A DNA stretch of 64,000 bases from a virus (IMGVR_UViG_3300032167_000006); one strand, 5' to 3'; counted from the stretch's first letter, positions 1 through 64,000 are shown. Translations and numbers: made by a program. Notes: generated by a model from the letters alone, not told the origin.

Positions 1-1118
1 GCTATATCTTGTTTAATCTTTTCTGGTACATCATCAGCATTACCTGTAAGGCTATGAACAACAATACCTTTATTTGTTTCAAGCTTATTTATAATACTTG
101 TAGCAATACCATTTGCAGAACTATCTGGTTCATCTGAATCATCAATAGTTTCATTTACATCATTAAGAACAGTAATAAATCTAATAAATTTAGTATAAGA
201 ATATTCATCAAGATTAGATGTATTTAATTTAAAATATCCATTTTTTCCAAAGAAAATAAAATCAATACCATTAAATACTTTAAGATCTTCTAAAGATAAT
301 CTCATCTTTTTATAGAATACAGAAAGAGGATTAAGATTCTTAGTATAATCAAATATTTTAGTATTCTCTTTACCACCCCATCCATATACGGGAACAAATA
401 CTGTCTTTTTAGTATATCCTGCTTTATCTATACGCTTATCTAATATAAAACGTCTAATAAATTCAAAATACATATCTACACTTTTAGTTATAGTAAATGT
501 GTTGTTATTAAGATATACCTGATTATAATAATATAAATCAATAAAAGTATTAAGTGAATTATATCTATCATAAGAAGTATATGTTTTCTTTATCCAAGGA
601 TTTTCTCCTTTAACTCTTTTATATAAATTAAGAACTTCTTTATTATTACGAATACGATCATTATAAAGAAGATTTCTATATTTTGTATTATAACCTGTTG
701 CTTCATTATAAATTTCTTCATCATAAAGCTCATTAAAGAAAATAATTTTATTACCTAGCTTACAATATACTTCATTAATAAGATCCTCATTAGGATTATC
801 ATAATTAAGCACATTTGTAGTTTCAGTAAATACTGTAGGTTGCTCGTTAATAAGTTGAGTGTAATCATTATGATCTATTTCTAATAATCTAGATTCATTA
901 TTAATAGTATACATAATATCTCTTTCAATGTAATAAGAAATAAATGAATTATTTTTATTGACACAAAACTTATTATTCATTAATTCTTTTGATATTTCGT
1001 AATTTGGAGTAAGTAACAAAATAGCAGAATTGTGCTTTTTATCTGTATAATCTATCGGTAAGTATACATTAGGCTTCTTATATAGCTTCATATACTTTAA
1101 ATCATCAAAATAAAGCAT
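1..1118 (-). CDS. 5' part of a large late gene running off the window (MLYFDDLKYMKLYKKPNVYLPID...); function uncertain, possibly the N-terminal region of a virion RNA polymerase subunit
   Basis: Not in ORF track. Open frame read by eye from ATG at 1118 to the window edge, AAGGAGG RBS at ~1127-1133, AACA-N6-TA motif at 1143-1154. The RNAP suggestion is only a recollection of similar jumbo-phage N-termini; no catalytic motif is visible. Confidence 0.7.
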   Translation of the reverse strand, partial: MLYFDDLKYMKLYKKPNVYLPIDYTDKKHNSAILLLTPNYEISKELMNNKFCVNKNNSFISYYIERDIMYTINNESRLLEIDHNDYTQLINEQPTVFTETTNVLNYDNPNEDLINEVYCKLGNKIIFFNELYDEEIYNEATGYNTKYRNLLYNDRIRNNKEVLNLYKRVKGENPWIKKTYTSYDRYNSLNTFIDLYYYNQVYLNNNTFTITKSVDMYFEFIRRFILDKRIDKAGYTKKTVFVPVYGWGGKENTKIFDYTKNLNPLSVFYKKMRLSLEDLKVFNGIDFIFFGKNGYFKLNTSNLDEYSYTKFIRFITVLNDVNETIDDSDEPDSSANGIATSIINKLETNKGIVVHSLTGNADDVPEKIKQDI

Positions 1119-1142
1119 AATTTTCGTCCTCCTTTTCAATAT

Positions 1143-1154
1143 TATTAATTTGTT
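1143..1154 (-). promoter_or_regulatory. Late promoter motif AACA-N6-TA
   Basis: Minus strand AACA-AATTAA-TA upstream of the 1118 start. Confidence 0.6.
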
Positions 1155-1200
1155 CAGTGGCTCTTAATATACGTATTTTGTATAATTTAAACATATGTAA

Positions 1201-1212
1201 AACAAAAGAATA
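1201..1212 (+). promoter_or_regulatory. Late promoter motif AACA-N6-TA
   Basis: AACA-AAAGAA-TA upstream of the 1236 ORF. Confidence 0.5.
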
Positions 1213-1235
1213 AATATTATTAAGGGGTAATTATT

Positions 1236-1520
1236 ATGAAAAAATATTTTTGTGCTTTATTTAAAAATTTACAGTTGCAAATTGCTGTACAAATATGGGC
1301 TAAAGATAGAGGAACAGCTCAATTAACTTTAATGGAAAATTATATAGCCAGTATAAAAAATAATCCTGATCTTAAAGATATTAAGATTGAAGCTAAATAT
1401 ACCAAGATATATGCAGTTGAAATTACAAACGATAAAGATTTTGTAACATATGATGATATTAAACGTATGATAGATGAAATAAAATTTATTAGAGGTGGAA
1501 GCGATGGCGAAAACTCATGA
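1236..1520 (+). CDS. Hypothetical protein (94 aa)
   Basis: ORF with AAGGGG RBS; first of four tightly packed ORFs. Confidence 0.7.
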   Translation: MKKYFCALFKNLQLQIAVQIWAKDRGTAQLTLMENYIASIKNNPDLKDIKIEAKYTKIYAVEITNDKDFVTYDDIKRMIDEIKFIRGGSDGENS

Positions 1521-1683
1521 TAAGAAGAGAGATTTTATTCAGTTATTAAGTATGATGAGTGATACTGAAATAAATGATTATATTAAAAGGCATGGCAAAG
1601 GTCCAAAACCTGTAGTCATGTGTGTTATAGTAGATAAAGAAAAAAATATACCATCGGAGGAAAATAAAAATGTTGCAGTATAA
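1504..1683 (+). CDS. Hypothetical protein (~59 aa)
   Basis: AGAGGTGG RBS favours the ATG at 1504 (MAKTH) over the GTG at 1495. Confidence 0.6.
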   Translation: MAKTHDKKRDFIQLLSMMSDTEINDYIKRHGKGPKPVVMCVIVDKEKNIPSEENKNVAV

Positions 1684-1903
1684 ACGTCCTAAGAAAATTA
1701 AAGGTGCTAGAAAGAAAGCAAGAGAAGAGATGATTGAAAGATTATCACTTGCTTATCCTATGTACTTTGAAGGCAAAACAGAAAGAGAAGTAATTCTTCT
1801 TGTTGGTGCTTTTAAAGGTACTGGAATGGCCGATGATCAATTTCCTAGCTTCTGTATTTCATATGAAGCTAAAATGGAACAGAAATTAACAGAAGGAGCT
1901 TAA
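1670..1903 (+). CDS. Hypothetical protein (77 aa)
   Basis: GGAGG RBS, overlaps upstream stop. Confidence 0.7.
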   Translation: MLQYKRPKKIKGARKKAREEMIERLSLAYPMYFEGKTEREVILLVGAFKGTGMADDQFPSFCISYEAKMEQKLTEGA

Positions 1904-1904
1904 T

Positions 1905-2186
1905 ATGATAAAAGTTAATAATAAATCTACTTACGATATAAAAGTATATCATGTTAAAAATTGTAAAGTGTCTAACAAATATGATTTTACTGGATGCGTA
2001 TTAAATGTAGACGATGAACCTATAATAGAATCTATTAAAAGAAAACTTGGTCTTAAAGGTCATATGCTTCTTTGCGAGATGACAAATGAAGGATTTGACT
2101 ACGATATTGTTGATTTATTTAAAGTACCTTTATCAGAATTATCTCTTGGTGATATTTTATTATTAGATAGTAAAATAAAAGCCTAA
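1905..2186 (+). CDS. Hypothetical protein (93 aa)
   Basis: AAGGAG RBS, coupled to upstream gene. Confidence 0.7.
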   Translation: MIKVNNKSTYDIKVYHVKNCKVSNKYDFTGCVLNVDDEPIIESIKRKLGLKGHMLLCEMTNEGFDYDIVDLFKVPLSELSLGDILLLDSKIKA

Positions 2187-2267
2187 ACTCACGTAGATCG
2201 AATGTATAAAAATACACAGCGTAATACATTTAAGTAATAAATATTATTAGTCTGGGAGGACAAACTT

Positions 2268-2798
2268 ATGGCAAATAAAGTATTAGAATTAGTAAAAGAA
2301 ATTGATGAGACAAGATCTCAGCGTTCTGCATCTGCTAAAGATGAAATTAGAGTTATGAGAGCAATGCTCAATGATCCTGATTTTGTAGTTGATGTATACG
2401 GTAAAGGCGGAGTAATTGGTCAGTATTGTCCATACGAAGATGCTCATGCAATGGCCGCTAATATCATTAAGGGTGCTACAAAAATGAGCACTAAAGAAGC
2501 AGAACATCTTGCATCTACTTATGAATTCACTAAACAGGATGCAAATACGTTTATTAATATCTCTAAAGAGTTTATTAATACTTACGTAGAAACAGGTCGT
2601 AAACTTCCGTTAGGTGGAAGAGAGAAATCTAATATTTCACTTTCTAAGAAAGTTAAAGAAGAGAGAAGCAATAACTTTCCTAAGAAAGTTGGAGTTAATG
2701 ATGATGGATCTGATAAATATGAGACATGTGGTGAGGGTACAATTCCGTCACATAACAGCTTGAGAGTACATTCATCATGCCCCTCATGGTTGAAATAA
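2268..2798 (+). CDS. Hypothetical phage protein (176 aa)
   Basis: GGGAGG RBS; variant late motif TACA-TTTAAG-TA at 2225-2236; hairpin downstream. Confidence 0.8.
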   Translation: MANKVLELVKEIDETRSQRSASAKDEIRVMRAMLNDPDFVVDVYGKGGVIGQYCPYEDAHAMAANIIKGATKMSTKEAEHLASTYEFTKQDANTFINISKEFINTYVETGRKLPLGGREKSNISLSKKVKEERSNNFPKKVGVNDDGSDKYETCGEGTIPSHNSLRVHSSCPSWLK

Positions 2799-2822
2799 TT
2801 TACTATTATTTAAGCATAAATT

Positions 2823-2850
2823 TAGGGTAAGGGTTAATTCCCTTACCCTA
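2823..2850 (+). terminator. Intrinsic terminator-like hairpin
   Basis: TAGGGTAAGGG-TTAATT-CCCTTACCCTA, 11-bp perfect stem after the 176-aa gene. Confidence 0.7.
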
Positions 2851-2906
2851 TAAATTTTGCCTTAATTTAACGTAAATTGTAACTTCGGATATCTTTCTAT
2901 ACCTGA

Positions 2907-2918
2907 AACATATTAATA
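2907..2918 (+). promoter_or_regulatory. Late promoter motif AACA-N6-TA (tape measure gene)
   Basis: AACA-TATTAA-TA 35 nt before the ATG and AAAGGAGG RBS. Confidence 0.65.
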
Positions 2919-2952
2919 AATCTAACGAAAAATGAAAGGAGGATGAAGATTT

Positions 2953-5900
2953 ATGGCAGTCAATTATTTGAAAAATGTTATGAAATCTGTTGCATATGCA
3001 GCTTCTGATACATTTGATAATCTTACTCCGGCTTTAAAAGAATTCAAGGAAACCAATAGGGATTTTACAACAGCTACTTATGCTACTTTAAAAAATCCAA
3101 AAGCCTTTGTTAAAAGACAAGTTAAAGCTGTACAAGAAAGCAAATTATATCAAGCAATCGAATACGGTGCAAGAAATATTGTTGAAGATCTTCGTACAGG
3201 TAATTTCTATAACAGAGAGCGTGAAGAACGTGATGAAGCTAAACTTGGCGGACTTGATGCTGATAGCTGGGATGATCTTTCAGAATTTGGTATAAGCGAT
3301 AATTGGGAGAAAGATGTCAATAGTTCTAATGAAGGTATAACAGCTGGTGATAAAGCAGTAGTCAAATCTATTGAAAAGTCAAATCAAGCTGTAGCTAATA
3401 CTACAGTTAATGCTATTATAGCAACATCAGATAGAGAAGTTGCAACTAGTAAAGCTAATGCTGGTATGGCTTATATTCAGAATGAAAGATTATTCGGTGG
3501 TTTGCATAAAGATATGACAATACTTGGCAATACTATGCATCAGATGTATAATCTTCAGGCCGCTTCATTACAAAATATAGATAAGAATTTATCTGATTAC
3601 TTTACGCAGGAATCAAAACTTAACGTAGAACGTAATAAGATTTTAGCAGAAATGCTAGAATTGCAACGTAATATGTATAAGTCTGCTGATGAGAAAACTA
3701 AAGCAAATCAAAAACCCTCTACAAAATTACGTTGGGGGGATATCAATACTAATGGTATAATTGATATTAATAAATATTTTGAAGTAGTTAAGAAAAATAT
3801 TAATAATGAATTAGCAGCACATATGCCTGCCGGCTTTGGCGGAGATGATGGTAATATGCTTGCTGCAATGATGACATCTCCACTAAAATTTGCAGTTCAA
3901 TATGTCGTAGATGGTATTATTCCTGCTACGGTGAAACAAGCTTCTACAGAGCTTAATAATACTATTTCAGGTGTATTTGGTACTATCTTAAATCGTTTAA
4001 ATAATGCTAAAGGTAAAAATGGTATCGCTGGATTTTTAGCTAAATTTTTAGGTGTTAATCTTGGAGTAAATGCAAATATTGATACGTCTAAATATGAAAA
4101 AGGACCTGTTCCATTTGACGGATTAACTCGTAAAGCTATTATAGATGTAATACCTGCTCATTTAAGACGTATCGAAGCCGCTATTACGGGTAGACCAGAA
4201 GAAGTATTTGATTATCAAAATGGTAAATGGGTTACCATGGATAGTATCAAAAAACAATATAAAAATATCAAAACCAATGCTGAAAAAAGTAGCACTGCAG
4301 ATATTATTGATGAGATGTCTTCTGGTATAAAATCAGAACGTGCATCTATTGGTAAAGCAGATGGTTCAAGAGGCGAAAAAGATTTCGATAAAGCCATCGA
4401 AGAGTTTAGACAATATTTATATTTAGTCGGCGGAGATTTCAATCCAAGAGCATCTGCCTCTAAAAATGGTATTAATGCTAGCAATTTTCCAATGCTTAAT
4501 AAATACTATGATAGAATTGTATCTGTATTTAAGAATACCAAAATAAGTACTAGGATGCAGATAGCTAATAGAGTTAATGATGCTAGAGAATCTGCTAATA
4601 GAATTTATAGAGGTGCAGAGACAGATCCTACAAATATCTATCAAACTTATTTTAGTTCACCAACAGCAGATACTCATGGTAAATGGAAAGATGATGGTAA
4701 GACTTTTGAAGCTTATAATCTTTTAAATAAAGAAGATAAGCGTGGAAATTCTGTTTATGATTACTTATATAATATCAATAGAGCTCTCATTACAATTGGT
4801 TCAAACGGAGGTGGATTTGGTACTGCGTCCGGTGTAAAAAATTCAAGCATATCTGCTGAATTATTTAAGGACTTTGAGCCAAAAAATAATCTAAATAAAA
4901 AAAGTAATGACGAATGGAAACAAAGACAAGCTGCAGACGCGAAAGCAATGGAATCAGCTAAAAAATTAATAGAAAAAGGTATTGCAGTAGATGGTTTACT
5001 TTATGAACAAGATCCTGAAAGATATTTGGAAATTGTTGGTAATTTATATGAAGCTCAATTTACAGATCGACAAATAATTGAATTACAAAATATTTCCAGT
5101 GAATCAGCACTTTCTAGATTTATGAATAAAAAAGTTTATAAAATAAATCCTAAAACTGCGAAAGAATTAGAAGAAGCTACAAAGAAAGCAGAAAAAGAAT
5201 CTGAAAAAGGAACTCTGGAAACGGAAAAGAATAAATCATTTCTTAAGAAAGTCTCTGAAAAGATTGTTGGAGAGAAATCTATTTTAGGAGGCATAGCAAG
5301 TGCTTCTGCTGAATCATTTACAAATATTCTTACTACAGCTAATAGAGCAATCTATGACATGATGTTTAAGTATGAAATGGATGCTGATGGCGATGGTAAT
5401 AAAAAACACTATAATGGATTTGTTGAGGCTTTAGTTGGAAAAGCCACTGACAGTTTTAAAGCTATCGGTGAAAGATTTAAGAAAGATATCATTGATCCTT
5501 TTAAAGAAAAATTTGGTATTGGCGATGATTTCAAAGATAGATTTAAAAATAGCCTTACTGATAAGGGCGCCAAATTATGGAAAACATTTAAAGATTCTAA
5601 TAAATCTGTATATGGGCCTATATTGGATCAGATGAAAGTTGAACTTGGTATGAAGCAAGGCGAAACCAAAGCTCAGCAACATCGTGCTAATAATAGAAAA
5701 TCAATAAATTCTAAAATATATAAAGTTAATAATGCTGAAAATATATATGATAATGAATTTTATGAAATTCTTAAAGATTATGGATTAAACCCAATAGATT
5801 TTGCAGATAATCCTGCAAAAGCAAAAGAAGCTATACTTCCTATTTTATATGCAGATTTATTGAAAAATACTAATGGGTTAAGAGAAACTAATAGAGATAA

Positions 5901-8900
5901 AAATACCATAGATAATGCATTTAAAGGTATGGCTTCAAATCCTGAAGAGATGAAGAAATTTGCTGATTCTATTGGATTTTCTATTAAAGGTAAAACCACT
6001 GATGAACAAATAGATTCTCTTAAAAGACGCTTTACTAAAATAATAGATAATGGCGAAGGTGAGAGAAGAAAACGTGAATCTGTATTAGGTATAAAAGGTG
6101 AAGAAGGAATCTCTGCAAGACAAAAATTTGCAGAAGAACTTGAATTTACCGGAAGCATAGAAGAAAAGCAAAAACAACTTGTTGCTCTTGCTAAGTATTA
6201 TGGAGTACCTATTAAAGATATTTCTAAATATGATAATGACGATGCATTAAATAAATCATATATTAGAATTATTGAAAAGAATAATGCTAGAGGCACTATG
6301 GGTAGCCCCTTAGCCCCTGGCTCTGTATCATATGTTAATAATCATGAGTTTGCATTAACTCCAAGTGGTATGCATAGACTTCCCACTGGTAAGGTTAGAT
6401 TTAGTGAACCAACTCATATTATAAACTCTGAGCAGTCTCATGCTCTTGGACTTATAAGTGGCCCAAAACGCACTAATGCTCAAGGATATGCTTTAGAAAA
6501 AGCTGCTGCTAGAGCTAATGGTGATACTATCGCTAGCCATGCTGATGGTACCAATATGAAAGTTGGCAAAGATGGTAATATGGATGCTAAAGAAATATTA
6601 TCTGAAGCTAAGAAATTTATACCTGAGGCTGCAAGTGGTGGTCTTATAGGTGGTATTCTTTCTATGGTATTAGGATTAGCTGGCGGTCCTTTAGTTGGCG
6701 CTGCTCTTGGTGCCGGTGGTTCAATCTTAGCTAGCTCTGATACTCTTAAAGAAAAACTCTTTGGTAAAGCAGGAAAAGATGGAAAACGTGAAGGTGGTAT
6801 TGTATCAAAAACCATCATGGATAAATTCCATAAATACTTCCCTGATATGACTAAATATGGTCTTGCTGGATTAATACCTGGTTTATTAACTCCTCTTGGT
6901 CCTATTGGCGGTATCATGGCTGGTGCTGCTTTTGGTTATTTAAAGAATAATGAAAAATTCACTAATAAATATTTTGGTGAAGAAGGCGCTTTCCATATTA
7001 AATCTAAAGATAAGAAAATTATAGAACAGTTAATGCCTGGAGCTGCTAAAGGCGCTGCTGCTGGTGCTATTGCTACATTATTATTACCGACTCCATTTGG
7101 TTTTCTTGGTAATGCTGTAATAGGTGCTGGTCTTGGTATGATGGCTTCTACTAATGATTTTAAAGATTTAATACTTGGTAAAGAAGTTGATGGAGAACGC
7201 ATGGGTGGTATTGTAGGTGCGTTTAAAGATGCATTTAAACCATTCGCTGATTCTATGAAAGAAGCTGGAAGTAAATTAAAAGATTCTTTCGAAGCAAATA
7301 TAATAGACCCATTAGGTAAACTTATAAAACCTGCTATTCATGCATTGCCTATAGCACTTGGTTCATTACCTAGACTTTTATCTAAAGCATTTGATAAATT
7401 CTTTGGTACTAGAATAGGCAGAACTATAGAAACTCGTGTTAAGGCTTTATTTAGTAAACCTGCTAAAGCATTAGGATGGGTTGGTAAGAAAGCAGCTGGA
7501 TTAGGAAGTGGAATTATGTCATTAATCGGTGCTCCTATTAGGGGCGCTGGTGACAGGCTTAAAGCATACAATGTACGTCATGGGAACCTTATGGATGAAG
7601 ATGCACGTGATATTGTAGGATGGATGGATACGCAACAGGAAAAGAAAAAGTTAGGCAAAAGAACTCCATTATTTAAAAATAGATATAAAGTATCTTCAAC
7701 TTTAAGAGCTGTTGCTGGAATTGGCGAAGAAGGCGGTATGGATATAGAAACTGCTGAAAGTTTAATGCGTAATTTAGAACGTATGAATGATACTGAAGCC
7801 ACTGCTCAAACCAGATTTAATAAAGAAAAAAAGAGCATTAATAACTTATTAACAAGCTATGAATATCGTGAAGGTAAAAAGATATCTGATAAAGCTGTTA
7901 AGAATATTCTTAAAGCTGCTAATAAAAAAGATTATGATGAAATATCTAAAATATTACAAAAAGAAGGTCTTTCTAAAGAAGAATTTAATACCTTCATGGA
8001 AAAGGGCGGTTTAAAATCTGCTGTTTCAAATGTTGCAGATGCTCAATTTAGATTGAAAAATATAAAAAATATTACAGATAAAGATGCTGGCAAAGCTGCA
8101 GAAGAGCAATTACGTGCTCTAGGAATTGATCCTAAAGATCTTAAATTAAATGATAAAAGATCAAGAGCCGAGGCTGCACAATTAATTAAAAATCAATTAC
8201 AGTTAGTTAATCCTGATAAAGTATTAGATTATGAAACTAAACTTGAAACAGAGAATAATGAAAATATATCAACTATTACTGAAAAAGTTGGTAGTATTGA
8301 TGAAGCATTTAAACAAATGCTTGATATTCTTAGAGGTAAAGATGATAAAGTTAAAACTAATCAAGAAAAAATTGAAAGCAAACTAAATAAAGGTATAAAT
8401 GCAGCAGATGAAAAATATACCGAAACTCAGCAAAAAGCAGAAGAAAAAATTGCTGAAGTTTTAGGTAAAGGTGAAGTTGAACAGTTAAGCAAAGAAGCTA
8501 AAGATAATTTAACTAGAACTACTAAAAAACGTAAACGTATTAAATCTTATACAAAATTCGGAGTTAATGCTGCAAACGCAACTGCTGATGATTTTAAAAA
8601 TGCTAGAAAAGCAACTTTCAATTTATTTAAAAGAATTCCTCAATACGTAGTACGTAGAATTACTCCTGAAGCTCATAAAGTTTTATCTAAATATACTGAA
8701 GCTAAAGCCAATAGAGTTAGTAAAGCATTAGGATCTAAATATATTAAGCATATGATTAAATATGGTAATTATAATATAGATCCAGAAACTTTAGAGGTAT
8801 TGAGTGATACTGCATATACTAGAGATTTAAATACTATAGGCCCTGTTTTAGTTAGAGCATATGAAAGTGGATATGTTGAGGTTTATAAACGTTATCCGTC

Positions 8901-11900
8901 TATAAAAGCAATTGCTACTATGAGGGATAAAGATATTTATGAGATTACTAAAATAATAGGACATAAGAAACCAATAGAAGATAATATTAAAACAGCAACT
9001 ATTAATACAGTTAATGCTGTGAAAAATTCACCTAAAGCAGTAAAAGATTATACTGCCAAAACAGTTCATAATGTTTCCGATAAGGTTCGTGGATATATTG
9101 ATAATATGAAAGCCAATAGCGGAGTAGAAATAGTTGATGCTGATTTTGTAGATGATCAAGAAACTCCTTCAAATGCTTGGGGCACAGTATTAGCCACTAT
9201 CGGTAAAACTGCTTTAAAAGGAGTTGGAGCTGCTGCTAAAGGCGCTGTAAAGTTAGCAGGAAAAGGTATTAAAGCCGTTGGTAAAGGTATTGGCAGCGGT
9301 GTTAAATCTTTATTTGCTGGAAAAGACGAAATGGCTGCTGCTACTAGCGGAGGATTTTTAGGTAATTTATTTAATAAACTTAAAAATCATAAATCTGACG
9401 ATGGCGGCAATTTAAATGAAACAGATAGAGCCGGTGATGGTAAAGATGTTGTTCATGTTGGCGGCGGAGACTTTATTCAAGTTGAACGTGGTACTGACGG
9501 TAGTGTTCAGCCAGATACTCAAGATTCTAATACCAAAACAGTTTTAAATAAACTTAGTTTAAAAGAAAAAATGAATGAGAAGTTCCAAGCTGCACAAATG
9601 AAAGTTAACGAACTTATTCATAATACTTTTGACACTTCAAAAGAAAAAGGTTCAAAAGGTGGTAAATTAAGTTGGATTAGCCTTCTTTTAGGTGGTACTA
9701 TATTAGCAAAATCAGGTATATTAAAAACATTATTTAATAATATTATAAAACCTGTATGGACTAATCATATTCAACCTTGGTTAAAGAATACAGCAGTTCC
9801 ATGGTTTACAGATTTTTGGACCAATAAAGCTGTTCCTGCATTAGAAAAAACTGCAGGATACTTAATAGGCGAACTTATTAAGAAATTACCAGATGCAATT
9901 ATACAATCATTCACAGCATTACCTAGAATTATTGGTGGTATTTTCGATGCATTTACAGGAAATAAAACCAATTCTGGCGGTAGCAATACAATAGATGCTA
10001 ATTCAATATCTGAATCTAATGGTGGCGGTAATGTTAAAACCGGAATGACCGATGAAAATGGAAATGTTTTAACTACAAATGATATTGCTAATAATAATTT
10101 TGGGAAGATATACAATGCAGATGGTGTTGAAGGTACCGTTAATGAAGATGGCACAGTAACATTTAAAGATACTTCTTTTAAAGGATCTTCATATGTTAAA
10201 ACTACTGCTAATGCAGCGGCTCATGGTTATGCTAAGGCAATGGCTAGAGGTAAAACAGCTAAATTAACAACTACTGCTTTGAATGCTTCTAAAAAATTAT
10301 CTAAACGCAAAGGTCTTGTAACTAAAGCTGCTGGAGTAACTGGTCAGGCAATATATAAACCAACAACTATGAGTGAAAGTGCTGGTGCTGCTACTAGATC
10401 ATTCTTAGATAAAAAAGTTGATGATGTTGCTTTAAAGATACTTGTTGATGCAGAAAATAAAGGTATTAAAGGTAAGGCTCTTGATGAGTTAACCGAACAG
10501 GTATTAACAAAAGGCGATGGTTCTAAAACATCTAAATTTGTACAAAAAATATCTGGTGCTAATGAAAACGGCCTTATTAATAAGGTTAAAAGAGGCATTG
10601 AAGGAGCAAAATCTAAAGTTAAATCGGTAGCTGATAAAGCTAAAAATATATTTAGTAAAGGCGCTAAAGAGTCTGTGGAGGAAACTGTTGAAAAGACAGT
10701 TGCAAAAGGTGCCGCACAAACTGCAGAAGCTATTGTTAGTACTGCTACAAAAACTGGAGCTAAAGAAGCTACAGATCAAGCAGGTAAAGCAGTTACAAAA
10801 GCTGCCGCAAAAGTTGCAGATGGTGCAGTAGATGCTGCTACAAAAAATAAAGGATTATTGGCTAAATTAGCAGCTAGAATGAAAGATGCTATAGCTAAAC
10901 TTTGGGATAACTCTAAAGTACAAAAGGTTCTTTTAAAACTTGCTAAGGCTTTAGGCAAAACTAAGCCTGCGCAATTTGTAAAAGGTTTAAAAGAAAGCGT
11001 TGAAAAAATATTTAAAGAGGCTCTTGAAAAAGGTATTAAAAAAGCTGGTGCTTCTGTTGTTAAAAACGTACTTGGTAAAGTGCTTTGGTGGGTAATGCTT
11101 ATAGCCGACTTCCTTAGTGGTATGGATAAAGCAGAATCTATACTTGGTGTTACCGAGACAACAATTATAGAAGAAGTAATTGCTGGTTTAATTAATGCTC
11201 TTTGTAATCTTTTAATTGTTCCTGCAATATTCCCTGGTGTTCCGTGGATTGCTAAATTCTTATTTAAGTTATTTGGACAAGATCTTGAAGAACGTCAGAA
11301 GAAAGCTGAAGAAGAAGCCAAGAAGTATAATGAAGAGAATGGTACTACTTTAACTACAGAAGAATATCTTGAACAGCAATATTCTGTACAAGGTAAAGCA
11401 AAGAAAGGTATTAAAGATTTCTGGAAAAAAATTACTGGTAAATCTAAGAATAAAAAGAAAAATAGTGATACCTCCCCTCCAAAATCTGTTGTTGCTTCAA
11501 ATGCATCTGGTACATTAAATATATCAAGTGCAGGAGATGGAATAATAAGCGTTATAAGTGATAATCTTAATAATACTTATGATACAATTTCAGATTCAAC
11601 AGCTACAATGAAAGACGATAAGAATTTAGAAAGAGTATTACAAAAATCTGCTGAAGGTAAAATTTCCATTTTATCTAAAGAATATTGGGAAAAGGGTATT
11701 AATAATAAAGATACGTCACTTAGTGGCACATTAAAGAAATCCTATGGTATGCTTACAAAACTTACCAATTTTCCAATATTGATGTTACAAAATATACTTA
11801 GTGGTATGACTGATTCTATAGTCGAAATAGGAGATACCTTATCTGGCGATAATAGTTTTTCTAATAATAAATCTAATAATAAATCTAATAATAAATCATT

Positions 11901-14313
11901 CCTTGGTAAAATAAAGAATTTTTTTAAAGGAATTATATCTAAAATTAAAGGTATATTTGGCAAAGGTACTGGAAGTTATAAGTATGGCAGAGGCGGTTAT
12001 TCTAAACAAATAGATCCTTCCATCTCAAATGTAAGATTTAATAGTTCTGCAGATTCAGATTATCAAACTATTGGTGATTCTGGATGTGGTCCAGCTGCCG
12101 CTGTAAATGTGATGGAATCTATGTATGGTAGAGGAAATCCTGTTACTTCTGCTGCTAAATTTGCTCTTAGAGGTGGATACAAAGAAATTAATGGCGGTAC
12201 TGAACCTGGATTCTTTGGTGATTATTTTGCTGCTAATGGATATAATTCTCATACTTCATATAATAAGAATCAAATTGAGAGAAACATTAGAAAAGGAATG
12301 CCTACTGTTATTATGGGTAGAGATCCTGGTGGAGTTTCTTCATCATCTCCATTCGGAAGCAATCCTCATTATGTAACTGTAACTGGTGTTGATAACAAAG
12401 GATATGCTATTGTGCAAGATCCAGAATCTAAGTATGATAATCAACGTTATCCTTTAAAAAATCTTATGAATAAGACTTCTCTTGGAGTATCAGCATATGG
12501 ACGTAGTGCATGGGGTAGAGCAACTGATAATCTTTTTAATGATACAACAGACAAAGTTTGGTGGTATCTTAAAAATGAAATGGGATTAAGTGATGCAGGT
12601 GCTGCAGCCGTATTAGGTAATTTTAATCAGGAATCTAATGTTAATCCAATATTACTAGAATCTGGTAAATATAAAAATAATAATAAATATACCAATGAAT
12701 CATATACTGCATTAGTTGATGATGGTTCAATTACTAGAAATCAGTTTATTAATGTACCAAGTTATAGAAATAAGGTAGGATATGGACTTGCTCAATGGAC
12801 TTATTATACTAGAAGACAGGGATTATACGATCATGCTGTAGGCACAAATAAAGCATCTATTGGCGATCTTACATCTCAGCTTCAATATTTTAATAAAGAA
12901 ATAAGCGGTTATCCAAAATTATTAGAATCATTAAAAACTGATGGGGACGTAGGCGCTTTAACAGAATCAATTTCTAATGAGTATCTTAAACCAGGCACAC
13001 CAATGCTTGAAAATCGTAAGAGATTTGCAAATCAGTATTACGATAAGTATATGTGGTCAGAAGGAACAGCTATTGATAGTAATACATCATCTACTTCTAC
13101 AACAAGCACTGATAAAAAATCCGATACGGCATCTAATGGCGAAGAAACCAGTTCAAATAGTATATTTGATTATCTTTCAAATGAACTTTCTGCATTAGGA
13201 CCTATTAAAAATGCTAATGCTCTTAGTGAAGCTATAAATGGGTTATCAGATCTAACCAATTTTATTAAAGGATTTAATATGACTGGCACTAATATCACAG
13301 ACTCTAATAGCACAACAACTGATACTAGTGGTAATACTACTTCAACTACTGGATATTCCAAGTATGTAGAAAATATCACTAAATATGCTAAAGAAGAGTT
13401 AGATCTTGGTGTACAGGAAGATCCTATGGGTACTAATAAAATTAAATATAATGATTGGTACTATGGTGGAGCAGATAAATATGGTGATGAAGCTGCGTGG
13501 TGTGGTGCATTTGTATCATGGATTGCAAATAAAGCCGGCGTTCCAACTAGTATTATACCAAAATATATTAATTGTAATGATGGATTAAATAAGTTAAAAA
13601 CTAATGGAGCTACAATTATAACTGATCCGAAGAAGTCTCAGCCTGGAGATATTTTCTTTATAGACTATGCCGATGAAAATGGTAAAAGAAATGGAACTCC
13701 TAATCACACTGGTATTGTATATAAAAACAATTCCGATGGTACTCCTGTAACTATTGAAGGTAACTACGATAATAAAGTTGCATTAGTATCTCGTAGTTCA
13801 AACACTACAGATTATGCTGGTATTACATTAGCTCGTCCTAAATATGGTCAAGGTGGCGGTTCTAAACCTTTATCTAAGTATGGTCAATTTAAGGATTCTA
13901 TGTATGGAACTGGTTCTAATTGTGCTGGTGTTAAATGCATAAGTTCTAATGGTTATAATAACCTTAGAAGCAAGCCTGCTGGTAATCCCGCATATACTAA
14001 TTCAGGCACAGGTACTATTGTATATGGAATGGGTAATAACCATGATTATAGTAATTTAATTAATGCTATAATAAATATTTTAATGACTATAGCTGACAAT
14101 ACAGATAAGCTTAATACAATTGTGACAATATTGAATACTAAGCTCAATCTCAATATTAATGCTAATGATGTAAGTAACGCCACATCAAATAAACAATCAT
14201 TAAAATCTAAACTTGCTAATGCTTTAAATGGTATTAATCAAGCACAGCATAGTACCGAAGATAATTCTATTAGTTCAATTATCACTGCAATGAATGCTAT
14301 TGCATCTGAATAA
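2953..14313 (+). CDS. Tail tape measure protein with C-terminal C39-like peptidase, phage tail lysozyme (lysozyme2-type) and CHAP domains (3786 aa)
   Basis: Very long helical K/A/G-rich protein with Gly-rich hydrophobic segments. C39-like motif GDSGCGPAA...PHYVTVTG...VQDP (~12000-12490). Tail lysozyme GAAAVLGNFNQES...GYGLAQWT (~12540-13060). CHAP AAWCGAFVSW...PGDIF...NHTGIV...TIEGN (~13370-13840). Confidence 0.85.
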   Translation: MAVNYLKNVMKSVAYAASDTFDNLTPALKEFKETNRDFTTATYATLKNPKAFVKRQVKAVQESKLYQAIEYGARNIVEDLRTGNFYNREREERDEAKLGGLDADSWDDLSEFGISDNWEKDVNSSNEGITAGDKAVVKSIEKSNQAVANTTVNAIIATSDREVATSKANAGMAYIQNERLFGGLHKDMTILGNTMHQMYNLQAASLQNIDKNLSDYFTQESKLNVERNKILAEMLELQRNMYKSADEKTKANQKPSTKLRWGDINTNGIIDINKYFEVVKKNINNELAAHMPAGFGGDDGNMLAAMMTSPLKFAVQYVVDGIIPATVKQASTELNNTISGVFGTILNRLNNAKGKNGIAGFLAKFLGVNLGVNANIDTSKYEKGPVPFDGLTRKAIIDVIPAHLRRIEAAITGRPEEVFDYQNGKWVTMDSIKKQYKNIKTNAEKSSTADIIDEMSSGIKSERASIGKADGSRGEKDFDKAIEEFRQYLYLVGGDFNPRASASKNGINASNFPMLNKYYDRIVSVFKNTKISTRMQIANRVNDARESANRIYRGAETDPTNIYQTYFSSPTADTHGKWKDDGKTFEAYNLLNKEDKRGNSVYDYLYNINRALITIGSNGGGFGTASGVKNSSISAELFKDFEPKNNLNKKSNDEWKQRQAADAKAMESAKKLIEKGIAVDGLLYEQDPERYLEIVGNLYEAQFTDRQIIELQNISSESALSRFMNKKVYKINPKTAKELEEATKKAEKESEKGTLETEKNKSFLKKVSEKIVGEKSILGGIASASAESFTNILTTANRAIYDMMFKYEMDADGDGNKKHYNGFVEALVGKATDSFKAIGERFKKDIIDPFKEKFGIGDDFKDRFKNSLTDKGAKLWKTFKDSNKSVYGPILDQMKVELGMKQGETKAQQHRANNRKSINSKIYKVNNAENIYDNEFYEILKDYGLNPIDFADNPAKAKEAILPILYADLLKNTNGLRETNRDKNTIDNAFKGMASNPEEMKKFADSIGFSIKGKTTDEQIDSLKRRFTKIIDNGEGERRKRESVLGIKGEEGISARQKFAEELEFTGSIEEKQKQLVALAKYYGVPIKDISKYDNDDALNKSYIRIIEKNNARGTMGSPLAPGSVSYVNNHEFALTPSGMHRLPTGKVRFSEPTHIINSEQSHALGLISGPKRTNAQGYALEKAAARANGDTIASHADGTNMKVGKDGNMDAKEILSEAKKFIPEAASGGLIGGILSMVLGLAGGPLVGAALGAGGSILASSDTLKEKLFGKAGKDGKREGGIVSKTIMDKFHKYFPDMTKYGLAGLIPGLLTPLGPIGGIMAGAAFGYLKNNEKFTNKYFGEEGAFHIKSKDKKIIEQLMPGAAKGAAAGAIATLLLPTPFGFLGNAVIGAGLGMMASTNDFKDLILGKEVDGERMGGIVGAFKDAFKPFADSMKEAGSKLKDSFEANIIDPLGKLIKPAIHALPIALGSLPRLLSKAFDKFFGTRIGRTIETRVKALFSKPAKALGWVGKKAAGLGSGIMSLIGAPIRGAGDRLKAYNVRHGNLMDEDARDIVGWMDTQQEKKKLGKRTPLFKNRYKVSSTLRAVAGIGEEGGMDIETAESLMRNLERMNDTEATAQTRFNKEKKSINNLLTSYEYREGKKISDKAVKNILKAANKKDYDEISKILQKEGLSKEEFNTFMEKGGLKSAVSNVADAQFRLKNIKNITDKDAGKAAEEQLRALGIDPKDLKLNDKRSRAEAAQLIKNQLQLVNPDKVLDYETKLETENNENISTITEKVGSIDEAFKQMLDILRGKDDKVKTNQEKIESKLNKGINAADEKYTETQQKAEEKIAEVLGKGEVEQLSKEAKDNLTRTTKKRKRIKSYTKFGVNAANATADDFKNARKATFNLFKRIPQYVVRRITPEAHKVLSKYTEAKANRVSKALGSKYIKHMIKYGNYNIDPETLEVLSDTAYTRDLNTIGPVLVRAYESGYVEVYKRYPSIKAIATMRDKDIYEITKIIGHKKPIEDNIKTATINTVNAVKNSPKAVKDYTAKTVHNVSDKVRGYIDNMKANSGVEIVDADFVDDQETPSNAWGTVLATIGKTALKGVGAAAKGAVKLAGKGIKAVGKGIGSGVKSLFAGKDEMAAATSGGFLGNLFNKLKNHKSDDGGNLNETDRAGDGKDVVHVGGGDFIQVERGTDGSVQPDTQDSNTKTVLNKLSLKEKMNEKFQAAQMKVNELIHNTFDTSKEKGSKGGKLSWISLLLGGTILAKSGILKTLFNNIIKPVWTNHIQPWLKNTAVPWFTDFWTNKAVPALEKTAGYLIGELIKKLPDAIIQSFTALPRIIGGIFDAFTGNKTNSGGSNTIDANSISESNGGGNVKTGMTDENGNVLTTNDIANNNFGKIYNADGVEGTVNEDGTVTFKDTSFKGSSYVKTTANAAAHGYAKAMARGKTAKLTTTALNASKKLSKRKGLVTKAAGVTGQAIYKPTTMSESAGAATRSFLDKKVDDVALKILVDAENKGIKGKALDELTEQVLTKGDGSKTSKFVQKISGANENGLINKVKRGIEGAKSKVKSVADKAKNIFSKGAKESVEETVEKTVAKGAAQTAEAIVSTATKTGAKEATDQAGKAVTKAAAKVADGAVDAATKNKGLLAKLAARMKDAIAKLWDNSKVQKVLLKLAKALGKTKPAQFVKGLKESVEKIFKEALEKGIKKAGASVVKNVLGKVLWWVMLIADFLSGMDKAESILGVTETTIIEEVIAGLINALCNLLIVPAIFPGVPWIAKFLFKLFGQDLEERQKKAEEEAKKYNEENGTTLTTEEYLEQQYSVQGKAKKGIKDFWKKITGKSKNKKKNSDTSPPKSVVASNASGTLNISSAGDGIISVISDNLNNTYDTISDSTATMKDDKNLERVLQKSAEGKISILSKEYWEKGINNKDTSLSGTLKKSYGMLTKLTNFPILMLQNILSGMTDSIVEIGDTLSGDNSFSNNKSNNKSNNKSFLGKIKNFFKGIISKIKGIFGKGTGSYKYGRGGYSKQIDPSISNVRFNSSADSDYQTIGDSGCGPAAAVNVMESMYGRGNPVTSAAKFALRGGYKEINGGTEPGFFGDYFAANGYNSHTSYNKNQIERNIRKGMPTVIMGRDPGGVSSSSPFGSNPHYVTVTGVDNKGYAIVQDPESKYDNQRYPLKNLMNKTSLGVSAYGRSAWGRATDNLFNDTTDKVWWYLKNEMGLSDAGAAAVLGNFNQESNVNPILLESGKYKNNNKYTNESYTALVDDGSITRNQFINVPSYRNKVGYGLAQWTYYTRRQGLYDHAVGTNKASIGDLTSQLQYFNKEISGYPKLLESLKTDGDVGALTESISNEYLKPGTPMLENRKRFANQYYDKYMWSEGTAIDSNTSSTSTTSTDKKSDTASNGEETSSNSIFDYLSNELSALGPIKNANALSEAINGLSDLTNFIKGFNMTGTNITDSNSTTTDTSGNTTSTTGYSKYVENITKYAKEELDLGVQEDPMGTNKIKYNDWYYGGADKYGDEAAWCGAFVSWIANKAGVPTSIIPKYINCNDGLNKLKTNGATIITDPKKSQPGDIFFIDYADENGKRNGTPNHTGIVYKNNSDGTPVTIEGNYDNKVALVSRSSNTTDYAGITLARPKYGQGGGSKPLSKYGQFKDSMYGTGSNCAGVKCISSNGYNNLRSKPAGNPAYTNSGTGTIVYGMGNNHDYSNLINAIINILMTIADNTDKLNTIVTILNTKLNLNINANDVSNATSNKQSLKSKLANALNGINQAQHSTEDNSISSIITAMNAIASE

Positions 14314-14330
14314 TTTAAATTAAAAGTTGT

Positions 14331-14358
14331 TTAGGCAGGTCTTTTTAGACCTGCCTAA
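14331..14358 (+). terminator. Hairpin after tape measure gene, overlapping the next late promoter (AACA-ATTAAG-TA, 14357-14368)
   Basis: TTAGGCAGGTCT-TTTT-AGACCTGCCTAA 12-bp stem. Confidence 0.65.
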
Positions 14359-14395
14359 CAATTAAGTAAAATTATGATAAAGGTGGCGATTATAA

Positions 14396-16645
14396 ATGAG
14401 TTGGAGTATACTTGGTAGAAGTACTTTTTTTGAAGTTATATATGAAGATGGAATTCCAATTATATGGATAGATAAAAGTGGTACTCTTAGCACCGGTAAA
14501 TACGTACCTAAAGGTACAATATTAAAAATTGAAAAATTCGAATATGAACAAGTCAAACGTAAATATGGAAAGATAATAGAAGCATACGATACAAAATTTT
14601 CTAGAATTACAACATATGATGGTTATTTAATCCCTGCAGAAACTATTAGCGGCCTATATGCTGATTGGTTAGTTATGTCAGCTTTACGTGCATTAACTGA
14701 TAAAGAAATTAATGAAATCAATAAACAAATTACTAATAATAATAGCGGAAATACTGGTAGTGGCGATAGTACCGGTAATACTGAACCAACTCCAACTTTA
14801 AAAAGATGGAACGATGATTTAATAAAAATAAAAGAATTTACTATAGTATCGCCAACTAAACTTTATTCTGCAAATAATGGTGCTCTTTCTAGCAGCCATA
14901 AAGTTACCATACCAAGTAGTCCTAGTGTAACTGTGACTGTAGAGTATGATGAAAAACTTGATGCTATGAAAATTACAGGCCCAAATACAGATAATGTAAA
15001 AAAATATCTAGGTTATTATATAAAGGATCCTGCTACAGTAGTTAAACCGACTCAAGCAACAGCTCAGACAACTACTGAAGCAAGACAAGAACAAATTAAA
15101 ATACAAGCAGAAGCTGCAAAAGAAACAACAAAAGAAGAGAATGTAGTAACTGAAGAAATTGAAACTGATGAATCTTTTAATTCTTTCACTACTGAACTAA
15201 TTAGCGCTAACGAATATGAAAAACAATTAAGTGAAGGTCTTGACATTAAAGATCTTAGAGGTATAATGGGCTTACCACACCAGTTTTTACCAGTGGCAGA
15301 TCCAAGAATAACATCTTCTGCAGAAGGATCAAGTATTGGGGAAACTAATAAGTTTGGAAGGGTGTATTCTGAAAAGGTACTTAAACATATACCATTATTA
15401 CTTATGACTCCAGGTGTTCCTAAATTTATGTCTCAATATAATAAAAAATCACGAGAGTCAATGTTAAGTGCAATTTTTAATAACGACGGTCTTGATAATT
15501 ATGCTCCATTAAAGAAAAAATTTGGATTAGATGGAATTTTTGGTGAAAAAATGGGTAAATTTTATTCTTTAATGTTTGCATATACTGAATATTATTACTA
15601 CGTAAATGCTATGCTTAGAGCCGCTGCAGTTTTCTTAGGAATAAGCGGAAAAACAATAGATGGTAAAAAAATAGCAGCCTTAAACTGGGAAGATCAAACT
15701 GGCACTATGAGTAATGATGTACTTTATGATAATAAGTTTAGTAAGTTTTTAAAACCATACGCTAATGCTGTAGCATTTTATGTTGATGCTGGGACAACAG
15801 TAGATGATTCTTTTAGCAATGGTACAACAGAATCTAGCCTTGTTGCTGGTACAGTTAATGGATTAAGTGATAGTGCTAGAGAGTATAACTTCCTTTTAGG
15901 TTCTGTTGGTAGTAGTATTGGATTTCAATATGATGCGCTACAACAACAAGAAGCCACTAATAAAATAAATGATGTTATAACTAATATAGATAAAGCCTTA
16001 GGAAAGACTGGTATATTTAGTCGTATTTTAGGCAATGGTACAGCTATACTTGCAGGTGGTAGAATCATATTCCCTGAGATATGGTCTGATTCATCATTCT
16101 CAAGATCTTATTCTTGTTCTATGAAATTAGTATCACCTAGCGGAGATAAACTCAGTGTATTTTGGAATATATTAGTTCCGATATATCATCTTCTTGCATT
16201 TACATTACCAAGAGAAGCTACTGATCAGGCATACTTTTCACCATTCTTAGTAAGAGCCTATTATAAAGGATTATTTAATGTAGATATGGGAATTGTAACA
16301 TCTTTAAATATAACTAAGGGTGAAGAAGGAGAATGGACTCCTGATGGTATACCAACTGTAGCGAATATAAGTTTTGAAATAAAAGATCTTTATAATGGTA
16401 TATATATGAGTAAGCAAAATAAAACAGGTGATGCTAGAGGTATATTGACTAATACAGCAGAATTAGATTATATAGCAAACTCATGTGGTATTAATATAAA
16501 TGATCAAGAAATTGGTAGAATGATTAAATTAGGTGCTATTTATTTTGGTACTACTATAACAGATGCTATTTCATTAGGAATATTCACAAGAGTTGGTCAG
16601 TTCTTTAATCAAAAAATGAATAATATATTTGGTCGTTTTAAATAA
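14396..16645 (+). CDS. Virion structural protein, probable baseplate/tail-tube-initiator type C-terminal domain (749 aa)
   Basis: Follows the TMP gene. C-terminal FPEIWSDSSFSRSYS...SPFLVRAY...MGIVTSLNITKG...DGIPT..ISFEIKDLY resembles tube-fold baseplate proteins of jumbo myophages. Confidence 0.6.
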   Translation: MSWSILGRSTFFEVIYEDGIPIIWIDKSGTLSTGKYVPKGTILKIEKFEYEQVKRKYGKIIEAYDTKFSRITTYDGYLIPAETISGLYADWLVMSALRALTDKEINEINKQITNNNSGNTGSGDSTGNTEPTPTLKRWNDDLIKIKEFTIVSPTKLYSANNGALSSSHKVTIPSSPSVTVTVEYDEKLDAMKITGPNTDNVKKYLGYYIKDPATVVKPTQATAQTTTEARQEQIKIQAEAAKETTKEENVVTEEIETDESFNSFTTELISANEYEKQLSEGLDIKDLRGIMGLPHQFLPVADPRITSSAEGSSIGETNKFGRVYSEKVLKHIPLLLMTPGVPKFMSQYNKKSRESMLSAIFNNDGLDNYAPLKKKFGLDGIFGEKMGKFYSLMFAYTEYYYYVNAMLRAAAVFLGISGKTIDGKKIAALNWEDQTGTMSNDVLYDNKFSKFLKPYANAVAFYVDAGTTVDDSFSNGTTESSLVAGTVNGLSDSAREYNFLLGSVGSSIGFQYDALQQQEATNKINDVITNIDKALGKTGIFSRILGNGTAILAGGRIIFPEIWSDSSFSRSYSCSMKLVSPSGDKLSVFWNILVPIYHLLAFTLPREATDQAYFSPFLVRAYYKGLFNVDMGIVTSLNITKGEEGEWTPDGIPTVANISFEIKDLYNGIYMSKQNKTGDARGILTNTAELDYIANSCGININDQEIGRMIKLGAIYFGTTITDAISLGIFTRVGQFFNQKMNNIFGRFK

Positions 16646-16651
16646 ATATTA

Positions 16652-16691
16652 TATATATTACATATGAGTAAGTAGCGAAAGCTACTTACTC
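16652..16691 (+). promoter_or_regulatory. Early-type promoter motif (TATATATTAC) followed by GAAA-tetraloop hairpin
   Basis: TATATATTAC at 16652-16661; GAGTAAGTAGC-GAAA-GCTACTTACTC at 16666-16691 (could also terminate the 749-aa gene). Confidence 0.5.
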
Positions 16692-16712
16692 TTGTATTGT
16701 TGAGGTTTACTT

Positions 16713-17423
16713 ATGAAGAACAAAAAACAAAAATTATTAGAATATGATTCTAAATATGGACATATTCCAAAAGATTATGAACAAAGATTAGAGTATTTAT
16801 ACCATACACTTAATATTGATGATAATAAATCAGATGAAATTATTCAAGCCAGAAATAATTTTATTTGTTCTACTTATTATCAAACAATTAGACTTGTTAT
16901 ATATGAGATACCTGAATATACCCCGAGACCAAGAGCCAGGTTAATACATCGTGCTGGTATTATAAATGCTGTTACTGGAGGTCATGATTTTATTCAAGTT
17001 TATTCAATTACAGGTAGACAGAATCGTGAATTTATGAAAATGTATACTAAAGAGAATTTACAAGAATTAGAACAGCTTCTTTGTACACCATGTGATATCG
17101 AATATAAAACATATTTTCCTACACCATCTTATTATAATAAAACACAAATATTTTTAGCAGAAATTGGTCTCGATAGACCAATTATTAAACCAGATTTTGA
17201 TAATATTGAGAAATCATACAGTGACGCATTCACTGGTAATATTTGGATTGACGATATAATTGTAGTTGATGCTACAATTAGAAAATACTATTCTGTATTA
17301 CCAAGAGTTGAAATTGATTTGAAATTTGCAAATCAATTATGTAATCATCACCAGTATAAAGCAATGATAAAGAGGAAGGATTTTACCGATGAAATGAAAG
17401 TAAATTATTTCGGAGGTAAATAG
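16713..17423 (+). CDS. rusA: RusA-like Holliday junction resolvase
   Basis: RPRAR N-terminal motif and KPDFDNIEKSYSDAFTGNIWIDDIIVV...KYYS..PRVEI, the RusA catalytic Asp/Lys signature. Confidence 0.8.
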   Translation: MKNKKQKLLEYDSKYGHIPKDYEQRLEYLYHTLNIDDNKSDEIIQARNNFICSTYYQTIRLVIYEIPEYTPRPRARLIHRAGIINAVTGGHDFIQVYSITGRQNREFMKMYTKENLQELEQLLCTPCDIEYKTYFPTPSYYNKTQIFLAEIGLDRPIIKPDFDNIEKSYSDAFTGNIWIDDIIVVDATIRKYYSVLPRVEIDLKFANQLCNHHQYKAMIKRKDFTDEMKVNYFGGK

Positions 17424-17702
17424 ATGAGTAAACTTAAAGAAGCTTATGATATTAGAAAAGAATTAATTTCTAAAGATATCACTAAGCTTGGTAATATTCT
17501 TAAGAAAAATAATAATATAGAAACTATTAATATTAATCCTGACAATACAATATATTTAGAATCTGAATGCGGTATAGATTCTATAAAAAATACTTTAGAT
17601 TTAAGTGTGCAAAAATTGGTGAATAGGAAAATTAATGCTCCTATAAATATGGTATATAATACATTACCTTTAACTAATAATACTTGTATTATTAGATTTT
17701 AA
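17424..17702 (+). CDS. Hypothetical protein (92 aa)
   Basis: GGAGG RBS, abuts the rusA stop. Confidence 0.7.
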   Translation: MSKLKEAYDIRKELISKDITKLGNILKKNNNIETININPDNTIYLESECGIDSIKNTLDLSVQKLVNRKINAPINMVYNTLPLTNNTCIIRF

Positions 17703-17726
17703 AAGTTATTAAAAACAAAAAGTATG

Positions 17727-17750
17727 CCCGTAGGGAGTAATCCCTACGGG
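17727..17750. terminator. Bidirectional terminator hairpin between convergent genes
   Basis: CCCGTAGGGA-GTAA-TCCCTACGGG, A-tract before and T-tract after. Confidence 0.75.
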
Positions 17751-17865
17751 TCTTTTCACGTTATTAATGTGTGTATATTTAGTTGTCGTACGTCTGGGTT
17801 TTGTAATATTAAATTGTAATTTTTGATAATGTATATTATATATAGTTAATAACGTGAACTATCTT

Positions 17866-18846
17866 TTAGAGATTGGTAAGATACTCATCTATGAATTCTT
17901 CATTTACATTAGCCATGTTAGTTGTATTTACCATCTCAAGCATAGTATATATTAATTGCGCAGAATTAACTATTCCATCCATATCTACTGCGCCTTCATG
18001 CATAAAATGAGACTTGAGAGCCTCATCTTTAAACACTGATGTTGTAAGAGCTTCAACCATATATCCAAATACAGAATTATCTCTAGTTGCTTTCTTCTCA
18101 TTAATTTTACGTTTAGCTAAACTTAAATAAGATTCAGCTACTACATCATCACTACCATCAATAGCATGAACTTTATCCTGTGCGTGCTTAATAATTTCTT
18201 CATATTCAATCTTATTAGCAGTATTAGTATCAATGAAATTAGTAATAGCATCAGCAACTCTATCTTTAATAGCTTTAGCAGCATCAGCAGCATCAACATC
18301 TTCGAGCTCTTTATAAAAATCATCAACAGTATTCTGATCTAATGTTTCTCCACCTATTTGGCCCCAGTTTTCAACACTGTCGTCACAGCAATCAAAACCT
18401 TCAAGAACTCTATCATAATATTTCTTAGTAATTCTGCTAAACTCAGAGAGAATTAAATTCTTTGTAGCAAATGAATTAATAAGATTTCCAGCACCATTCT
18501 CAACAACAAATTTATTTACAAGGTTACGAGAAACTACTTTATCTCTTGAAGTCATTGGGAATCCTACTGATTCTTTATAAAGTTTATAAATACATTCTGC
18601 CATGAATGCTTCTTTAATTTTAGTCAATCTTTCAGATCTTGTTATAGATGAATTAATACGAGCTTCATTATATTCTTTTTGCTGCTCAAAATAAGCTTCA
18701 CGCTCACGCTGTTCAGCAGTCTGTTCAGCAATAATTTTATCTTGTTCAGATGCAAGTAAATCAGCTTGCTGCTCACGATACATACGATCAAGTTGAGAAG
18801 CACTAAGAAGCATATTATCTGTAGCTTTATTCATATTATAAATCAT
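17866..18846 (-). CDS. Probable virion/head structural protein (326 aa)
   Basis: AAGGAGG RBS, AACA-TTTAAA-TA late motif at 18871-18882, helical acidic protein with several hydrophobic-x-E-[SAG] sites. Confidence 0.6.
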   Translation of the reverse strand: MIYNMNKATDNMLLSASQLDRMYREQQADLLASEQDKIIAEQTAEQREREAYFEQQKEYNEARINSSITRSERLTKIKEAFMAECIYKLYKESVGFPMTSRDKVVSRNLVNKFVVENGAGNLINSFATKNLILSEFSRITKKYYDRVLEGFDCCDDSVENWGQIGGETLDQNTVDDFYKELEDVDAADAAKAIKDRVADAITNFIDTNTANKIEYEEIIKHAQDKVHAIDGSDDVVAESYLSLAKRKINEKKATRDNSVFGYMVEALTTSVFKDEALKSHFMHEGAVDMDGIVNSAQLIYTMLEMVNTTNMANVNEEFIDEYLTNL

Positions 18847-18889
18847 TAGTTCGTACCTCCTTTATAGTCTTATTTAAATGTTTTGATAT

Positions 18890-21800
18890 TTAATAAACTG
18901 CAATAGTTATATCTGCAGTACCATCTGCTGTAGTAGATATATTTAAAAATTCAGGGCAAATATCTGCACTAACTTGCTCATCAAGATATATATGCTGACA
19001 AGCAGCACCATAATTATTTACATCTAAGAATTCAAAATATGTTAATTGCTCTCTATAATTATTTGTAATAAGTGTAATAATATTAGGAATATGAAGTTCA
19101 TTAATCTCATTAATATCTTCGATATATTCTTTAACATCAATGACAATATCATCACTTATATACTTATCTGCAGATGTGTTAGCTTCAAGAGCAAATTTCA
19201 TTGATAATGCGACGTTATCAATATAATTAGTAACTTTAGTTGTATCTGCTAATTTAATCCAGCCTTCATATGGCGATGTAATATAACCCCATTGACCTTT
19301 AACTTTAGTTATATTAATTTGATCACCTATAGATAAAGTTCCAACAACATTAGTGTCTTCTTCGCTCTCAGTATTTTTAAACACTTTAAGTTTTTTAGTA
19401 ATAACACGAACTTTATACTCTTGAGAAGATGGAATGCTATAATAAAACATTTTAGACGGTCCATATGTATTAAAGAATTTAAAATCTATATCGAAAGTAT
19501 CTTCTAATATATATAAGCATTCTTCAATATATTTACGTCTTGTTTCAAGATCATATACAAAATCTTGTACAAGTTCTTCGGTATTAAGATAATCATTTTT
19601 TATCAAAGGAATTCTTTTGATAGCATAATTATATACATAACCACCATCTTCATTTACTTCATATAATGGTTTATATGATATAATTTCATTGCCATTGCTA
19701 TCAAATCTTATAAATTTTTCACATTTAGGCGTATTATCAGAATCTAATAATGGTATCTGATCTACTGTAACAGTACTTCTCATCATAGAACTATAATCAT
19801 AATAGAAATCAATACCGCCATCAACGGTCATTATATTACATAATGTATATCCAGTTAAATCTACAAAACTATAGTTTTCAATAACACTGATTGATTTTGG
19901 ATCTTTAAGTAATGTTTCTTGCACAAAGTCAGAATATCTGTTAGTTCTAAGATATCTAAGTATAGCAGTTTCATCTTTTGATTCATTGCCATTAAACTCT
20001 TGAACTTTTTTAATATATTCCTCTTCACCTTGTATTATACTAATTACATTTAGTCTTATTATCTCACCATTATCAGTATATTCATAGTAAATATTATTTT
20101 TTAAGAAAGCGTCAATAACATCTTCTTTTGTTGGTAAAACATTATCAATACTAGTTCTATTATTTACTGTAGATTCATTTAATAATGTAACTTCAGTCTT
20201 AGTACCATTAACATTTTCTATTATAGTTCCAATATTAGTTCCAAGATCAGCAAGAATAAATATTTTAGCAAAAGTATTCTTATTCATATAACCATGTGAA
20301 TTCTCTATACTACCTTTATGCTGTAATTCTTCATTGCCACAGTTATAAATTCCAGTAATATTTATACGATTATTTAAATCCATATAATCGTCTGTTCCCA
20401 TATTAAATTTAAATGTATAAATAAATGATTTTGGATCATAGTCTGTTAGCTCTGCTTCAACGTATCTATACGGATGAGTTTCTGTTTCATCTGTATAAAG
20501 AACCATTACCATACGAATGTATACATCTTCTTTATTCCAAATAACTTCACCATTAGAATCATAAGTATGCTTAACTAATCCATAATCGGTATTAATATTA
20601 TTCTGAGTCATAACGACTTCCATTGTATACTTATTATCTACTTCATGTGTGTTATCTTTATTAAATACATAACCACGCTTCCAATTCATATTAGTTGCAA
20701 TGAATTGTAAATCAGATTCAGTATTAATATTATCAAAAGCAAATGTTTTATTATCATTCATTATAGTAAGAAAATATGAAGATATTAAATCATCATCAAT
20801 AGTAATAGCAAATGGTGTAGTATATTCAAATACTCTAACCATATTACCATCTTTATTAACTATCATAGGATATGGATATTCTTCTTTATCTAATCCTTCT
20901 ATTAAATTAGATGGTGGTATTATAGTAGCAAAATCATTATCTACATCTGTACCATGGTCATAATAATAAAACTTAGCTCCAGGTTTAATAACAAGATTAT
21001 TATTACCAGAAAATCCTTCAAAATCAGTTTGTTTTATTCTTACATTTAGCGTATTAGTTGGATATACATTGCCATCTTTTCTCATAAGCATATATGTATA
21101 ATACATACGCTCAAATTGATTATCTTTCTTTTTCTTAAAATATAATTTACATTCATCATCATTAATTGAATTAAAGAAATTATTAAGATCAGATGTGTTT
21201 ATAATAGCCCCACGTGAAGATGCTTCTCTAGGAATTATTTTTCTAATATCTGCTATAGACTTTTTATCTCTACCTGTTGTTGATATACCATCTAATAACG
21301 GATATATATAAGCGTACATGCCGTTGTAATTATTATAAGTTTCTGATTTAAGGCTGATTTTAAAATTATTATTATAAGTGAAGTTACCACTAGCACCTTC
21401 AGATGTTTGTATATTAACCTTAACTACAGCATTCATTGACGGCATATATGAATCAGGTGAGAATAATACTCTTATAGTATTTTCATTAATAAAGCTGTAA
21501 TAACACCAAGAACCATCTTGTATTGTATAATCTATAAGACCAGAATATACAGGGGTTAAGTGGGTGGTTACTCCATTTTCAATTACATCAACGTCAAATG
21601 CAGCTAACTGTCCTGTGAAGTCAAATGTAACTGCTTTATTTTCTATAGGGCTACTGGTAAGAATATTCTTTGATACTGTGGTTAGAGTAACCTGATGCAA
21701 TCTTGCAGAGAATGCTACAAAATCAGTTCTATCTATAGTACATTGCATAACTGTAGTAATATATGGGTTTGTCATATCTGATATAGGATTACTTTGTTTA

Positions 21801-22330
21801 ACCTCAGTAGTACCAGTTTTAAATAAATCATATATAGCAGTATATACGTATTTACCTTGAGGATTTTTTGTTCTTGTAAATATTACATCATAATCCAAAT
21901 GAAATTCATGAGAACCAACCATTATTGGGCATTCTCTTGATAAAATAAATTTAGCTTTACCTGTGGTTTCATTTATCTCTGTAAAATTTGCTTCCATGTA
22001 AGTTATAGGTAAATATATCATCATGGTCATTACAGCAGGTTTAGCATATATATCAGAAATGCCAAGATTCATTGCATGATTAATAACATTTTTACTAAAT
22101 TTAGCCCTTGTTGGTATTGTTTCATTAACATTTTCGGATATTACAACAAGAGAGTTTTGTAATGTTTGTGAGAACATTTCGTTCATATATCCGAATATAC
22201 CAACTGTCGAGGAGGTATTATCAATATCAGTTATATTATCGTGTCTTACTTGATCTAAGAATTCTGTTATTTCATAAATATCAGTACTTAATATATTTTG
22301 ATTATCTGTATTTGTATTAGTAGATGCCAT
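18890..22330 (-). CDS. Baseplate wedge protein (T4 gp6/baseplate J-like) with C-terminal SH3b-like insert (1146 aa)
   Basis: NETIPTRAKFSKNVINHAMNLG, TSEGASGNF, GRDKKSIADIR...RGAIINTSDL follow the gp6/J pattern; VVGTLSIGDQINITKVKGQWGYI...EGWI is SH3b-like. Confidence 0.65.
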   Translation of the reverse strand: MASTNTNTDNQNILSTDIYEITEFLDQVRHDNITDIDNTSSTVGIFGYMNEMFSQTLQNSLVVISENVNETIPTRAKFSKNVINHAMNLGISDIYAKPAVMTMMIYLPITYMEANFTEINETTGKAKFILSRECPIMVGSHEFHLDYDVIFTRTKNPQGKYVYTAIYDLFKTGTTEVKQSNPISDMTNPYITTVMQCTIDRTDFVAFSARLHQVTLTTVSKNILTSSPIENKAVTFDFTGQLAAFDVDVIENGVTTHLTPVYSGLIDYTIQDGSWCYYSFINENTIRVLFSPDSYMPSMNAVVKVNIQTSEGASGNFTYNNNFKISLKSETYNNYNGMYAYIYPLLDGISTTGRDKKSIADIRKIIPREASSRGAIINTSDLNNFFNSINDDECKLYFKKKKDNQFERMYYTYMLMRKDGNVYPTNTLNVRIKQTDFEGFSGNNNLVIKPGAKFYYYDHGTDVDNDFATIIPPSNLIEGLDKEEYPYPMIVNKDGNMVRVFEYTTPFAITIDDDLISSYFLTIMNDNKTFAFDNINTESDLQFIATNMNWKRGYVFNKDNTHEVDNKYTMEVVMTQNNINTDYGLVKHTYDSNGEVIWNKEDVYIRMVMVLYTDETETHPYRYVEAELTDYDPKSFIYTFKFNMGTDDYMDLNNRINITGIYNCGNEELQHKGSIENSHGYMNKNTFAKIFILADLGTNIGTIIENVNGTKTEVTLLNESTVNNRTSIDNVLPTKEDVIDAFLKNNIYYEYTDNGEIIRLNVISIIQGEEEYIKKVQEFNGNESKDETAILRYLRTNRYSDFVQETLLKDPKSISVIENYSFVDLTGYTLCNIMTVDGGIDFYYDYSSMMRSTVTVDQIPLLDSDNTPKCEKFIRFDSNGNEIISYKPLYEVNEDGGYVYNYAIKRIPLIKNDYLNTEELVQDFVYDLETRRKYIEECLYILEDTFDIDFKFFNTYGPSKMFYYSIPSSQEYKVRVITKKLKVFKNTESEEDTNVVGTLSIGDQINITKVKGQWGYITSPYEGWIKLADTTKVTNYIDNVALSMKFALEANTSADKYISDDIVIDVKEYIEDINEINELHIPNIITLITNNYREQLTYFEFLDVNNYGAACQHIYLDEQVSADICPEFLNISTTADGTADITIAVY

Positions 22331-22347
22331 ATTTTAATATCCCTCCT

Positions 22348-23439
22348 TTAAATATTATTTGTCCATTTTAATTTATAAATTCGTGATTTTCCAGTGCCAG
22401 ATTTACGTACATTTTGTAAATATTCTTCATCAGCAGTTGTCGGAACAATCACAGGCCATCTGACCCAGCTATTATCTACAGAAGATAAATCATAATTATA
22501 AGTATTTACAAAAGTAGGTCTTATAACATTACCATTAGAATCGACTTTATTTTTTGCAGGGGTTATTCTATTAAATTCACTTAAAATCATTGGATTATTA
22601 TCCTCTACAAATTGAGCATGGAAAGATGCTGAATATTTAAATCCGTCATTTCCAGGATCTCCAAAATCATTTCTTGGCACATCTGTAAAAAAGCAACCTG
22701 TTAATTTAGCATAATATAAAATAGTCTCTCCATCACTGCCTATTAAGAATTTATAAATAGAAAATTGTTCTGATAGTATTTTATTTATTATATAATCTTC
22801 AAATGGTGAAACTTCTCCCATTTTAAGCATTCTTATATATTCATCATATGCTTTAAGTAAAGTATAAATTTCAAGTCGAGCAGTATCAGAAAAACTTAGT
22901 GAGAAATCATATCCATTATCTGATTTAAAACTATGACCCCTATATTGGATATTGACTCCCATAATATTAGAGGTGGATTCTCTAGATTCAGATGATATAG
23001 ATGGCAAATCTAATTTAGAAGTTACAGCATTTGATAACAAATACATAAATGGATTTTTTACTCCATTTCTATCTTTTAAAGAATATTGTAACTGCTTTAA
23101 AGCGTCTCCATGCCTATTATCAGCATCGACAAAAAATGGAATTACTGATAATTCTTTTCTAAGTGTAGATTGACTATAAGATTTTCCATCATAAATCCAT
23201 AAATCTGGTTTTGTGAAGAATAAAAATTCTCTACTTATTTGATCTGTATTATATGGATCTACATATCCAAATCTACTAAACTTATCATACCACTCAATAT
23301 CATCTCTAGAAAATATTTTATTTGAAGCTAAAACTTTATCAAGATCATTAATCTTGATTTGTCTATAACTATCAGCATAATTTATTTTATTTTTATTTTT
23401 AGGATCACTTAATGGTTCCATAAAAGTATGTTGCGCCAT
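22348..23439 (-). CDS. Virion structural protein, probable tail-tube-fold baseplate protein (363 aa)
   Basis: Late motif AACA-TAGATA-TA at 23467-23478; FFTKPDL...FSLSFSD...ILYYAKLTGCFFTDVP pattern; adjacent to wedge gene. Confidence 0.55.
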   Translation of the reverse strand: MAQHTFMEPLSDPKNKNKINYADSYRQIKINDLDKVLASNKIFSRDDIEWYDKFSRFGYVDPYNTDQISREFLFFTKPDLWIYDGKSYSQSTLRKELSVIPFFVDADNRHGDALKQLQYSLKDRNGVKNPFMYLLSNAVTSKLDLPSISSESRESTSNIMGVNIQYRGHSFKSDNGYDFSLSFSDTARLEIYTLLKAYDEYIRMLKMGEVSPFEDYIINKILSEQFSIYKFLIGSDGETILYYAKLTGCFFTDVPRNDFGDPGNDGFKYSASFHAQFVEDNNPMILSEFNRITPAKNKVDSNGNVIRPTFVNTYNYDLSSVDNSWVRWPVIVPTTADEEYLQNVRKSGTGKSRIYKLKWTNNI

Positions 23440-23664
23440 ATATTCTCACCTCTCTTATTAACTAATTATATCTATGTTTTGGGCATGTAAATATACCTAA
23501 ACCTCTATAACAAAAGCAATTATAATTGCATAATATAATAGTAGAAACTTATGAAGAGATTGTAATTTACATAGCTTTTTACATTATATTTAAATCAAAC
23601 CTGCACATTTATAGTTATTGAATTTAATTCAATTAAAGTTATTATCGAAAGGAATGATTTAAAT

Positions 23665-23982
23665 ATGGCTGAAAAATATTTGAAAACTGGAGCTCTTAAC
23701 CCTGCTTGGTGTGACGAACAATATGTAGCACATCAAACTGAACGTATCATGGATGGATTGGAGGATTTTCTTAATGGTGATATAGATGCAAATCTTAGTT
23801 TAGATTTAGGAGATAATGTATCTTTAAATATATCTGGAAAAAGAACAAATAATAAATCCATGTGCGAATTAGTTGGAATTGACGAAAAAGATTACGAAGC
23901 AAAATTTAATTTCATCAAGCAGCATAGTGATAATCCAGAAGATTTAAAATTAGCTAGAGAGATTATTGGATTAAATACTTGA
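23665..23982 (+). CDS. Hypothetical acidic protein (105 aa) flanked by ~29-bp inverted repeats
   Basis: GAAAGGA RBS; early-type motif AATTGCATAATAT at 23524-23536. Confidence 0.7.
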   Translation: MAEKYLKTGALNPAWCDEQYVAHQTERIMDGLEDFLNGDIDANLSLDLGDNVSLNISGKRTNNKSMCELVGIDEKDYEAKFNFIKQHSDNPEDLKLAREIIGLNT

Positions 23983-24079
23983 TAAAGTATATATTTGGCT
24001 TAAAGCCACGTAAAACTACAATCTCTTTATTTTTTTGCTATAAAACATAATATTAAATATTGAAAGGAGGTCTATTAAG

Positions 24080-25399
24080 ATGAATCAATGTCAACAGCTG
24101 CACGAAACTATTGTGCGAGACATTCTTGATGTTTTTGATAACGTTAAGAACTTTGATCAAATTGAATGGATTAGAAGTAGAAATAATGTAGGTTCGATTG
24201 CTAAAAGAGCAAGTAATTTAGTTTTAGTATTTCCTGTAATTTGCTCTACATCTATTAATATCCAAACCGCATCTATTATTACTAAAGCTATAGAACGTAA
24301 ATGTGTTTCACTTTTACAGATTCTTTTTAGCTCAATGCAATTAACAAGCGTTGATAACATGTATGATTATCTCAGACAATTCCATAGCAATTTAGGTCTT
24401 AAAGGAAATCTTACCCTTGATGATTTTATAACTGTTATGGATAGAATGGTTGATGAGGGTGCTGCTCAAATTACAGACATGGAAGCATACCAAGCTGTTA
24501 AAGAAGATATGAAAAATATTAACTATCATCTTAGTACTGAAATTAATCCTACATCTATTAACGAGTACGTAATTCGTAAAGATATGTATGGCGATTCTCA
24601 TGTAGTTAGAGAAGATTATAAGAGTTTTCTTAATAAAAAGATTAATACTGCTGTAGATTCTTCTCTTGCTAAACGCTCTGAAGAAATTTACAATGCATCT
24701 AAAAAAGTTGACAAACAGGTTGATTACTTTAGAAATCAACTTTCTACAGGTGAAATTAATAAAGCTAATGAGCTTATGCCTACAACAATGATTGTTAATT
24801 TTACTACTAAAGATGATAAAGGTTCTACATTTACAACTACTGGCGTAGTTGGTATTAAAGCTAAATTATATCCTGTAGATTCTATGGATATATGTAATCG
24901 TATTGCATCTAAATATAAAGATTCTAATGGTTTATTTAATCTTGTTAGAGCATCTACAAGAGAAATTTCTTTCTTTAGAGATCTTGCATTTGCTATAGAT
25001 AAAGCTAAACTTGATGCTGTTATGATGGCTAAGGAATCTAATAATGCTAAGATATTTAAAGTTCTGGAACGTAGAGCAGCTAAAAATAGATTCTCTGCTT
25101 TACTTAAGAAAAATGATGCTTCTCCTATAACATCATTAATTCTTTCACAGGATGAAGTTGAATATCTTAAGAAATATAATTCATTAGATATGGAAAAATC
25201 ATATGTAACTAGAAAGATTCTTGAGAATTATAACTTAATGGATATTGTTATAGCTGATGAATCTCTTGAAGTTGCTAAGTTTCTTTTTGATGATGGCGAT
25301 GGTGTATTTGAGACATTATCGTTTGATTCACTTGAGAAAGAAGCTAAAGATTCTTCATACAAAAAAGTTGTTAATCTTATGAGTAGAATAAATCGCTAA
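24080..25399 (+). CDS. Virion structural protein (439 aa)
   Basis: AAAGGAGG RBS, late motif AACA-TAATAT-TA at 24044-24055, first gene of a structural run. Confidence 0.65.
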   Translation: MNQCQQLHETIVRDILDVFDNVKNFDQIEWIRSRNNVGSIAKRASNLVLVFPVICSTSINIQTASIITKAIERKCVSLLQILFSSMQLTSVDNMYDYLRQFHSNLGLKGNLTLDDFITVMDRMVDEGAAQITDMEAYQAVKEDMKNINYHLSTEINPTSINEYVIRKDMYGDSHVVREDYKSFLNKKINTAVDSSLAKRSEEIYNASKKVDKQVDYFRNQLSTGEINKANELMPTTMIVNFTTKDDKGSTFTTTGVVGIKAKLYPVDSMDICNRIASKYKDSNGLFNLVRASTREISFFRDLAFAIDKAKLDAVMMAKESNNAKIFKVLERRAAKNRFSALLKKNDASPITSLILSQDEVEYLKKYNSLDMEKSYVTRKILENYNLMDIVIADESLEVAKFLFDDGDGVFETLSFDSLEKEAKDSSYKKVVNLMSRINR

Positions 25400-25416
25400 G
25401 GAAGGAGGAAAGAAAG

Positions 25417-26538
25417 ATGTATACTTATACGAGACCAGATCCTATAAAGGAATCTGATGCTTCGTTTACTGGATATATGGTAGATGAGACAAAAATGATT
25501 AAATCTTTTGATTATGCTTCTATATATCGTTCACAGCAATTTACTGAAGCTATGAAATATTTCGATAATGATGATACAATGACAAGAAATATTTTATTAT
25601 CTGTAAATGAAGCTGATCAGAATCTTGTTATGACTTCATTAGCTAATAAGTTATATGGTCATATTACTGAAAAGGTAGATGAGATAGATTTTGGTACTAT
25701 TCCTAATTCTAAAGGTGATATTACTAAGATTGATAATTATGAAAAACTTCTTGATTGCGTAAATATCATTTCAGATATTCTTCAGCAATATCATCAGGAT
25801 ACTACTCCTGTAGAGACTGTTAGTCTTGCTATACAGAATATGGTTGATAGAACAGATATGTTTGAGAAAGCATACAAACTTAACGTAGAAATGCCTATTA
25901 TTATTTATAATACTATAGTACTTTCTATCGTAAGTGCTGTATCATATATGATTTCATCATGCATCGAATTTGTTAAGTTACCTGAAGATAAAGGCTTTGA
26001 AATTGCAATGGATAAAATTTCAGCAGTTAAAGTCAGAGACTCTATCTTATTTAACGATCTTAAGAAATTCAATAAGATGTGTGCTGATGGTTCTTTTGAT
26101 AAAGCAATGGATTATGTAATGAAACAGAACGCTAATAATTTTGCTGGAGCTTCATTCGCATTTGGCGCTAGTTCAATTGTAGTTGCTCTTGGACTTTTAT
26201 TACTTATAATCCCTGTTATTAGAGAACTTATATTCTTCTTCTATTATTCGAAAGCTAAAGTATCTGATTACTTTGATGCTCAATCATCTTTATTATTAAT
26301 TAATGCTTATAATATTGAGAATAATTTATCTAGAGATGAAAAGACCAAGAAGCAGATATCAGGTAAACAACGTAAAGTTGCTGATGTATTTAAAAAGATT
26401 TCTAATACTCTTAAAGTTAATTTAAAGACTGGAGAAAAGAAATCTAGTGACGAAATTAATAAATTAGATAAACAGAAATTTAAGCATGATGAGGTATTAG
26501 ATAAGATGCCTGATTCTTCTAATTCTGTATTATTCTAA
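25417..26538 (+). CDS. Virion structural protein with one hydrophobic/TM segment (373 aa)
   Basis: AAGGAGG RBS; SIVVALGLLLLIIPVIRELIFFFYY hydrophobic stretch. Confidence 0.65.
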   Translation: MYTYTRPDPIKESDASFTGYMVDETKMIKSFDYASIYRSQQFTEAMKYFDNDDTMTRNILLSVNEADQNLVMTSLANKLYGHITEKVDEIDFGTIPNSKGDITKIDNYEKLLDCVNIISDILQQYHQDTTPVETVSLAIQNMVDRTDMFEKAYKLNVEMPIIIYNTIVLSIVSAVSYMISSCIEFVKLPEDKGFEIAMDKISAVKVRDSILFNDLKKFNKMCADGSFDKAMDYVMKQNANNFAGASFAFGASSIVVALGLLLLIIPVIRELIFFFYYSKAKVSDYFDAQSSLLLINAYNIENNLSRDEKTKKQISGKQRKVADVFKKISNTLKVNLKTGEKKSSDEINKLDKQKFKHDEVLDKMPDSSNSVLF

Positions 26539-26673
26539 TTTTAATTAAATAAACATTCATATAAATTATATAAAGACACTTTTTACCTTACTTTTTACTT
26601 ATAATAAAACTTTTTACTTTATTCCTTAAAAAATTTAAATCAAAAATAAATATTTGTAAGGAGGATTACAATA

Positions 26674-27957
26674 ATGATTTTTAATAGTAATACAACATCA
26701 CTTGGTGCTAATACTACTATTCCTATGGCTGAAGGCTATGACGCTCATTGCGGTGTAGGTTTAGCTCTCGTTGAGTCTGCTCGTAATGATTACTCAATGT
26801 TCAAAGCTATGATTCAGGCTGATTATAAAGAACTTGCTATTTGTAAAGAGTCAACTGGCGTTGTTATGGAGGGCGAAATTGCTGCTCTTCACGAGGCAGT
26901 TGGTGGCGGTATCTTCAAGAAGATCGTAGAGCTCTTCAAGAAGCTTGTTGCTAAAATTAAATCAATTTTCCACAATTTTGCTGCTAGACTTCAGGGTCTT
27001 TTCGGCAAGGATGCAGACCTCGTTAAGAAATATCAGACAGAGGTTCTTAGAAAGAGCAATATTAATAAGCTTGAAGTTAAATGGCGTAAAAAGGCTGATA
27101 ACTTTGATTCAGTTGCATTTGATCTTATCGACCCCACTGCATTTGACGGTTATGCAAAAGCAAAGGGCGAAAATAAAGATATTGAAGGTTGGGCTGAAGA
27201 CTCTTGGGAGCGTGTACAGTTCTTCCTTAAGAAATCTGGTATCGAGAAATGCGAATCAACAAGCGAAGTAGTAACTGAGTTTGTAAATAAGAATTTTGCT
27301 GATGAAGATACACTCACAATCGGTGATGTAGGCGGCGTTCGTGCAATCTGTGATTTCTTAAGTGGTTATTCTAAGAAATTTGATACAATGCAGAAAAATA
27401 TCAATAAGTCTACTACAAATCTTGAGAAGATTGTTAAGTCTTATAACGATAAAGCTAGCGAAGTAGCTGAGAAGTCAAATGATAAGGGCGTAGCTAATGT
27501 TGATGGTAAGTTTGTATCGATTAATCAGGCTAATCATATTTATGATATGGCAGTTGCTTATCAGACAGCTGTTCTTGCTATTATGCAGGCTACTACTGAC
27601 TGTGCTAAGATCGATTACAAACAGAACAAAGCTGCTTTCATGAAGGCTGTTACTGTAAGTGAGAAGAAGCTTGAAGAGTCAACACTTCTTGCTGCTGTAG
27701 CTGAGGCTGCTGAAGAGGAAGTTGAAGAGGTTCTTGCTGGCGCTCTTGAGAAGGAAGAAATTTCAGATGTAAGCGCAGCTTCTACAAATGTTAAGGATGC
27801 CGATGTTTCAGATGATCCTGATAAGCTTACTTATGGTCCTGATCAGTATACAGCTAACGCTAAGTTTGATGGTCCTGTTGATGGCGAGATCGATACAGAC
27901 CCAAACAGCAAAGACTGTAAAGAAGAATCTGCTTTCTTCGGTAAATTATTCTATTAA
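26674..27957 (+). CDS. Probable abundant internal head protein, paralogue family A (427 aa)
   Basis: Late motif AACA-TTCATA-TA at 26552-26563; strong codon bias; LHEA followed by amphipathic IFKKIVELFKKLVAKIKSIF helix. Confidence 0.65.
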   Translation: MIFNSNTTSLGANTTIPMAEGYDAHCGVGLALVESARNDYSMFKAMIQADYKELAICKESTGVVMEGEIAALHEAVGGGIFKKIVELFKKLVAKIKSIFHNFAARLQGLFGKDADLVKKYQTEVLRKSNINKLEVKWRKKADNFDSVAFDLIDPTAFDGYAKAKGENKDIEGWAEDSWERVQFFLKKSGIEKCESTSEVVTEFVNKNFADEDTLTIGDVGGVRAICDFLSGYSKKFDTMQKNINKSTTNLEKIVKSYNDKASEVAEKSNDKGVANVDGKFVSINQANHIYDMAVAYQTAVLAIMQATTDCAKIDYKQNKAAFMKAVTVSEKKLEESTLLAAVAEAAEEEVEEVLAGALEKEEISDVSAASTNVKDADVSDDPDKLTYGPDQYTANAKFDGPVDGEIDTDPNSKDCKEESAFFGKLFY

Positions 27958-27989
27958 TTATAAATTATCCAATAAAGGAGGATACAGTA

Positions 27990-28994
27990 ATGATTTTTAA
28001 CGAGATGAAATCTAACACAGATTCTGATGTTATTGTTAATGAGAGCCCTTATGAACTTGGTATCGGCGGCGCTCTTATGCATGTATATGAAAATGAATGC
28101 AATTATAACGCTCTTATGAAAGCTGCTGCTCTCAGCGAGCTTAAATATTATAATGAAAATGGTGGCGACCTCTTTGTTCAGGAAGCTGGTGCATTCTCAG
28201 GTTTCTTAGCTAAGATTAAGGCATTCTTCCTCAAGGTTATTGAGAAGATTAAGAGCATTGCTCATAAGTTCATGGCTAAGGTTAATCAGTACACAATGTC
28301 TGATAAGGACTTTGTTAAGAAATACCAGACAGAAATCCTTAGACGTGATCTTAAGGATTTTGAATTCACTGGTTATAAATTCCCCAAATTCAATGCTGGC
28401 ATTGAAAAAGATAATAAAGTATTAGTTAATGGTATTCCTGCTAAGGATGCAGATCAGGATACACTTAATGAAGTTATTGAGAAGAATCGTGGTAAAATCG
28501 TTGGTGGTTCTGCAATGACAGAGTCTGAGTATCGTGATGCTCTTAAAGAAAAATTATACGGTGATAAGGATTCATTCCCTGTAGTTATTCGTGAGCAGTT
28601 TGATATTATTACTAAAACTAAAGATGATATTAAAGCTGTTGAGGATGATAAGAAATCTATCATTAAAGCTATCGAGGATATCATCAAGGCTACTGAGAAT
28701 ACATGGAAAGCTGATAATAAAGCTCTTAACGATACAGTTAAAGATTTAAAGGATGACGTTAAAGAAGAGAAAGAGGCTGCTCTTAAGCTTCTTGATCATC
28801 AGGTTTATGTATGGAAAGCATACTCAAATGACTTGACTGTATACTTTGGTGCTAAGGCTAAGTCACTTGTTGACAGAAACCGTCAGGCTAAAGCTATCTG
28901 TGTTAAGGCTCTTTCATACAAAGCTAAGAATGAATCTGCTTCTGTAGAAGAGAGTGCTTATGGCAATATCTTTGCTGGCGTTGAGATTCTTTAA
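27990..28994 (+). CDS. Probable internal head protein, paralogue family A (334 aa)
   Basis: VQEA-GAFSGFLAKIKAFFLKVIEKIKSI...DFVKKYQTEILR, clearly similar to DLVKKYQTEVLR of the 427-aa protein. Confidence 0.65.
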   Translation: MIFNEMKSNTDSDVIVNESPYELGIGGALMHVYENECNYNALMKAAALSELKYYNENGGDLFVQEAGAFSGFLAKIKAFFLKVIEKIKSIAHKFMAKVNQYTMSDKDFVKKYQTEILRRDLKDFEFTGYKFPKFNAGIEKDNKVLVNGIPAKDADQDTLNEVIEKNRGKIVGGSAMTESEYRDALKEKLYGDKDSFPVVIREQFDIITKTKDDIKAVEDDKKSIIKAIEDIIKATENTWKADNKALNDTVKDLKDDVKEEKEAALKLLDHQVYVWKAYSNDLTVYFGAKAKSLVDRNRQAKAICVKALSYKAKNESASVEESAYGNIFAGVEIL

Positions 28995-29028
28995 TCTATA
29001 AATACTACTTTATTTAAATAAAAAGAAT

Positions 29029-29052
29029 GGAGGGTGGGGTGACCCACTCTCC
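29029..29052 (+). terminator. GNRA-loop hairpin terminator
   Basis: GGAGGGTGGG-GTGA-CCCACTCTCC (one G.U) then TACTCTTT. Confidence 0.6.
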
Positions 29053-29090
29053 TACTCTTTAAAATAAAAAAATATAATGAAAGGAGTTTT

Positions 29091-30212
29091 ATGGATATTA
29101 TGTTTGAACCTACAAATACATTAGCGTCTGCTAATTTTGATATTCTTAAGGTTGATGCTGTAGAAGATCCCCTTATAAATGTAAATAAATTAGCGACTAT
29201 GGATTTTGAAGAAAACTATACAGCTAAAGTTGTAGATTTTATTAATGAATGTAGAAATGAAATTACTGATAGAAAAATTTCTTTCTATAAGAGTTTAAAT
29301 GAAGCAACGAATGAAAGAGCTGTACTTGAATCGTTCTCTGATTTCTTTACAGGTGTTAAAGATATTATCAATAAATTTATTAAGTTTCTTAAGAAGCTTG
29401 TAGATAGATTTGTTGCTACTTTAATGAAACTTGTGAAATCAGATAATTATATAAAGAAACATAAAGATTACTTTAATCATCTTTCAGATATGGAATTTGA
29501 TTTTAAAGGATATGAATATACATTCAAGCCAAATGTTCCAATGCCTGAAGCTGCATTAGGGTTCAATAATTCTCTCTTTGATACACTTTATAGTAATGAA
29601 AAGAGACAACTTACAGTACAATCTGTAAAAGATTCTATTATTGGTATGGATCTTGAAAAGGATTATAATAAATTCCGTGGTAGAGTTTTAGGTAGAGATG
29701 AAGAGATTTATATTTCTGAATTCTCTGAAGAATTATTTAAAGAGTATCGTAATGGTAGCATGAGCACAGATAATATTACTGCTGATAATTCATATATTCG
29801 TAAATGTCTTAATAGATTCTTAGATTATAATAAAATGCTCAAAGAAATTACACATCAGCGTGATGAAATTATTAAGGCTTATGAAAGAGTACAGAAAGAA
29901 GTAGAAAATATTACTAAACGTAATACTGACTTAGATAAGCAGGCATTTTTATCTAGACTTCCTGCAGATAATATGATTACTGATATCGAAACTACTGCTG
30001 GTGGTACTTTAATGGCTGCCGAATTAATGACTCAGCTTGACGTATACGTACGTGCAAAGATTGATCAGATTCAGGAATATTCTAATATTCATCTTTTAGC
30101 ATTTGGCGGTAAACTTGATGCTATGAAAGAATGTTTGAATCAAGACAGAAATGTCTTATACGTAGCATTACGTAAATCAAATGTACCTTTCGATAAGAAG
30201 GGTGGAAAGTAA
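29091..30212 (+). CDS. Probable internal head protein, paralogue family A (373 aa)
   Basis: VLES-FSDFFTGVKDIINKFIKFLKKLVDRF...YIKKHKD...FDFKGYEY. Confidence 0.65.
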   Translation: MDIMFEPTNTLASANFDILKVDAVEDPLINVNKLATMDFEENYTAKVVDFINECRNEITDRKISFYKSLNEATNERAVLESFSDFFTGVKDIINKFIKFLKKLVDRFVATLMKLVKSDNYIKKHKDYFNHLSDMEFDFKGYEYTFKPNVPMPEAALGFNNSLFDTLYSNEKRQLTVQSVKDSIIGMDLEKDYNKFRGRVLGRDEEIYISEFSEELFKEYRNGSMSTDNITADNSYIRKCLNRFLDYNKMLKEITHQRDEIIKAYERVQKEVENITKRNTDLDKQAFLSRLPADNMITDIETTAGGTLMAAELMTQLDVYVRAKIDQIQEYSNIHLLAFGGKLDAMKECLNQDRNVLYVALRKSNVPFDKKGGK

Positions 30213-30213
30213 A

Positions 30214-31986
30214 ATGATTTTTTCATCTTATATAAATGAAGGTACATCACAAAATAAATCTAAAAACAATTCTAAAAGTAAATTAACTTATGATAGAACT
30301 GGTCTTTTAAAAGATGCAACTAGACTTGTTAAAAGTGAATTAGGTTCTACTATATTACCTCATACTACTTTTAGAATAGATAAAGAATATACCAAAACAG
30401 ACTTTATTAAAGGTAAATGTGAGTTTATTACTATAGCTCACATAAGAAAATCTGCAGAACCATATATAGGCGATCAAAAAGAAAATGCTAAAGCTATTCT
30501 CGATATGTTAAATAGAAGCTGCGATAGTATAAATAAAAAATTACCTGATGGTTGTAGATTAATACCTAAATATAAAGGAAATCCTAGTAGTGATGAAGAA
30601 TGGGATGGTTGGAATATAAATTTAACCGTTCCTAAAACTGGAAATGAATTTCTAAAAGAATCATATATAGGAGGTGACAAAGATTTGATATTTGAAGAGA
30701 ATATTAAAGAATCTACTATCGATGAACCAGAAGTATTATCTTTCTCTGGTAATAATGGTGGAAGCTATATTCAGGATACTTTATATGAGTCTTACATTCA
30801 GGCTAAGATTGATGCTGAAGACCGTTTAGCTTTTGCTTTAAAAGAGTCTAGAATTATTTCTGAGTCTGATTATTCTAATATTAGAGTTCTTCAAGAAGCT
30901 AAAATGGGTGATAAGCTTAAAGCTAGATGGCATAAATTTGTTGCTTTCATAAAAAACATGTTTGCTAAATTTATGGAATCTATATCAAATATATTACTTA
31001 ATGAAAAAAGTTATCTTGAAAAATATAAAGATATTATTCTTAAAAAGAAACCTAAAGATAATTTAGAATATTCATACACTGGAAATTATGAAGTTGGCGT
31101 TCAACGTATTATAGAACTTGAAGTGCCTTTATTTGAATATGAAAAATATAAAGATGCTCTTGAAGATGAGGGCGATGGCGCATTAGTTAATAAACTTATG
31201 AGTAACAAAACTGGATTTTCATATACAGATGGTGAAACTCTTGCCGAACAATTTAAAGGTTATTTTCTTAATTTGGACGATGGTCAAAAATCTGGTAAGT
31301 TCTCTGAACTTGCTGATAAAATGACTACAATGTATAATTTCTGTTATAACTTTAATAAAATTCAAGGTATTGTAAAAGCAGATACTGCAAAGATTGATGA
31401 GTCTACTAGACGCATTGAGAAAATGATTAATGATAATATCGCAAAGAATGCTCAAAATAACACTCAGAAACCGGATAATACAGGTGATGAAAATTCTGAA
31501 GGTGAAGGTAAAGAGCCTAAAGAAATGACTACTGTTACGCCTGAAAATGAATCTACAATAAATTCTTTTGCTAGAACTATTTTTACAGAAGAAGAAAAAC
31601 CTCAGAAAGTTAATATAAAAACTACAACTGATGTTTCTAAAGCCGTTGGTAGCACTAGCAATATAAACAAAGATGATGAAAAAGGCGCTGCAGATAATGC
31701 TACTGGTGCTACTGAAGGTAAGAATTCTAATGATATTAAAAATGCTGCTGATAAATGGATTAGAGTATGCAGTGCACTCATAGGTGCTAAGCTGACTGCA
31801 TGCCAACAAATAGCAGATGACTATATGAAAATTATTAGAGCTCATGTACGTTCATATGTAGGTTCTGGTAAAAAGAATAAAGAAGGAGATACTTCTGCGG
31901 CTAAAGGTGCAGAGTATAAAGATAAGGCTGCTGATGCAAAACAGAAAGCTGCTGATGCTCAAAAGAATCTAGATAAATCCCTCTAG
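30214..31986 (+). CDS. Probable internal head protein, paralogue family A, with extra N-terminal module
   Basis: Likely start ATG 30214 (MIFSS, AAGGGTGG RBS) rather than 30181; LQEA-KMGDKLKARWHKFVAFIKNMFAKF...YLEKYKDIILKK; internal AGGAGG+TTG at 30669-30687. Confidence 0.65.
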   Translation: MIFSSYINEGTSQNKSKNNSKSKLTYDRTGLLKDATRLVKSELGSTILPHTTFRIDKEYTKTDFIKGKCEFITIAHIRKSAEPYIGDQKENAKAILDMLNRSCDSINKKLPDGCRLIPKYKGNPSSDEEWDGWNINLTVPKTGNEFLKESYIGGDKDLIFEENIKESTIDEPEVLSFSGNNGGSYIQDTLYESYIQAKIDAEDRLAFALKESRIISESDYSNIRVLQEAKMGDKLKARWHKFVAFIKNMFAKFMESISNILLNEKSYLEKYKDIILKKKPKDNLEYSYTGNYEVGVQRIIELEVPLFEYEKYKDALEDEGDGALVNKLMSNKTGFSYTDGETLAEQFKGYFLNLDDGQKSGKFSELADKMTTMYNFCYNFNKIQGIVKADTAKIDESTRRIEKMINDNIAKNAQNNTQKPDNTGDENSEGEGKEPKEMTTVTPENESTINSFARTIFTEEEKPQKVNIKTTTDVSKAVGSTSNINKDDEKGAADNATGATEGKNSNDIKNAADKWIRVCSALIGAKLTACQQIADDYMKIIRAHVRSYVGSGKKNKEGDTSAAKGAEYKDKAADAKQKAADAQKNLDKSL

Positions 31987-32036
31987 AGGCAATTAAATTT
32001 TATAAATAAAACTAAAATAAACTAAAGTAAGCTGCT

Positions 32037-32064
32037 TACCCCTAGGGATCACTCCCTAGGGGTA
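32037..32064. terminator. Hairpin terminator between convergent genes
   Basis: TACCCCTAGGGA-TCAC-TCCCTAGGGGTA 12-bp stem. Confidence 0.75.
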
Positions 32065-32068
32065 TATT

Positions 32069-33277
32069 TTATTTTTCTATTTTTTTAAGATTAATCATAG
32101 TTGCAAGATTGAACGCATCGTCTTCTCTCATAAAGCATTCACGTTTTCTATATACTAAGTAATCGCCATTATGATCTTTATAACTATTAATATGATTAAT
32201 AGTGACTCTTTTATTTGGCGTAAATAAATCAGTATCTAAATCTGATTTCATTATATAGACTAAGAAGTTAGTACTATTTTTATCAGCAGCAATATTATCT
32301 AACATACCTTCATTATCATTAGCAAGTCTAACGCTAATATTTTTATCAGTAAGATATTTAGATTTATTTTTTAATGAAATTATTGATTCTCCACTACTGG
32401 TCTTGCCGGTTAATACAGTTTGGCTTTTATTGACAATAGTATTATCATAAATCTGCGTATTTGCATAGTTGACAGGTACCTGATAAGTTTTTGAGGTTCT
32501 ATTAATAATTGTACCTATTTCATTAGCATTTGTTGCTAATACATCTTCTATCTCAATAATAACAGATGTGTATAATTCTCCAGGTTTCTTTATAGCTTTA
32601 CCAGATGAAGATAATAAATAAGTAAAATTAAAATCTTGATAATATCTAAATGGAGTACTATAAAAAACTCTTATATTATTTAAAGCTATAAGTGCTTTTG
32701 TAACAGAATTTTCTTCTGGTAAAAATAACTGATTAATTACTTTAGAATCTCCAATTGGCTCCATAATAAGATTATTAAAATGACTCATTACTTGTCTTAC
32801 TGGTTCTCCAATAGTTGTATTTTTTAATGTATAATTAAAACTCTTTTTATTATTATTAATATGATCAACACACATTAATCCAATCGATACAGTTACATAT
32901 GTATTACTTAAATATGTATCAGCTGTCTCTTCTGTATAGTCTACAGAGTCATTACTATTTACATTTTTAGGTAAAAAATAAGTAAACTTTTTTCTAAAGC
33001 ATTCTATTTCTTGTTTTTCATCTGTAAGATTATCAAACTTATTTAATGCTATCATAATTAAATTTTCATTACAATTTACTATCATATCATCTATTAATTT
33101 TTTATCTAAAGTAAGATTAGCATATAATACAGGCATGCAATTAACTTCATAATTATGATCTATAATAATAGACTTAATACTTTCATTTAATATATTAACG
33201 GATTTACCTCGTTTTTGATCTAAATATGCCATAGATATAGTATACCTATATTGAGTTGATCTAGTTTTATCTGCCAT
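32069..33277 (-). CDS. Virion structural protein, possible baseplate hub (402 aa)
   Basis: AGGAGG RBS; variant late motif GACA-TGCTAG-TA at 33297-33308; beta-rich protein; hub call is weak. Confidence 0.5.
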   Translation of the reverse strand: MADKTRSTQYRYTISMAYLDQKRGKSVNILNESIKSIIIDHNYEVNCMPVLYANLTLDKKLIDDMIVNCNENLIMIALNKFDNLTDEKQEIECFRKKFTYFLPKNVNSNDSVDYTEETADTYLSNTYVTVSIGLMCVDHINNNKKSFNYTLKNTTIGEPVRQVMSHFNNLIMEPIGDSKVINQLFLPEENSVTKALIALNNIRVFYSTPFRYYQDFNFTYLLSSSGKAIKKPGELYTSVIIEIEDVLATNANEIGTIINRTSKTYQVPVNYANTQIYDNTIVNKSQTVLTGKTSSGESIISLKNKSKYLTDKNISVRLANDNEGMLDNIAADKNSTNFLVYIMKSDLDTDLFTPNKRVTINHINSYKDHNGDYLVYRKRECFMREDDAFNLATMINLKKIEK

Positions 33278-33334
33278 GTTAACACCTCCTAAGTATTACT
33301 AGCATGTCGTATACCATAAAAAATAAGAAAAAAT

Positions 33335-33560
33335 CAAAAAAGAGCAGACGGGTGGATTTCTCCACCCATATTATAAAACACACAGCAATAAAATATTTAT
33401 TTCTTAATTGAAATAAAGATACATTAATATTTTTGATAATTACGGCTATTATAAATGTAGTATATTTTATTACTGCGTACTTTAAATAATATTTAGATTG
33501 ATATTAATAATGTATTCCAATATTTCAGATTAAATAGAAAAATAAATTTATTCTATTCAT
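33335..33560 (-). ncRNA. Candidate structured non-coding RNA (~220 nt)
   Basis: Early-type promoter motif at 33565-33576; 22-bp stem (33462-33483 with 33375-33396) fully paired only on the minus strand (4 G.U); terminator GGGTGGA-GAAA-TCCACCC (33350-33367) plus U-tract; no ORF of note. Confidence 0.55.
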
Positions 33561-33602
33561 ATTTATAATATATGTGTTAAAAATGATAAAAAGGCAAAAA
33601 AT

Positions 33603-33630
33603 ATAAGTGAGGTAATTAAACCTCACTTAT
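33603..33630 (-). terminator. Hairpin terminator
   Basis: ATAAGTGAGGT-AATTAA-ACCTCACTTAT, followed on the minus strand by a T-tract. Confidence 0.7.
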
Positions 33631-33799
33631 GTTTATTTTTCTTTTTAGCTTCTCTTTCTTTCATATATTTCATAAATTCTTCATATTCCTGATCTGTTAT
33701 TGCAGGATCTTTACGATCTTTATTTCTTACTACATATGCAGCGATGCATAAATAAAAAAGTAGTACTAATAAGATTATTGTTGCTATTATAGTCCTCAT
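33623..33799 (-). CDS. Small membrane protein (58 aa)
   Basis: Below track cutoff; MRTIIATIILLVLLFYLCIAAYVVRNKDRKDP... read by eye, single TM helix, TAGG RBS. Confidence 0.6.
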   Translation of the reverse strand: MRTIIATIILLVLLFYLCIAAYVVRNKDRKDPAITDQEYEEFMKYMKEREAKKKNKHK

Positions 33800-33824
33800 A
33801 TGCTATTTACCTACCCTATGTATT

Positions 33825-34145
33825 TTAGCATGGTTCTACTTTAATATTATCGCATCTATTAACAATTTCGCATAATACAGAACCATTTTCTTTTTTCATA
33901 TTTCTTACATATGTTTCCATTGCATTAACTTCATTAGTACCAACTACTGCTACAGGGTTAGACCATATTTGTGCTCCATTAATAGATTCATATTCACAAA
34001 TCATATACATGGAACAATGTCTTAATTGTCCAACAAGATCTCTTGGCATAAGGCCATATAAATAATCCAATCCATAATTAACAACAGTCTGATTCACTAA
34101 TGGTAATAAATTTTCAGGAATTTTAAATTTAAACTTTACTGCCAT
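33825..34145 (-). CDS. Hypothetical protein (~106 aa)
   Basis: AAGG RBS favours the MAVKF start at 34145. Confidence 0.65.
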   Translation of the reverse strand: MAVKFKFKIPENLLPLVNQTVVNYGLDYLYGLMPRDLVGQLRHCSMYMICEYESINGAQIWSNPVAVVGTNEVNAMETYVRNMKKENGSVLCEIVNRCDNIKVEPC

Positions 34146-34431
34146 CTTTATCGCCTTCTTTTTCAAAATTATTAAGCCATGCTTTAATATATTCTAAAGT
34201 ACATTTTTCTTCTCTAAATATCATCTCACGTTTATCATCTTTTAATTTTGAATTAGATACTGATTGGAATGTTATTTCAACAATCCAAATTTTACCATCT
34301 CTAGTATCACATGAGCATCTTACATATTTAACTATTTTACGATCTTGCTTATAGTTTTCATACATATTACGCCAACTATGTTTATCGTTAATATATTCTA
34401 ATAATTCAGCATATTCTTTAGGTGTCATCAT
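34129..34431 (-). CDS. Hypothetical protein (100 aa)
   Basis: GGAG RBS, in operon. Confidence 0.7.
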   Translation of the reverse strand: MMTPKEYAELLEYINDKHSWRNMYENYKQDRKIVKYVRCSCDTRDGKIWIVEITFQSVSNSKLKDDKREMIFREEKCTLEYIKAWLNNFEKEGDKDGSKV

Positions 34432-34450
34432 AATAACATATTCTCCGTTT

Positions 34451-35530
34451 CTATAATGAATTAAGATCTAATGGATTATCTGCAAAATATCTATTATTTA
34501 TATCTTGCACTGTTTGTGGATCATTAAAATTAACCATCCATGTATAATCAATAGCTTCAGGCATTTGAGTATATAATAAATGCTGATAAATAATATCACA
34601 AGCATTATATCTAAATTTAAAATTTGTAGCATCAATATATTTAGATAATTCAGGCAATACCGTATACACATAGTCTGTATCAGCAGTATGTGAATTTAAT
34701 ATCTTACCATTCAATATAGCTTCATTTAAAATACGAATAGCTACAGTGCTACTTATAGCAGAATTTAGATTAAATTGTTTATTACCTGTAAGAGACATTA
34801 ATAAACTAAGATGTTGCGGATTTATAGCATTAATATATTCTAAAGTTTTTGCTGATGATATATTAGAATAATATTGATATAAAATATTTCCACCAAATAC
34901 TGGAAATGAAGTATCTTCTCCAATATGTTTTCTTGGTCTAAATACAGCAGTATTAGGTACCAATGCAGGTATTTGATAAGCGTACGTATTTTTAGTTATA
35001 ATTATTGCAGGCACATTTGGATTTTTAAGTATATTATCATATACAAATAATGGAAACATTGATTTCTTATTTACAAGATATATATCTTCCATATATGCGA
35101 CTAATATTTTAACCATTTCTAATTGAGATAAAATAAGTTCATTGTTTCTAGCATAATTTATAGTAGATTTAAAATCGTCTGTACTAAATCCATTATAAAA
35201 TTGCTTATGATTATTAGTAGAGTTATCAGCATAAACAAGAAATATTCTAGTATACATATGATGATATCTTCTAAAATATCCTCTTAAATGAGCTGCTAAA
35301 TTAATTACAGCTGATACTATGACATATTGTTTGTCTGCATAAATATCTTTACCATAAATTGGTTTTAGCATATCAAATATATCAACGTATATATCAATTG
35401 AATTAGATGGAGCACTATTAGCAAATGCTGCTCCTACTAATTCTTGTAATTTAGTATATTTAATATAATATCCAAATAAGATACTTTCTAAATTTTGTCT
35501 GATATCGTTTATACTGCGATTCTCATTCAT
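34451..35530 (-). CDS. Hypothetical protein, possibly FEN/T4 RNase H-like fold with degenerate active site (359 aa)
   Basis: IYVDIFDML, RIFLVYAD, AIIITKN..YQ and LLMSLTG fall where 5' nuclease motifs would, but most catalytic Asp are missing. Confidence 0.4.
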   Translation of the reverse strand: MNENRSINDIRQNLESILFGYYIKYTKLQELVGAAFANSAPSNSIDIYVDIFDMLKPIYGKDIYADKQYVIVSAVINLAAHLRGYFRRYHHMYTRIFLVYADNSTNNHKQFYNGFSTDDFKSTINYARNNELILSQLEMVKILVAYMEDIYLVNKKSMFPLFVYDNILKNPNVPAIIITKNTYAYQIPALVPNTAVFRPRKHIGEDTSFPVFGGNILYQYYSNISSAKTLEYINAINPQHLSLLMSLTGNKQFNLNSAISSTVAIRILNEAILNGKILNSHTADTDYVYTVLPELSKYIDATNFKFRYNACDIIYQHLLYTQMPEAIDYTWMVNFNDPQTVQDINNRYFADNPLDLNSL

Positions 35531-35543
35531 TTATATCAGTCCT

Positions 35544-35939
35544 TTATTCTTCAGAATATGCAGATCCTAAAAGCTCTGAAGGATCATAGTATTCTTCTGA
35601 CCCATCATCAGATTCTTCATCAGGATCATTAAGATGTTTCATAACATCATCATACTCATCTCTTTGAGAAACTGCTTTAATAATACGCTTAGTATTACCG
35701 TAACCCTGCTCTACAAGAACTGCAGATAATTCATCTGCACCATCATCAGATAGTGTAACGCCTTTCATAGCACGTTCTTGTCCATCTTGGTAGTTCCATT
35801 TTCTTAAATCAAGTTTAGGTTCTCTACCATTCCAACTTACTTTACGAAGATTAAGACTTGAATTACCAGCTTCTTCAATAATAAAATCAAAACCTTCTTG
35901 GATATCCATAGTAAATTCTTTATTATTATCTTTTGCCAT
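35544..35939 (-). CDS. PC4/YdbC-family ssDNA-binding protein with acidic tail
   Basis: LNLRKVSWNGREPKLDLRKW...MKGVTLS..E PC4/YdbC signature; D/E-rich C-terminus. Confidence 0.8.
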   Translation of the reverse strand: MAKDNNKEFTMDIQEGFDFIIEEAGNSSLNLRKVSWNGREPKLDLRKWNYQDGQERAMKGVTLSDDGADELSAVLVEQGYGNTKRIIKAVSQRDEYDDVMKHLNDPDEESDDGSEEYYDPSELLGSAYSEE

Positions 35940-36011
35940 AGTTATTTTCCTCTCAATAAATTATTTATTATATTGTAATTTGATATTTATTTTCAAAAAA
36001 TAAAAGATATA

Positions 36012-36032
36012 GGGGTGGGTATAACCCACCCC
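36012..36032 (-). terminator. Hairpin terminator
   Basis: GGGGTGGGT-ATA-ACCCACCCC with T-tract on the minus strand. Confidence 0.7.
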
Positions 36033-36050
36033 ATCTTTCAACAAATGAGA

Positions 36051-36890
36051 TTAGCTGTACATCTGTACGCCGAGATACTGCTGCGGAACAGGATTCTCTT
36101 TCATAAAGATTGCTTCGATAGCTGCTGAATCGAACTGCTCAATATTCATAACAAAGCTGCCGTCAGCAAGACCTTTAATGAAGCGTACTTCATAACGAGC
36201 TTCTGATCTGTAGTTGGTATCACCAGATTCATTTGCTACGGTTTTGGTAATAATATCGCGTCCATAAATTTCCTGAACAAGACGACGAATATCAAAACCT
36301 GATACACGGACCAAAATACGATCTGTGTTGTAAGCTCTATGGAAAGGATCAGTTACAGGAATATGAACTTCGCTAAGAACTTCTGCATTTCCCCAAACCT
36401 TATTATTGTTAGGAAGATTTGCATTCTTACCACCAAACATAAACTTTGATAAGAGAAGCTTGGTTTCATTGTTCAAAGTGAATGCCTTGCCAGCGCGGCG
36501 GTTCTGTGTTACCTGCATACGCTCATAGAGATTACCTTTGCCACTAACAGGATCGATAAGTGAATCAAGATTCATGATCTTACCTGCGGGAAGTGACTCT
36601 GTGTTGCGCTCAAAGAATAAATCAACAGCAATCTGACCATTGGGTAAAAGACGCATATTGCATCCCTTAACTTCGTGGAATGTCTGTTTGAAATAAGCGC
36701 AGATTTTTCTGCTAAGATCAGCAGAATTCACTCTGGTTGTCTTTCCGAATGCTTCGAAAGTTTCAGGCTGCCATTTAAGTGCCTCTGTACCATCAAAGCC
36801 ATTTCCGTACTCAACGGGGTTCTTTGTGTTGTTGTTTGTAATTTCTCCTTCAGAAACTACATTTGTGAAGATTGTGTTTTCGGTTGCCAT
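36051..36890 (-). CDS. Hypothetical, probably highly expressed early protein (279 aa)
   Basis: GGAGG RBS; own early-type motif (36998-37010) and terminator; GC-richer codon usage than neighbours. Confidence 0.8.
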   Translation of the reverse strand: MATENTIFTNVVSEGEITNNNTKNPVEYGNGFDGTEALKWQPETFEAFGKTTRVNSADLSRKICAYFKQTFHEVKGCNMRLLPNGQIAVDLFFERNTESLPAGKIMNLDSLIDPVSGKGNLYERMQVTQNRRAGKAFTLNNETKLLLSKFMFGGKNANLPNNNKVWGNAEVLSEVHIPVTDPFHRAYNTDRILVRVSGFDIRRLVQEIYGRDIITKTVANESGDTNYRSEARYEVRFIKGLADGSFVMNIEQFDSAAIEAIFMKENPVPQQYLGVQMYS

Positions 36891-37041
36891 AAAGCATTTA
36901 CCTCCGATATAAAAATATTTTTTATATAAACCGAGTTCTTCATACTCGGGATATATTAAGTTAATTATATAGATATTATTTATCTATATGCACATTAATA
37001 GTATACAATTATTTCTTAGTTTACGCAGTTGTAAATTTATA

Positions 37042-37989
37042 TTAATGAGTTAATCCAAATGATTCTAATACCTGCATATCATCAGCATTGTCTGCATAGT
37101 ATCCATCTATTTCATATGCAATAAGATAAATTTTATTTTCAGAATCACATACAACTACATGTTGCACATTTACAATTTTAGATATATCAATATCTTTATC
37201 ATACTTGATAACTCTTATATTAGAAATATATCTTCTAATCATATCCTGTAAACGTTCTTTTTGTTTTTCATTTAATATGATATCACCGTTAGAATTATAA
37301 GATTCTTTACCGAGAACTATAGGGAAATCAATTTGAGTTATATTAAAAATAGATTTATAATTTCCAATAAAATCATTTTCTTCCCAAAGCTGTTCAAGAC
37401 TTTCTGTAGTTCCATTAATCATATCAGCCATTGTAGATTTTATAGATAATAATGTATTATCTATTTTCTTCTTAAGCTTTTTAGGGATGCATTCTAACAT
37501 ATCACTCTCTGAATCATCAAGATAAACAGCTATTGAAAACTGTTCTTCAATTTCTTCAAATGTCATAAATTCAGCCATTTCTTCTTTAGATGAATTAACC
37601 ATAGTTGCACATTCACCAATGAAAATATTACCAAATTCATTTTGTGAAATATTCTTAAATTTAGAATATATATTTTGTCTAAGAATTAATGCAGGCTCCT
37701 GTGTTCCCATTGTAATATCTGTAGCTCTATTTACACAGAAATAAACGTCTTTTACTTCAGTACCATCAAAATCAGGTTCTTTAGTAATCATTATATTTAA
37801 AAACGCATCGGGAGTAATTCTTATATATTTATCAGTCAATTCTTGACCAGATAAAATAAATTTTTCATCTGAACCAATCTCTTTTAAAGCATACATATCT
37901 GCATCTTTAAATTTAGTAATTCTTCTTACTTTAAGCTCGTCATTTTCAAAAATTTGATATTTAGTTCCTATAATTTGCATATATATCAT
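37042..37989 (-). CDS. Hypothetical protein (315 aa)
   Basis: GAAAGG RBS; long ORF. Confidence 0.75.
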   Translation of the reverse strand: MIYMQIIGTKYQIFENDELKVRRITKFKDADMYALKEIGSDEKFILSGQELTDKYIRITPDAFLNIMITKEPDFDGTEVKDVYFCVNRATDITMGTQEPALILRQNIYSKFKNISQNEFGNIFIGECATMVNSSKEEMAEFMTFEEIEEQFSIAVYLDDSESDMLECIPKKLKKKIDNTLLSIKSTMADMINGTTESLEQLWEENDFIGNYKSIFNITQIDFPIVLGKESYNSNGDIILNEKQKERLQDMIRRYISNIRVIKYDKDIDISKIVNVQHVVVCDSENKIYLIAYEIDGYYADNADDMQVLESFGLTH

Positions 37990-38057
37990 CCTTTCGTTAA
38001 ATTAATAATTAGTTCTATAATTAATATAATTATATTTTATAGCGTGAACATTATTGT

Positions 38058-38147
38058 AAATAGATGTGCAATTAATTTGAACCTCCTTAAAATAATAATC
38101 GTTAAATGGTCCCATGGGAGAAATCCCATGGGATACATTTTGTTTTT
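38058..38147 (+). ncRNA. Candidate late small RNA carrying an anti-Shine-Dalgarno motif
   Basis: AACA-TTATTG-TA at 38047-38058, ACCTCCTTA at 38081-38089, hairpin TCCCATGGGA-GAAA-TCCCATGGGA (38110-38133) plus T-tract. Confidence 0.4.
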
Positions 38148-38171
38148 ATCATTATTATAGTATATGCTTAA

Positions 38172-39944
38172 TTACACTTTTAAGATATATTTAACTATGT
38201 CTTTAAGTTTCAATAACGTTCCAGATTTAACTTCAACTGTGTGCGGATAGAATACAGAATTTTCATAATATTCACTAAAATTAAATTTAGGTTCTTTTTT
38301 AAGAATAAAATTAAGATATTTTTTAAAATCGTTAAGAACTCTAGCTCTGGTTTTTATATTTTTTTCTTTATTAAATAGATATTTATTATGATAGAGTCTA
38401 CGCTCAAGAATATAATTCATATAATATAATCTAGCCAATTCATATTTTATTCCATCTATATTATTAGATTTTTCATACTCTAATAATAATTTATGTGATG
38501 ATGAATATTCTGCATCAAAATCAACAAATGTATTTGTTAATAAAGCATCACCATCTTTATTAAACTGAATTGGTAATTTGGCTTCAATTAATACAGGATA
38601 AGTAAAATCATCTATAAGATTTGAATTTTCTTTGAATGATTTAGATTTTCTACTCATTCTATTAATATAATTAATAATTTTATTAGCTTTAAAATTCTTT
38701 ACGACACCATCAAATGTTTTATAAATTTTTCCATTAGTTTTTGACGCTCTGTATAAATCAGCTGGTACAACATGAGAAGAATTCTTCTTTGTGATATCTA
38801 CATTTGCTAATTTAAGTAAAGAATCTACAAACTGAGAGCAAATCATAGATGTATTAAAATTAAAATTTATATTCTTAAATGGTAATGCTAATATATTAAG
38901 TACACTATATGTAGTATCGCTTACATTATTAGCAAGCATCTTAATTCTTTCTGAAATCTTTTTATGATCTTCTTCTTTAACAAAAAATGAAAATACTGCA
39001 AGACGATTATCTTTTGGATATTTATTAATATCCTCTATAGAAAATCCACCTTTATTATGCCCATTAGATAAATTAAATGAATATAAATTATTAAAATCAT
39101 TATTAAGACATATAGCTGAATGCGAAAATTCACTGTTAGTTACTTTAGATATAGCATCTGAAAATGGCGATTTACCTTTAACTAAAACTATATGAACCGG
39201 TTTTTTATTATCGCTAGCGCTTTCAGTAATAATTTCATTTGTTAAATTTGAAGCTTCAACTAAAGATGTTATATCAAGCGAAAGAATATTTTTATATTTT
39301 TCTTGGTATATATTTTCAATACGTTTTATAGCTTTAATTTTATTTTCAGTAGTATAATCAACTTCTGGATTCCATCCTAGATCAATTATAGCTTGTTTAA
39401 TACTATTAATCTCATCAGGATCTTCTGTATTCTTAAGTCTTGTAGTTAAGTCAATTATCTTTTTATTCCAACTTCTTGGTTCAAATTGCGTAGCAGTTGC
39501 TTCTCTATAAAATTCTTGAGCCTCTCCAGAAAAAGTTCCTAAAGCATCCATTTCAGCTTTAATTCTAGCAATTTCATCTGGATCTGTAGTTGCTCTAAGT
39601 TGGTCTTCAAGATCTTCTATATTATGATAGATACTTCTTCCATCATATGCATTTTCAGAATAGTATCCTTTAAATTCAGATATTTCGTCAGGAGTGAAAT
39701 ATGGAGCTATAGTATAAGGCCATTTGAATGTATTTTCTTTAACTATGCTTTCTTCTATCTTATTCAGTGCAAAATTAGTATATAGCTTTGTAGTACTTTG
39801 CTCTGTAATAGATGCTGATTCATTAATACCATCTACAAATGATAAAAAATTTAAAGCCTCATATATAGTCTCTGGTCTATGGTATTCAGTCTTAGGATGT
39901 GCTTGTTTAAAAGACTCTATTAAAACTTGTTGTTCATTGTTCAT
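38172..39944 (-). CDS. Multi-module protein with permuted papain-like (YiiX/YebB, NlpC/P60 superfamily) amidase domain (590 aa)
   Basis: ISKVTNSEFSHSAICL (His first)...YSVLNIL...MICSQFVDSLL (Cys later)...VVPADLY; modules separated by hydrophobic-x-E-[SA] sites. Confidence 0.7.
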   Translation of the reverse strand: MNNEQQVLIESFKQAHPKTEYHRPETIYEALNFLSFVDGINESASITEQSTTKLYTNFALNKIEESIVKENTFKWPYTIAPYFTPDEISEFKGYYSENAYDGRSIYHNIEDLEDQLRATTDPDEIARIKAEMDALGTFSGEAQEFYREATATQFEPRSWNKKIIDLTTRLKNTEDPDEINSIKQAIIDLGWNPEVDYTTENKIKAIKRIENIYQEKYKNILSLDITSLVEASNLTNEIITESASDNKKPVHIVLVKGKSPFSDAISKVTNSEFSHSAICLNNDFNNLYSFNLSNGHNKGGFSIEDINKYPKDNRLAVFSFFVKEEDHKKISERIKMLANNVSDTTYSVLNILALPFKNINFNFNTSMICSQFVDSLLKLANVDITKKNSSHVVPADLYRASKTNGKIYKTFDGVVKNFKANKIINYINRMSRKSKSFKENSNLIDDFTYPVLIEAKLPIQFNKDGDALLTNTFVDFDAEYSSSHKLLLEYEKSNNIDGIKYELARLYYMNYILERRLYHNKYLFNKEKNIKTRARVLNDFKKYLNFILKKEPKFNFSEYYENSVFYPHTVEVKSGTLLKLKDIVKYILKV

Positions 39945-39963
39945 AGTTTTCCTCCTTTCTTAA

Positions 39964-41517
39964 TCATAATACAGAATTGATCATTTGTTTTGTTATAAAG
40001 TTTTGTTCTTCTATAGAAGTAGTTCGTATATTCTTTTCTGTATTTAGAATATAGAAACCTGTAATATCTTCTTTGAGTGTAAGATATTTTTTATCGCCAA
40101 TTAAACTTTTAACGTATTCATTGGGTATTACATCTACACCAGTATAATTTTCATCTATAGTTTCCATAAATGAATCATATACTGAAGCTAATTTTGTTAA
40201 TTCAGCTTCTTTAATAGCAGCAAAATCAACCTTCTTAAAATTAGGATCAAAATCAATTTGATCTTCACTTAACATTGGTTTGCCTGTAAGTGCTGTATAG
40301 AAGAAAGTATTATCAACAGTTTTCTTATTGTAATAAGCTTCTTCTATTTTTTTAATTAAACGCTTATCACCAATAAATTCATATTCTTCTATAATCATAT
40401 CTTTTATAGCAGATGAATTAATTATCTCCAGATTAGCATCTTCATTAATAACTAAGTATTTATCAGATACAAGATCTGTTGCTAATGCATAACGCTTAGC
40501 ACTTATAAGCTCTCCACAGTCATTACACATTTTAAGTATAAATGGTTTATGAATACCAACAATTGGATTCATAGCAGCCATAGACCATTCATTTATACTA
40601 GATTCAGATAAATACTTATTAACTTGAGTGGTTTCTGGAATCTCGATATTATATCTATCTGCAGCGTGTTTAATACGTTTAGCAAGAGCTTTTTTCTTTG
40701 ACTCTTCAGCATGACCAAAAAGTTTAATTGCGCTCATTATATGCTTTTTAGAATCAAGAGGGTATTTTCTATCTTCTGGAATGCCAAATTCATTATCTTT
40801 AAGATTATCTCTTGATGTTTCAAGATTAATATCTAAATCTTCTATATCACGATAAGCAGCAGATTCACCAATTTGGGTCCAGTCAGATCTTTTATTTTCT
40901 TTAACTAATTTATCTTGATGCAGAACAATATAATCTAAAGTAACAGGTTTATTATCATACCATAATGGATATACGTTAACATTACGTGAACCATCACAAG
41001 TATTATATTCTTTCATATTATGGATATGACCATGTACATTAAGAATATTTTCTGGCATTAAGTCCATATTTATAGGTTTGTGAGTAAATACAAAATCATC
41101 CCAATCAAGCCTATCATATACATATTTAAATCCGCATCCTGTGAAATAGTCTTCTCCCAGCATAACATCATGATTACCAAGTATTAATATTTTAATTCCT
41201 GGGATTGAAGCCATAAGTTTTTGGGATTCCTTTTTATCTTCCTCGTTAGCATACCTAAAAGATATATCTCCTAAATACATGAATACATCATCTGACTTAA
41301 TATTGTTTTTACACCATGATAATATTTCTTGAGTATTTACATAATTATGCTCTTTCTTATAATGATTTTTAAAAAAGTGCCAATCAGATGATAAAAATAT
41401 TCTTTTAGGATCTGCGTTATATAATACCTCTTGTACATCGACTAAAGTACGTGTCTCTAATGGCATACCTAGTTCATCAGTTTGATCACTAAATACACTT
41501 AAGTCTTTATTATCCAT
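39964..41517 (-). CDS. Calcineurin-like metallophosphoesterase fused to a DUF6582-like module and a C-terminal domain (517 aa)
   Basis: SDWH, LGD, GNHD, THKP, HGHIH motifs; EFGIPEDRKYPLDSKKHIMSAIKLF module; late motif AACA-CTTAAT-TA at 41543-41554. Confidence 0.8.
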   Translation of the reverse strand: MDNKDLSVFSDQTDELGMPLETRTLVDVQEVLYNADPKRIFLSSDWHFFKNHYKKEHNYVNTQEILSWCKNNIKSDDVFMYLGDISFRYANEEDKKESQKLMASIPGIKILILGNHDVMLGEDYFTGCGFKYVYDRLDWDDFVFTHKPINMDLMPENILNVHGHIHNMKEYNTCDGSRNVNVYPLWYDNKPVTLDYIVLHQDKLVKENKRSDWTQIGESAAYRDIEDLDINLETSRDNLKDNEFGIPEDRKYPLDSKKHIMSAIKLFGHAEESKKKALAKRIKHAADRYNIEIPETTQVNKYLSESSINEWSMAAMNPIVGIHKPFILKMCNDCGELISAKRYALATDLVSDKYLVINEDANLEIINSSAIKDMIIEEYEFIGDKRLIKKIEEAYYNKKTVDNTFFYTALTGKPMLSEDQIDFDPNFKKVDFAAIKEAELTKLASVYDSFMETIDENYTGVDVIPNEYVKSLIGDKKYLTLKEDITGFYILNTEKNIRTTSIEEQNFITKQMINSVL

Positions 41518-41594
41518 TAGTATACCTCCTTTATATTGGTATTAATTAAGTGTTCAAGCATGTGATTTTGAACAAAAAATAATTAATCTTGTGT

Positions 41595-41628
41595 TTTATA
41601 GTGGTTGGATTACTCCAACCACTATAAA
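41595..41628 (-). terminator. Hairpin terminator
   Basis: TTTATAGTGGTTGGA-TTAC-TCCAACCACTATAAA 15-bp stem (GUAA loop on the minus strand). Confidence 0.7.
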
Positions 41629-41630
41629 TA

Positions 41631-41861
41631 TTACGCAAAGAATCCTGATATATCTTCCCATATTATAGAATATGTGCTTTGCAATATATTAAATATACTA
41701 ATATTATTCCATATTACAATAAGAATCTCATCTCCCAGATATCTTTTTTCTGGTTCACCAGAAGATATAAAATCCATAAGCTTATCCCTATTGCTGAATT
41801 TTAATTCAGTTCTTTTGCCATTACAATCGCGTACAATTATTATGATTTCTTTTTCATCCAT
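41631..41861 (-). CDS. Hypothetical protein (76 aa)
   Basis: AAGGGG RBS, in operon. Confidence 0.6.
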   Translation of the reverse strand: MDEKEIIIIVRDCNGKRTELKFSNRDKLMDFISSGEPEKRYLGDEILIVIWNNISIFNILQSTYSIIWEDISGFFA

Positions 41862-41866
41862 TATTA

Positions 41867-42157
41867 CTACCCCTTTAGTAAAGCAAATATATTTATTATA
41901 TTCAAAATATCACCATTTATTTCTAACCCTAATGATACTGCTAGATCAGATGATACTTCACTATAATTTTTATTCCATGATAATACATTTAAAGATGATA
42001 ATTTTAATATACTATTAGTATTACTAACTGGATATCTTACAACTATAAATTGATCTTTTTTAATACATTCTGAATATATCTTTTTTGGTAATACTATGGT
42101 TTTGTCTGAAAGTTCTGAATTTTCTAACACTGATGAAGCAAATCCCCTTTTACTCAT
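41867..42157 (-). CDS. Hypothetical protein (96 aa)
   Basis: AAGGAG RBS, overlaps upstream stop. Confidence 0.6.
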   Translation of the reverse strand: MSKRGFASSVLENSELSDKTIVLPKKIYSECIKKDQFIVVRYPVSNTNSILKLSSLNVLSWNKNYSEVSSDLAVSLGLEINGDILNIINIFALLKG

Positions 42158-42947
42158 AACGGCGCTCCTTTTGGATCCCTATAAGATTTTCTTTTTTGAA
42201 ATTATCTTTTTTATATTTTTCTATTGCATTTTGAATATATTCTTCAGATGCATTAAATCCTACTCCAGGTATATGCATGAAATCTTTAATGCCATTTTTA
42301 ATATATTTTATAGGAATATAATAATCACAATCAGAATCATTTACGCCTTCGATATCATAAGGTATGTTATCATGCATGTAAACCATATGGCCATATGGAG
42401 CACACCAGTATATTTCTCCATCATTAAACATATTTTTTAGTATCATTGCAAAATGATAACAATAACCTGCTCTAAATTGGCTTATCATTGCTTCTTCCCT
42501 ATCAATACCATGATGATATACAAAATTGGCAATAAAATAAAGAATCTGTTTATTAGCTTTTGGTTCAAATCTTAAACTTCTTTGTACAAAAGATATTATT
42601 GCTAATTCATTAAGATTAATTTCTTTACCAATAAGATCTTTAAATATTACTGCAAGTTTATAAAATAAAGCTGTACCATCTTTATTATATTCCGCTCCAA
42701 TAATTTTGCCAGATCCATTTACTGTAATAGAACCAATAGTCCATCTTTTAGTTCTAACTGAAAACATAACCCACGATTTATCATCACATAGTTTAAATTT
42801 TTCAGGTAATTTATGAAGCACTATATAACAACCAGAATCTATATAGGCTTCTTTATATACTGAATCTATTATATCTGTGATGCCCTCGCAGGTATACATT
42901 ATTTTTCCACGCATCAATTTTCCAGGAACTTGGTTAAATATTAACAT
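42150..42947 (-). CDS. Two-domain protein with C-terminal papain/transglutaminase-like Cys-His-Asp domain (~265 aa)
   Basis: True start likely ATG 42947 (AAGGAG RBS); FRAGYCYHFAMIL...GHMVY...YDIEG. Confidence 0.55.
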   Translation of the reverse strand: MLIFNQVPGKLMRGKIMYTCEGITDIIDSVYKEAYIDSGCYIVLHKLPEKFKLCDDKSWVMFSVRTKRWTIGSITVNGSGKIIGAEYNKDGTALFYKLAVIFKDLIGKEINLNELAIISFVQRSLRFEPKANKQILYFIANFVYHHGIDREEAMISQFRAGYCYHFAMILKNMFNDGEIYWCAPYGHMVYMHDNIPYDIEGVNDSDCDYYIPIKYIKNGIKDFMHIPGVGFNASEEYIQNAIEKYKKDNFKKENLIGIQKERRYE

Positions 42948-42948
42948 T

Positions 42949-43362
42949 TTATTTCTCCTTAAGCAATTTTTCTCTTTCAAGATAAAGCCCATATTCATTA
43001 GTAAGATTATGCTCGGTGAAATCAACTAAACCATTTTTAGTAAGAAGATCAATAGTTCGTTTTTGAAATCTATTAACTCCATGACATTTAGAACCTATAT
43101 AAAAATCATACCATACTGCAATAAGGCCATATTTATCAATTAAGAAAGATAATGGCGAGCACCACATAGGTATACTATTAGAAAGTTCTTCTCTTGTTTT
43201 ATTTTCTTTTTCCATCACATATTTTAATACTGTTTCTTGATGTGATGGTCTGCATAATATAATGCTTCCTGTTGGAGTTATCATAATCTCACAATAACAA
43301 ATAAATTTATCTGGATTCTTTTTAGTATATTCTATGAATTCTAATATACTCATGCTTTCCAT
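42949..43362 (-). CDS. Hypothetical protein (~137 aa)
   Basis: Track ORF 42949-43404; the first codons overlap a hairpin, so the start is probably MESMS. Confidence 0.6.
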   Translation of the reverse strand: MESMSILEFIEYTKKNPDKFICYCEIMITPTGSIILCRPSHQETVLKYVMEKENKTREELSNSIPMWCSPLSFLIDKYGLIAVWYDFYIGSKCHGVNRFQKRTIDLLTKNGLVDFTEHNLTNEYGLYLEREKLLKEK

Positions 43363-43421
43363 AATAAAAATACAATAGATGGGAACAATTAAGCTCCCAT
43401 CCATTTTACCTTTCTTAAGAT

Positions 43422-44237
43422 TTAATCTATGTAAAATCTATGGCCATCTTCTTCGGCAACCATAGTAAGGTTTCTACTATGCCATGAATCTCCAATACAC
43501 GATTCAAAATACAATGCAGGGGTTATAGGTTCTGCTGCATTAAGAACTGTATATACTGCATCATAGCATGCCTGGTTAGGCTGAACTCTTTCCCATCTAC
43601 CATTAGATGTAGGTGTAAACTGGTTTCTTTGGAATATTACTCCATATACTGTATTGGGAAATTCATTTCTTCCCTCTACTCTATTTAAAACGACTTGAGC
43701 TACAAGCTCTTTGCATCGTTGACTTTCTCCCTCAACTTCTGCCATAACTATTCTGGCAAGAAGATAAATATCATCATCTGAATATCTGTATGAATTTGTA
43801 GAAGTTACAGGAGCCTCTTCAACAACAGTCGGTGCTTCTTCTTTTACCTCTTCAACTATAATTGGCTCTTCTTCTATAATTTCTACAGGCTCAGATATGG
43901 TTTCAGATACTTCCACAATAGTTTCTTCCTCAACTACCAATTCTTCACTAGGCGTTGTTTCTATTGCACTAGAAGTTCCTTTAAGTTTAAATAATGAATC
44001 ATTTATTGTTAATCCAGTAATTTTTGGCTCTATACCTGTTCTATCAGAACCAAACATCATATGATCAAATACATTTAGGTTATCTAATGCGCTCATATCA
44101 TTAACTGTAACAGTATCATTTTTAGGGCTGTTTAATGCTGTAGCCCTAATATCAAGTATGGATGTTTTTATACATGTCACCATTAATACTACTGTAAGAA
44201 TTACTGCTGTGATATTATAAATATTTAACTTTTTCAT
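43422..44237 (-). CDS. Secreted/membrane-anchored SleB/CwlJ-type cell wall hydrolase (Hydrolase_2)
   Basis: N-terminal hydrophobic signal, E/V/P-rich linker, LLARIVMAEVEGES...VAQVVLNRV...FPNTVYGVIFQRNQFTP...ALYF...GHRFY. Confidence 0.85.
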   Translation of the reverse strand: MKKLNIYNITAVILTVVLMVTCIKTSILDIRATALNSPKNDTVTVNDMSALDNLNVFDHMMFGSDRTGIEPKITGLTINDSLFKLKGTSSAIETTPSEELVVEEETIVEVSETISEPVEIIEEEPIIVEEVKEEAPTVVEEAPVTSTNSYRYSDDDIYLLARIVMAEVEGESQRCKELVAQVVLNRVEGRNEFPNTVYGVIFQRNQFTPTSNGRWERVQPNQACYDAVYTVLNAAEPITPALYFESCIGDSWHSRNLTMVAEEDGHRFYID

Positions 44238-44253
44238 TTGTCTTATCTCCTTA

Positions 44254-44436
44254 TTACTTTGAATCTGGCTCTTTTACATACCCTATTGGATTTCCATCTA
44301 GATCTACAACTTCTATACCATTAGTAAGTATTCCGAGCTTTTTACATTTATTATAATCTTGTACTTTATAGATTACGCCGTTATTAGGATCATAGTAATC
44401 TGCATTAAATTCTTTTGCGTATTCAAAAATATCCAT
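44254..44436 (-). CDS. Hypothetical protein (60 aa)
   Basis: AAGGAGG RBS. Confidence 0.65.
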   Translation of the reverse strand: MDIFEYAKEFNADYYDPNNGVIYKVQDYNKCKKLGILTNGIEVVDLDGNPIGYVKEPDSK

Positions 44437-44480
44437 TATGACCTCCTTAATTTTTAGTTAGGATATTAGTATAGTTATAA

Positions 44481-45353
44481 TTATTTACCTGTGGAACCCA
44501 TTCCTCCATGGCGGTCTTCTTTTTCAGTATCAGAATCATTTTCTGCTAAAAAGAATTGTCTTAAAATGCCTTGAGCGAATTTATCTCCAGGATTTATTAT
44601 AACTTTCTTTTCATCTCTAGGATCACATGAAAGTTTAATCTTAATATGACCTTCATTATCTGCTTCAAAATAGTCATTATCGATAATGCCTACAGTATTA
44701 TCTAAATGAACTCTATACTTAAAGCCCATGCTAGATCTCGGATAAACACTTAAATCATAACCGTCTTGTAAGAATACACATCTAATTCCGGTAGGGATTA
44801 GATAACTCTTTTTTCTTTTGAGTTCAATAGGTCTGAATCCTGTATAAACGAAATCATAACCAGAACTTCTTTTAGTAGATCTTTCAGGTAATTTTATAGT
44901 ATCATATGCTACCTGAATTTCGCTATCATCATTACCTAAACCTGCATCGATATATGATTGCTTAAATTCTTCAAAAGATACTTTTTCAAATCTAGCAACA
45001 ACTTTAATATTAGATTTTGTATTTTTAATTTCTAATGCCTCTGGTTCTCCATCTAAAACCATATCTATGATTTCTTCATGAGTCATACCATTTTTAATAT
45101 AATGATGCACGAAATTATGTCCTTTATTAAGAACTCTACAGAGGTCTGCATCATTTTTCCATGTTATAGCACGATACGTATGACCATTCTGATTAGTATC
45201 CCCGTCAAGAACTTTATCTATGATTTCATCATGAGTCATACCTTTCTTAGTATGGTATGCTACATAACTATATCCCTTACCTAATTTTTTAGATAAGTCT
45301 GTATCTGACTCCCAGCTTATTCCTCTATAACTGTGTTTGCTTTTATTTAACAT
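44481..45353 (-). CDS. dut: Trimeric dUTPase with two N-terminal YRGITW beta-HTH-like repeats
   Basis: All five motifs: SSGYDF, PRSSMG, VGIIDNDY, GDKFAQGI, RHGGMGSTG; residues ~7-101 are two copies of the repeat found in the upstream helicases. Confidence 0.9.
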   Translation of the reverse strand: MLNKSKHSYRGISWESDTDLSKKLGKGYSYVAYHTKKGMTHDEIIDKVLDGDTNQNGHTYRAITWKNDADLCRVLNKGHNFVHHYIKNGMTHEEIIDMVLDGEPEALEIKNTKSNIKVVARFEKVSFEEFKQSYIDAGLGNDDSEIQVAYDTIKLPERSTKRSSGYDFVYTGFRPIELKRKKSYLIPTGIRCVFLQDGYDLSVYPRSSMGFKYRVHLDNTVGIIDNDYFEADNEGHIKIKLSCDPRDEKKVIINPGDKFAQGILRQFFLAENDSDTEKEDRHGGMGSTGK

Positions 45354-45358
45354 TATTT

Positions 45359-48148
45359 TTATTTCTCCTTCTTTATTTTATCTTCGTCTAATACTTGATC
45401 TATAATTTGTTCATATGATTTATTTGTTCTTTTTCTATGTTCGTTTACATAGCTATTTCGTTTGCCAAGTTTTATAGATAATTCTTTATCAGATTCCCAA
45501 GTAATACCACGGTATTCATTAGGTTTATAATCTAATACTTGATCTATAATTTGTTCATATGATAGACCTTTAGATTTATATAAACCAACATAACTAGCAC
45601 CCTTACCAAGTTTTATAGATAAATCTTTATCATTTTTCCACGTAATGTTTCTATATGAATATTCTTTTTTAGGTTTACCATCTAATACTTGATCTATAAT
45701 TTCCTCATATGATAAGCCTTTAGATTTATATACGCACACATGTCCTTTACCCTTGCCAAGTTTTATAGATAATTCTTTATCAGATTCCCATATAATACCA
45801 CGGTATTCATTAGGTTTATAATCTAATACTTGATCTATAATTTGTTCATATGATAGACCTTTCCTTCTACGTGACATAGATACATAACCATTATTTCTAT
45901 TAAGTTTTCTAGACAAATCAGAATCACTTATCCATATAATACCTCTATATGAATATTCATTAGGTTTATTATCTAAAACCATATCTATAATTTCTTCATA
46001 TGATAAACCTTTATGTATATATCTACTAACGTAAGCTTCATTCTTACCAAGTTTTCTAGATAAATCTTGACCGCTATCCCAAGTAATACCACGGTATTCA
46101 TTAGGTTTATAATCTAATACTTGATCTATAATTTGTTCATATGATAGACCTTTAGATTTATATAAACCAACATAACTAGCACCCTTACCAAGTTTTATAG
46201 ATAAATCAGCATTATTTATCCATATAATACCCCTATATGAATACTCTTTTTTAGGTTTAGGATCTAATACTTTATCTATGATTTCTTCATATGATAGACC
46301 TTTCTTTATATAAGAAGTAACATAATTATCTACTTTACAAAGTTTTTTAGATAATTCTACATTAGTTTTCCATGTAATACCTCTATAAGAATATTCTTTT
46401 TTAGGTTCAGGATCTAAAACCATGTCTATAATTTCTTCATGGCTCATACCCTTTTTAGCATAAAAATATACATATCCTGAATTTTTACCAAGTTTTCTAG
46501 ATAAATCTATATTATTTTCCCATATAATACCACGGTATTCATTAGGTTTATAATCTAATACTTGATCTATAATTTGTTCATATGATAGACCTTTAGATTT
46601 ATATACACATACATAGGTTTTACCCTTACCAAGTTTTATAGATAATTCAGTATCATTCTCCCATGTAATACCACGGTATTCATTAGGTTTATAATCTAAT
46701 ACTTGATCTATAATTTGTTCATATGATAGACCTTTACGTTTAAGTATATTAACATAACTATCATGTTTATTAAGTTTTCTAGATAATTCTATATTTGTTT
46801 CCCATATAATACCACGGTATTCGTTATATGGTTTATAATCTAATATATGATCTATAATTTCCTCATATGATAAGCCTTTACGTTTAAGTATACTAACATA
46901 TTGATTATATTTATTAAGTTTTCTAGACAAATCTGCATCGCTTGCCCATGTAATACCTCTATATGAATACTCACCTCTATATAACTTTTCTAATAATCTA
47001 GTGAAATTAATTAATTCATAAGAACTTGAATCCATTAATATACATCTATTAAATTTTTCAACGTACTTATATCCATATTTAAGTTTATCACCGTAGTAAT
47101 CATCATCAAAAGTTATAGTATTTTGTATATGAGGAGGTGCTATATTTCTATATGATTTATATACATCAACGAATACAGGGCTAACGTCTTTATTCATGAT
47201 ACCAAGCCTACCAAGCATCTGCAGGAATAAGTTATATGAATGCACGTTTCTATATGATATAACACCAGATACTGTTTCAGGATGAATTCCTTCAAGCACC
47301 ATACCAACAGATGCTAATATAGCTTTACCTTTATATGCTTCGAATGCACTAAGTTTGGTTGCTACATTATCCGCCATACTATGTATGACAAATACTTTAT
47401 ATTCGGGAAAATGCTTTTTAAAATATTCTATATTTTCTTCCAGCACTTTAATTTTTGGAAAATACAGTAGCCAATGATTTACATGCGAATATTTTTTCAT
47501 TATCTCACTGATAGCGGTTTTAGTTGTATCCACATTATATCTTTTAGCTATTTTTATTTCTTCAAGCATTTCTTTATATTTTTCATTATTTTTTGCAATA
47601 TCATCTATACAAATAGAATAAGTGATAGGTTGAAGCAGTCCTTCATCAATAGCATCAAGCATATCCTTACCAAATATGCTAACATCGAAAAACTCACTGC
47701 CGGCCATTTTATCATTACAAAATGGTGTAGCAGTAGTACCAAAAACATACGCATCTTTATTAATCTTAACTATATGATTCATAACAGATACTACATTGGC
47801 ACCTTGAACTTTTGAAAATAGATGATGCGCTTCATCCACAAGATATATATCATATTTGAGATGACGCTCTTTTACATGATTGAAATCTGCATAGCAACAC
47901 ATATCTATATACAGATTAATATTTTTAAACTCTTCTTTAATTTTTAGACCATTCCAAATATGCTGTTTGGAAGTAATATACAATACCCTTTTATCTCTAA
48001 AGTATTTATTTACTAAATACATAAAGATGAATGTTTTTCCTAATCCACATGCTTGTGAAAAGAAAATCTTTCTAGCTCCTTCAGCCATAGCACATTCGAT
48101 GTTATCCATCATAATTTGATTGTGCGGAAATAATTTAATTTCTTTCAT
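45359..48148 (-). CDS. SF2 (ResIII-like DExH) helicase/ATPase with 11 C-terminal YRGITW repeats (929 aa)
   Basis: ACGLGKT (I), LVDEAHH (II), GTTATP (III), SVGMVLEGIH (V), QMLGR (VI); repeats counted from translation. Confidence 0.85.
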   Translation of the reverse strand: MKEIKLFPHNQIMMDNIECAMAEGARKIFFSQACGLGKTFIFMYLVNKYFRDKRVLYITSKQHIWNGLKIKEEFKNINLYIDMCCYADFNHVKERHLKYDIYLVDEAHHLFSKVQGANVVSVMNHIVKINKDAYVFGTTATPFCNDKMAGSEFFDVSIFGKDMLDAIDEGLLQPITYSICIDDIAKNNEKYKEMLEEIKIAKRYNVDTTKTAISEIMKKYSHVNHWLLYFPKIKVLEENIEYFKKHFPEYKVFVIHSMADNVATKLSAFEAYKGKAILASVGMVLEGIHPETVSGVISYRNVHSYNLFLQMLGRLGIMNKDVSPVFVDVYKSYRNIAPPHIQNTITFDDDYYGDKLKYGYKYVEKFNRCILMDSSSYELINFTRLLEKLYRGEYSYRGITWASDADLSRKLNKYNQYVSILKRKGLSYEEIIDHILDYKPYNEYRGIIWETNIELSRKLNKHDSYVNILKRKGLSYEQIIDQVLDYKPNEYRGITWENDTELSIKLGKGKTYVCVYKSKGLSYEQIIDQVLDYKPNEYRGIIWENNIDLSRKLGKNSGYVYFYAKKGMSHEEIIDMVLDPEPKKEYSYRGITWKTNVELSKKLCKVDNYVTSYIKKGLSYEEIIDKVLDPKPKKEYSYRGIIWINNADLSIKLGKGASYVGLYKSKGLSYEQIIDQVLDYKPNEYRGITWDSGQDLSRKLGKNEAYVSRYIHKGLSYEEIIDMVLDNKPNEYSYRGIIWISDSDLSRKLNRNNGYVSMSRRRKGLSYEQIIDQVLDYKPNEYRGIIWESDKELSIKLGKGKGHVCVYKSKGLSYEEIIDQVLDGKPKKEYSYRNITWKNDKDLSIKLGKGASYVGLYKSKGLSYEQIIDQVLDYKPNEYRGITWESDKELSIKLGKRNSYVNEHRKRTNKSYEQIIDQVLDEDKIKKEK
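45380..46972 (-). repeat. Coding tandem repeat array, 11 x ~141-153 bp
   Basis: Unit YRGI[TI]W-x4-LS[RI]KLGK-x3-YV-x5-KGLSYE[EQ]IID.VLD; 45495-45625 and 46077-46207 are identical over 131 bp. Confidence 0.95.
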
Positions 48149-48218
48149 AGTAATTGATTACACATTTTAATTAAAATACATTTAATATTTTTCTTATGTG
48201 TTTACCTTTCTTAGTTTT

Positions 48219-48266
48219 TAGATAGTAGGGTAATAACCCTACTATCTATTTTTATAATATATGATT
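48219..48266 (-). promoter_or_regulatory. Early-type promoter motif (48254-48266) plus 13-bp leader hairpin (48219-48248)
   Basis: Minus strand AATCATATATTAT then TAGATAGTAGGGT-N4-ACCCTACTATCTA; duplicated at 50411-50463. Confidence 0.55.
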
Positions 48267-48269
48267 ATA

Positions 48270-50330
48270 TTATTTATCTTTTTCATCTTTTTTATCTAAA
48301 ACTTTATCTATTATTTCTTCGTATGATAGACCTTTAGATTTATAATGACATACATAATTTTCACTCTTACCAAGTTTTCTAGATAGATCTTGATCACTTA
48401 TCCAAATAATTCCTCGATATGAATTATTATCTGGTTTACAATCTAAAACTTTATCTATTATTTCTTCGTATGATAGACCTTTATGTCTTTGTATGACAAC
48501 ATACCTATCACATTTACCAAGTTTTCTAGATAAATTATTATCAGTACTCCAAGTGACGCCTCTATAAGTTTTAAATTTATCTAATATTCGATCTATTATT
48601 TCTTCATACGATAAACCATTGCGCCTATACAAACTAACATATGTATTACTCATACCAAGTTTTCTTGATAATTCAGCGTTAGTCATCCAAGTAATGCCTC
48701 TATACGAATGACTACTTGGTTTTAGATCTAATACTTGATCTATGATTTCTTCATAAGTCATACCTCTACGTTTACAATTATTTACATAAAAATCATTTTT
48801 ACTAAGTTTTATAGATAATTCTTTATCAGTATTCCAAGTAATACCACGGTATTCATTGGATTTATAATCTAACACTTTATCTATAATTTGCTCAATAGTT
48901 AATCCCATAGCTTTAAATTTACATAAATAATTACAACTTTTACCAAGTTTTTCGCACAACTCAGCTTCGGTTCTCCATGTAAATCCCCTATAGGTTTTAA
49001 CATCTTGCTTATAATCTAGAACTTGATCTATTATTTCTTCGTATGATAGACCTTTATGTTTATAGTAACACACATAACCGATATGTTTACCAAGTTTTCT
49101 AGATAAATCTTCATCACATGTCCAAACAATACTACGATATACATGCTGAGGTTGTTTATATATATTTTCTAATATATCAGAAAATTTAATTAATTCATAA
49201 GTACTAGTATGAAGTAATACACATTTTCTTATTCTTTCAGAAATTTCACATTCTGAATTTTTAGATTTATCAATATGAAATTCTTCATAACCTGTCATAG
49301 TATTTCCTATTTGTGGAGGCTTTATATTGTCATAAGATTTATAGATATCTATAAATACAGGACTGATATCTCTATTCATAATGCCAAGTCTACCAATCAT
49401 TTGCAGAAATAAATTGTATGAATAAGTATTTCTATATGATAAAATACCTCCAATTGTTCTTGGATGTACCCCCTCTAGTATCATAGAAACAGATGCTAGT
49501 ATTGCTTTGCCTTCATAAGATTCAAATTCATCCAGAACATTTTCCATATCATCTACTTTACTGTGAAGAATAAAGATTTTGTACTCTGGAAAATATTTAT
49601 TAAAATATAGTATATCATCTTCTAATTCCTGAATTCTTGGAAAATATAACAACCAATGATTTATATGTGAAAATTCATTCATTACACTACGAATAGTTGT
49701 TTTGGTTGTATCCACATTATATTTCTTTGCTATATTTTTCATTTCCTTCATATAGTGACGCACTTCTCTATTTTTAACTACGTCATCTATAGCAATAGCA
49801 TAGTTAATAGGCTGAAGTAACTTTTCTTCTATAGCTTCCAAGATATTCTTACCTACTATAGATACATCAAAAAATGCATCGCCCACCATTTTTCCTTCAA
49901 AATATGGTGTAGCAGTCATACCAAAAATATATGCATTTTTATTCTTTTTAATTGTATGGTTTGTAATAGATACAATATTTTTTCCTTGAACATCGGAGAA
50001 TAAATGATGCGCTTCATCTATAAAATATACATCATAATCATAATGATGCGCTTTTATTTCATTAAAATCAGCGTAGCAACATACGTCTACGCAATGCTTA
50101 ATATTTGAGAATTCTTTATACATATTCATATTTTTCCAAATATGATATGTTGGGCAGATATACAACACTCTTTTATTTTTGAAATGCTTATTGATTAAAT
50201 ACATGAAAACAAAAGATTTACCCAAGCCAGTTGCTTCAGTAAAAAAGATTTTTCTCATGCCTTCATTCATTGCTTTTTCGATTTCGTTAACTATAATTTG
50301 ATTGTGCTCAAATAATTTAATTTCTTTCAT
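48270..50330 (-). CDS. SF2 (ResIII-like DExH) helicase/ATPase with 6 C-terminal YRGITW repeats (686 aa)
   Basis: ATGLGKS, FIDEAHH, GMTATP, SVSMILEGVH, QMIGR; six repeats at ~48290-49148. Confidence 0.85.
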   Translation of the reverse strand: MKEIKLFEHNQIIVNEIEKAMNEGMRKIFFTEATGLGKSFVFMYLINKHFKNKRVLYICPTYHIWKNMNMYKEFSNIKHCVDVCCYADFNEIKAHHYDYDVYFIDEAHHLFSDVQGKNIVSITNHTIKKNKNAYIFGMTATPYFEGKMVGDAFFDVSIVGKNILEAIEEKLLQPINYAIAIDDVVKNREVRHYMKEMKNIAKKYNVDTTKTTIRSVMNEFSHINHWLLYFPRIQELEDDILYFNKYFPEYKIFILHSKVDDMENVLDEFESYEGKAILASVSMILEGVHPRTIGGILSYRNTYSYNLFLQMIGRLGIMNRDISPVFIDIYKSYDNIKPPQIGNTMTGYEEFHIDKSKNSECEISERIRKCVLLHTSTYELIKFSDILENIYKQPQHVYRSIVWTCDEDLSRKLGKHIGYVCYYKHKGLSYEEIIDQVLDYKQDVKTYRGFTWRTEAELCEKLGKSCNYLCKFKAMGLTIEQIIDKVLDYKSNEYRGITWNTDKELSIKLSKNDFYVNNCKRRGMTYEEIIDQVLDLKPSSHSYRGITWMTNAELSRKLGMSNTYVSLYRRNGLSYEEIIDRILDKFKTYRGVTWSTDNNLSRKLGKCDRYVVIQRHKGLSYEEIIDKVLDCKPDNNSYRGIIWISDQDLSRKLGKSENYVCHYKSKGLSYEEIIDKVLDKKDEKDK

Positions 50331-50410
50331 AGTACTTTAATTACACATTTTAACCAATATAGTTAATATTTTTCTTATGTGTTTTCCTTTCTCAAAATAT
50401 AATATAATTT

Positions 50411-50463
50411 TAGATAGTAGGGTAATATCACCCTACTATCTATTTTTATAATAATATATGATT
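50411..50463 (-). promoter_or_regulatory. Second copy of promoter motif plus 13-bp leader hairpin
   Basis: AATCATATATTAT (50451-50463) and TAGATAGTAGGGT-N6-ACCCTACTATCTA (50411-50442). Confidence 0.55.
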
Positions 50464-50466
50464 ATA

Positions 50467-52938
50467 TTATTTATCTTTTTCATCTAGAACTTTATCTATT
50501 ATTTCTTCGTATGACATACCTTTAGATTTATACATGCCCACATAATGATTCGCTTTACCAAGTTTTCTAGATAAATCAGAATCAGATTCCCATGTAATAC
50601 CACGGTATTCATTAGGTTTACTATCTAATATGCGATCTATGATTTGTTCATATGATAAGCCATTTCTATTTTTATGTGTATTAACATAATCTTTACACTT
50701 ACCAAGTTTTATAGATAGATCTTTATCATTTTCCCATGTAATACCACGGTATTCATTAGGTTTATAATCTAATACTTGATCTATAATTTGTTCATATGAT
50801 AAGCCTTTACGTTTATATTTGGATACATATGTATTTTGCTTACCAAGTTTTCTGGATAGATCATAATCAGATATCCAAGTAATACCTCTATATGAACGTT
50901 CTTCTTTAGGTTTACTATCTAATATGCGATCTATGATTTGTTCATATGATAGACCTTTAGATTTATACATACTAACATAATGATCTGCTTTACCAAGTTT
51001 TCTAGATAAATCTCTACCACTTTCCCATATAATACCACGGTATTCGTTATATGGTTTTGACTCTAATACTCGATCGATAATTTGTTCATGTAATAAACCT
51101 TTACGTTTTTGATTATACACATACGCTATACCTTTACCAAGTTTTCTAGATAAATCAGAATCAGATTCCCATGTAATTCCTCGATATGTTTTATATTTAC
51201 CATCTAATATGCGATCTATAATTTGTTCATATGATAGACCCTTACGTTTATATAAAGTTATATAAGAATTACACTTACCAAGTTTTATAGATAGATCTTT
51301 ATCATTTTCCCATGTAATACCACGGTATTCATTAGGTTTATAATCTAATACTTGATCTATAATTTGTTCATATGATAAGCCTTTAGATTTGTATAAACTA
51401 ACATAATTTTTATGCTTACCAAGTTTTATAGATAAATCATTATCAGATTCCCATGTAATTCCTCGATATGTTTTATATTTACCATCTAATACTTGATCTA
51501 TAATTTGTTCATATGATAGACCTTTTCTTTTATGCATATTTACATAAGAATCACTCTTAAAGAGTTTTCTAGATAAATCTTTACCGTTTATCCAAGTAAT
51601 ACCTCTATATGAACGTTCTTCTTTAGGTTTACTATCTAATATGCGATCTATGATTTGTTCATATGATAGACCTTTAGATTTACGACAAAATACATATGTA
51701 TTTTTCTTACCAAGTTTTCTGGATAGATCATAATCAGATATCCAAGTAATACCACGATATGAATATTCTTGATGCGAATTATCTAATTTTTCTAATAAAT
51801 TAGAAAAATTAAGTATTTCATAAACACTTGAATGTATTAACATGCATTCTGTATTTTTGACTACTTTTTCACCATTAGCAAATTTAATTTCATGACAATC
51901 ATCAATTACAATAGGATTGTTTATCGGAGGACGTATATTTCTATATGATTTATATATATCTACAAATACAGGCTTTATATCGCGACTCATAACACCGAGC
52001 CTGCCAATCATTTGCATAAATAAATTATATGAATGCACATTTCTATATGATAAAACACCATGTACGGTTTTAGGATGAACGCCTTCGAGAATCATACCTA
52101 CAGATGCCAATATAGCTTTACCTTCATATGCTTCAAATTCATCCAAAACATTTTCACATTCTATTTCGCTATGAAGAACAAATACTTTATAATCAGGAAA
52201 ATGCTTTTTGAAGTATTCTATATTTTCTTCTAATTCTTGTATTAATGGAAAATATAATAACCAATGATTAACATATGAAAAGTCATTCATTATGTTTTCA
52301 ATGGTCATTTTTGTTGTATCTATATTATAAAGTATAGCCGCATCTTCCATTTCTTGCATTTCGGGGTTTTCTCTAACAGTTTTAACCACGTCATCTATAG
52401 CAATAGCATATGTTATAGGCTGTAATAATTTTTCCTTTACAGCTTGAAATATATCTTTGCCCATTATAGATACGTCGAAAAATGCATTTCCTACCATTTT
52501 ATTTTCATGATATGGTGTAGCTGTCATACCAAAAGCATATGCATCTTTATTATTCTCAATTAAAGTATTTATAACAGATGCTATATTACTTCCCTGAATA
52601 TCTGAAAATAAGTGATGTGCTTCGTCTATAAAATATACATCATACTCAAAATGATGTTCTTTTATATTATTAAAGGCTGCATAGCAGCACATATCAACGC
52701 AATGCTCAATATTTTTAAATTCTTCATTCGATTTTACCTGTTTCCAAATGTAATATGTAGGACAAATATACAATACTTTTTTATCTTTAAAGTATTTATT
52801 TACTAAATACATAAAAATGAATGTTTTTCCTAACGAACATGCTTCCGAAAAGAAAATTTTTCTTATACCTTCAGCCATAACGCACTCGATGTCATCCACC
52901 ATAATTTGATTGTGCGGTAACAATTTAATTTCTTTCAT
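50467..52938 (-). CDS. SF2 (ResIII-like DExH) helicase/ATPase with 9 C-terminal YRGITW repeats (823 aa)
   Basis: ACSLGKT (variant Walker A), FIDEAHH, GMTATP, SVGMILEGVH, QMIGR; nine repeats at ~50480-51768. Confidence 0.85.
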   Translation of the reverse strand: MKEIKLLPHNQIMVDDIECVMAEGIRKIFFSEACSLGKTFIFMYLVNKYFKDKKVLYICPTYYIWKQVKSNEEFKNIEHCVDMCCYAAFNNIKEHHFEYDVYFIDEAHHLFSDIQGSNIASVINTLIENNKDAYAFGMTATPYHENKMVGNAFFDVSIMGKDIFQAVKEKLLQPITYAIAIDDVVKTVRENPEMQEMEDAAILYNIDTTKMTIENIMNDFSYVNHWLLYFPLIQELEENIEYFKKHFPDYKVFVLHSEIECENVLDEFEAYEGKAILASVGMILEGVHPKTVHGVLSYRNVHSYNLFMQMIGRLGVMSRDIKPVFVDIYKSYRNIRPPINNPIVIDDCHEIKFANGEKVVKNTECMLIHSSVYEILNFSNLLEKLDNSHQEYSYRGITWISDYDLSRKLGKKNTYVFCRKSKGLSYEQIIDRILDSKPKEERSYRGITWINGKDLSRKLFKSDSYVNMHKRKGLSYEQIIDQVLDGKYKTYRGITWESDNDLSIKLGKHKNYVSLYKSKGLSYEQIIDQVLDYKPNEYRGITWENDKDLSIKLGKCNSYITLYKRKGLSYEQIIDRILDGKYKTYRGITWESDSDLSRKLGKGIAYVYNQKRKGLLHEQIIDRVLESKPYNEYRGIIWESGRDLSRKLGKADHYVSMYKSKGLSYEQIIDRILDSKPKEERSYRGITWISDYDLSRKLGKQNTYVSKYKRKGLSYEQIIDQVLDYKPNEYRGITWENDKDLSIKLGKCKDYVNTHKNRNGLSYEQIIDRILDSKPNEYRGITWESDSDLSRKLGKANHYVGMYKSKGMSYEEIIDKVLDEKDK

Positions 52939-52943
52939 GGTAC

Positions 52944-53366
52944 TTAATTACACTTTTTATCTAAAATATAATCGATAATTTCTTCGTGTGTTTTTCCTTT
53001 CTTAATATTAGCCGAAACATAATCTCGACTCATACCTAACTTTATAGATAAATCATTATTAGATTTCCATTTAATCCCTCTATAGGAATACTTTCCATCT
53101 AATGCTTCATCTATAATCTCTTCATAGGCCATACCTTTATTTAATCTGCTTAAAACAAAGTCTTTTCCTACTTTTAAATTTCTAGCGAGTTCTCTATTAC
53201 TGCCCCAGATGATATTTCTATATCTTCTATATCTAAGAGCATAATCAATAATCTCATCATATGTTTTACCCATATGCAAATGATGTGCAACATAACCAGG
53301 ATATTTACCAAGTTTTCTTGACAATTCTCTATCTGAACGCCATGTTATTCCTCTACATTCATTCAT
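52944..53366 (-). CDS. Stand-alone protein of three YRGITW repeats (140 aa)
   Basis: AAGGAG RBS; CRGITW.., YRNIIW.. and YRGIKW.. units, each ending in EIID.(A/I)L. Confidence 0.85.
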   Translation of the reverse strand: MNECRGITWRSDRELSRKLGKYPGYVAHHLHMGKTYDEIIDYALRYRRYRNIIWGSNRELARNLKVGKDFVLSRLNKGMAYEEIIDEALDGKYSYRGIKWKSNNDLSIKLGMSRDYVSANIKKGKTHEEIIDYILDKKCN

Positions 53367-53377
53367 GGTACTGCTCC

Positions 53378-53755
53378 TTAGATTATTCTTCTATAACTAG
53401 AGCCATATCCTTCAGAAACAAGAAGTTCAGTCTCTGTAGTTCTAGAGTTTGTTTTCCATGGAAATACCATTGTATTTATACCAGCAGCTTCTGCTGCTTC
53501 AGAAAGCATTCTGCAAGGATTATAATCGCAATCAAGAAAAATTGTAGGGCTATCATCATTTAAAAGAGCATTAGTCAAAACCTCTTCAAACTTATCAAGC
53601 TGATCTACAGTAGGTTCATTTTTCATAGCTATAGTATCTGCCAATATACCCGATAAGATGCTTGAGAATGAATTATCTCCATTATCGTGTCTAGCACATG
53701 TTAATTGTGATCTCCACCACTGAGCTGTTGCTTTTGCTAATTCTTTGTTATTCAT
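53378..53755 (-). CDS. Hypothetical phage protein (125 aa), first gene of the repeat-helicase operon
   Basis: AAGGAG RBS; early motif TAATTATATATTATAA at 53825-53840. Confidence 0.75.
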   Translation of the reverse strand: MNNKELAKATAQWWRSQLTCARHDNGDNSFSSILSGILADTIAMKNEPTVDQLDKFEEVLTNALLNDDSPTIFLDCDYNPCRMLSEAAEAAGINTMVFPWKTNSRTTETELLVSEGYGSSYRRII

Positions 53756-53866
53756 TTGATTTTTCTCCTTAGTTTTAATATTTTTTAGAATTAGTTATTA
53801 AGTAATTAATACTTATATTCAAAGTTATAATATATAATTAAAATATAAAAAATTTACGAAAAAATA

Positions 53867-53894
53867 AAATAGAAGGGATTTCTCCCTTCTATTT
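53867..53894 (-). terminator. Hairpin terminator
   Basis: AAATAGAAGGGA-TTTC-TCCCTTCTATTT (GAAA loop, U-tract on the minus strand). Confidence 0.75.
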
Positions 53895-54189
53895 AATATC
53901 TGGTTGTTAACCCTAAACTCTTTGCTTTTGCTGCAATAGCAGCTTTAGATCTTCTAGGAATATAGAAAGAAACCTTAGTTCCCATATTGCAATAGTATTT
54001 AATAAGAATATCTAATTCTTCTTTAGACCATCTAGTTCTATCGTATGTTATACCAAGCTTTGAAGCTTGAGCTCTACAAGCTTTAAAAGTTCTACCTGGA
54101 AGATGATTAACAATATCTTTACCTATAGTTTGATAATACTTTTTAAGTATAGCATTTTCTTCTTCAGTCCATTTTTTTCTTTCGCTCAT
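53893..54189 (-). CDS. Two-repeat Myb/SANT-like DNA-binding protein (98 aa)
   Basis: KKWTEEENAILKKYY...LPGRT..ACRAQASKLG and RWSKEELDILIKYY...IPRRS..AIAAKAKSLG; own promoter motif (54248-54260), leader hairpin (54218-54243) and terminator. Confidence 0.75.
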   Translation of the reverse strand: MSERKKWTEEENAILKKYYQTIGKDIVNHLPGRTFKACRAQASKLGITYDRTRWSKEELDILIKYYCNMGTKVSFYIPRRSKAAIAAKAKSLGLTTRY

Positions 54190-54258
54190 AATATATTTCT
54201 CCTTAACAAAATAAATATTGGTATAGACTCTCGTCTATACCAACTTTATATTATACAA

Positions 54259-54846
54259 TTATTTAACAATTTTACACATTTCTCTATATTGAACGTGTTT
54301 AACCATTTCCACATATAGAGAACGATCATATTTCTCCAGATGTTCTAATATCAAATCATTAGGTAAAACATCTTTACAGAAATATGCAGATGCAAATGGA
54401 GTGCCTTTATTAGGAGTTACCATATTACTAGGATCATGAAAATCTATTCTCTGATCAAAAGCTAATAACTGAATACCATTTTTAAAGTATTCATATCTAC
54501 TTACACCTTGAAGCGAATTCAATGGTAATAATATAGCAAATGGTTTACCAAGTTCATATAATCTTGCTATAACTTCATCTTTACAAGAAAAAGGAGGATT
54601 AGTAACAATAATATCATAATAATCAGGTTCATAATTAAAAAAATTTAAACCATTATCTTTATGACCAGCAATTACAGCATTGCCATTTTCTCTAAGCAAT
54701 CTTACATAAGAACTCCATTCCTGATCAAATGGACACCATACTACTAAATTAGAAGGTATATATTTAATTATAGGATTAGAAGCATAATAAGGAGTATATG
54801 CTTCATCTTTATTTTTATTACTTGTTAAATAACCTATATTCATCAT
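54259..54846 (-). CDS. Small N6-adenine DNA methyltransferase-like protein (195 aa)
   Basis: DEAYTP, VWCPFD (motif I variant), IVTNPPFS (motif IV). Confidence 0.75.
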   Translation of the reverse strand: MMNIGYLTSNKNKDEAYTPYYASNPIIKYIPSNLVVWCPFDQEWSSYVRLLRENGNAVIAGHKDNGLNFFNYEPDYYDIIVTNPPFSCKDEVIARLYELGKPFAILLPLNSLQGVSRYEYFKNGIQLLAFDQRIDFHDPSNMVTPNKGTPFASAYFCKDVLPNDLILEHLEKYDRSLYVEMVKHVQYREMCKIVK

Positions 54847-54867
54847 ATTAAATATGCCTCCTAAATC

Positions 54868-55062
54868 TTAACCTAATAATGGTTTAGAACCATCTTCCCA
54901 ATTCATACAGCCATAACCATTTTGCTTATTACATTCAAATCCGTCACCGCAGCAACATCCAACACAATGTTCAATGAATCTTTCTTCTTCTGTTAGATTA
55001 TAGTCGTTACAATCAAAATACCCACAGCCGTCTTGATGAATACATCCATCGCATCCATTCAT
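54868..55062 (-). CDS. Cys-rich hypothetical protein (64 aa)
   Basis: AAGGA RBS; ten Cys. Confidence 0.6.
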   Translation of the reverse strand: MNGCDGCIHQDGCGYFDCNDYNLTEEERFIEHCVGCCCGDGFECNKQNGYGCMNWEDGSKPLLG

Positions 55063-55277
55063 ATGTCTATCCTTTTTATTTTACCACATTTTTTACACAT
55101 AAAAACTATTGTACTACCAATGACAAAGTTACCTTCCATTTTTGTTGCATCTTTAATTTTCTCCCAATTATGCTCACATTTTGGATGTCCGATTAAAAAC
55201 CATATAAGCATACCTATACATATTCCTACAAATAAGCATAATATTATAACTGCAATTAATTGTTGTGTTGTAACCAT
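55059..55277 (-). CDS. Small membrane protein with C-H/CxxC zinc site (72 aa)
   Basis: TM helix then CEHNW...CKKCG. Confidence 0.65.
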   Translation of the reverse strand: MVTTQQLIAVIILCLFVGICIGMLIWFLIGHPKCEHNWEKIKDATKMEGNFVIGSTIVFMCKKCGKIKRIDI

Positions 55278-55299
55278 AATAATTGTTCTCCTAAAATAT

Positions 55300-55494
55300 T
55301 TATTTCATATAATCTGAAGATGCTACATATATAGCAAAGCATATAAATAACATTCCAAAACTAAATGCTTGTAAATTAAATCCTTTTATCTCAATAGTAG
55401 CAAACATACATGCTAAACATATAAAACCTGAAATAATGCTAACTATTAGACTTATAAGCGGTAATTTATTATGCTTCAAAGTCTTCCACCTCAC
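55300..55494 (-). CDS. Small two-TM membrane protein
   Basis: Two hydrophobic helices; exact start uncertain. Confidence 0.55.
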   Translation of the reverse strand: MRWKTLKHNKLPLISLIVSIISGFICLACMFATIEIKGFNLQAFSFGMLFICFAIYVASSDYMK

Positions 55495-55621
55495 ATCCAG
55501 TTAGCCATTTTAAAGCTAATTTTTGTAGCCAATTACGTCTTTTATAAAAAATATAATATTGAGGGTATTTTCCGCCAGTAAACTTTAATCTTGTTCGAAT
55601 TACTTTTTTATTCTTTTTCAT
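55469..55621 (-). CDS. Small basic hypothetical protein (50 aa)
   Basis: Below track cutoff; AGGAG RBS, MKKNKKVIRTRLKFTGGKYPQYY... read by eye. Confidence 0.5.
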   Translation of the reverse strand: MKKNKKVIRTRLKFTGGKYPQYYIFYKRRNWLQKLALKWLTGCEVEDFEA

Positions 55622-55671
55622 ATATATTCTCCTAATTTTAAATTACTATAGAAGGAGGATTTAACCTCCTT

Positions 55672-55935
55672 CTATTCATATTCTTCTAAATCTGTATGTT
55701 TTGCTCTTAAATTGATCTTTTTAATTACTTCAATTTTTATAAATGGTAGTGTTAGATAATAGCAAATATTATGTAAATACCATTCTATATACATTGATAA
55801 GTAACTTCGATTAAGATAATTCTCTGCATTGACAGCATGGTGCCATGCAACTTCTTTAACTCTTTCATCAATTAGTTTCTTCATAGTTTTAGGATTCCAT
55901 ACTCTAAAACTATTTTTCATATGTAAATTTCGCAT
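55672..55935 (-). CDS. Hypothetical protein (87 aa)
   Basis: ORF with RBS, followed by hairpin 55648-55675. Confidence 0.65.
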   Translation of the reverse strand: MRNLHMKNSFRVWNPKTMKKLIDERVKEVAWHHAVNAENYLNRSYLSMYIEWYLHNICYYLTLPFIKIEVIKKINLRAKHTDLEEYE

Positions 55936-55960
55936 TTATATATCACCGTCCTTTTAAGTA

Positions 55961-56263
55961 TTATTTACTTAAAAGTCCAGATAATTCTAAATTGGAAAGC
56001 ACTAATTGTTTTAATCCTTCAGGTGTAACTTTACGTAATTTGCATGATGATGGTCTTTTACATATTGTGATATCATCCGTACGTTCAGTTAAACCACAAT
56101 TTTCATAATTATTTGATTTGAAATATGGGCACTCTTTACAATTTTCAGGCATTTCAAATACAAGAAAACTATCATAAGGTAAAGTGATTTTAAAATTAAT
56201 ATTTAAGTTAATACTATCAGCATCATATGATTCTTTATGTTTAACTTCTGTTTTTGTGTTCAT
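55961..56263 (-). CDS. Cys-rich (zinc-binding) hypothetical protein, paralogue of the C-half of 57267-57770
   Basis: AAGGAG RBS favours start 56263; LPYDSFLVFEMPENCKECP...CG...KRPSSCKLRKVTPE. Confidence 0.7.
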   Translation of the reverse strand: MNTKTEVKHKESYDADSINLNINFKITLPYDSFLVFEMPENCKECPYFKSNNYENCGLTERTDDITICKRPSSCKLRKVTPEGLKQLVLSNLELSGLLSK

Positions 56264-56281
56264 TTTTGTTCTCCTTCGCAC

Positions 56282-56626
56282 TTAGTCATTCCATCTAAAG
56301 CATCTATATTTATTAGATTTACAACAATAGATTTGTTCTATATCATCTATTGTTTTTGTTTCTACAGATAAATCATGTATTATAAAATCTTCTATAGAAA
56401 ATTGTTTTGATAAGTTATATTTAAAACACATATCTCGTTTAGGACAATTGGAACCTAAACATGGTGCATCCTCTTCAGATGTAACTATATCAAATTTATC
56501 TTTAAATTTAACATAACTAAATCCTTTATCTATATCGTAAACTATTTCACCAGGCATACATAAATCTTTAACATCAATAGCTTGATTGATATTTGCACAT
56601 ACTTTCATACTATATTTAACACTCAT
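56282..56626 (-). CDS. Cys-rich hypothetical protein, C-half paralogous to the N-half of 57267-57770 (114 aa)
   Basis: AGAGG RBS; CLGSNCPKRDMCFKY. Confidence 0.7.
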   Translation of the reverse strand: MSVKYSMKVCANINQAIDVKDLCMPGEIVYDIDKGFSYVKFKDKFDIVTSEEDAPCLGSNCPKRDMCFKYNLSKQFSIEDFIIHDLSVETKTIDDIEQIYCCKSNKYRCFRWND

Positions 56627-57018
56627 ATGTTACCTCTGATTATTCTACGAGGTATAAAGTCAAGAGAAATTTTATATATTTTATTAATACCACCGTTATA
56701 AAAGATATAACCCCTATCCAAAGCTTCTTCTAAAGATACTTCTTCTAATTCATTCCAGTAATGAATTCCATCTCCAATTTTATAAATTGTTTTAGTATTG
56801 GAATAGCCTATAAGAATTTCATCTTTATAAGGAATTCTAGTAGTGATTTTCCATTCATCTAAAGAATCATTCCTGGGAATTATTCTCATGTCTTGAGCTT
56901 CAGGAAATTCTTTAACTATTATTTCTGGCTCTTTTTGTATACTTTCTTTTTCTTTTTGGTTCTCCGTCATTTTCTTTGAGTCTGGTTTTGAAATAATTTT
57001 GTGGTTTAAGAATGCCAT
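56623..57018 (-). CDS. Protein with Mtd_N/hyaluronidase-N-like module (131 aa)
   Basis: RNDSLDEWK...PYKDEILIGY...YKIGDGIHYWNEL. Confidence 0.6.
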   Translation of the reverse strand: MAFLNHKIISKPDSKKMTENQKEKESIQKEPEIIVKEFPEAQDMRIIPRNDSLDEWKITTRIPYKDEILIGYSNTKTIYKIGDGIHYWNELEEVSLEEALDRGYIFYNGGINKIYKISLDFIPRRIIRGNI

Positions 57019-57172
57019 ATTTATCGTCCTCCCTTATATTGTCAAATGTAATATTACAAAAACGACATCTATAATGTGTTTTTATTGATTTGCCATTAAC
57101 CATATGATATAATACTTCATAATAAGATTCACCGCATCCAGGGCATTTAATAGATTTATCTGTTTCCACCAT
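56912..57172 (-). CDS. Zinc-ribbon hypothetical protein (86 aa)
   Basis: AGGAG RBS; CPGC...CRFC; 3' end overlaps next gene. Confidence 0.55.
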   Translation of the reverse strand: MVETDKSIKCPGCGESYYEVLYHMVNGKSIKTHYRCRFCNITFDNIREDDKYGILKPQNYFKTRLKENDGEPKRKRKYTKRARNNS

Positions 57173-57210
57173 ATTAAGATATCTCCTAAAAAATAAATAT
57201 TAAATTATTT

Positions 57211-57235
57211 AGGGATAGGAGTAAATCCTATCCCT
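57211..57235. terminator. Hairpin terminator-like element
   Basis: AGGGATAGGA-GTAAA-TCCTATCCCT. Confidence 0.6.
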
Positions 57236-57266
57236 TTTAATAATTTGTACATGAATTAATTAAATC

Positions 57267-57770
57267 TTATTTTTCTACGGGTGGTATAGTTTCAATCATA
57301 TTGTATTTGGATATTATCATCTGCTGTATTTCTTCTGGAGTGATTCTTTTAAGTTTACATGTCGATGGTCTTTGTTTATAATCTTCATCTGTAAACGGGG
57401 CATTTCTACCACATTCTCCAGAATTCATAAAACCAACAGGACAGCTTGAACAGCTTGTTGGATATTCAAGTACGATATATGATTCATATGGTAATTCTAT
57501 TTCAAATGTCAATTTAAATTTAGGACCTTTATCAGTATATTCATTTTTATAAGATAAAGTACTAAATCCTTTATCTTTTGGTTCAAAATACTTATAACCA
57601 TTAGTGCCATTATCTCCGCACCATACTGTAACTTCACAAAATGGTTTACCATTTTCATCTGTTCCAGCTTTACCACTTCCGTAAGTTGAGAAGTCAACTA
57701 CATCGCCATCGTTAAAATACTTTTGGCATAAATACTTTTTACTACAATTACTTCCTTGGCAATGACTCAT
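57267..57770 (-). CDS. Two-domain Cys-rich protein (167 aa)
   Basis: CQGSNCSKKYLCQKY plus LPYESYIVLEYPTSCSSCP...RPSTCKLKRITPE. Confidence 0.75.
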   Translation of the reverse strand: MSHCQGSNCSKKYLCQKYFNDGDVVDFSTYGSGKAGTDENGKPFCEVTVWCGDNGTNGYKYFEPKDKGFSTLSYKNEYTDKGPKFKLTFEIELPYESYIVLEYPTSCSSCPVGFMNSGECGRNAPFTDEDYKQRPSTCKLKRITPEEIQQMIISKYNMIETIPPVEK

Positions 57771-57993
57771 CTTTGTTCTCCTTGAATTTGCATTTTCTAC
57801 ATATCATGGTATCACCATCTTTATATAATGTATCTCTTGATGTGCCACATTCTCTGCATCTTGTTATGTTATAAGTACCAACAGTAGGTTTTATCTTAAT
57901 AGATGGAAAATCTAAACTAGAATATGGACCGCCAGTTATAGCAGAAATAGCTCCTAATGTAGTAGCTAATAATTTAGTTTTATCTTTACTCAT
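57748..57993 (-). CDS. Zinc-finger hypothetical protein (~81 aa)
   Basis: AAGGA RBS favours the MSKDK start; CRECG...ICRKC. Confidence 0.65.
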   Translation of the reverse strand: MSKDKTKLLATTLGAISAITGGPYSSLDFPSIKIKPTVGTYNITRCRECGTSRDTLYKDGDTMICRKCKFKENKDESLPRK

Positions 57994-58085
57994 TTTTTGC
58001 GTCCTTCTTTGATGCAAATAATAAGTGCTGCTATTGCAATAATAGTAGTTACTACTATCATTATTGTATATGCAATATTTTTCAT
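57990..58085 (-). CDS. Small membrane peptide (31 aa)
   Basis: Below track cutoff; AGGAGG RBS; MKNIAYTIMIVVTTIIAIAALIICIKEGRKK; ATGA overlap with the next gene. Confidence 0.55.
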   Translation of the reverse strand: MKNIAYTIMIVVTTIIAIAALIICIKEGRKK

Positions 58086-58097
58086 ATTTTCCTCCTA

Positions 58098-58385
58098 TTA
58101 AGCTACTTCATATAACATTGGACTTCCATCTGGATTTACTAGTAACGTAAATATACCACGATTATAACTTCCAGAAGATACGGCATACATTACTTTGGTA
58201 TCTCTATGATAAACTACTCTCCAATTATCTGTTATTTTTTCTATTTCTATAAACATAGAAGTCGATTCTTGCTTAACCTCAGTATCATTAACTGATTTGA
58301 CTTTTGTTTCGTTACATCCTGTAAGTAGCAAAAGTAATAGAATTGCAATAACTATAACTGCAATTATACAAATAACTTTTTTCAT
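58098..58385 (-). CDS. Lipoprotein (95 aa)
   Basis: Signal peptide with lipobox LLTG-C; VVYHRDTKVMY...FTLLVNPDGSPMLY. Confidence 0.75.
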   Translation of the reverse strand: MKKVICIIAVIVIAILLLLLLTGCNETKVKSVNDTEVKQESTSMFIEIEKITDNWRVVYHRDTKVMYAVSSGSYNRGIFTLLVNPDGSPMLYEVA

Positions 58386-58403
58386 AATAATTCACCCTCT
58401 TAT

Positions 58404-58925
58404 TTAATCATAATTTATTGTTGTTATAATGGGTAAATCATTATATTTGTGAATACCGTCTGCAATCTTAACATGGCAGAATTGATCATCATTTGTAACA
58501 CAAAGAAGATACGTATCTTTAGGATAAATAGTATCATCTATTACCCATTCATGTTCACTTTTTCTATTTTTCCACATAGCATCAGTGACTAAATGAGGTA
58601 TTGAATTCTGCAATACAGCATTAATATGTGAAGGAAGAATATATTTTTCAAAAGCTTCTACAAATTTCTCTTTTGAAATAAATAATTTATATAAAGGTGC
58701 TATACCTTCATAACACTCTGATTTAGCAGGAACATAGATACCATCATCTCTTATTTCTGGTTCAAATACTACAATTTTTTTAGGCATTATAGTACCTGTG
58801 CCACTTGCATAATATCCTGGCCAGTCGATAGCTTTTTCATTAAATCTAGTATTGCAATCCATGCATATGTCACAAGATGTGTAACTAGAAATATTAGTAC
58901 TTCCGCAGTTAGGGCAATTTTTCAT
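58404..58925 (-). CDS. Zinc-ribbon protein with C-terminal Mtd_N-like module (173 aa)
   Basis: CPNCG...CMDC; KSEHEWVIDDTIYPKD...VKIADGIHKYNDLP. Confidence 0.65.
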   Translation of the reverse strand: MKNCPNCGSTNISSYTSCDICMDCNTRFNEKAIDWPGYYASGTGTIMPKKIVVFEPEIRDDGIYVPAKSECYEGIAPLYKLFISKEKFVEAFEKYILPSHINAVLQNSIPHLVTDAMWKNRKSEHEWVIDDTIYPKDTYLLCVTNDDQFCHVKIADGIHKYNDLPIITTINYD

Positions 58926-58939
58926 ATGTTAATTTCTCC

Positions 58940-59287
58940 TTAAATTGGTTTAATATTGTAGAGGGAATCTTCACATAATTTATCTTTAAGAGTATCTATT
59001 GTAATAAATGGTAAATTTATTATATCTGGAACTTTATTAAACTTCCAAAATTCTTTTCCGGTAGTATGAGATGCTTTTCTTTCCAACCAAAATCCATTAC
59101 CTACAATATATAGATCTGGATTAATTACAGGTGCATTATAATTACTATCATCATAGTTTACATTAGATAAGCATAAGAAATCATATTTTGATATTCTGCC
59201 TTCTGGTACTATAACTCCAATAACATCGCACCATGATTTACCATTGTCATGTAATATTGATATAGTTTCTCTTAATAAATTATTCAT
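58940..59287 (-). CDS. Hypothetical phage protein (115 aa)
   Basis: ORF in operon, ATGA overlap. Confidence 0.7.
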   Translation of the reverse strand: MNNLLRETISILHDNGKSWCDVIGVIVPEGRISKYDFLCLSNVNYDDSNYNAPVINPDLYIVGNGFWLERKASHTTGKEFWKFNKVPDIINLPFITIDTLKDKLCEDSLYNIKPI

Positions 59288-59553
59288 ATAGATTCCCCCG
59301 TCGATAATTTTATTTCTTCTTCTTTTTTCTCATAATAGAGACGTATGTTTTCATCTTTACAATCAAAGAACTGCCAGCAATTACCAGTGCATTTAAACCT
59401 ATCTTGCAATAGATCAAAATTATTTATTTTGTAATACTTATGATTATCATAACAGTAATAATCATATTTTGGCTGTCTGCCTTTGATTTTGCATCTAGCT
59501 AATTGTTTTATTACTTTCTTTAGAGTAATTCTTTTTTTAACCACAATAGCCAT
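59284..59553 (-). CDS. Hypothetical protein (89 aa)
   Basis: ORF in operon. Confidence 0.6.
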   Translation of the reverse strand: MAIVVKKRITLKKVIKQLARCKIKGRQPKYDYYCYDNHKYYKINNFDLLQDRFKCTGNCWQFFDCKDENIRLYYEKKEEEIKLSTGESI

Positions 59554-59693
59554 CCCCCATCAAATGGTTATTTAACATACATTTTTATTTTCTTTCGCCT
59601 CTTTAGGCATTTCCATAGGAGCATCTTCTTCTAATGGCTCCAAAGGCTCATCTGGTTCACAAGGCTCACATGTAGCTACAGCTTCTTCAACAC

Positions 59694-59930
59694 TTACGCA
59701 ATAATCTTCTGTAATGTAAGGGCTGAAATGGCATTAGCTACATCATATGCTTTCTGGAAATTCTCTTCTGAAGAAGCAATGTTGTCTTCATAATCTGCAG
59801 ACATGTCAGGATATACAATAGTCCATCCTTCAGGACCTGCATCGATATGAACAATTCTCCCGTTCTCATCTTTGAATTCTTTACTGATTTCTATACATTC
59901 TACTGGCATCAATCCCATAAATCTTTTCAT
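59694..59930 (-). CDS. Hypothetical protein (78 aa; possibly frameshifted, true end 59572)
   Basis: GGAGG RBS; coding-like acidic frame continues in another phase. Confidence 0.65.
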   Translation of the reverse strand: MKRFMGLMPVECIEISKEFKDENGRIVHIDAGPEGWTIVYPDMSADYEDNIASSEENFQKAYDVANAISALTLQKIIA

Positions 59931-59933
59931 TTT

Positions 59934-60224
59934 TTATTCCTCCAATTGTTTTTTATTTTCACATTCCCCATCAAAATAGCAAAGTGAACTTTCGCTACAA
60001 AATATGCATCTGTTGATAGGATTAAGTGGGTCTTTAATTTTTTCTTCTACTGGTATTATATCCGAATTAGTACAAATACCTGTTGGTGATATTTTTGCTT
60101 CAACACCTGTAGCTATATTACGTTGCCCTTCTACTTTATGCTGAGTATAATTGCACGAATAATCTTCTGTTTCTGTAGGTGATTTATTTTTTATTTTAAA
60201 TAATCTACATAAGAATTTAAACAT
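59934..60224 (-). CDS. Hypothetical protein (96 aa)
   Basis: AGGAG RBS; C-terminal Cys cluster. Confidence 0.6.
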   Translation of the reverse strand: MFKFLCRLFKIKNKSPTETEDYSCNYTQHKVEGQRNIATGVEAKISPTGICTNSDIIPVEEKIKDPLNPINRCIFCSESSLCYFDGECENKKQLEE

Positions 60225-60867
60225 TTTTGTCTCTCCTATATTTTAACTTTCTTTTAAGAGCTGTCAATGATAGCGGTATTGTAAAATGTTTTTTAAATAT
60301 GTAACTTTCGCCATCTTTTTGAAGCCAATGAATTTTTAACCTCAATCCTTTAAGCTTAGTTTTAAATAAGTTATCACATTCCAAATCCCAACGTATAGCC
60401 CTTTTATACAATTTGATTCGACCTCTGGCTATTTGCCAATCAAATTTTCCCTTACGTTTCTTACGTCTTTCATATCTCTCATCTTGTTCTCTTTGAAGAT
60501 CTTCAAGACCTTTAATATATTCCTGCTTGCTTTTATCAGCTGCTATATCTTCACCAGACCAATATTCAAATGAAGTCTTATAATTGCTACAAACAGGGCA
60601 ACAAAGATTAGGCTCCCAAGACTCATCTTCTCTAGCAAAAATAACCGTACCGCATTCTTTACAACGTAAAGTTACTTGAAGTAATCCATGTAAATCATGT
60701 ACAGTTTCAAAGTCACAATGCATTTTTTCACGAAGTACTTGAACTAATATATCGATATGGCATACCACTTTACCAGTTTCTTTATTAACTACCATATTGT
60801 CGTCATTAATTGTAAACCATGGATCATATTTTTTAGCGTAGTCTTTTACTATGTATCTGTTAACCAT
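60217..60867 (-). CDS. Zinc-ribbon hypothetical protein (216 aa)
   Basis: AAGGA RBS; CKECG...CPVC. Confidence 0.75.
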   Translation of the reverse strand: MVNRYIVKDYAKKYDPWFTINDDNMVVNKETGKVVCHIDILVQVLREKMHCDFETVHDLHGLLQVTLRCKECGTVIFAREDESWEPNLCCPVCSNYKTSFEYWSGEDIAADKSKQEYIKGLEDLQREQDERYERRKKRKGKFDWQIARGRIKLYKRAIRWDLECDNLFKTKLKGLRLKIHWLQKDGESYIFKKHFTIPLSLTALKRKLKYRRDKNV

Positions 60868-60883
60868 AGTATTATTTCCTTTC

Positions 60884-61537
60884 TTAATATAATTTCAAAT
60901 CCATAATAGCTCTGCAATTAGGGCATTCTTTTGATCTTCTATTATGAAATCTTTGAGATATTCCACATACAGAACAACGTACGGCATCAACCGCACCTTC
61001 ATTTTCATTGAATATCTCTTTACATAATATCCAATATCCTTGTGGTTTTACATCTTTATCAGATTCTGTTGGATCTAATGCAAATTCTTCTATAAATTTT
61101 CTTATTACATCAAGTGCTTCAAGGCATTCTTTTTTAGTATAAATTATTTCAATATATTTATAATCAATACCACATTCATTAAATCCATCCGCTGGAGGCA
61201 TCCACATTCCTTTAAGTGTATTATAAGCTTTATAAACTTCTATACATCCTTCATATGTCATACCCCCTTTATAATTTTTAATAAGATTATTAATTAGCGA
61301 TGATTGTAATACAGATTGTTTTATAAATATAAAAGGTAAATTGCACCATGAAGATTTACCATCTGATAATTTAATACCAATAATATCACAACCTAGAAGA
61401 TCTGCTGGTATTAGATATATACCTTCTGTATATATGGTATTATCTGATAACCATTCATCACTTGTTTTATAAATTTTGGGTGCATGCTCAAAATTCTTTT
61501 TAAATTCATCAGCATCAATTTTTTTAACATCCGACAT
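60884..61537 (-). CDS. Protein with N-terminal Mtd_N-like module and C-terminal zinc ribbon (217 aa)
   Basis: KTSDEWLSDNTIYTEG...IKLSDGKSSWCNLP; GYW...RCSVCG...ECPNCRAIM. Confidence 0.7.
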   Translation of the reverse strand: MSDVKKIDADEFKKNFEHAPKIYKTSDEWLSDNTIYTEGIYLIPADLLGCDIIGIKLSDGKSSWCNLPFIFIKQSVLQSSLINNLIKNYKGGMTYEGCIEVYKAYNTLKGMWMPPADGFNECGIDYKYIEIIYTKKECLEALDVIRKFIEEFALDPTESDKDVKPQGYWILCKEIFNENEGAVDAVRCSVCGISQRFHNRRSKECPNCRAIMDLKLY

Positions 61538-61569
61538 TTTTAATTTCTCCCTTAAATTATTTTATGGTT

Positions 61570-61815
61570 TTATGCATCTGCAAATATATCAGCATATTCA
61601 AGATATATAGGATGCAATTTACAATATGGCAGTATACCATTTGAAATTTTAAGACAAAAACTATCGCCTCTTATAATATTTTTAGGCATTAAAAATACGC
61701 CTTTGGGATATACTGTGGTATCAGATTGCCATTCTGATTCCGATTTAAAGATTTTGTCTGCATGTCCATACCTTCTTGATATGGTTCGTTTAAAGATTTT
61801 TCTAGAGTTTGACAT
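61570..61815 (-). CDS. Stand-alone Mtd_N-like module, paralogue of the N-terminus of 60884-61537 (~81 aa)
   Basis: Start 61815 (AAGGGAG RBS); 31-bp RBS/start region duplicated at 61533-61563 and 61811-61841; early motif at 61867-61878. Confidence 0.65.
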   Translation of the reverse strand: MSNSRKIFKRTISRRYGHADKIFKSESEWQSDTTVYPKGVFLMPKNIIRGDSFCLKISNGILPYCKLHPIYLEYADIFADA

Positions 61816-61899
61816 TTTTAATTTCTCCCTTAAATTATTTTTTGTATACATTATTTATACACGTTTATAATATGCAATCCAAATAAGACAAATAGACAA

Positions 61900-61921
61900 T
61901 GGGAGCCAATTAAGGCTCCCA
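61900..61921 (-). terminator. Hairpin terminator
   Basis: TGGGAGCC-AATTAA-GGCTCCCA; related hairpin at ~43378-43401. Confidence 0.6.
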
Positions 61922-61926
61922 CTATT

Positions 61927-62130
61927 TTATTCGTAATAATAATCATCTAAGAAACTTTCGTCTAAAGCACCTTCGATAAGAGTTTTACGTAAATCTGTAT
62001 GTTCAAGCTTTGCAGGATATCCTTCATATTCATTTACTACAGATTCAATTTCGCTAGGATAATCAAACTCTACTGTTTCTATAGGGGTAGATGTATCATA
62101 AAAATGATAAATAGATAATTTATATTTCAT
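61927..62130 (-). CDS. Hypothetical acidic protein (~67 aa)
   Basis: GAGGAG RBS favours the MKYKL start at 62130. Confidence 0.65.
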   Translation of the reverse strand: MKYKLSIYHFYDTSTPIETVEFDYPSEIESVVNEYEGYPAKLEHTDLRKTLIEGALDESFLDDYYYE

Positions 62131-62131
62131 A

Positions 62132-63991
62132 CTAAAACTCCTCATCGTCATAAAAATTACTTATATCAAATGCTTCAACCATAGGATGGTGTTTAAGATA
62201 TTTATAAACGTTATCTTTTAAAAACTCCTGTTCAATCCATTCCCAATCCGATGGATTATTTTTATTTCTAATATGTATAGTTCCTAAATAAACAGGTTTA
62301 AGATTCTTTCCTGCAGTATATACATAAGCATCAAAAGAATTATATCTTCTAGTCTCATAAGTATCTGAAGAGTTATTAATAGCATCTTCTATAGACTTAG
62401 CATACTGTTCTTCATCCCAACTATAATATTTAGGATCTTTATTCTTTGCAGCAATCTTGGGTTCTATATGATATGCTTTAAAATCATCAAATGGTACGGG
62501 GATTACTTTTTTATTATTAGTTGGTTTAAAATATTTTTCAGTAATTACTTCGGTTTCAGATATAGGCTCTTCATTTACATAATTTTCTATAACCATAGAT
62601 GCTATAGCCAAGGGCATTAATTTATCACAATAATTATGTGTAGAATTTTTAGATTCTATTTTTAAGATATCGTTATAGAAATTATCCTTATCCTGTAATT
62701 CTTTTAATCTGATTTCACCGATTTCTCTATATTCAGCAAAATCTCCTGAAGTAAATACATTGGTAGCTTCTTTTATATTTTTATTAATAGTCATATAATA
62801 CATTGTATCTGATTCTTGATATACTTTAAAACCATAATCATCATAAACTTTTTTAGCAATTTCATTATTTTTATTAACGGAAAGATATTTACAATTCATA
62901 GATTTTACTGCGTAATCAAGAATCTGTTTTGATAATCCATATCCTTTATAATTTTTGGTTACTTCTAAAGAAACAATCCATTTAGTTTTATCATCGGTAT
63001 ATTCACAAGAGCCAACCATAGCTGCTAATTCATCATTATCAAACCATATATAACCATCACAAATATATTCTTTAGTATCTTTACATCTTACATGCTTAAG
63101 AAAAGGATATTCTTTTTTATATTTATCAATAACTGTTTCTGTAATATGAACTTTTTTAAAAGACGATAAATTCTTTTTACCTTTTGGCTCATAATTTTTA
63201 TCTATGGTTGATTTGGATTCATTAATTCTAACAACTTTACCATCAAAACCTTCGATAAGAGCTTTCTTAATATCCATAAAGATTTCTAATAATTGAACAA
63301 ACTGATTATCTGTAAGGCGTAAATAATGATATTCCCCTCTATCTGTAATCAGTTTTTCTTTCTCTATAGTACGCTGTCTTGAAGACTGCATACCAACAGT
63401 ATTTTTATTATTAGGATTGCTTCCACCATCTTTAACTTCGATAATTAAGTTATATGGAATATATAAAAAGTCTGTTATATAGAAATGCTTTTCACCATTC
63501 ATTTCATATTCTATTGTCGGTCCAGGAGCCATAATATCTTTAGATGGAATCTGCATAACTCTATCCGCAAATTCTAAGAACTTCTTTTCATAAGAACCAG
63601 TATAAGTTACAACTCCGCCGTCAGTAAATTTATACTTACCAGAAATAGATCTATTAGCAAGCATCTTTTTCTGTTGCTCATCTGAAGTGAGAATATTGTA
63701 CGTTCCATGAACTCTAAGCATATTTTTCTGATATTCTTCTCTCATCTTCTGTTTACATCTTGGATCTAAACAAAGAACGTCATAACGTTTAGCATTACTA
63801 TTCCATTTTGTAGGTCTACCACATATTCTACATTTACCAGCGCCCTTAGTATTATTTACTAAATCATAAACTATTTGAGCCGATTCAAAACCATCAGGAA
63901 TAACATCTTCATGCTCATCATCTATATGATTTATAAGATCTTTTCTTATATATCTTTCATCACAATATGGGCATTTATATTTCTTAGCCAT
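62132..63991 (-). CDS. Zinc finger + TnsA/PD-(D/E)xK nuclease + GNAT acetyltransferase multidomain protein (619 aa)
   Basis: C2H2 CPYC..HIDDEH; CRIC..C...C; SYEKKFLEF...FYITDF...IIEVKD nuclease motif; WIVSLEVTKNYKGYGLSKQIL...LSVNKNNEIAKKVYDDYGF GNAT motifs A/B. Confidence 0.75.
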   Translation of the reverse strand: MAKKYKCPYCDERYIRKDLINHIDDEHEDVIPDGFESAQIVYDLVNNTKGAGKCRICGRPTKWNSNAKRYDVLCLDPRCKQKMREEYQKNMLRVHGTYNILTSDEQQKKMLANRSISGKYKFTDGGVVTYTGSYEKKFLEFADRVMQIPSKDIMAPGPTIEYEMNGEKHFYITDFLYIPYNLIIEVKDGGSNPNNKNTVGMQSSRQRTIEKEKLITDRGEYHYLRLTDNQFVQLLEIFMDIKKALIEGFDGKVVRINESKSTIDKNYEPKGKKNLSSFKKVHITETVIDKYKKEYPFLKHVRCKDTKEYICDGYIWFDNDELAAMVGSCEYTDDKTKWIVSLEVTKNYKGYGLSKQILDYAVKSMNCKYLSVNKNNEIAKKVYDDYGFKVYQESDTMYYMTINKNIKEATNVFTSGDFAEYREIGEIRLKELQDKDNFYNDILKIESKNSTHNYCDKLMPLAIASMVIENYVNEEPISETEVITEKYFKPTNNKKVIPVPFDDFKAYHIEPKIAAKNKDPKYYSWDEEQYAKSIEDAINNSSDTYETRRYNSFDAYVYTAGKNLKPVYLGTIHIRNKNNPSDWEWIEQEFLKDNVYKYLKHHPMVEAFDISNFYDDEEF

Positions 63992-64000
63992 AGTAAATAC

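Follow-up and report, generated by a model that had tools for sequence, protein, structure and literature searches.

What do arrays of a small repeated unit do when they are carried by helicases, by a dUTPase and by a protein of their own? This question is raised by a locus (44481-53366, minus strand) of an uncultivated phage whose genome reaches ~259 kb. The window, meaning the whole stretch of its DNA that was analysed, is 64 kb long. In this locus, five co-oriented genes encode 31 repeat units (3 + 9 + 6 + 11 + 2; Table 1).

A conserved scaffold with a variable face

An earlier note on this DNA had counted 31 copies of the unit in five co-oriented genes. We found all these ORFs and, using a regular expression and a MAFFT alignment, recovered exactly 31 units of 45-51 aa each. 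Residues R2, W6, L12, L16, I36, I37, D38 and L41 are invariant in the 31 units, and Y1, I4, S13, K15, Y22, V23, G30, E34 and D42 are conserved in at least 90% of them. Entropy exceeds 2.3 bits in alignment columns 7, 10, 19-21 and 24-26, and also in columns 41 and 45. This returns the two variable windows that had been described within a near-invariant scaffold, together with a few further positions. The eight-residue hypervariable signature differs in each of the 31 units, and the hypervariable positions are enriched for N, S, Y, K, G, E, A and H. When 466 units taken from other proteins were compared, the same columns proved hypervariable (Spearman 0.87). An HMM derived from the units matches the arrays with E from 1e-148 to 1e-275, which far exceeds repetition by chance. 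Furthermore, since the repeat copies are just 60-92% identical at the DNA level, they are unlikely to be an assembly artefact.

Table 1. Features of the repeat-bearing locus (window positions)
Feature	Position	Strand	Content and support
P0005, stand-alone, 140 aa	52944..53366	-	3 units; translation, three HMM domains
P0004, helicase paralogue 1	50467-52938	-	823 aa, 9 units
P0004 SF2 core, aa 1-393	51760..52938	-	ResIII E 2.2e-14 + Helicase_C
P0004 C-terminal array, 9 units	50467..51759	-	net charge +22, pI 9.4
Intergenic: terminator-like hairpin (50411-50442) and 3'-end fossil of 3-unit gene	50331..50466	-	alignment
P0003, helicase paralogue 2	48270-50330	-	686 aa, 6 units
P0003 SF2 core, aa 1-397	49140..50330	-	ResIII E 7.8e-15
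P0003 C-terminal array, 6 units	48270..49139	-	pI 8.8
Intergenic: hairpin (48219-48248) and fossil, copy 2	48149..48269	-	alignment
P0002, helicase paralogue 3	45359-48148	-	929 aa, 11 units
P0002 SF2 core, aa 1-395	46964..48148	-	ResIII E 7.5e-13
P0002 C-terminal array, 11 units	45359..46963	-	pI 9.1; higher-order periods 291 and 441 nt
P0001, dUTPase protein	44481-45353	-	290 aa, 2 units + dUTPase
P0001 N-terminal 2 units, aa 9-105	45039..45329	-	repeat HMM E 1.7e-49, 2 domains
P0001 dUTPase domain, aa 138-290	44484..44942	-	PF00692, phrog_135

The arrays are basic (pI 8.8-9.5, the latter for P0005), except for the two-unit segment of the dUTPase protein (pI 6.4). Charge is split within each unit: the hairpin-HTH part bears +4.2 and helix 3 with the linker -2.6. 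The scaffold shows a dN/dS of 0.10, indicating strong purifying selection, and therefore all 31 units are kept folded. The per-site selection check suggested by the earlier note revealed no excess at the hypervariable sites: their pN/pS is 1.3 (bootstrap 1.05-1.62) versus 1.41 for the linkers, which are presumed to be unconstrained. Since the variable sites change about as fast as the linkers, diversifying selection is not demonstrated. The scaffold is thus strongly conserved and the putative reading face free to vary, which could also mean that this face contacts nothing specific.

The unit is a distant relative of NUMOD1-type modules

In the AlphaFold2 model of P0005 (pLDDT 89.7), each unit comprises two strands and three helices. 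The unit is predicted to be an independently folded module of ~47 aa consisting of a beta-hairpin, a helix, a turn, a second helix and a capping helix. Since the pTM of this three-unit protein is 0.48 despite its high local pLDDT, the modelled units look like beads on a string rather than a solenoid. The hypervariable residues precede and occupy the exposed face of predicted helix 2, in agreement with the DNA-facing surface that had been proposed for them.

The resemblance of this beta-hairpin and HTH pattern to NUMOD1, also pointed out previously, is borne out in a distant and transitive way by profile comparison, the AlphaFold2 model, a structural neighbour and other family members. The gathering score of NUMOD1 (PF07453) is reached neither by the five proteins nor by any single unit (0/31), and the window's own units reach no Pfam HTH threshold. 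Using hhalign, the unit profile (A1) aligns with NUMOD1-scoring repeats (A3) at 98.8% (E 9e-17), in a homology test that is partly circular since A3 came from A1 matches. NUMOD1 is the top Pfam family for 7 of the 25 A3 units (best E 8.6e-4). The repeats of a close family member (P0035) sum to 30.7 bits against a NUMOD1 whole-protein cut-off of 22.8, and a distant member (P0150) scores 52.5 bits with NUMOD1 and 42 bits with I-TevI_DNA-bd. Moreover, the neighbours of the unit in the ESM Atlas are arrays of NUMOD1, I-HmuI_NUMOD-like and HTH_psq modules from phages and Bacillota.

Structural matches of the unit are weak (Z <=3.7). The top neighbour is sCTP-23166 (8b6e_B; Z 3.7, rmsd 2.3 A, 39 residues), with which UBA-type three-helix bundles tie, UBA/CUE domains being protein-binding. 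Foldseek with the unit model gave no match at E <=0.001. I-TevI and I-HmuI are absent from the unit's structural-neighbour lists, in which every Z is low, and the predicted topology fits their fold. The protein sCTP-23166 is itself nearest to the HTH domains of I-HmuI and I-TevI and binds DNA in vitro; in its 161 paralogues, the core is conserved and the residues of the DNA-proximal helix are variable (PMC10319021). Its docked base contacts (Q33, N34, K37) map, assuming an ungapped offset, to columns 24 and 25 and to the moderately variable column 30. The unit thus appears to have diverged from the NUMOD1-type HTH of phage homing endonucleases, to which it is connected by a distant, transitive link.

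Nuclease-free SF2 motors and a dUTPase carry the arrays

The three helicase cores (ResIII E 1e-13 to 1e-15) are 58-64% identical pairwise at the protein level. That of P0004 displays the SF2 motifs GKT, DEAHH (motif II), TATP and QxxGR, with Ser in place of the first, near-invariant Gly of motif I. GKT/S, DEAHH, TATP and QxxGR (motifs I, II, III and VI) are kept across 29 relatives. The AlphaFold2 model of the P0003 core (pLDDT 79.2, pTM 0.76) has at least 500 SF2 matches at E <=0.001 using Foldseek. RadD ranks first (E 1.9e-13, TM 0.61), followed by Hef, XPB/Ssl2, INO80 and HsdR. Neither the five proteins nor 20 relatives scanned against Pfam showed a nuclease domain. PADLOC defence models gave weak partial matches alone (typeIV_DinG 38 bits, no single stretch over threshold). 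The cores are RadD/XPB-like SF2 motors with two RecA lobes and without a nuclease domain; Pfam, PHROG, NCBIfam, PADLOC and structure searches all agree with the initial description of SF2 helicases lacking a visible nuclease.

The existence of related helicases with HA-domain repeats, which had also been mentioned, is confirmed by a distant relative of the core, P0033 (24% identity, E 3.7e-7), which bears HA repeats (PF03457), a family without any match in the window's proteins. Furthermore, a related helicase in L020 harbors other HTH/Myb-looking C-terminal modules (judged by eye, unscored). A DNA-binding region at the C-terminus may therefore be the general design of the family. Concerning P0001, its dUTPase domain, of the trimeric type, scores 41.1 bits with PF00692 (cut-off 22, E 1.8e-10) and matches phrog_135 (E 1.5e-29), and the protein matches TIGR00576 with E 3.7e-22, under the curated cut-off of that model.

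A rare family that grew by duplication

The repeat is rare: it occurs in 135 clusters among 1.84 billion representatives, on phage-like contigs of 123-290 kb, and the family is not present in GenBank phages. It has therefore probably been overlooked so far. The architecture had not been recognised as described and, indeed, no prior description was found in the literature and family libraries searched. The relatives include motor-less arrays of 10 and 14 units, a helicase-dUTPase fusion and many stand-alone proteins with 2-4 units. A helicase and a small array gene are found together in three phages. The 9-unit gene also exists in a 5-unit form, which could be an assembly collapse since its junction falls within a 59-nt exact repeat; on another contig, a 611-aa gene replaces the 9-unit gene. 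Related phages have no repeat-by-repeat signatures in common, which amounts to a complete turnover.

The fossil at 50331..50466 aligns both with the other intergenic region (48149..48269) and with the 3' end of the gene encoding P0005. The locus grew by tandem duplication of a block made of the 3-unit gene and a helicase, and by internal duplications of 1-3 units; recombination between units is possibly a further route. The expression "candidate new system" used in the earlier note was thus overstated, since this is a tandemly duplicated gene family. It would be an uncommon and undescribed way of tethering enzymes to DNA.

Comparison with known systems

Like the NUMOD1/IENR1 HTH of I-TevI and I-HmuI (PF07453, PF20987, PF22083), the units are predicted to combine beta-strands with an HTH in ~40-50 aa and would be loosely tethered, repeatable DNA readers. 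They differ from them by the lack of a nuclease partner (GIY-YIG, HNH, EDxHD), an extra C-terminal helix, scores below the Pfam threshold and their occurrence as 2-14 tandem copies, whether attached to SF2 helicases, to a dUTPase or to no enzyme at all. That several modules jointly cover a long site is an established principle for NUMODs (PMC3943268). Tandem, loosely tethered HTH modules are the route of phage homing endonucleases to long DNA sites; here, a module of this kind has multiplied to 2-14 copies and is borne by a helicase motor, by an enzyme of the nucleotide pool and by proteins without a motor. The short chromatophore-targeted proteins of Paulinella (sCTP-23166, PDB 8B6E) are also an expanded family in which the hydrophobic core is conserved and the recognition helix close to the DNA varies. 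However, they are single-domain eukaryotic proteins without enzyme fusion, and their last element is a beta-strand instead of a helix.

ResIII helicases with HA domains (PF03457) from Firmicutes and Actinobacteria share the N-terminal ResIII/Helicase_C followed by tandem small helical repeats, but the repeat studied here belongs to a different sequence family. E. coli RadD (PDB 8H5Y, 7R7J, 6JDE) and XPB/Ssl2-type ATPases are the nearest solved structures to the core. RadD is not an orthologue (~16% identity; weak NCBIfam match of 23.9 bits versus a cut-off of 720) and has a zinc finger and an SSB-binding C-terminal domain where the HTH array is found here. In ISWI/Chd1 (SANT-SLIDE) and in herpesvirus UL9, an SF2 ATPase is placed by one or two C-terminal helical DNA-binding modules instead of an array. 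This is an analogy of working plan for which we claim no homology.

TALE repeats are units of 33-35 aa with two helices, forming a superhelix and carrying two specificity residues each. TALEs and polydactyl C2H2 zinc fingers (PRDM9, KRAB-ZNF) share with the arrays tandem near-identical units with a few hypervariable positions and, possibly, an array length altered by recombination. However, the units described here are 45-51-aa autonomous beta-beta-alpha-alpha-alpha domains with at least eight variable positions, and the model of the three-unit protein predicts no packing into a superhelix. We therefore rejected their membership of TALE-like repeats on unit length, fold, number of variable sites and pTM.

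What the arrays may do

We infer, with moderate confidence, that multivalent HTH arrays tether or target the motor, the dUTPase and the motor-less proteins to DNA. Helix 2 of each unit would sit in the major groove. The backbone would be gripped by conserved Lys/Arg (R2, K15, K18 and the K/R run past helix 2), and the bases would be contacted by the hypervariable residues preceding helix 2 and on its exposed face, which would give each unit its own weak sequence preference. With 2-14 flexible beads on short linkers, an array would bind duplex DNA strongly and multivalently, and its overall preference would be a composite one, probably degenerate. It would anchor the nuclease-free SF2 ATPase, whose motor would translocate on, unwind or remodel the adjoining DNA. 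The same arrays would hold the dUTPase on the same DNA, and motor-less array proteins would occupy the same kind of sites. NUMODs are known to be loosely tethered readers, with sites contacted over up to 30 bp (PMC3943268). The 64-kb window yielded no repeats that could be candidate targets.

The earlier idea of a programmable address goes further: each unit would read a defined short DNA word, the order of units would specify a long unique target, and the three paralogues would bring the motor to three selected sites in the DNA of the host, of a competitor or of the phage itself. An arms race would then diversify the arrays, in the manner of TALEs or PRDM9/KRAB zinc fingers. This idea could explain why no two of the 31 signatures are alike and why the arrays of the three helicases differ, why variability is concentrated where bases would be faced, with a pN/pS above 1, and why array length (5- versus 9-unit form, 611-aa replacement gene) and signatures change among related phages. 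However, the linkers have an equally high pN/pS, the 5-unit form may be artefactual, and orthologous arrays do not keep their signatures as fixed targets would demand. Besides, 6-14 HTH modules span far more DNA than a unique genomic site requires, the modelled three-unit protein has no rigid solenoid to set the register and a long specific site is of no obvious use to a dUTPase. We consider this address unlikely. A fast-evolving modular DNA-reading system of whole HTH domains, in which up to 14 units would spell addresses and send motors, dUTPase or blockers to them, seems to us rather unlikely too. Since the module is also found on the dUTPase and in motor-less arrays of 3, 10 and 14 units, a general DNA tether fits no less well than a programmable address.

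An SF2 core with a putative C-terminal DNA-binding region and without nuclease would also suit UL9-like initiator helicases: the arrays would read reiterated sequences in the phage's own genome, at replication origins or at packaging/recombination sites, the motor would melt them and stand-alone arrays would act there as regulators. The association of a small array gene with a helicase in three phages is in keeping with this, as is the DNA-metabolism neighbourhood, which includes, besides the dUTPase, a DNA-methyltransferase-like gene (phrog_799; Pfam below cut-off) and a Myb-like protein. This proposal is nevertheless quite improbable, as no iterated noncoding DNA was found in 64 kb, a quarter of the genome, and neither three divergent paralogues nor fast signature turnover would be expected of an essential origin reader. 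We find it very improbable that the arrays bind protein or RNA instead, as surfaces or as decoys, for instance sponges for host defence or DNA-binding proteins, varying with host partners. The structural tie with UBA/CUE domains, the rapid evolution of exposed residues and the numerous stand-alone proteins would fit such a role, but the hairpin-HTH half is basic, profile and structural leads consistently point to DNA-binding HTH families and the units are fused to enzymes that act on DNA or nucleotides.

If the arrays bind DNA, as multivalent tethering supposes, they would exemplify a nuclease-free way for large phages to position enzymes on DNA, and they would offer a compact, naturally diversified HTH scaffold with measurable specificity rules. 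If the specificities of the units are separable, the arrays would provide a new scaffold for engineered DNA targeting and, if units do read short words, a third programmable protein-DNA code alongside zinc fingers and TALEs. As for the host of the phage, a tail lysozyme, a CHAP domain and the binning of a related contig with a Lachnospiraceae MAG weakly hint at a Gram-positive bacterium from the gut.

Gene cluster and repeat anatomy

ORF calls and translations delimit five tightly packed genes, all on the minus strand, three of which (those of P0002, P0003 and P0004) are paralogous; the five products carry exactly 31 copies of a unit of 45-51 amino acids, as counted by regular expression and MAFFT alignment of the five proteins. 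Eight columns of the unit are invariant (R2, W6, L12, L16, I36, I37, D38 and L41) and nine further columns reach 90% conservation or more. Columns 7, 10, 19-21 and 24-26 have entropies above 2.3 bits, as do columns 41 and 45. The signatures, i.e. the residues at columns 7, 10, 19-21 and 24-26, are distinct in all 31 units. The unit count, invariant scaffold and variable positions described in the earlier note were accurate, being recovered by regular expression, MAFFT and entropy. Since the unit copies are 60-92% identical in DNA, they are old, diverged copies and not an assembly artefact.

Because a helicase-dUTPase fusion exists in a relative, we considered a frameshift fusion of the 11-unit helicase and dUTPase genes. 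It was ruled out by a stop codon, a 5-nt spacer and a different frame; an AAGGAG ribosome-binding site immediately 5' of the ATG of the dUTPase gene is a further point against it.

Features of the window and of related loci (positions in the window unless a related locus is named)
Feature	Position	Strand	Size	Content
Giant ORF	2953-14313	+	3786 aa	Peptidase C39-like, phage tail lysozyme and CHAP domains at aa 3041-3604, near the C-terminus
Repeat gene cluster	44481-53366	-		P0001 to P0005
P0001		-	290 aa	dUTPase domain preceded by two units
P0002		-	929 aa	N-terminal core of ~395 aa, then 11 units
P0003		-	686 aa	N-terminal core of ~395 aa, then 6 units
P0004	50467-52938	-	823 aa	N-terminal core of ~395 aa, then 9 units
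P0005		-	140 aa	Three units, nothing else
Motif I of P0004	52825-52845			ACSLGKT
Higher-order repeat periods	45465-46957, 50482-51761			Tandem Repeats Finder
Intergenic segments	48149-48269, 50331-50466			Each 3' of a helicase gene
Myb-like protein	53893-54189	-	98 aa	PF00249, E 2.7e-11; two genes upstream of the cluster
Endonuclease-family protein	62132-63991	-	619 aa	phrog_15137, E 6.7e-40, and GNAT acetyltransferase domain
Motor-less pure arrays, related locus L001	3302-5356, 6286-7791, 5447-5881			14, 10 and 3 units
Fused protein, related locus L001	10001-12061			Helicase core, 2 degenerate units and dUTPase
Helicase, related locus L020	8052-10211			Array replaced by other C-terminal segments

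Relationship of the unit to NUMOD1 modules

No family with a function describes the unit in Pfam, NCBIfam or PHROG, the Pfam rows for the arrays being many tiny partial matches added together, and neither the arrays nor the helicase cores matched an informative family in NCBIfam or PADLOC. The link to NUMOD1 comes from relatives. Four distant proteins recovered by the repeat profile (P0093, P0131, P0102 and P0150) match NUMOD1 at 28-52 bits, P0150 also matching I-TevI_DNA-bd at 42 bits, and hhalign relates the units of this group to the window profile with a probability of 98.8%. Furthermore, the summed repeats of a closer family member, P0035, reach the NUMOD1 whole-protein cut-off, and comparison with the ESM Atlas, by features and by shape alike, leads to arrays of NUMOD1, I-HmuI_NUMOD-like and HTH_psq type from phages and Bacillota. 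The window units themselves do not reach formal Pfam NUMOD1 membership.

The AlphaFold2 model of the 3-unit protein P0005, built from a 53-row alignment of 3-unit blocks (pLDDT 89.7, pTM 0.48), predicts for every unit a hairpin of two strands and then three helices. The modelled units are confidently folded, and their arrangement relative to each other is not fixed. Against the PDB, Foldseek gave no match to this model at E ≤0.001, and a sequence search with the unit profile found nothing below E 0.2. The best VIA-align rows are small DNA-binding domains, with which UBA-type three-helix bundles tie: sCTP-23166 of Paulinella (8b6e_B; Z 3.7, rmsd 2.3 Å over 39 residues), the pSK1 Par DNA-binding domain (Z 3.6), and RacA, Xis and small-terminase HTHs. 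A second structural look at the PDB contributed no more than pSK1 Par and MerR-type HTHs (Z ≤3.6), and I-TevI and I-HmuI were absent among the matches listed. sCTP-23166 is a DNA binder of fold beta1-beta2-alpha1-alpha2-beta3 that most resembles the C-terminal HTHs of I-HmuI and I-TevI; across its 161 paralogues the hydrophobic core is retained and DNA-proximal alpha2 residues vary (PMC10319021), the same pattern as that of the window units. Judged by the aligned ranges (model 1-42, chain 7-48) rather than by a residue-level alignment, Q33, N34 and K37, the base contacts of docked sCTP-23166, would correspond to unit columns 24, 25 and 30, the last of these being moderately variable. From profiles and model, we conclude that the unit is a predicted NUMOD1-like HTH module that has diverged and bears an extra capping helix, in line with the NUMOD1-type resemblance noticed earlier.

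Charge and evolution of the unit

The arrays are basic (pI 8.8-9.5, net charge +8 to +22), with the exception of the two units on the dUTPase protein (pI 6.4); the helicase cores are acidic to neutral. Charge is split within the unit, with +4.2 on the hairpin-HTH half and -2.6 on helix 3 together with the linker, as would be expected if the HTH faced DNA and the cap faced solvent. Purifying selection on the scaffold codons is strong (dN/dS 0.10). At hypervariable codons, pN/pS is 1.3 (bootstrap 1.05-1.62) with sites near saturation, and since the linkers reach 1.41, the variable sites evolve at about the neutral rate. The per-site comparison proposed in the earlier note thus gave a linker-like rate, and the claim of positive selection for change was dropped; diversifying selection at these sites is possible. 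Hypervariability falls on the same columns in 466 units taken from other proteins (Spearman 0.87). When the window is compared with related phages (cores about 60% identical), scaffolds are 50-94% identical and signatures match at 0-36% of positions, with no unit-by-unit orthology of signatures found.

Helicase motor

SF2 motifs I, II (DEAHH), III and VI are present in the cores and conserved across 29 relatives. The AlphaFold2 model of the core (pLDDT 79.2, pTM 0.76) has E. coli RadD as its closest structure (E 1.9e-13, TM 0.61), followed by Hef, XPB/Ssl2, INO80 and HsdR. Searches of Pfam, PHROG, NCBIfam and PADLOC returned neither a nuclease domain nor a defence-system match for the cores, which agrees with the earlier view of these proteins as helicases with no visible nuclease domain. 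In P0004, motif I has Ser at the first Gly of A[TC]GLGK[ST], a Gly found in at least 90% of relatives; judging from this residue, its ATPase may differ from that of the two paralogues.

As anticipated, related helicases bear other C-terminal repeats: P0033, 24% identical to the window core, carries HA repeats. Moreover, the helicase of L020, a contig of 216 kb that falls in the bin of a Lachnospiraceae MAG, is 39% identical and ends in segments that look HTH/Myb-like by eye. Hence, helicases of this clade may generally end in a DNA-binding region, of which the NUMOD1-like array would be one version.

Distribution, duplication and array length

An exhaustive profile search of 1.84 billion representatives recovered 135 repeat-bearing proteins, 90 of them below 1e-10. 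The DExHH motif occurs in 43 repeat-bearing proteins, counted over these 135 plus helicase homologues found separately, and the remainder are mostly stand-alone proteins of 2-7 units. Other array lengths and contexts, for which the earlier note had suggested looking, occur at related loci. For instance, the syntenic cluster of L001, a 260-kb relative, joins in a single protein a helicase core, units and a dUTPase, parts that belong to separate genes in the window, and also encodes a 7-unit helicase. In a third phage (L003), a small array gene is again paired with a helicase, here of 5 units. An identical P0003 was found on contigs of up to 259 kb, and relatives on contigs of 123-290 kb. Among GenBank phages, megablast gave no DNA match to the window, and tblastn a single protein match, a helicase of a Chryseobacterium phage (25% identity).

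Both intergenic segments that follow helicase genes contain a terminator-like hairpin with a 13-14-bp stem (TAGATAGTAGGGT...ACCCTACTATCTA) and a decayed stretch of ~60 nt from the 3' end of a 3-unit gene. These fossils indicate that the tandem duplication block was the 3-unit gene plus a helicase. Within the window, the palindrome is confined to these two sites and looks like a duplicated terminator. Longer periods of 282/291 nt, equal to 2 units, and of 441 nt, equal to 3, are superimposed on the 141-nt unit and indicate array growth in blocks of two and three units; in the 11-unit array, units r3/r9 and r6/r10 agree at 6 of 8 signature residues. P0006 (631 aa, 5 units) is the 9-unit helicase minus units 4 (part) to 8 (part) and otherwise identical, with its junction inside a 59-nt exact repeat common to units 4 and 8. 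A contig of sample ERZ27248370 has a 611-aa gene at the position of the 823-aa helicase. Each form is either a true allele that differs in array length or a collapse in short-read assembly.

Possible roles of the arrays

The best-supported reading, which we favour with modest confidence, is that the arrays are multivalent DNA tethering or targeting modules. Flexible strings of NUMOD1-like HTH modules would attach to duplex DNA with a preference that is composite and probably degenerate, and would place a RadD/XPB-like motor, a dUTPase and motor-less proteins on the bound DNA. Similar logic is found in homing endonucleases, in which NUMODs are loosely tethered readers of sites of up to 30 bp (PMC3943268), and in SF2 motors whose anchors are helical DNA-binding domains.

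The earlier note had proposed instead a programmable code, each unit reading a DNA word. The variability of the units is the one observation that speaks for it. However, the hypervariable sites substitute at a linker-like rate, the repeats have no fixed register, the implied DNA footprint is enormous, and the module also occurs on dUTPase and in pure arrays, so that we consider such a code unlikely. That the helicases are origin- or site-specific initiators seems improbable, and binding of the arrays to non-DNA ligands, or their action as decoys, slightly more so. No tandem or dispersed noncoding repeats that could be candidate array targets were found within the 64-kb window.

The SF2 core, the NUMOD1-like HTH, the tandem-reader idea and helicases with C-terminal helical repeats are already known. 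Their combination, in the form of long hypervariable NUMOD1-like arrays on nuclease-free helicases, on dUTPase and alone, was not found in Pfam, PHROGs, NCBIfam, PADLOC, the PDB or the literature searched.

Phage setting and neighbouring genes

The window is phage DNA that encodes virion structural proteins and an endolysin. From its domains, the product of the giant ORF is probably a tail or tape-measure-type protein with cell-wall hydrolases, and these domains hint weakly at a Gram-positive host. The Myb-like protein is a further small HTH-type DNA binder in the block of the cluster, and its gene adjoins one that matches a DNA-methyltransferase PHROG (phrog_799; the Pfam match is below cut-off). 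The fusion of endonuclease and GNAT acetyltransferase in the 619-aa protein is unusual.
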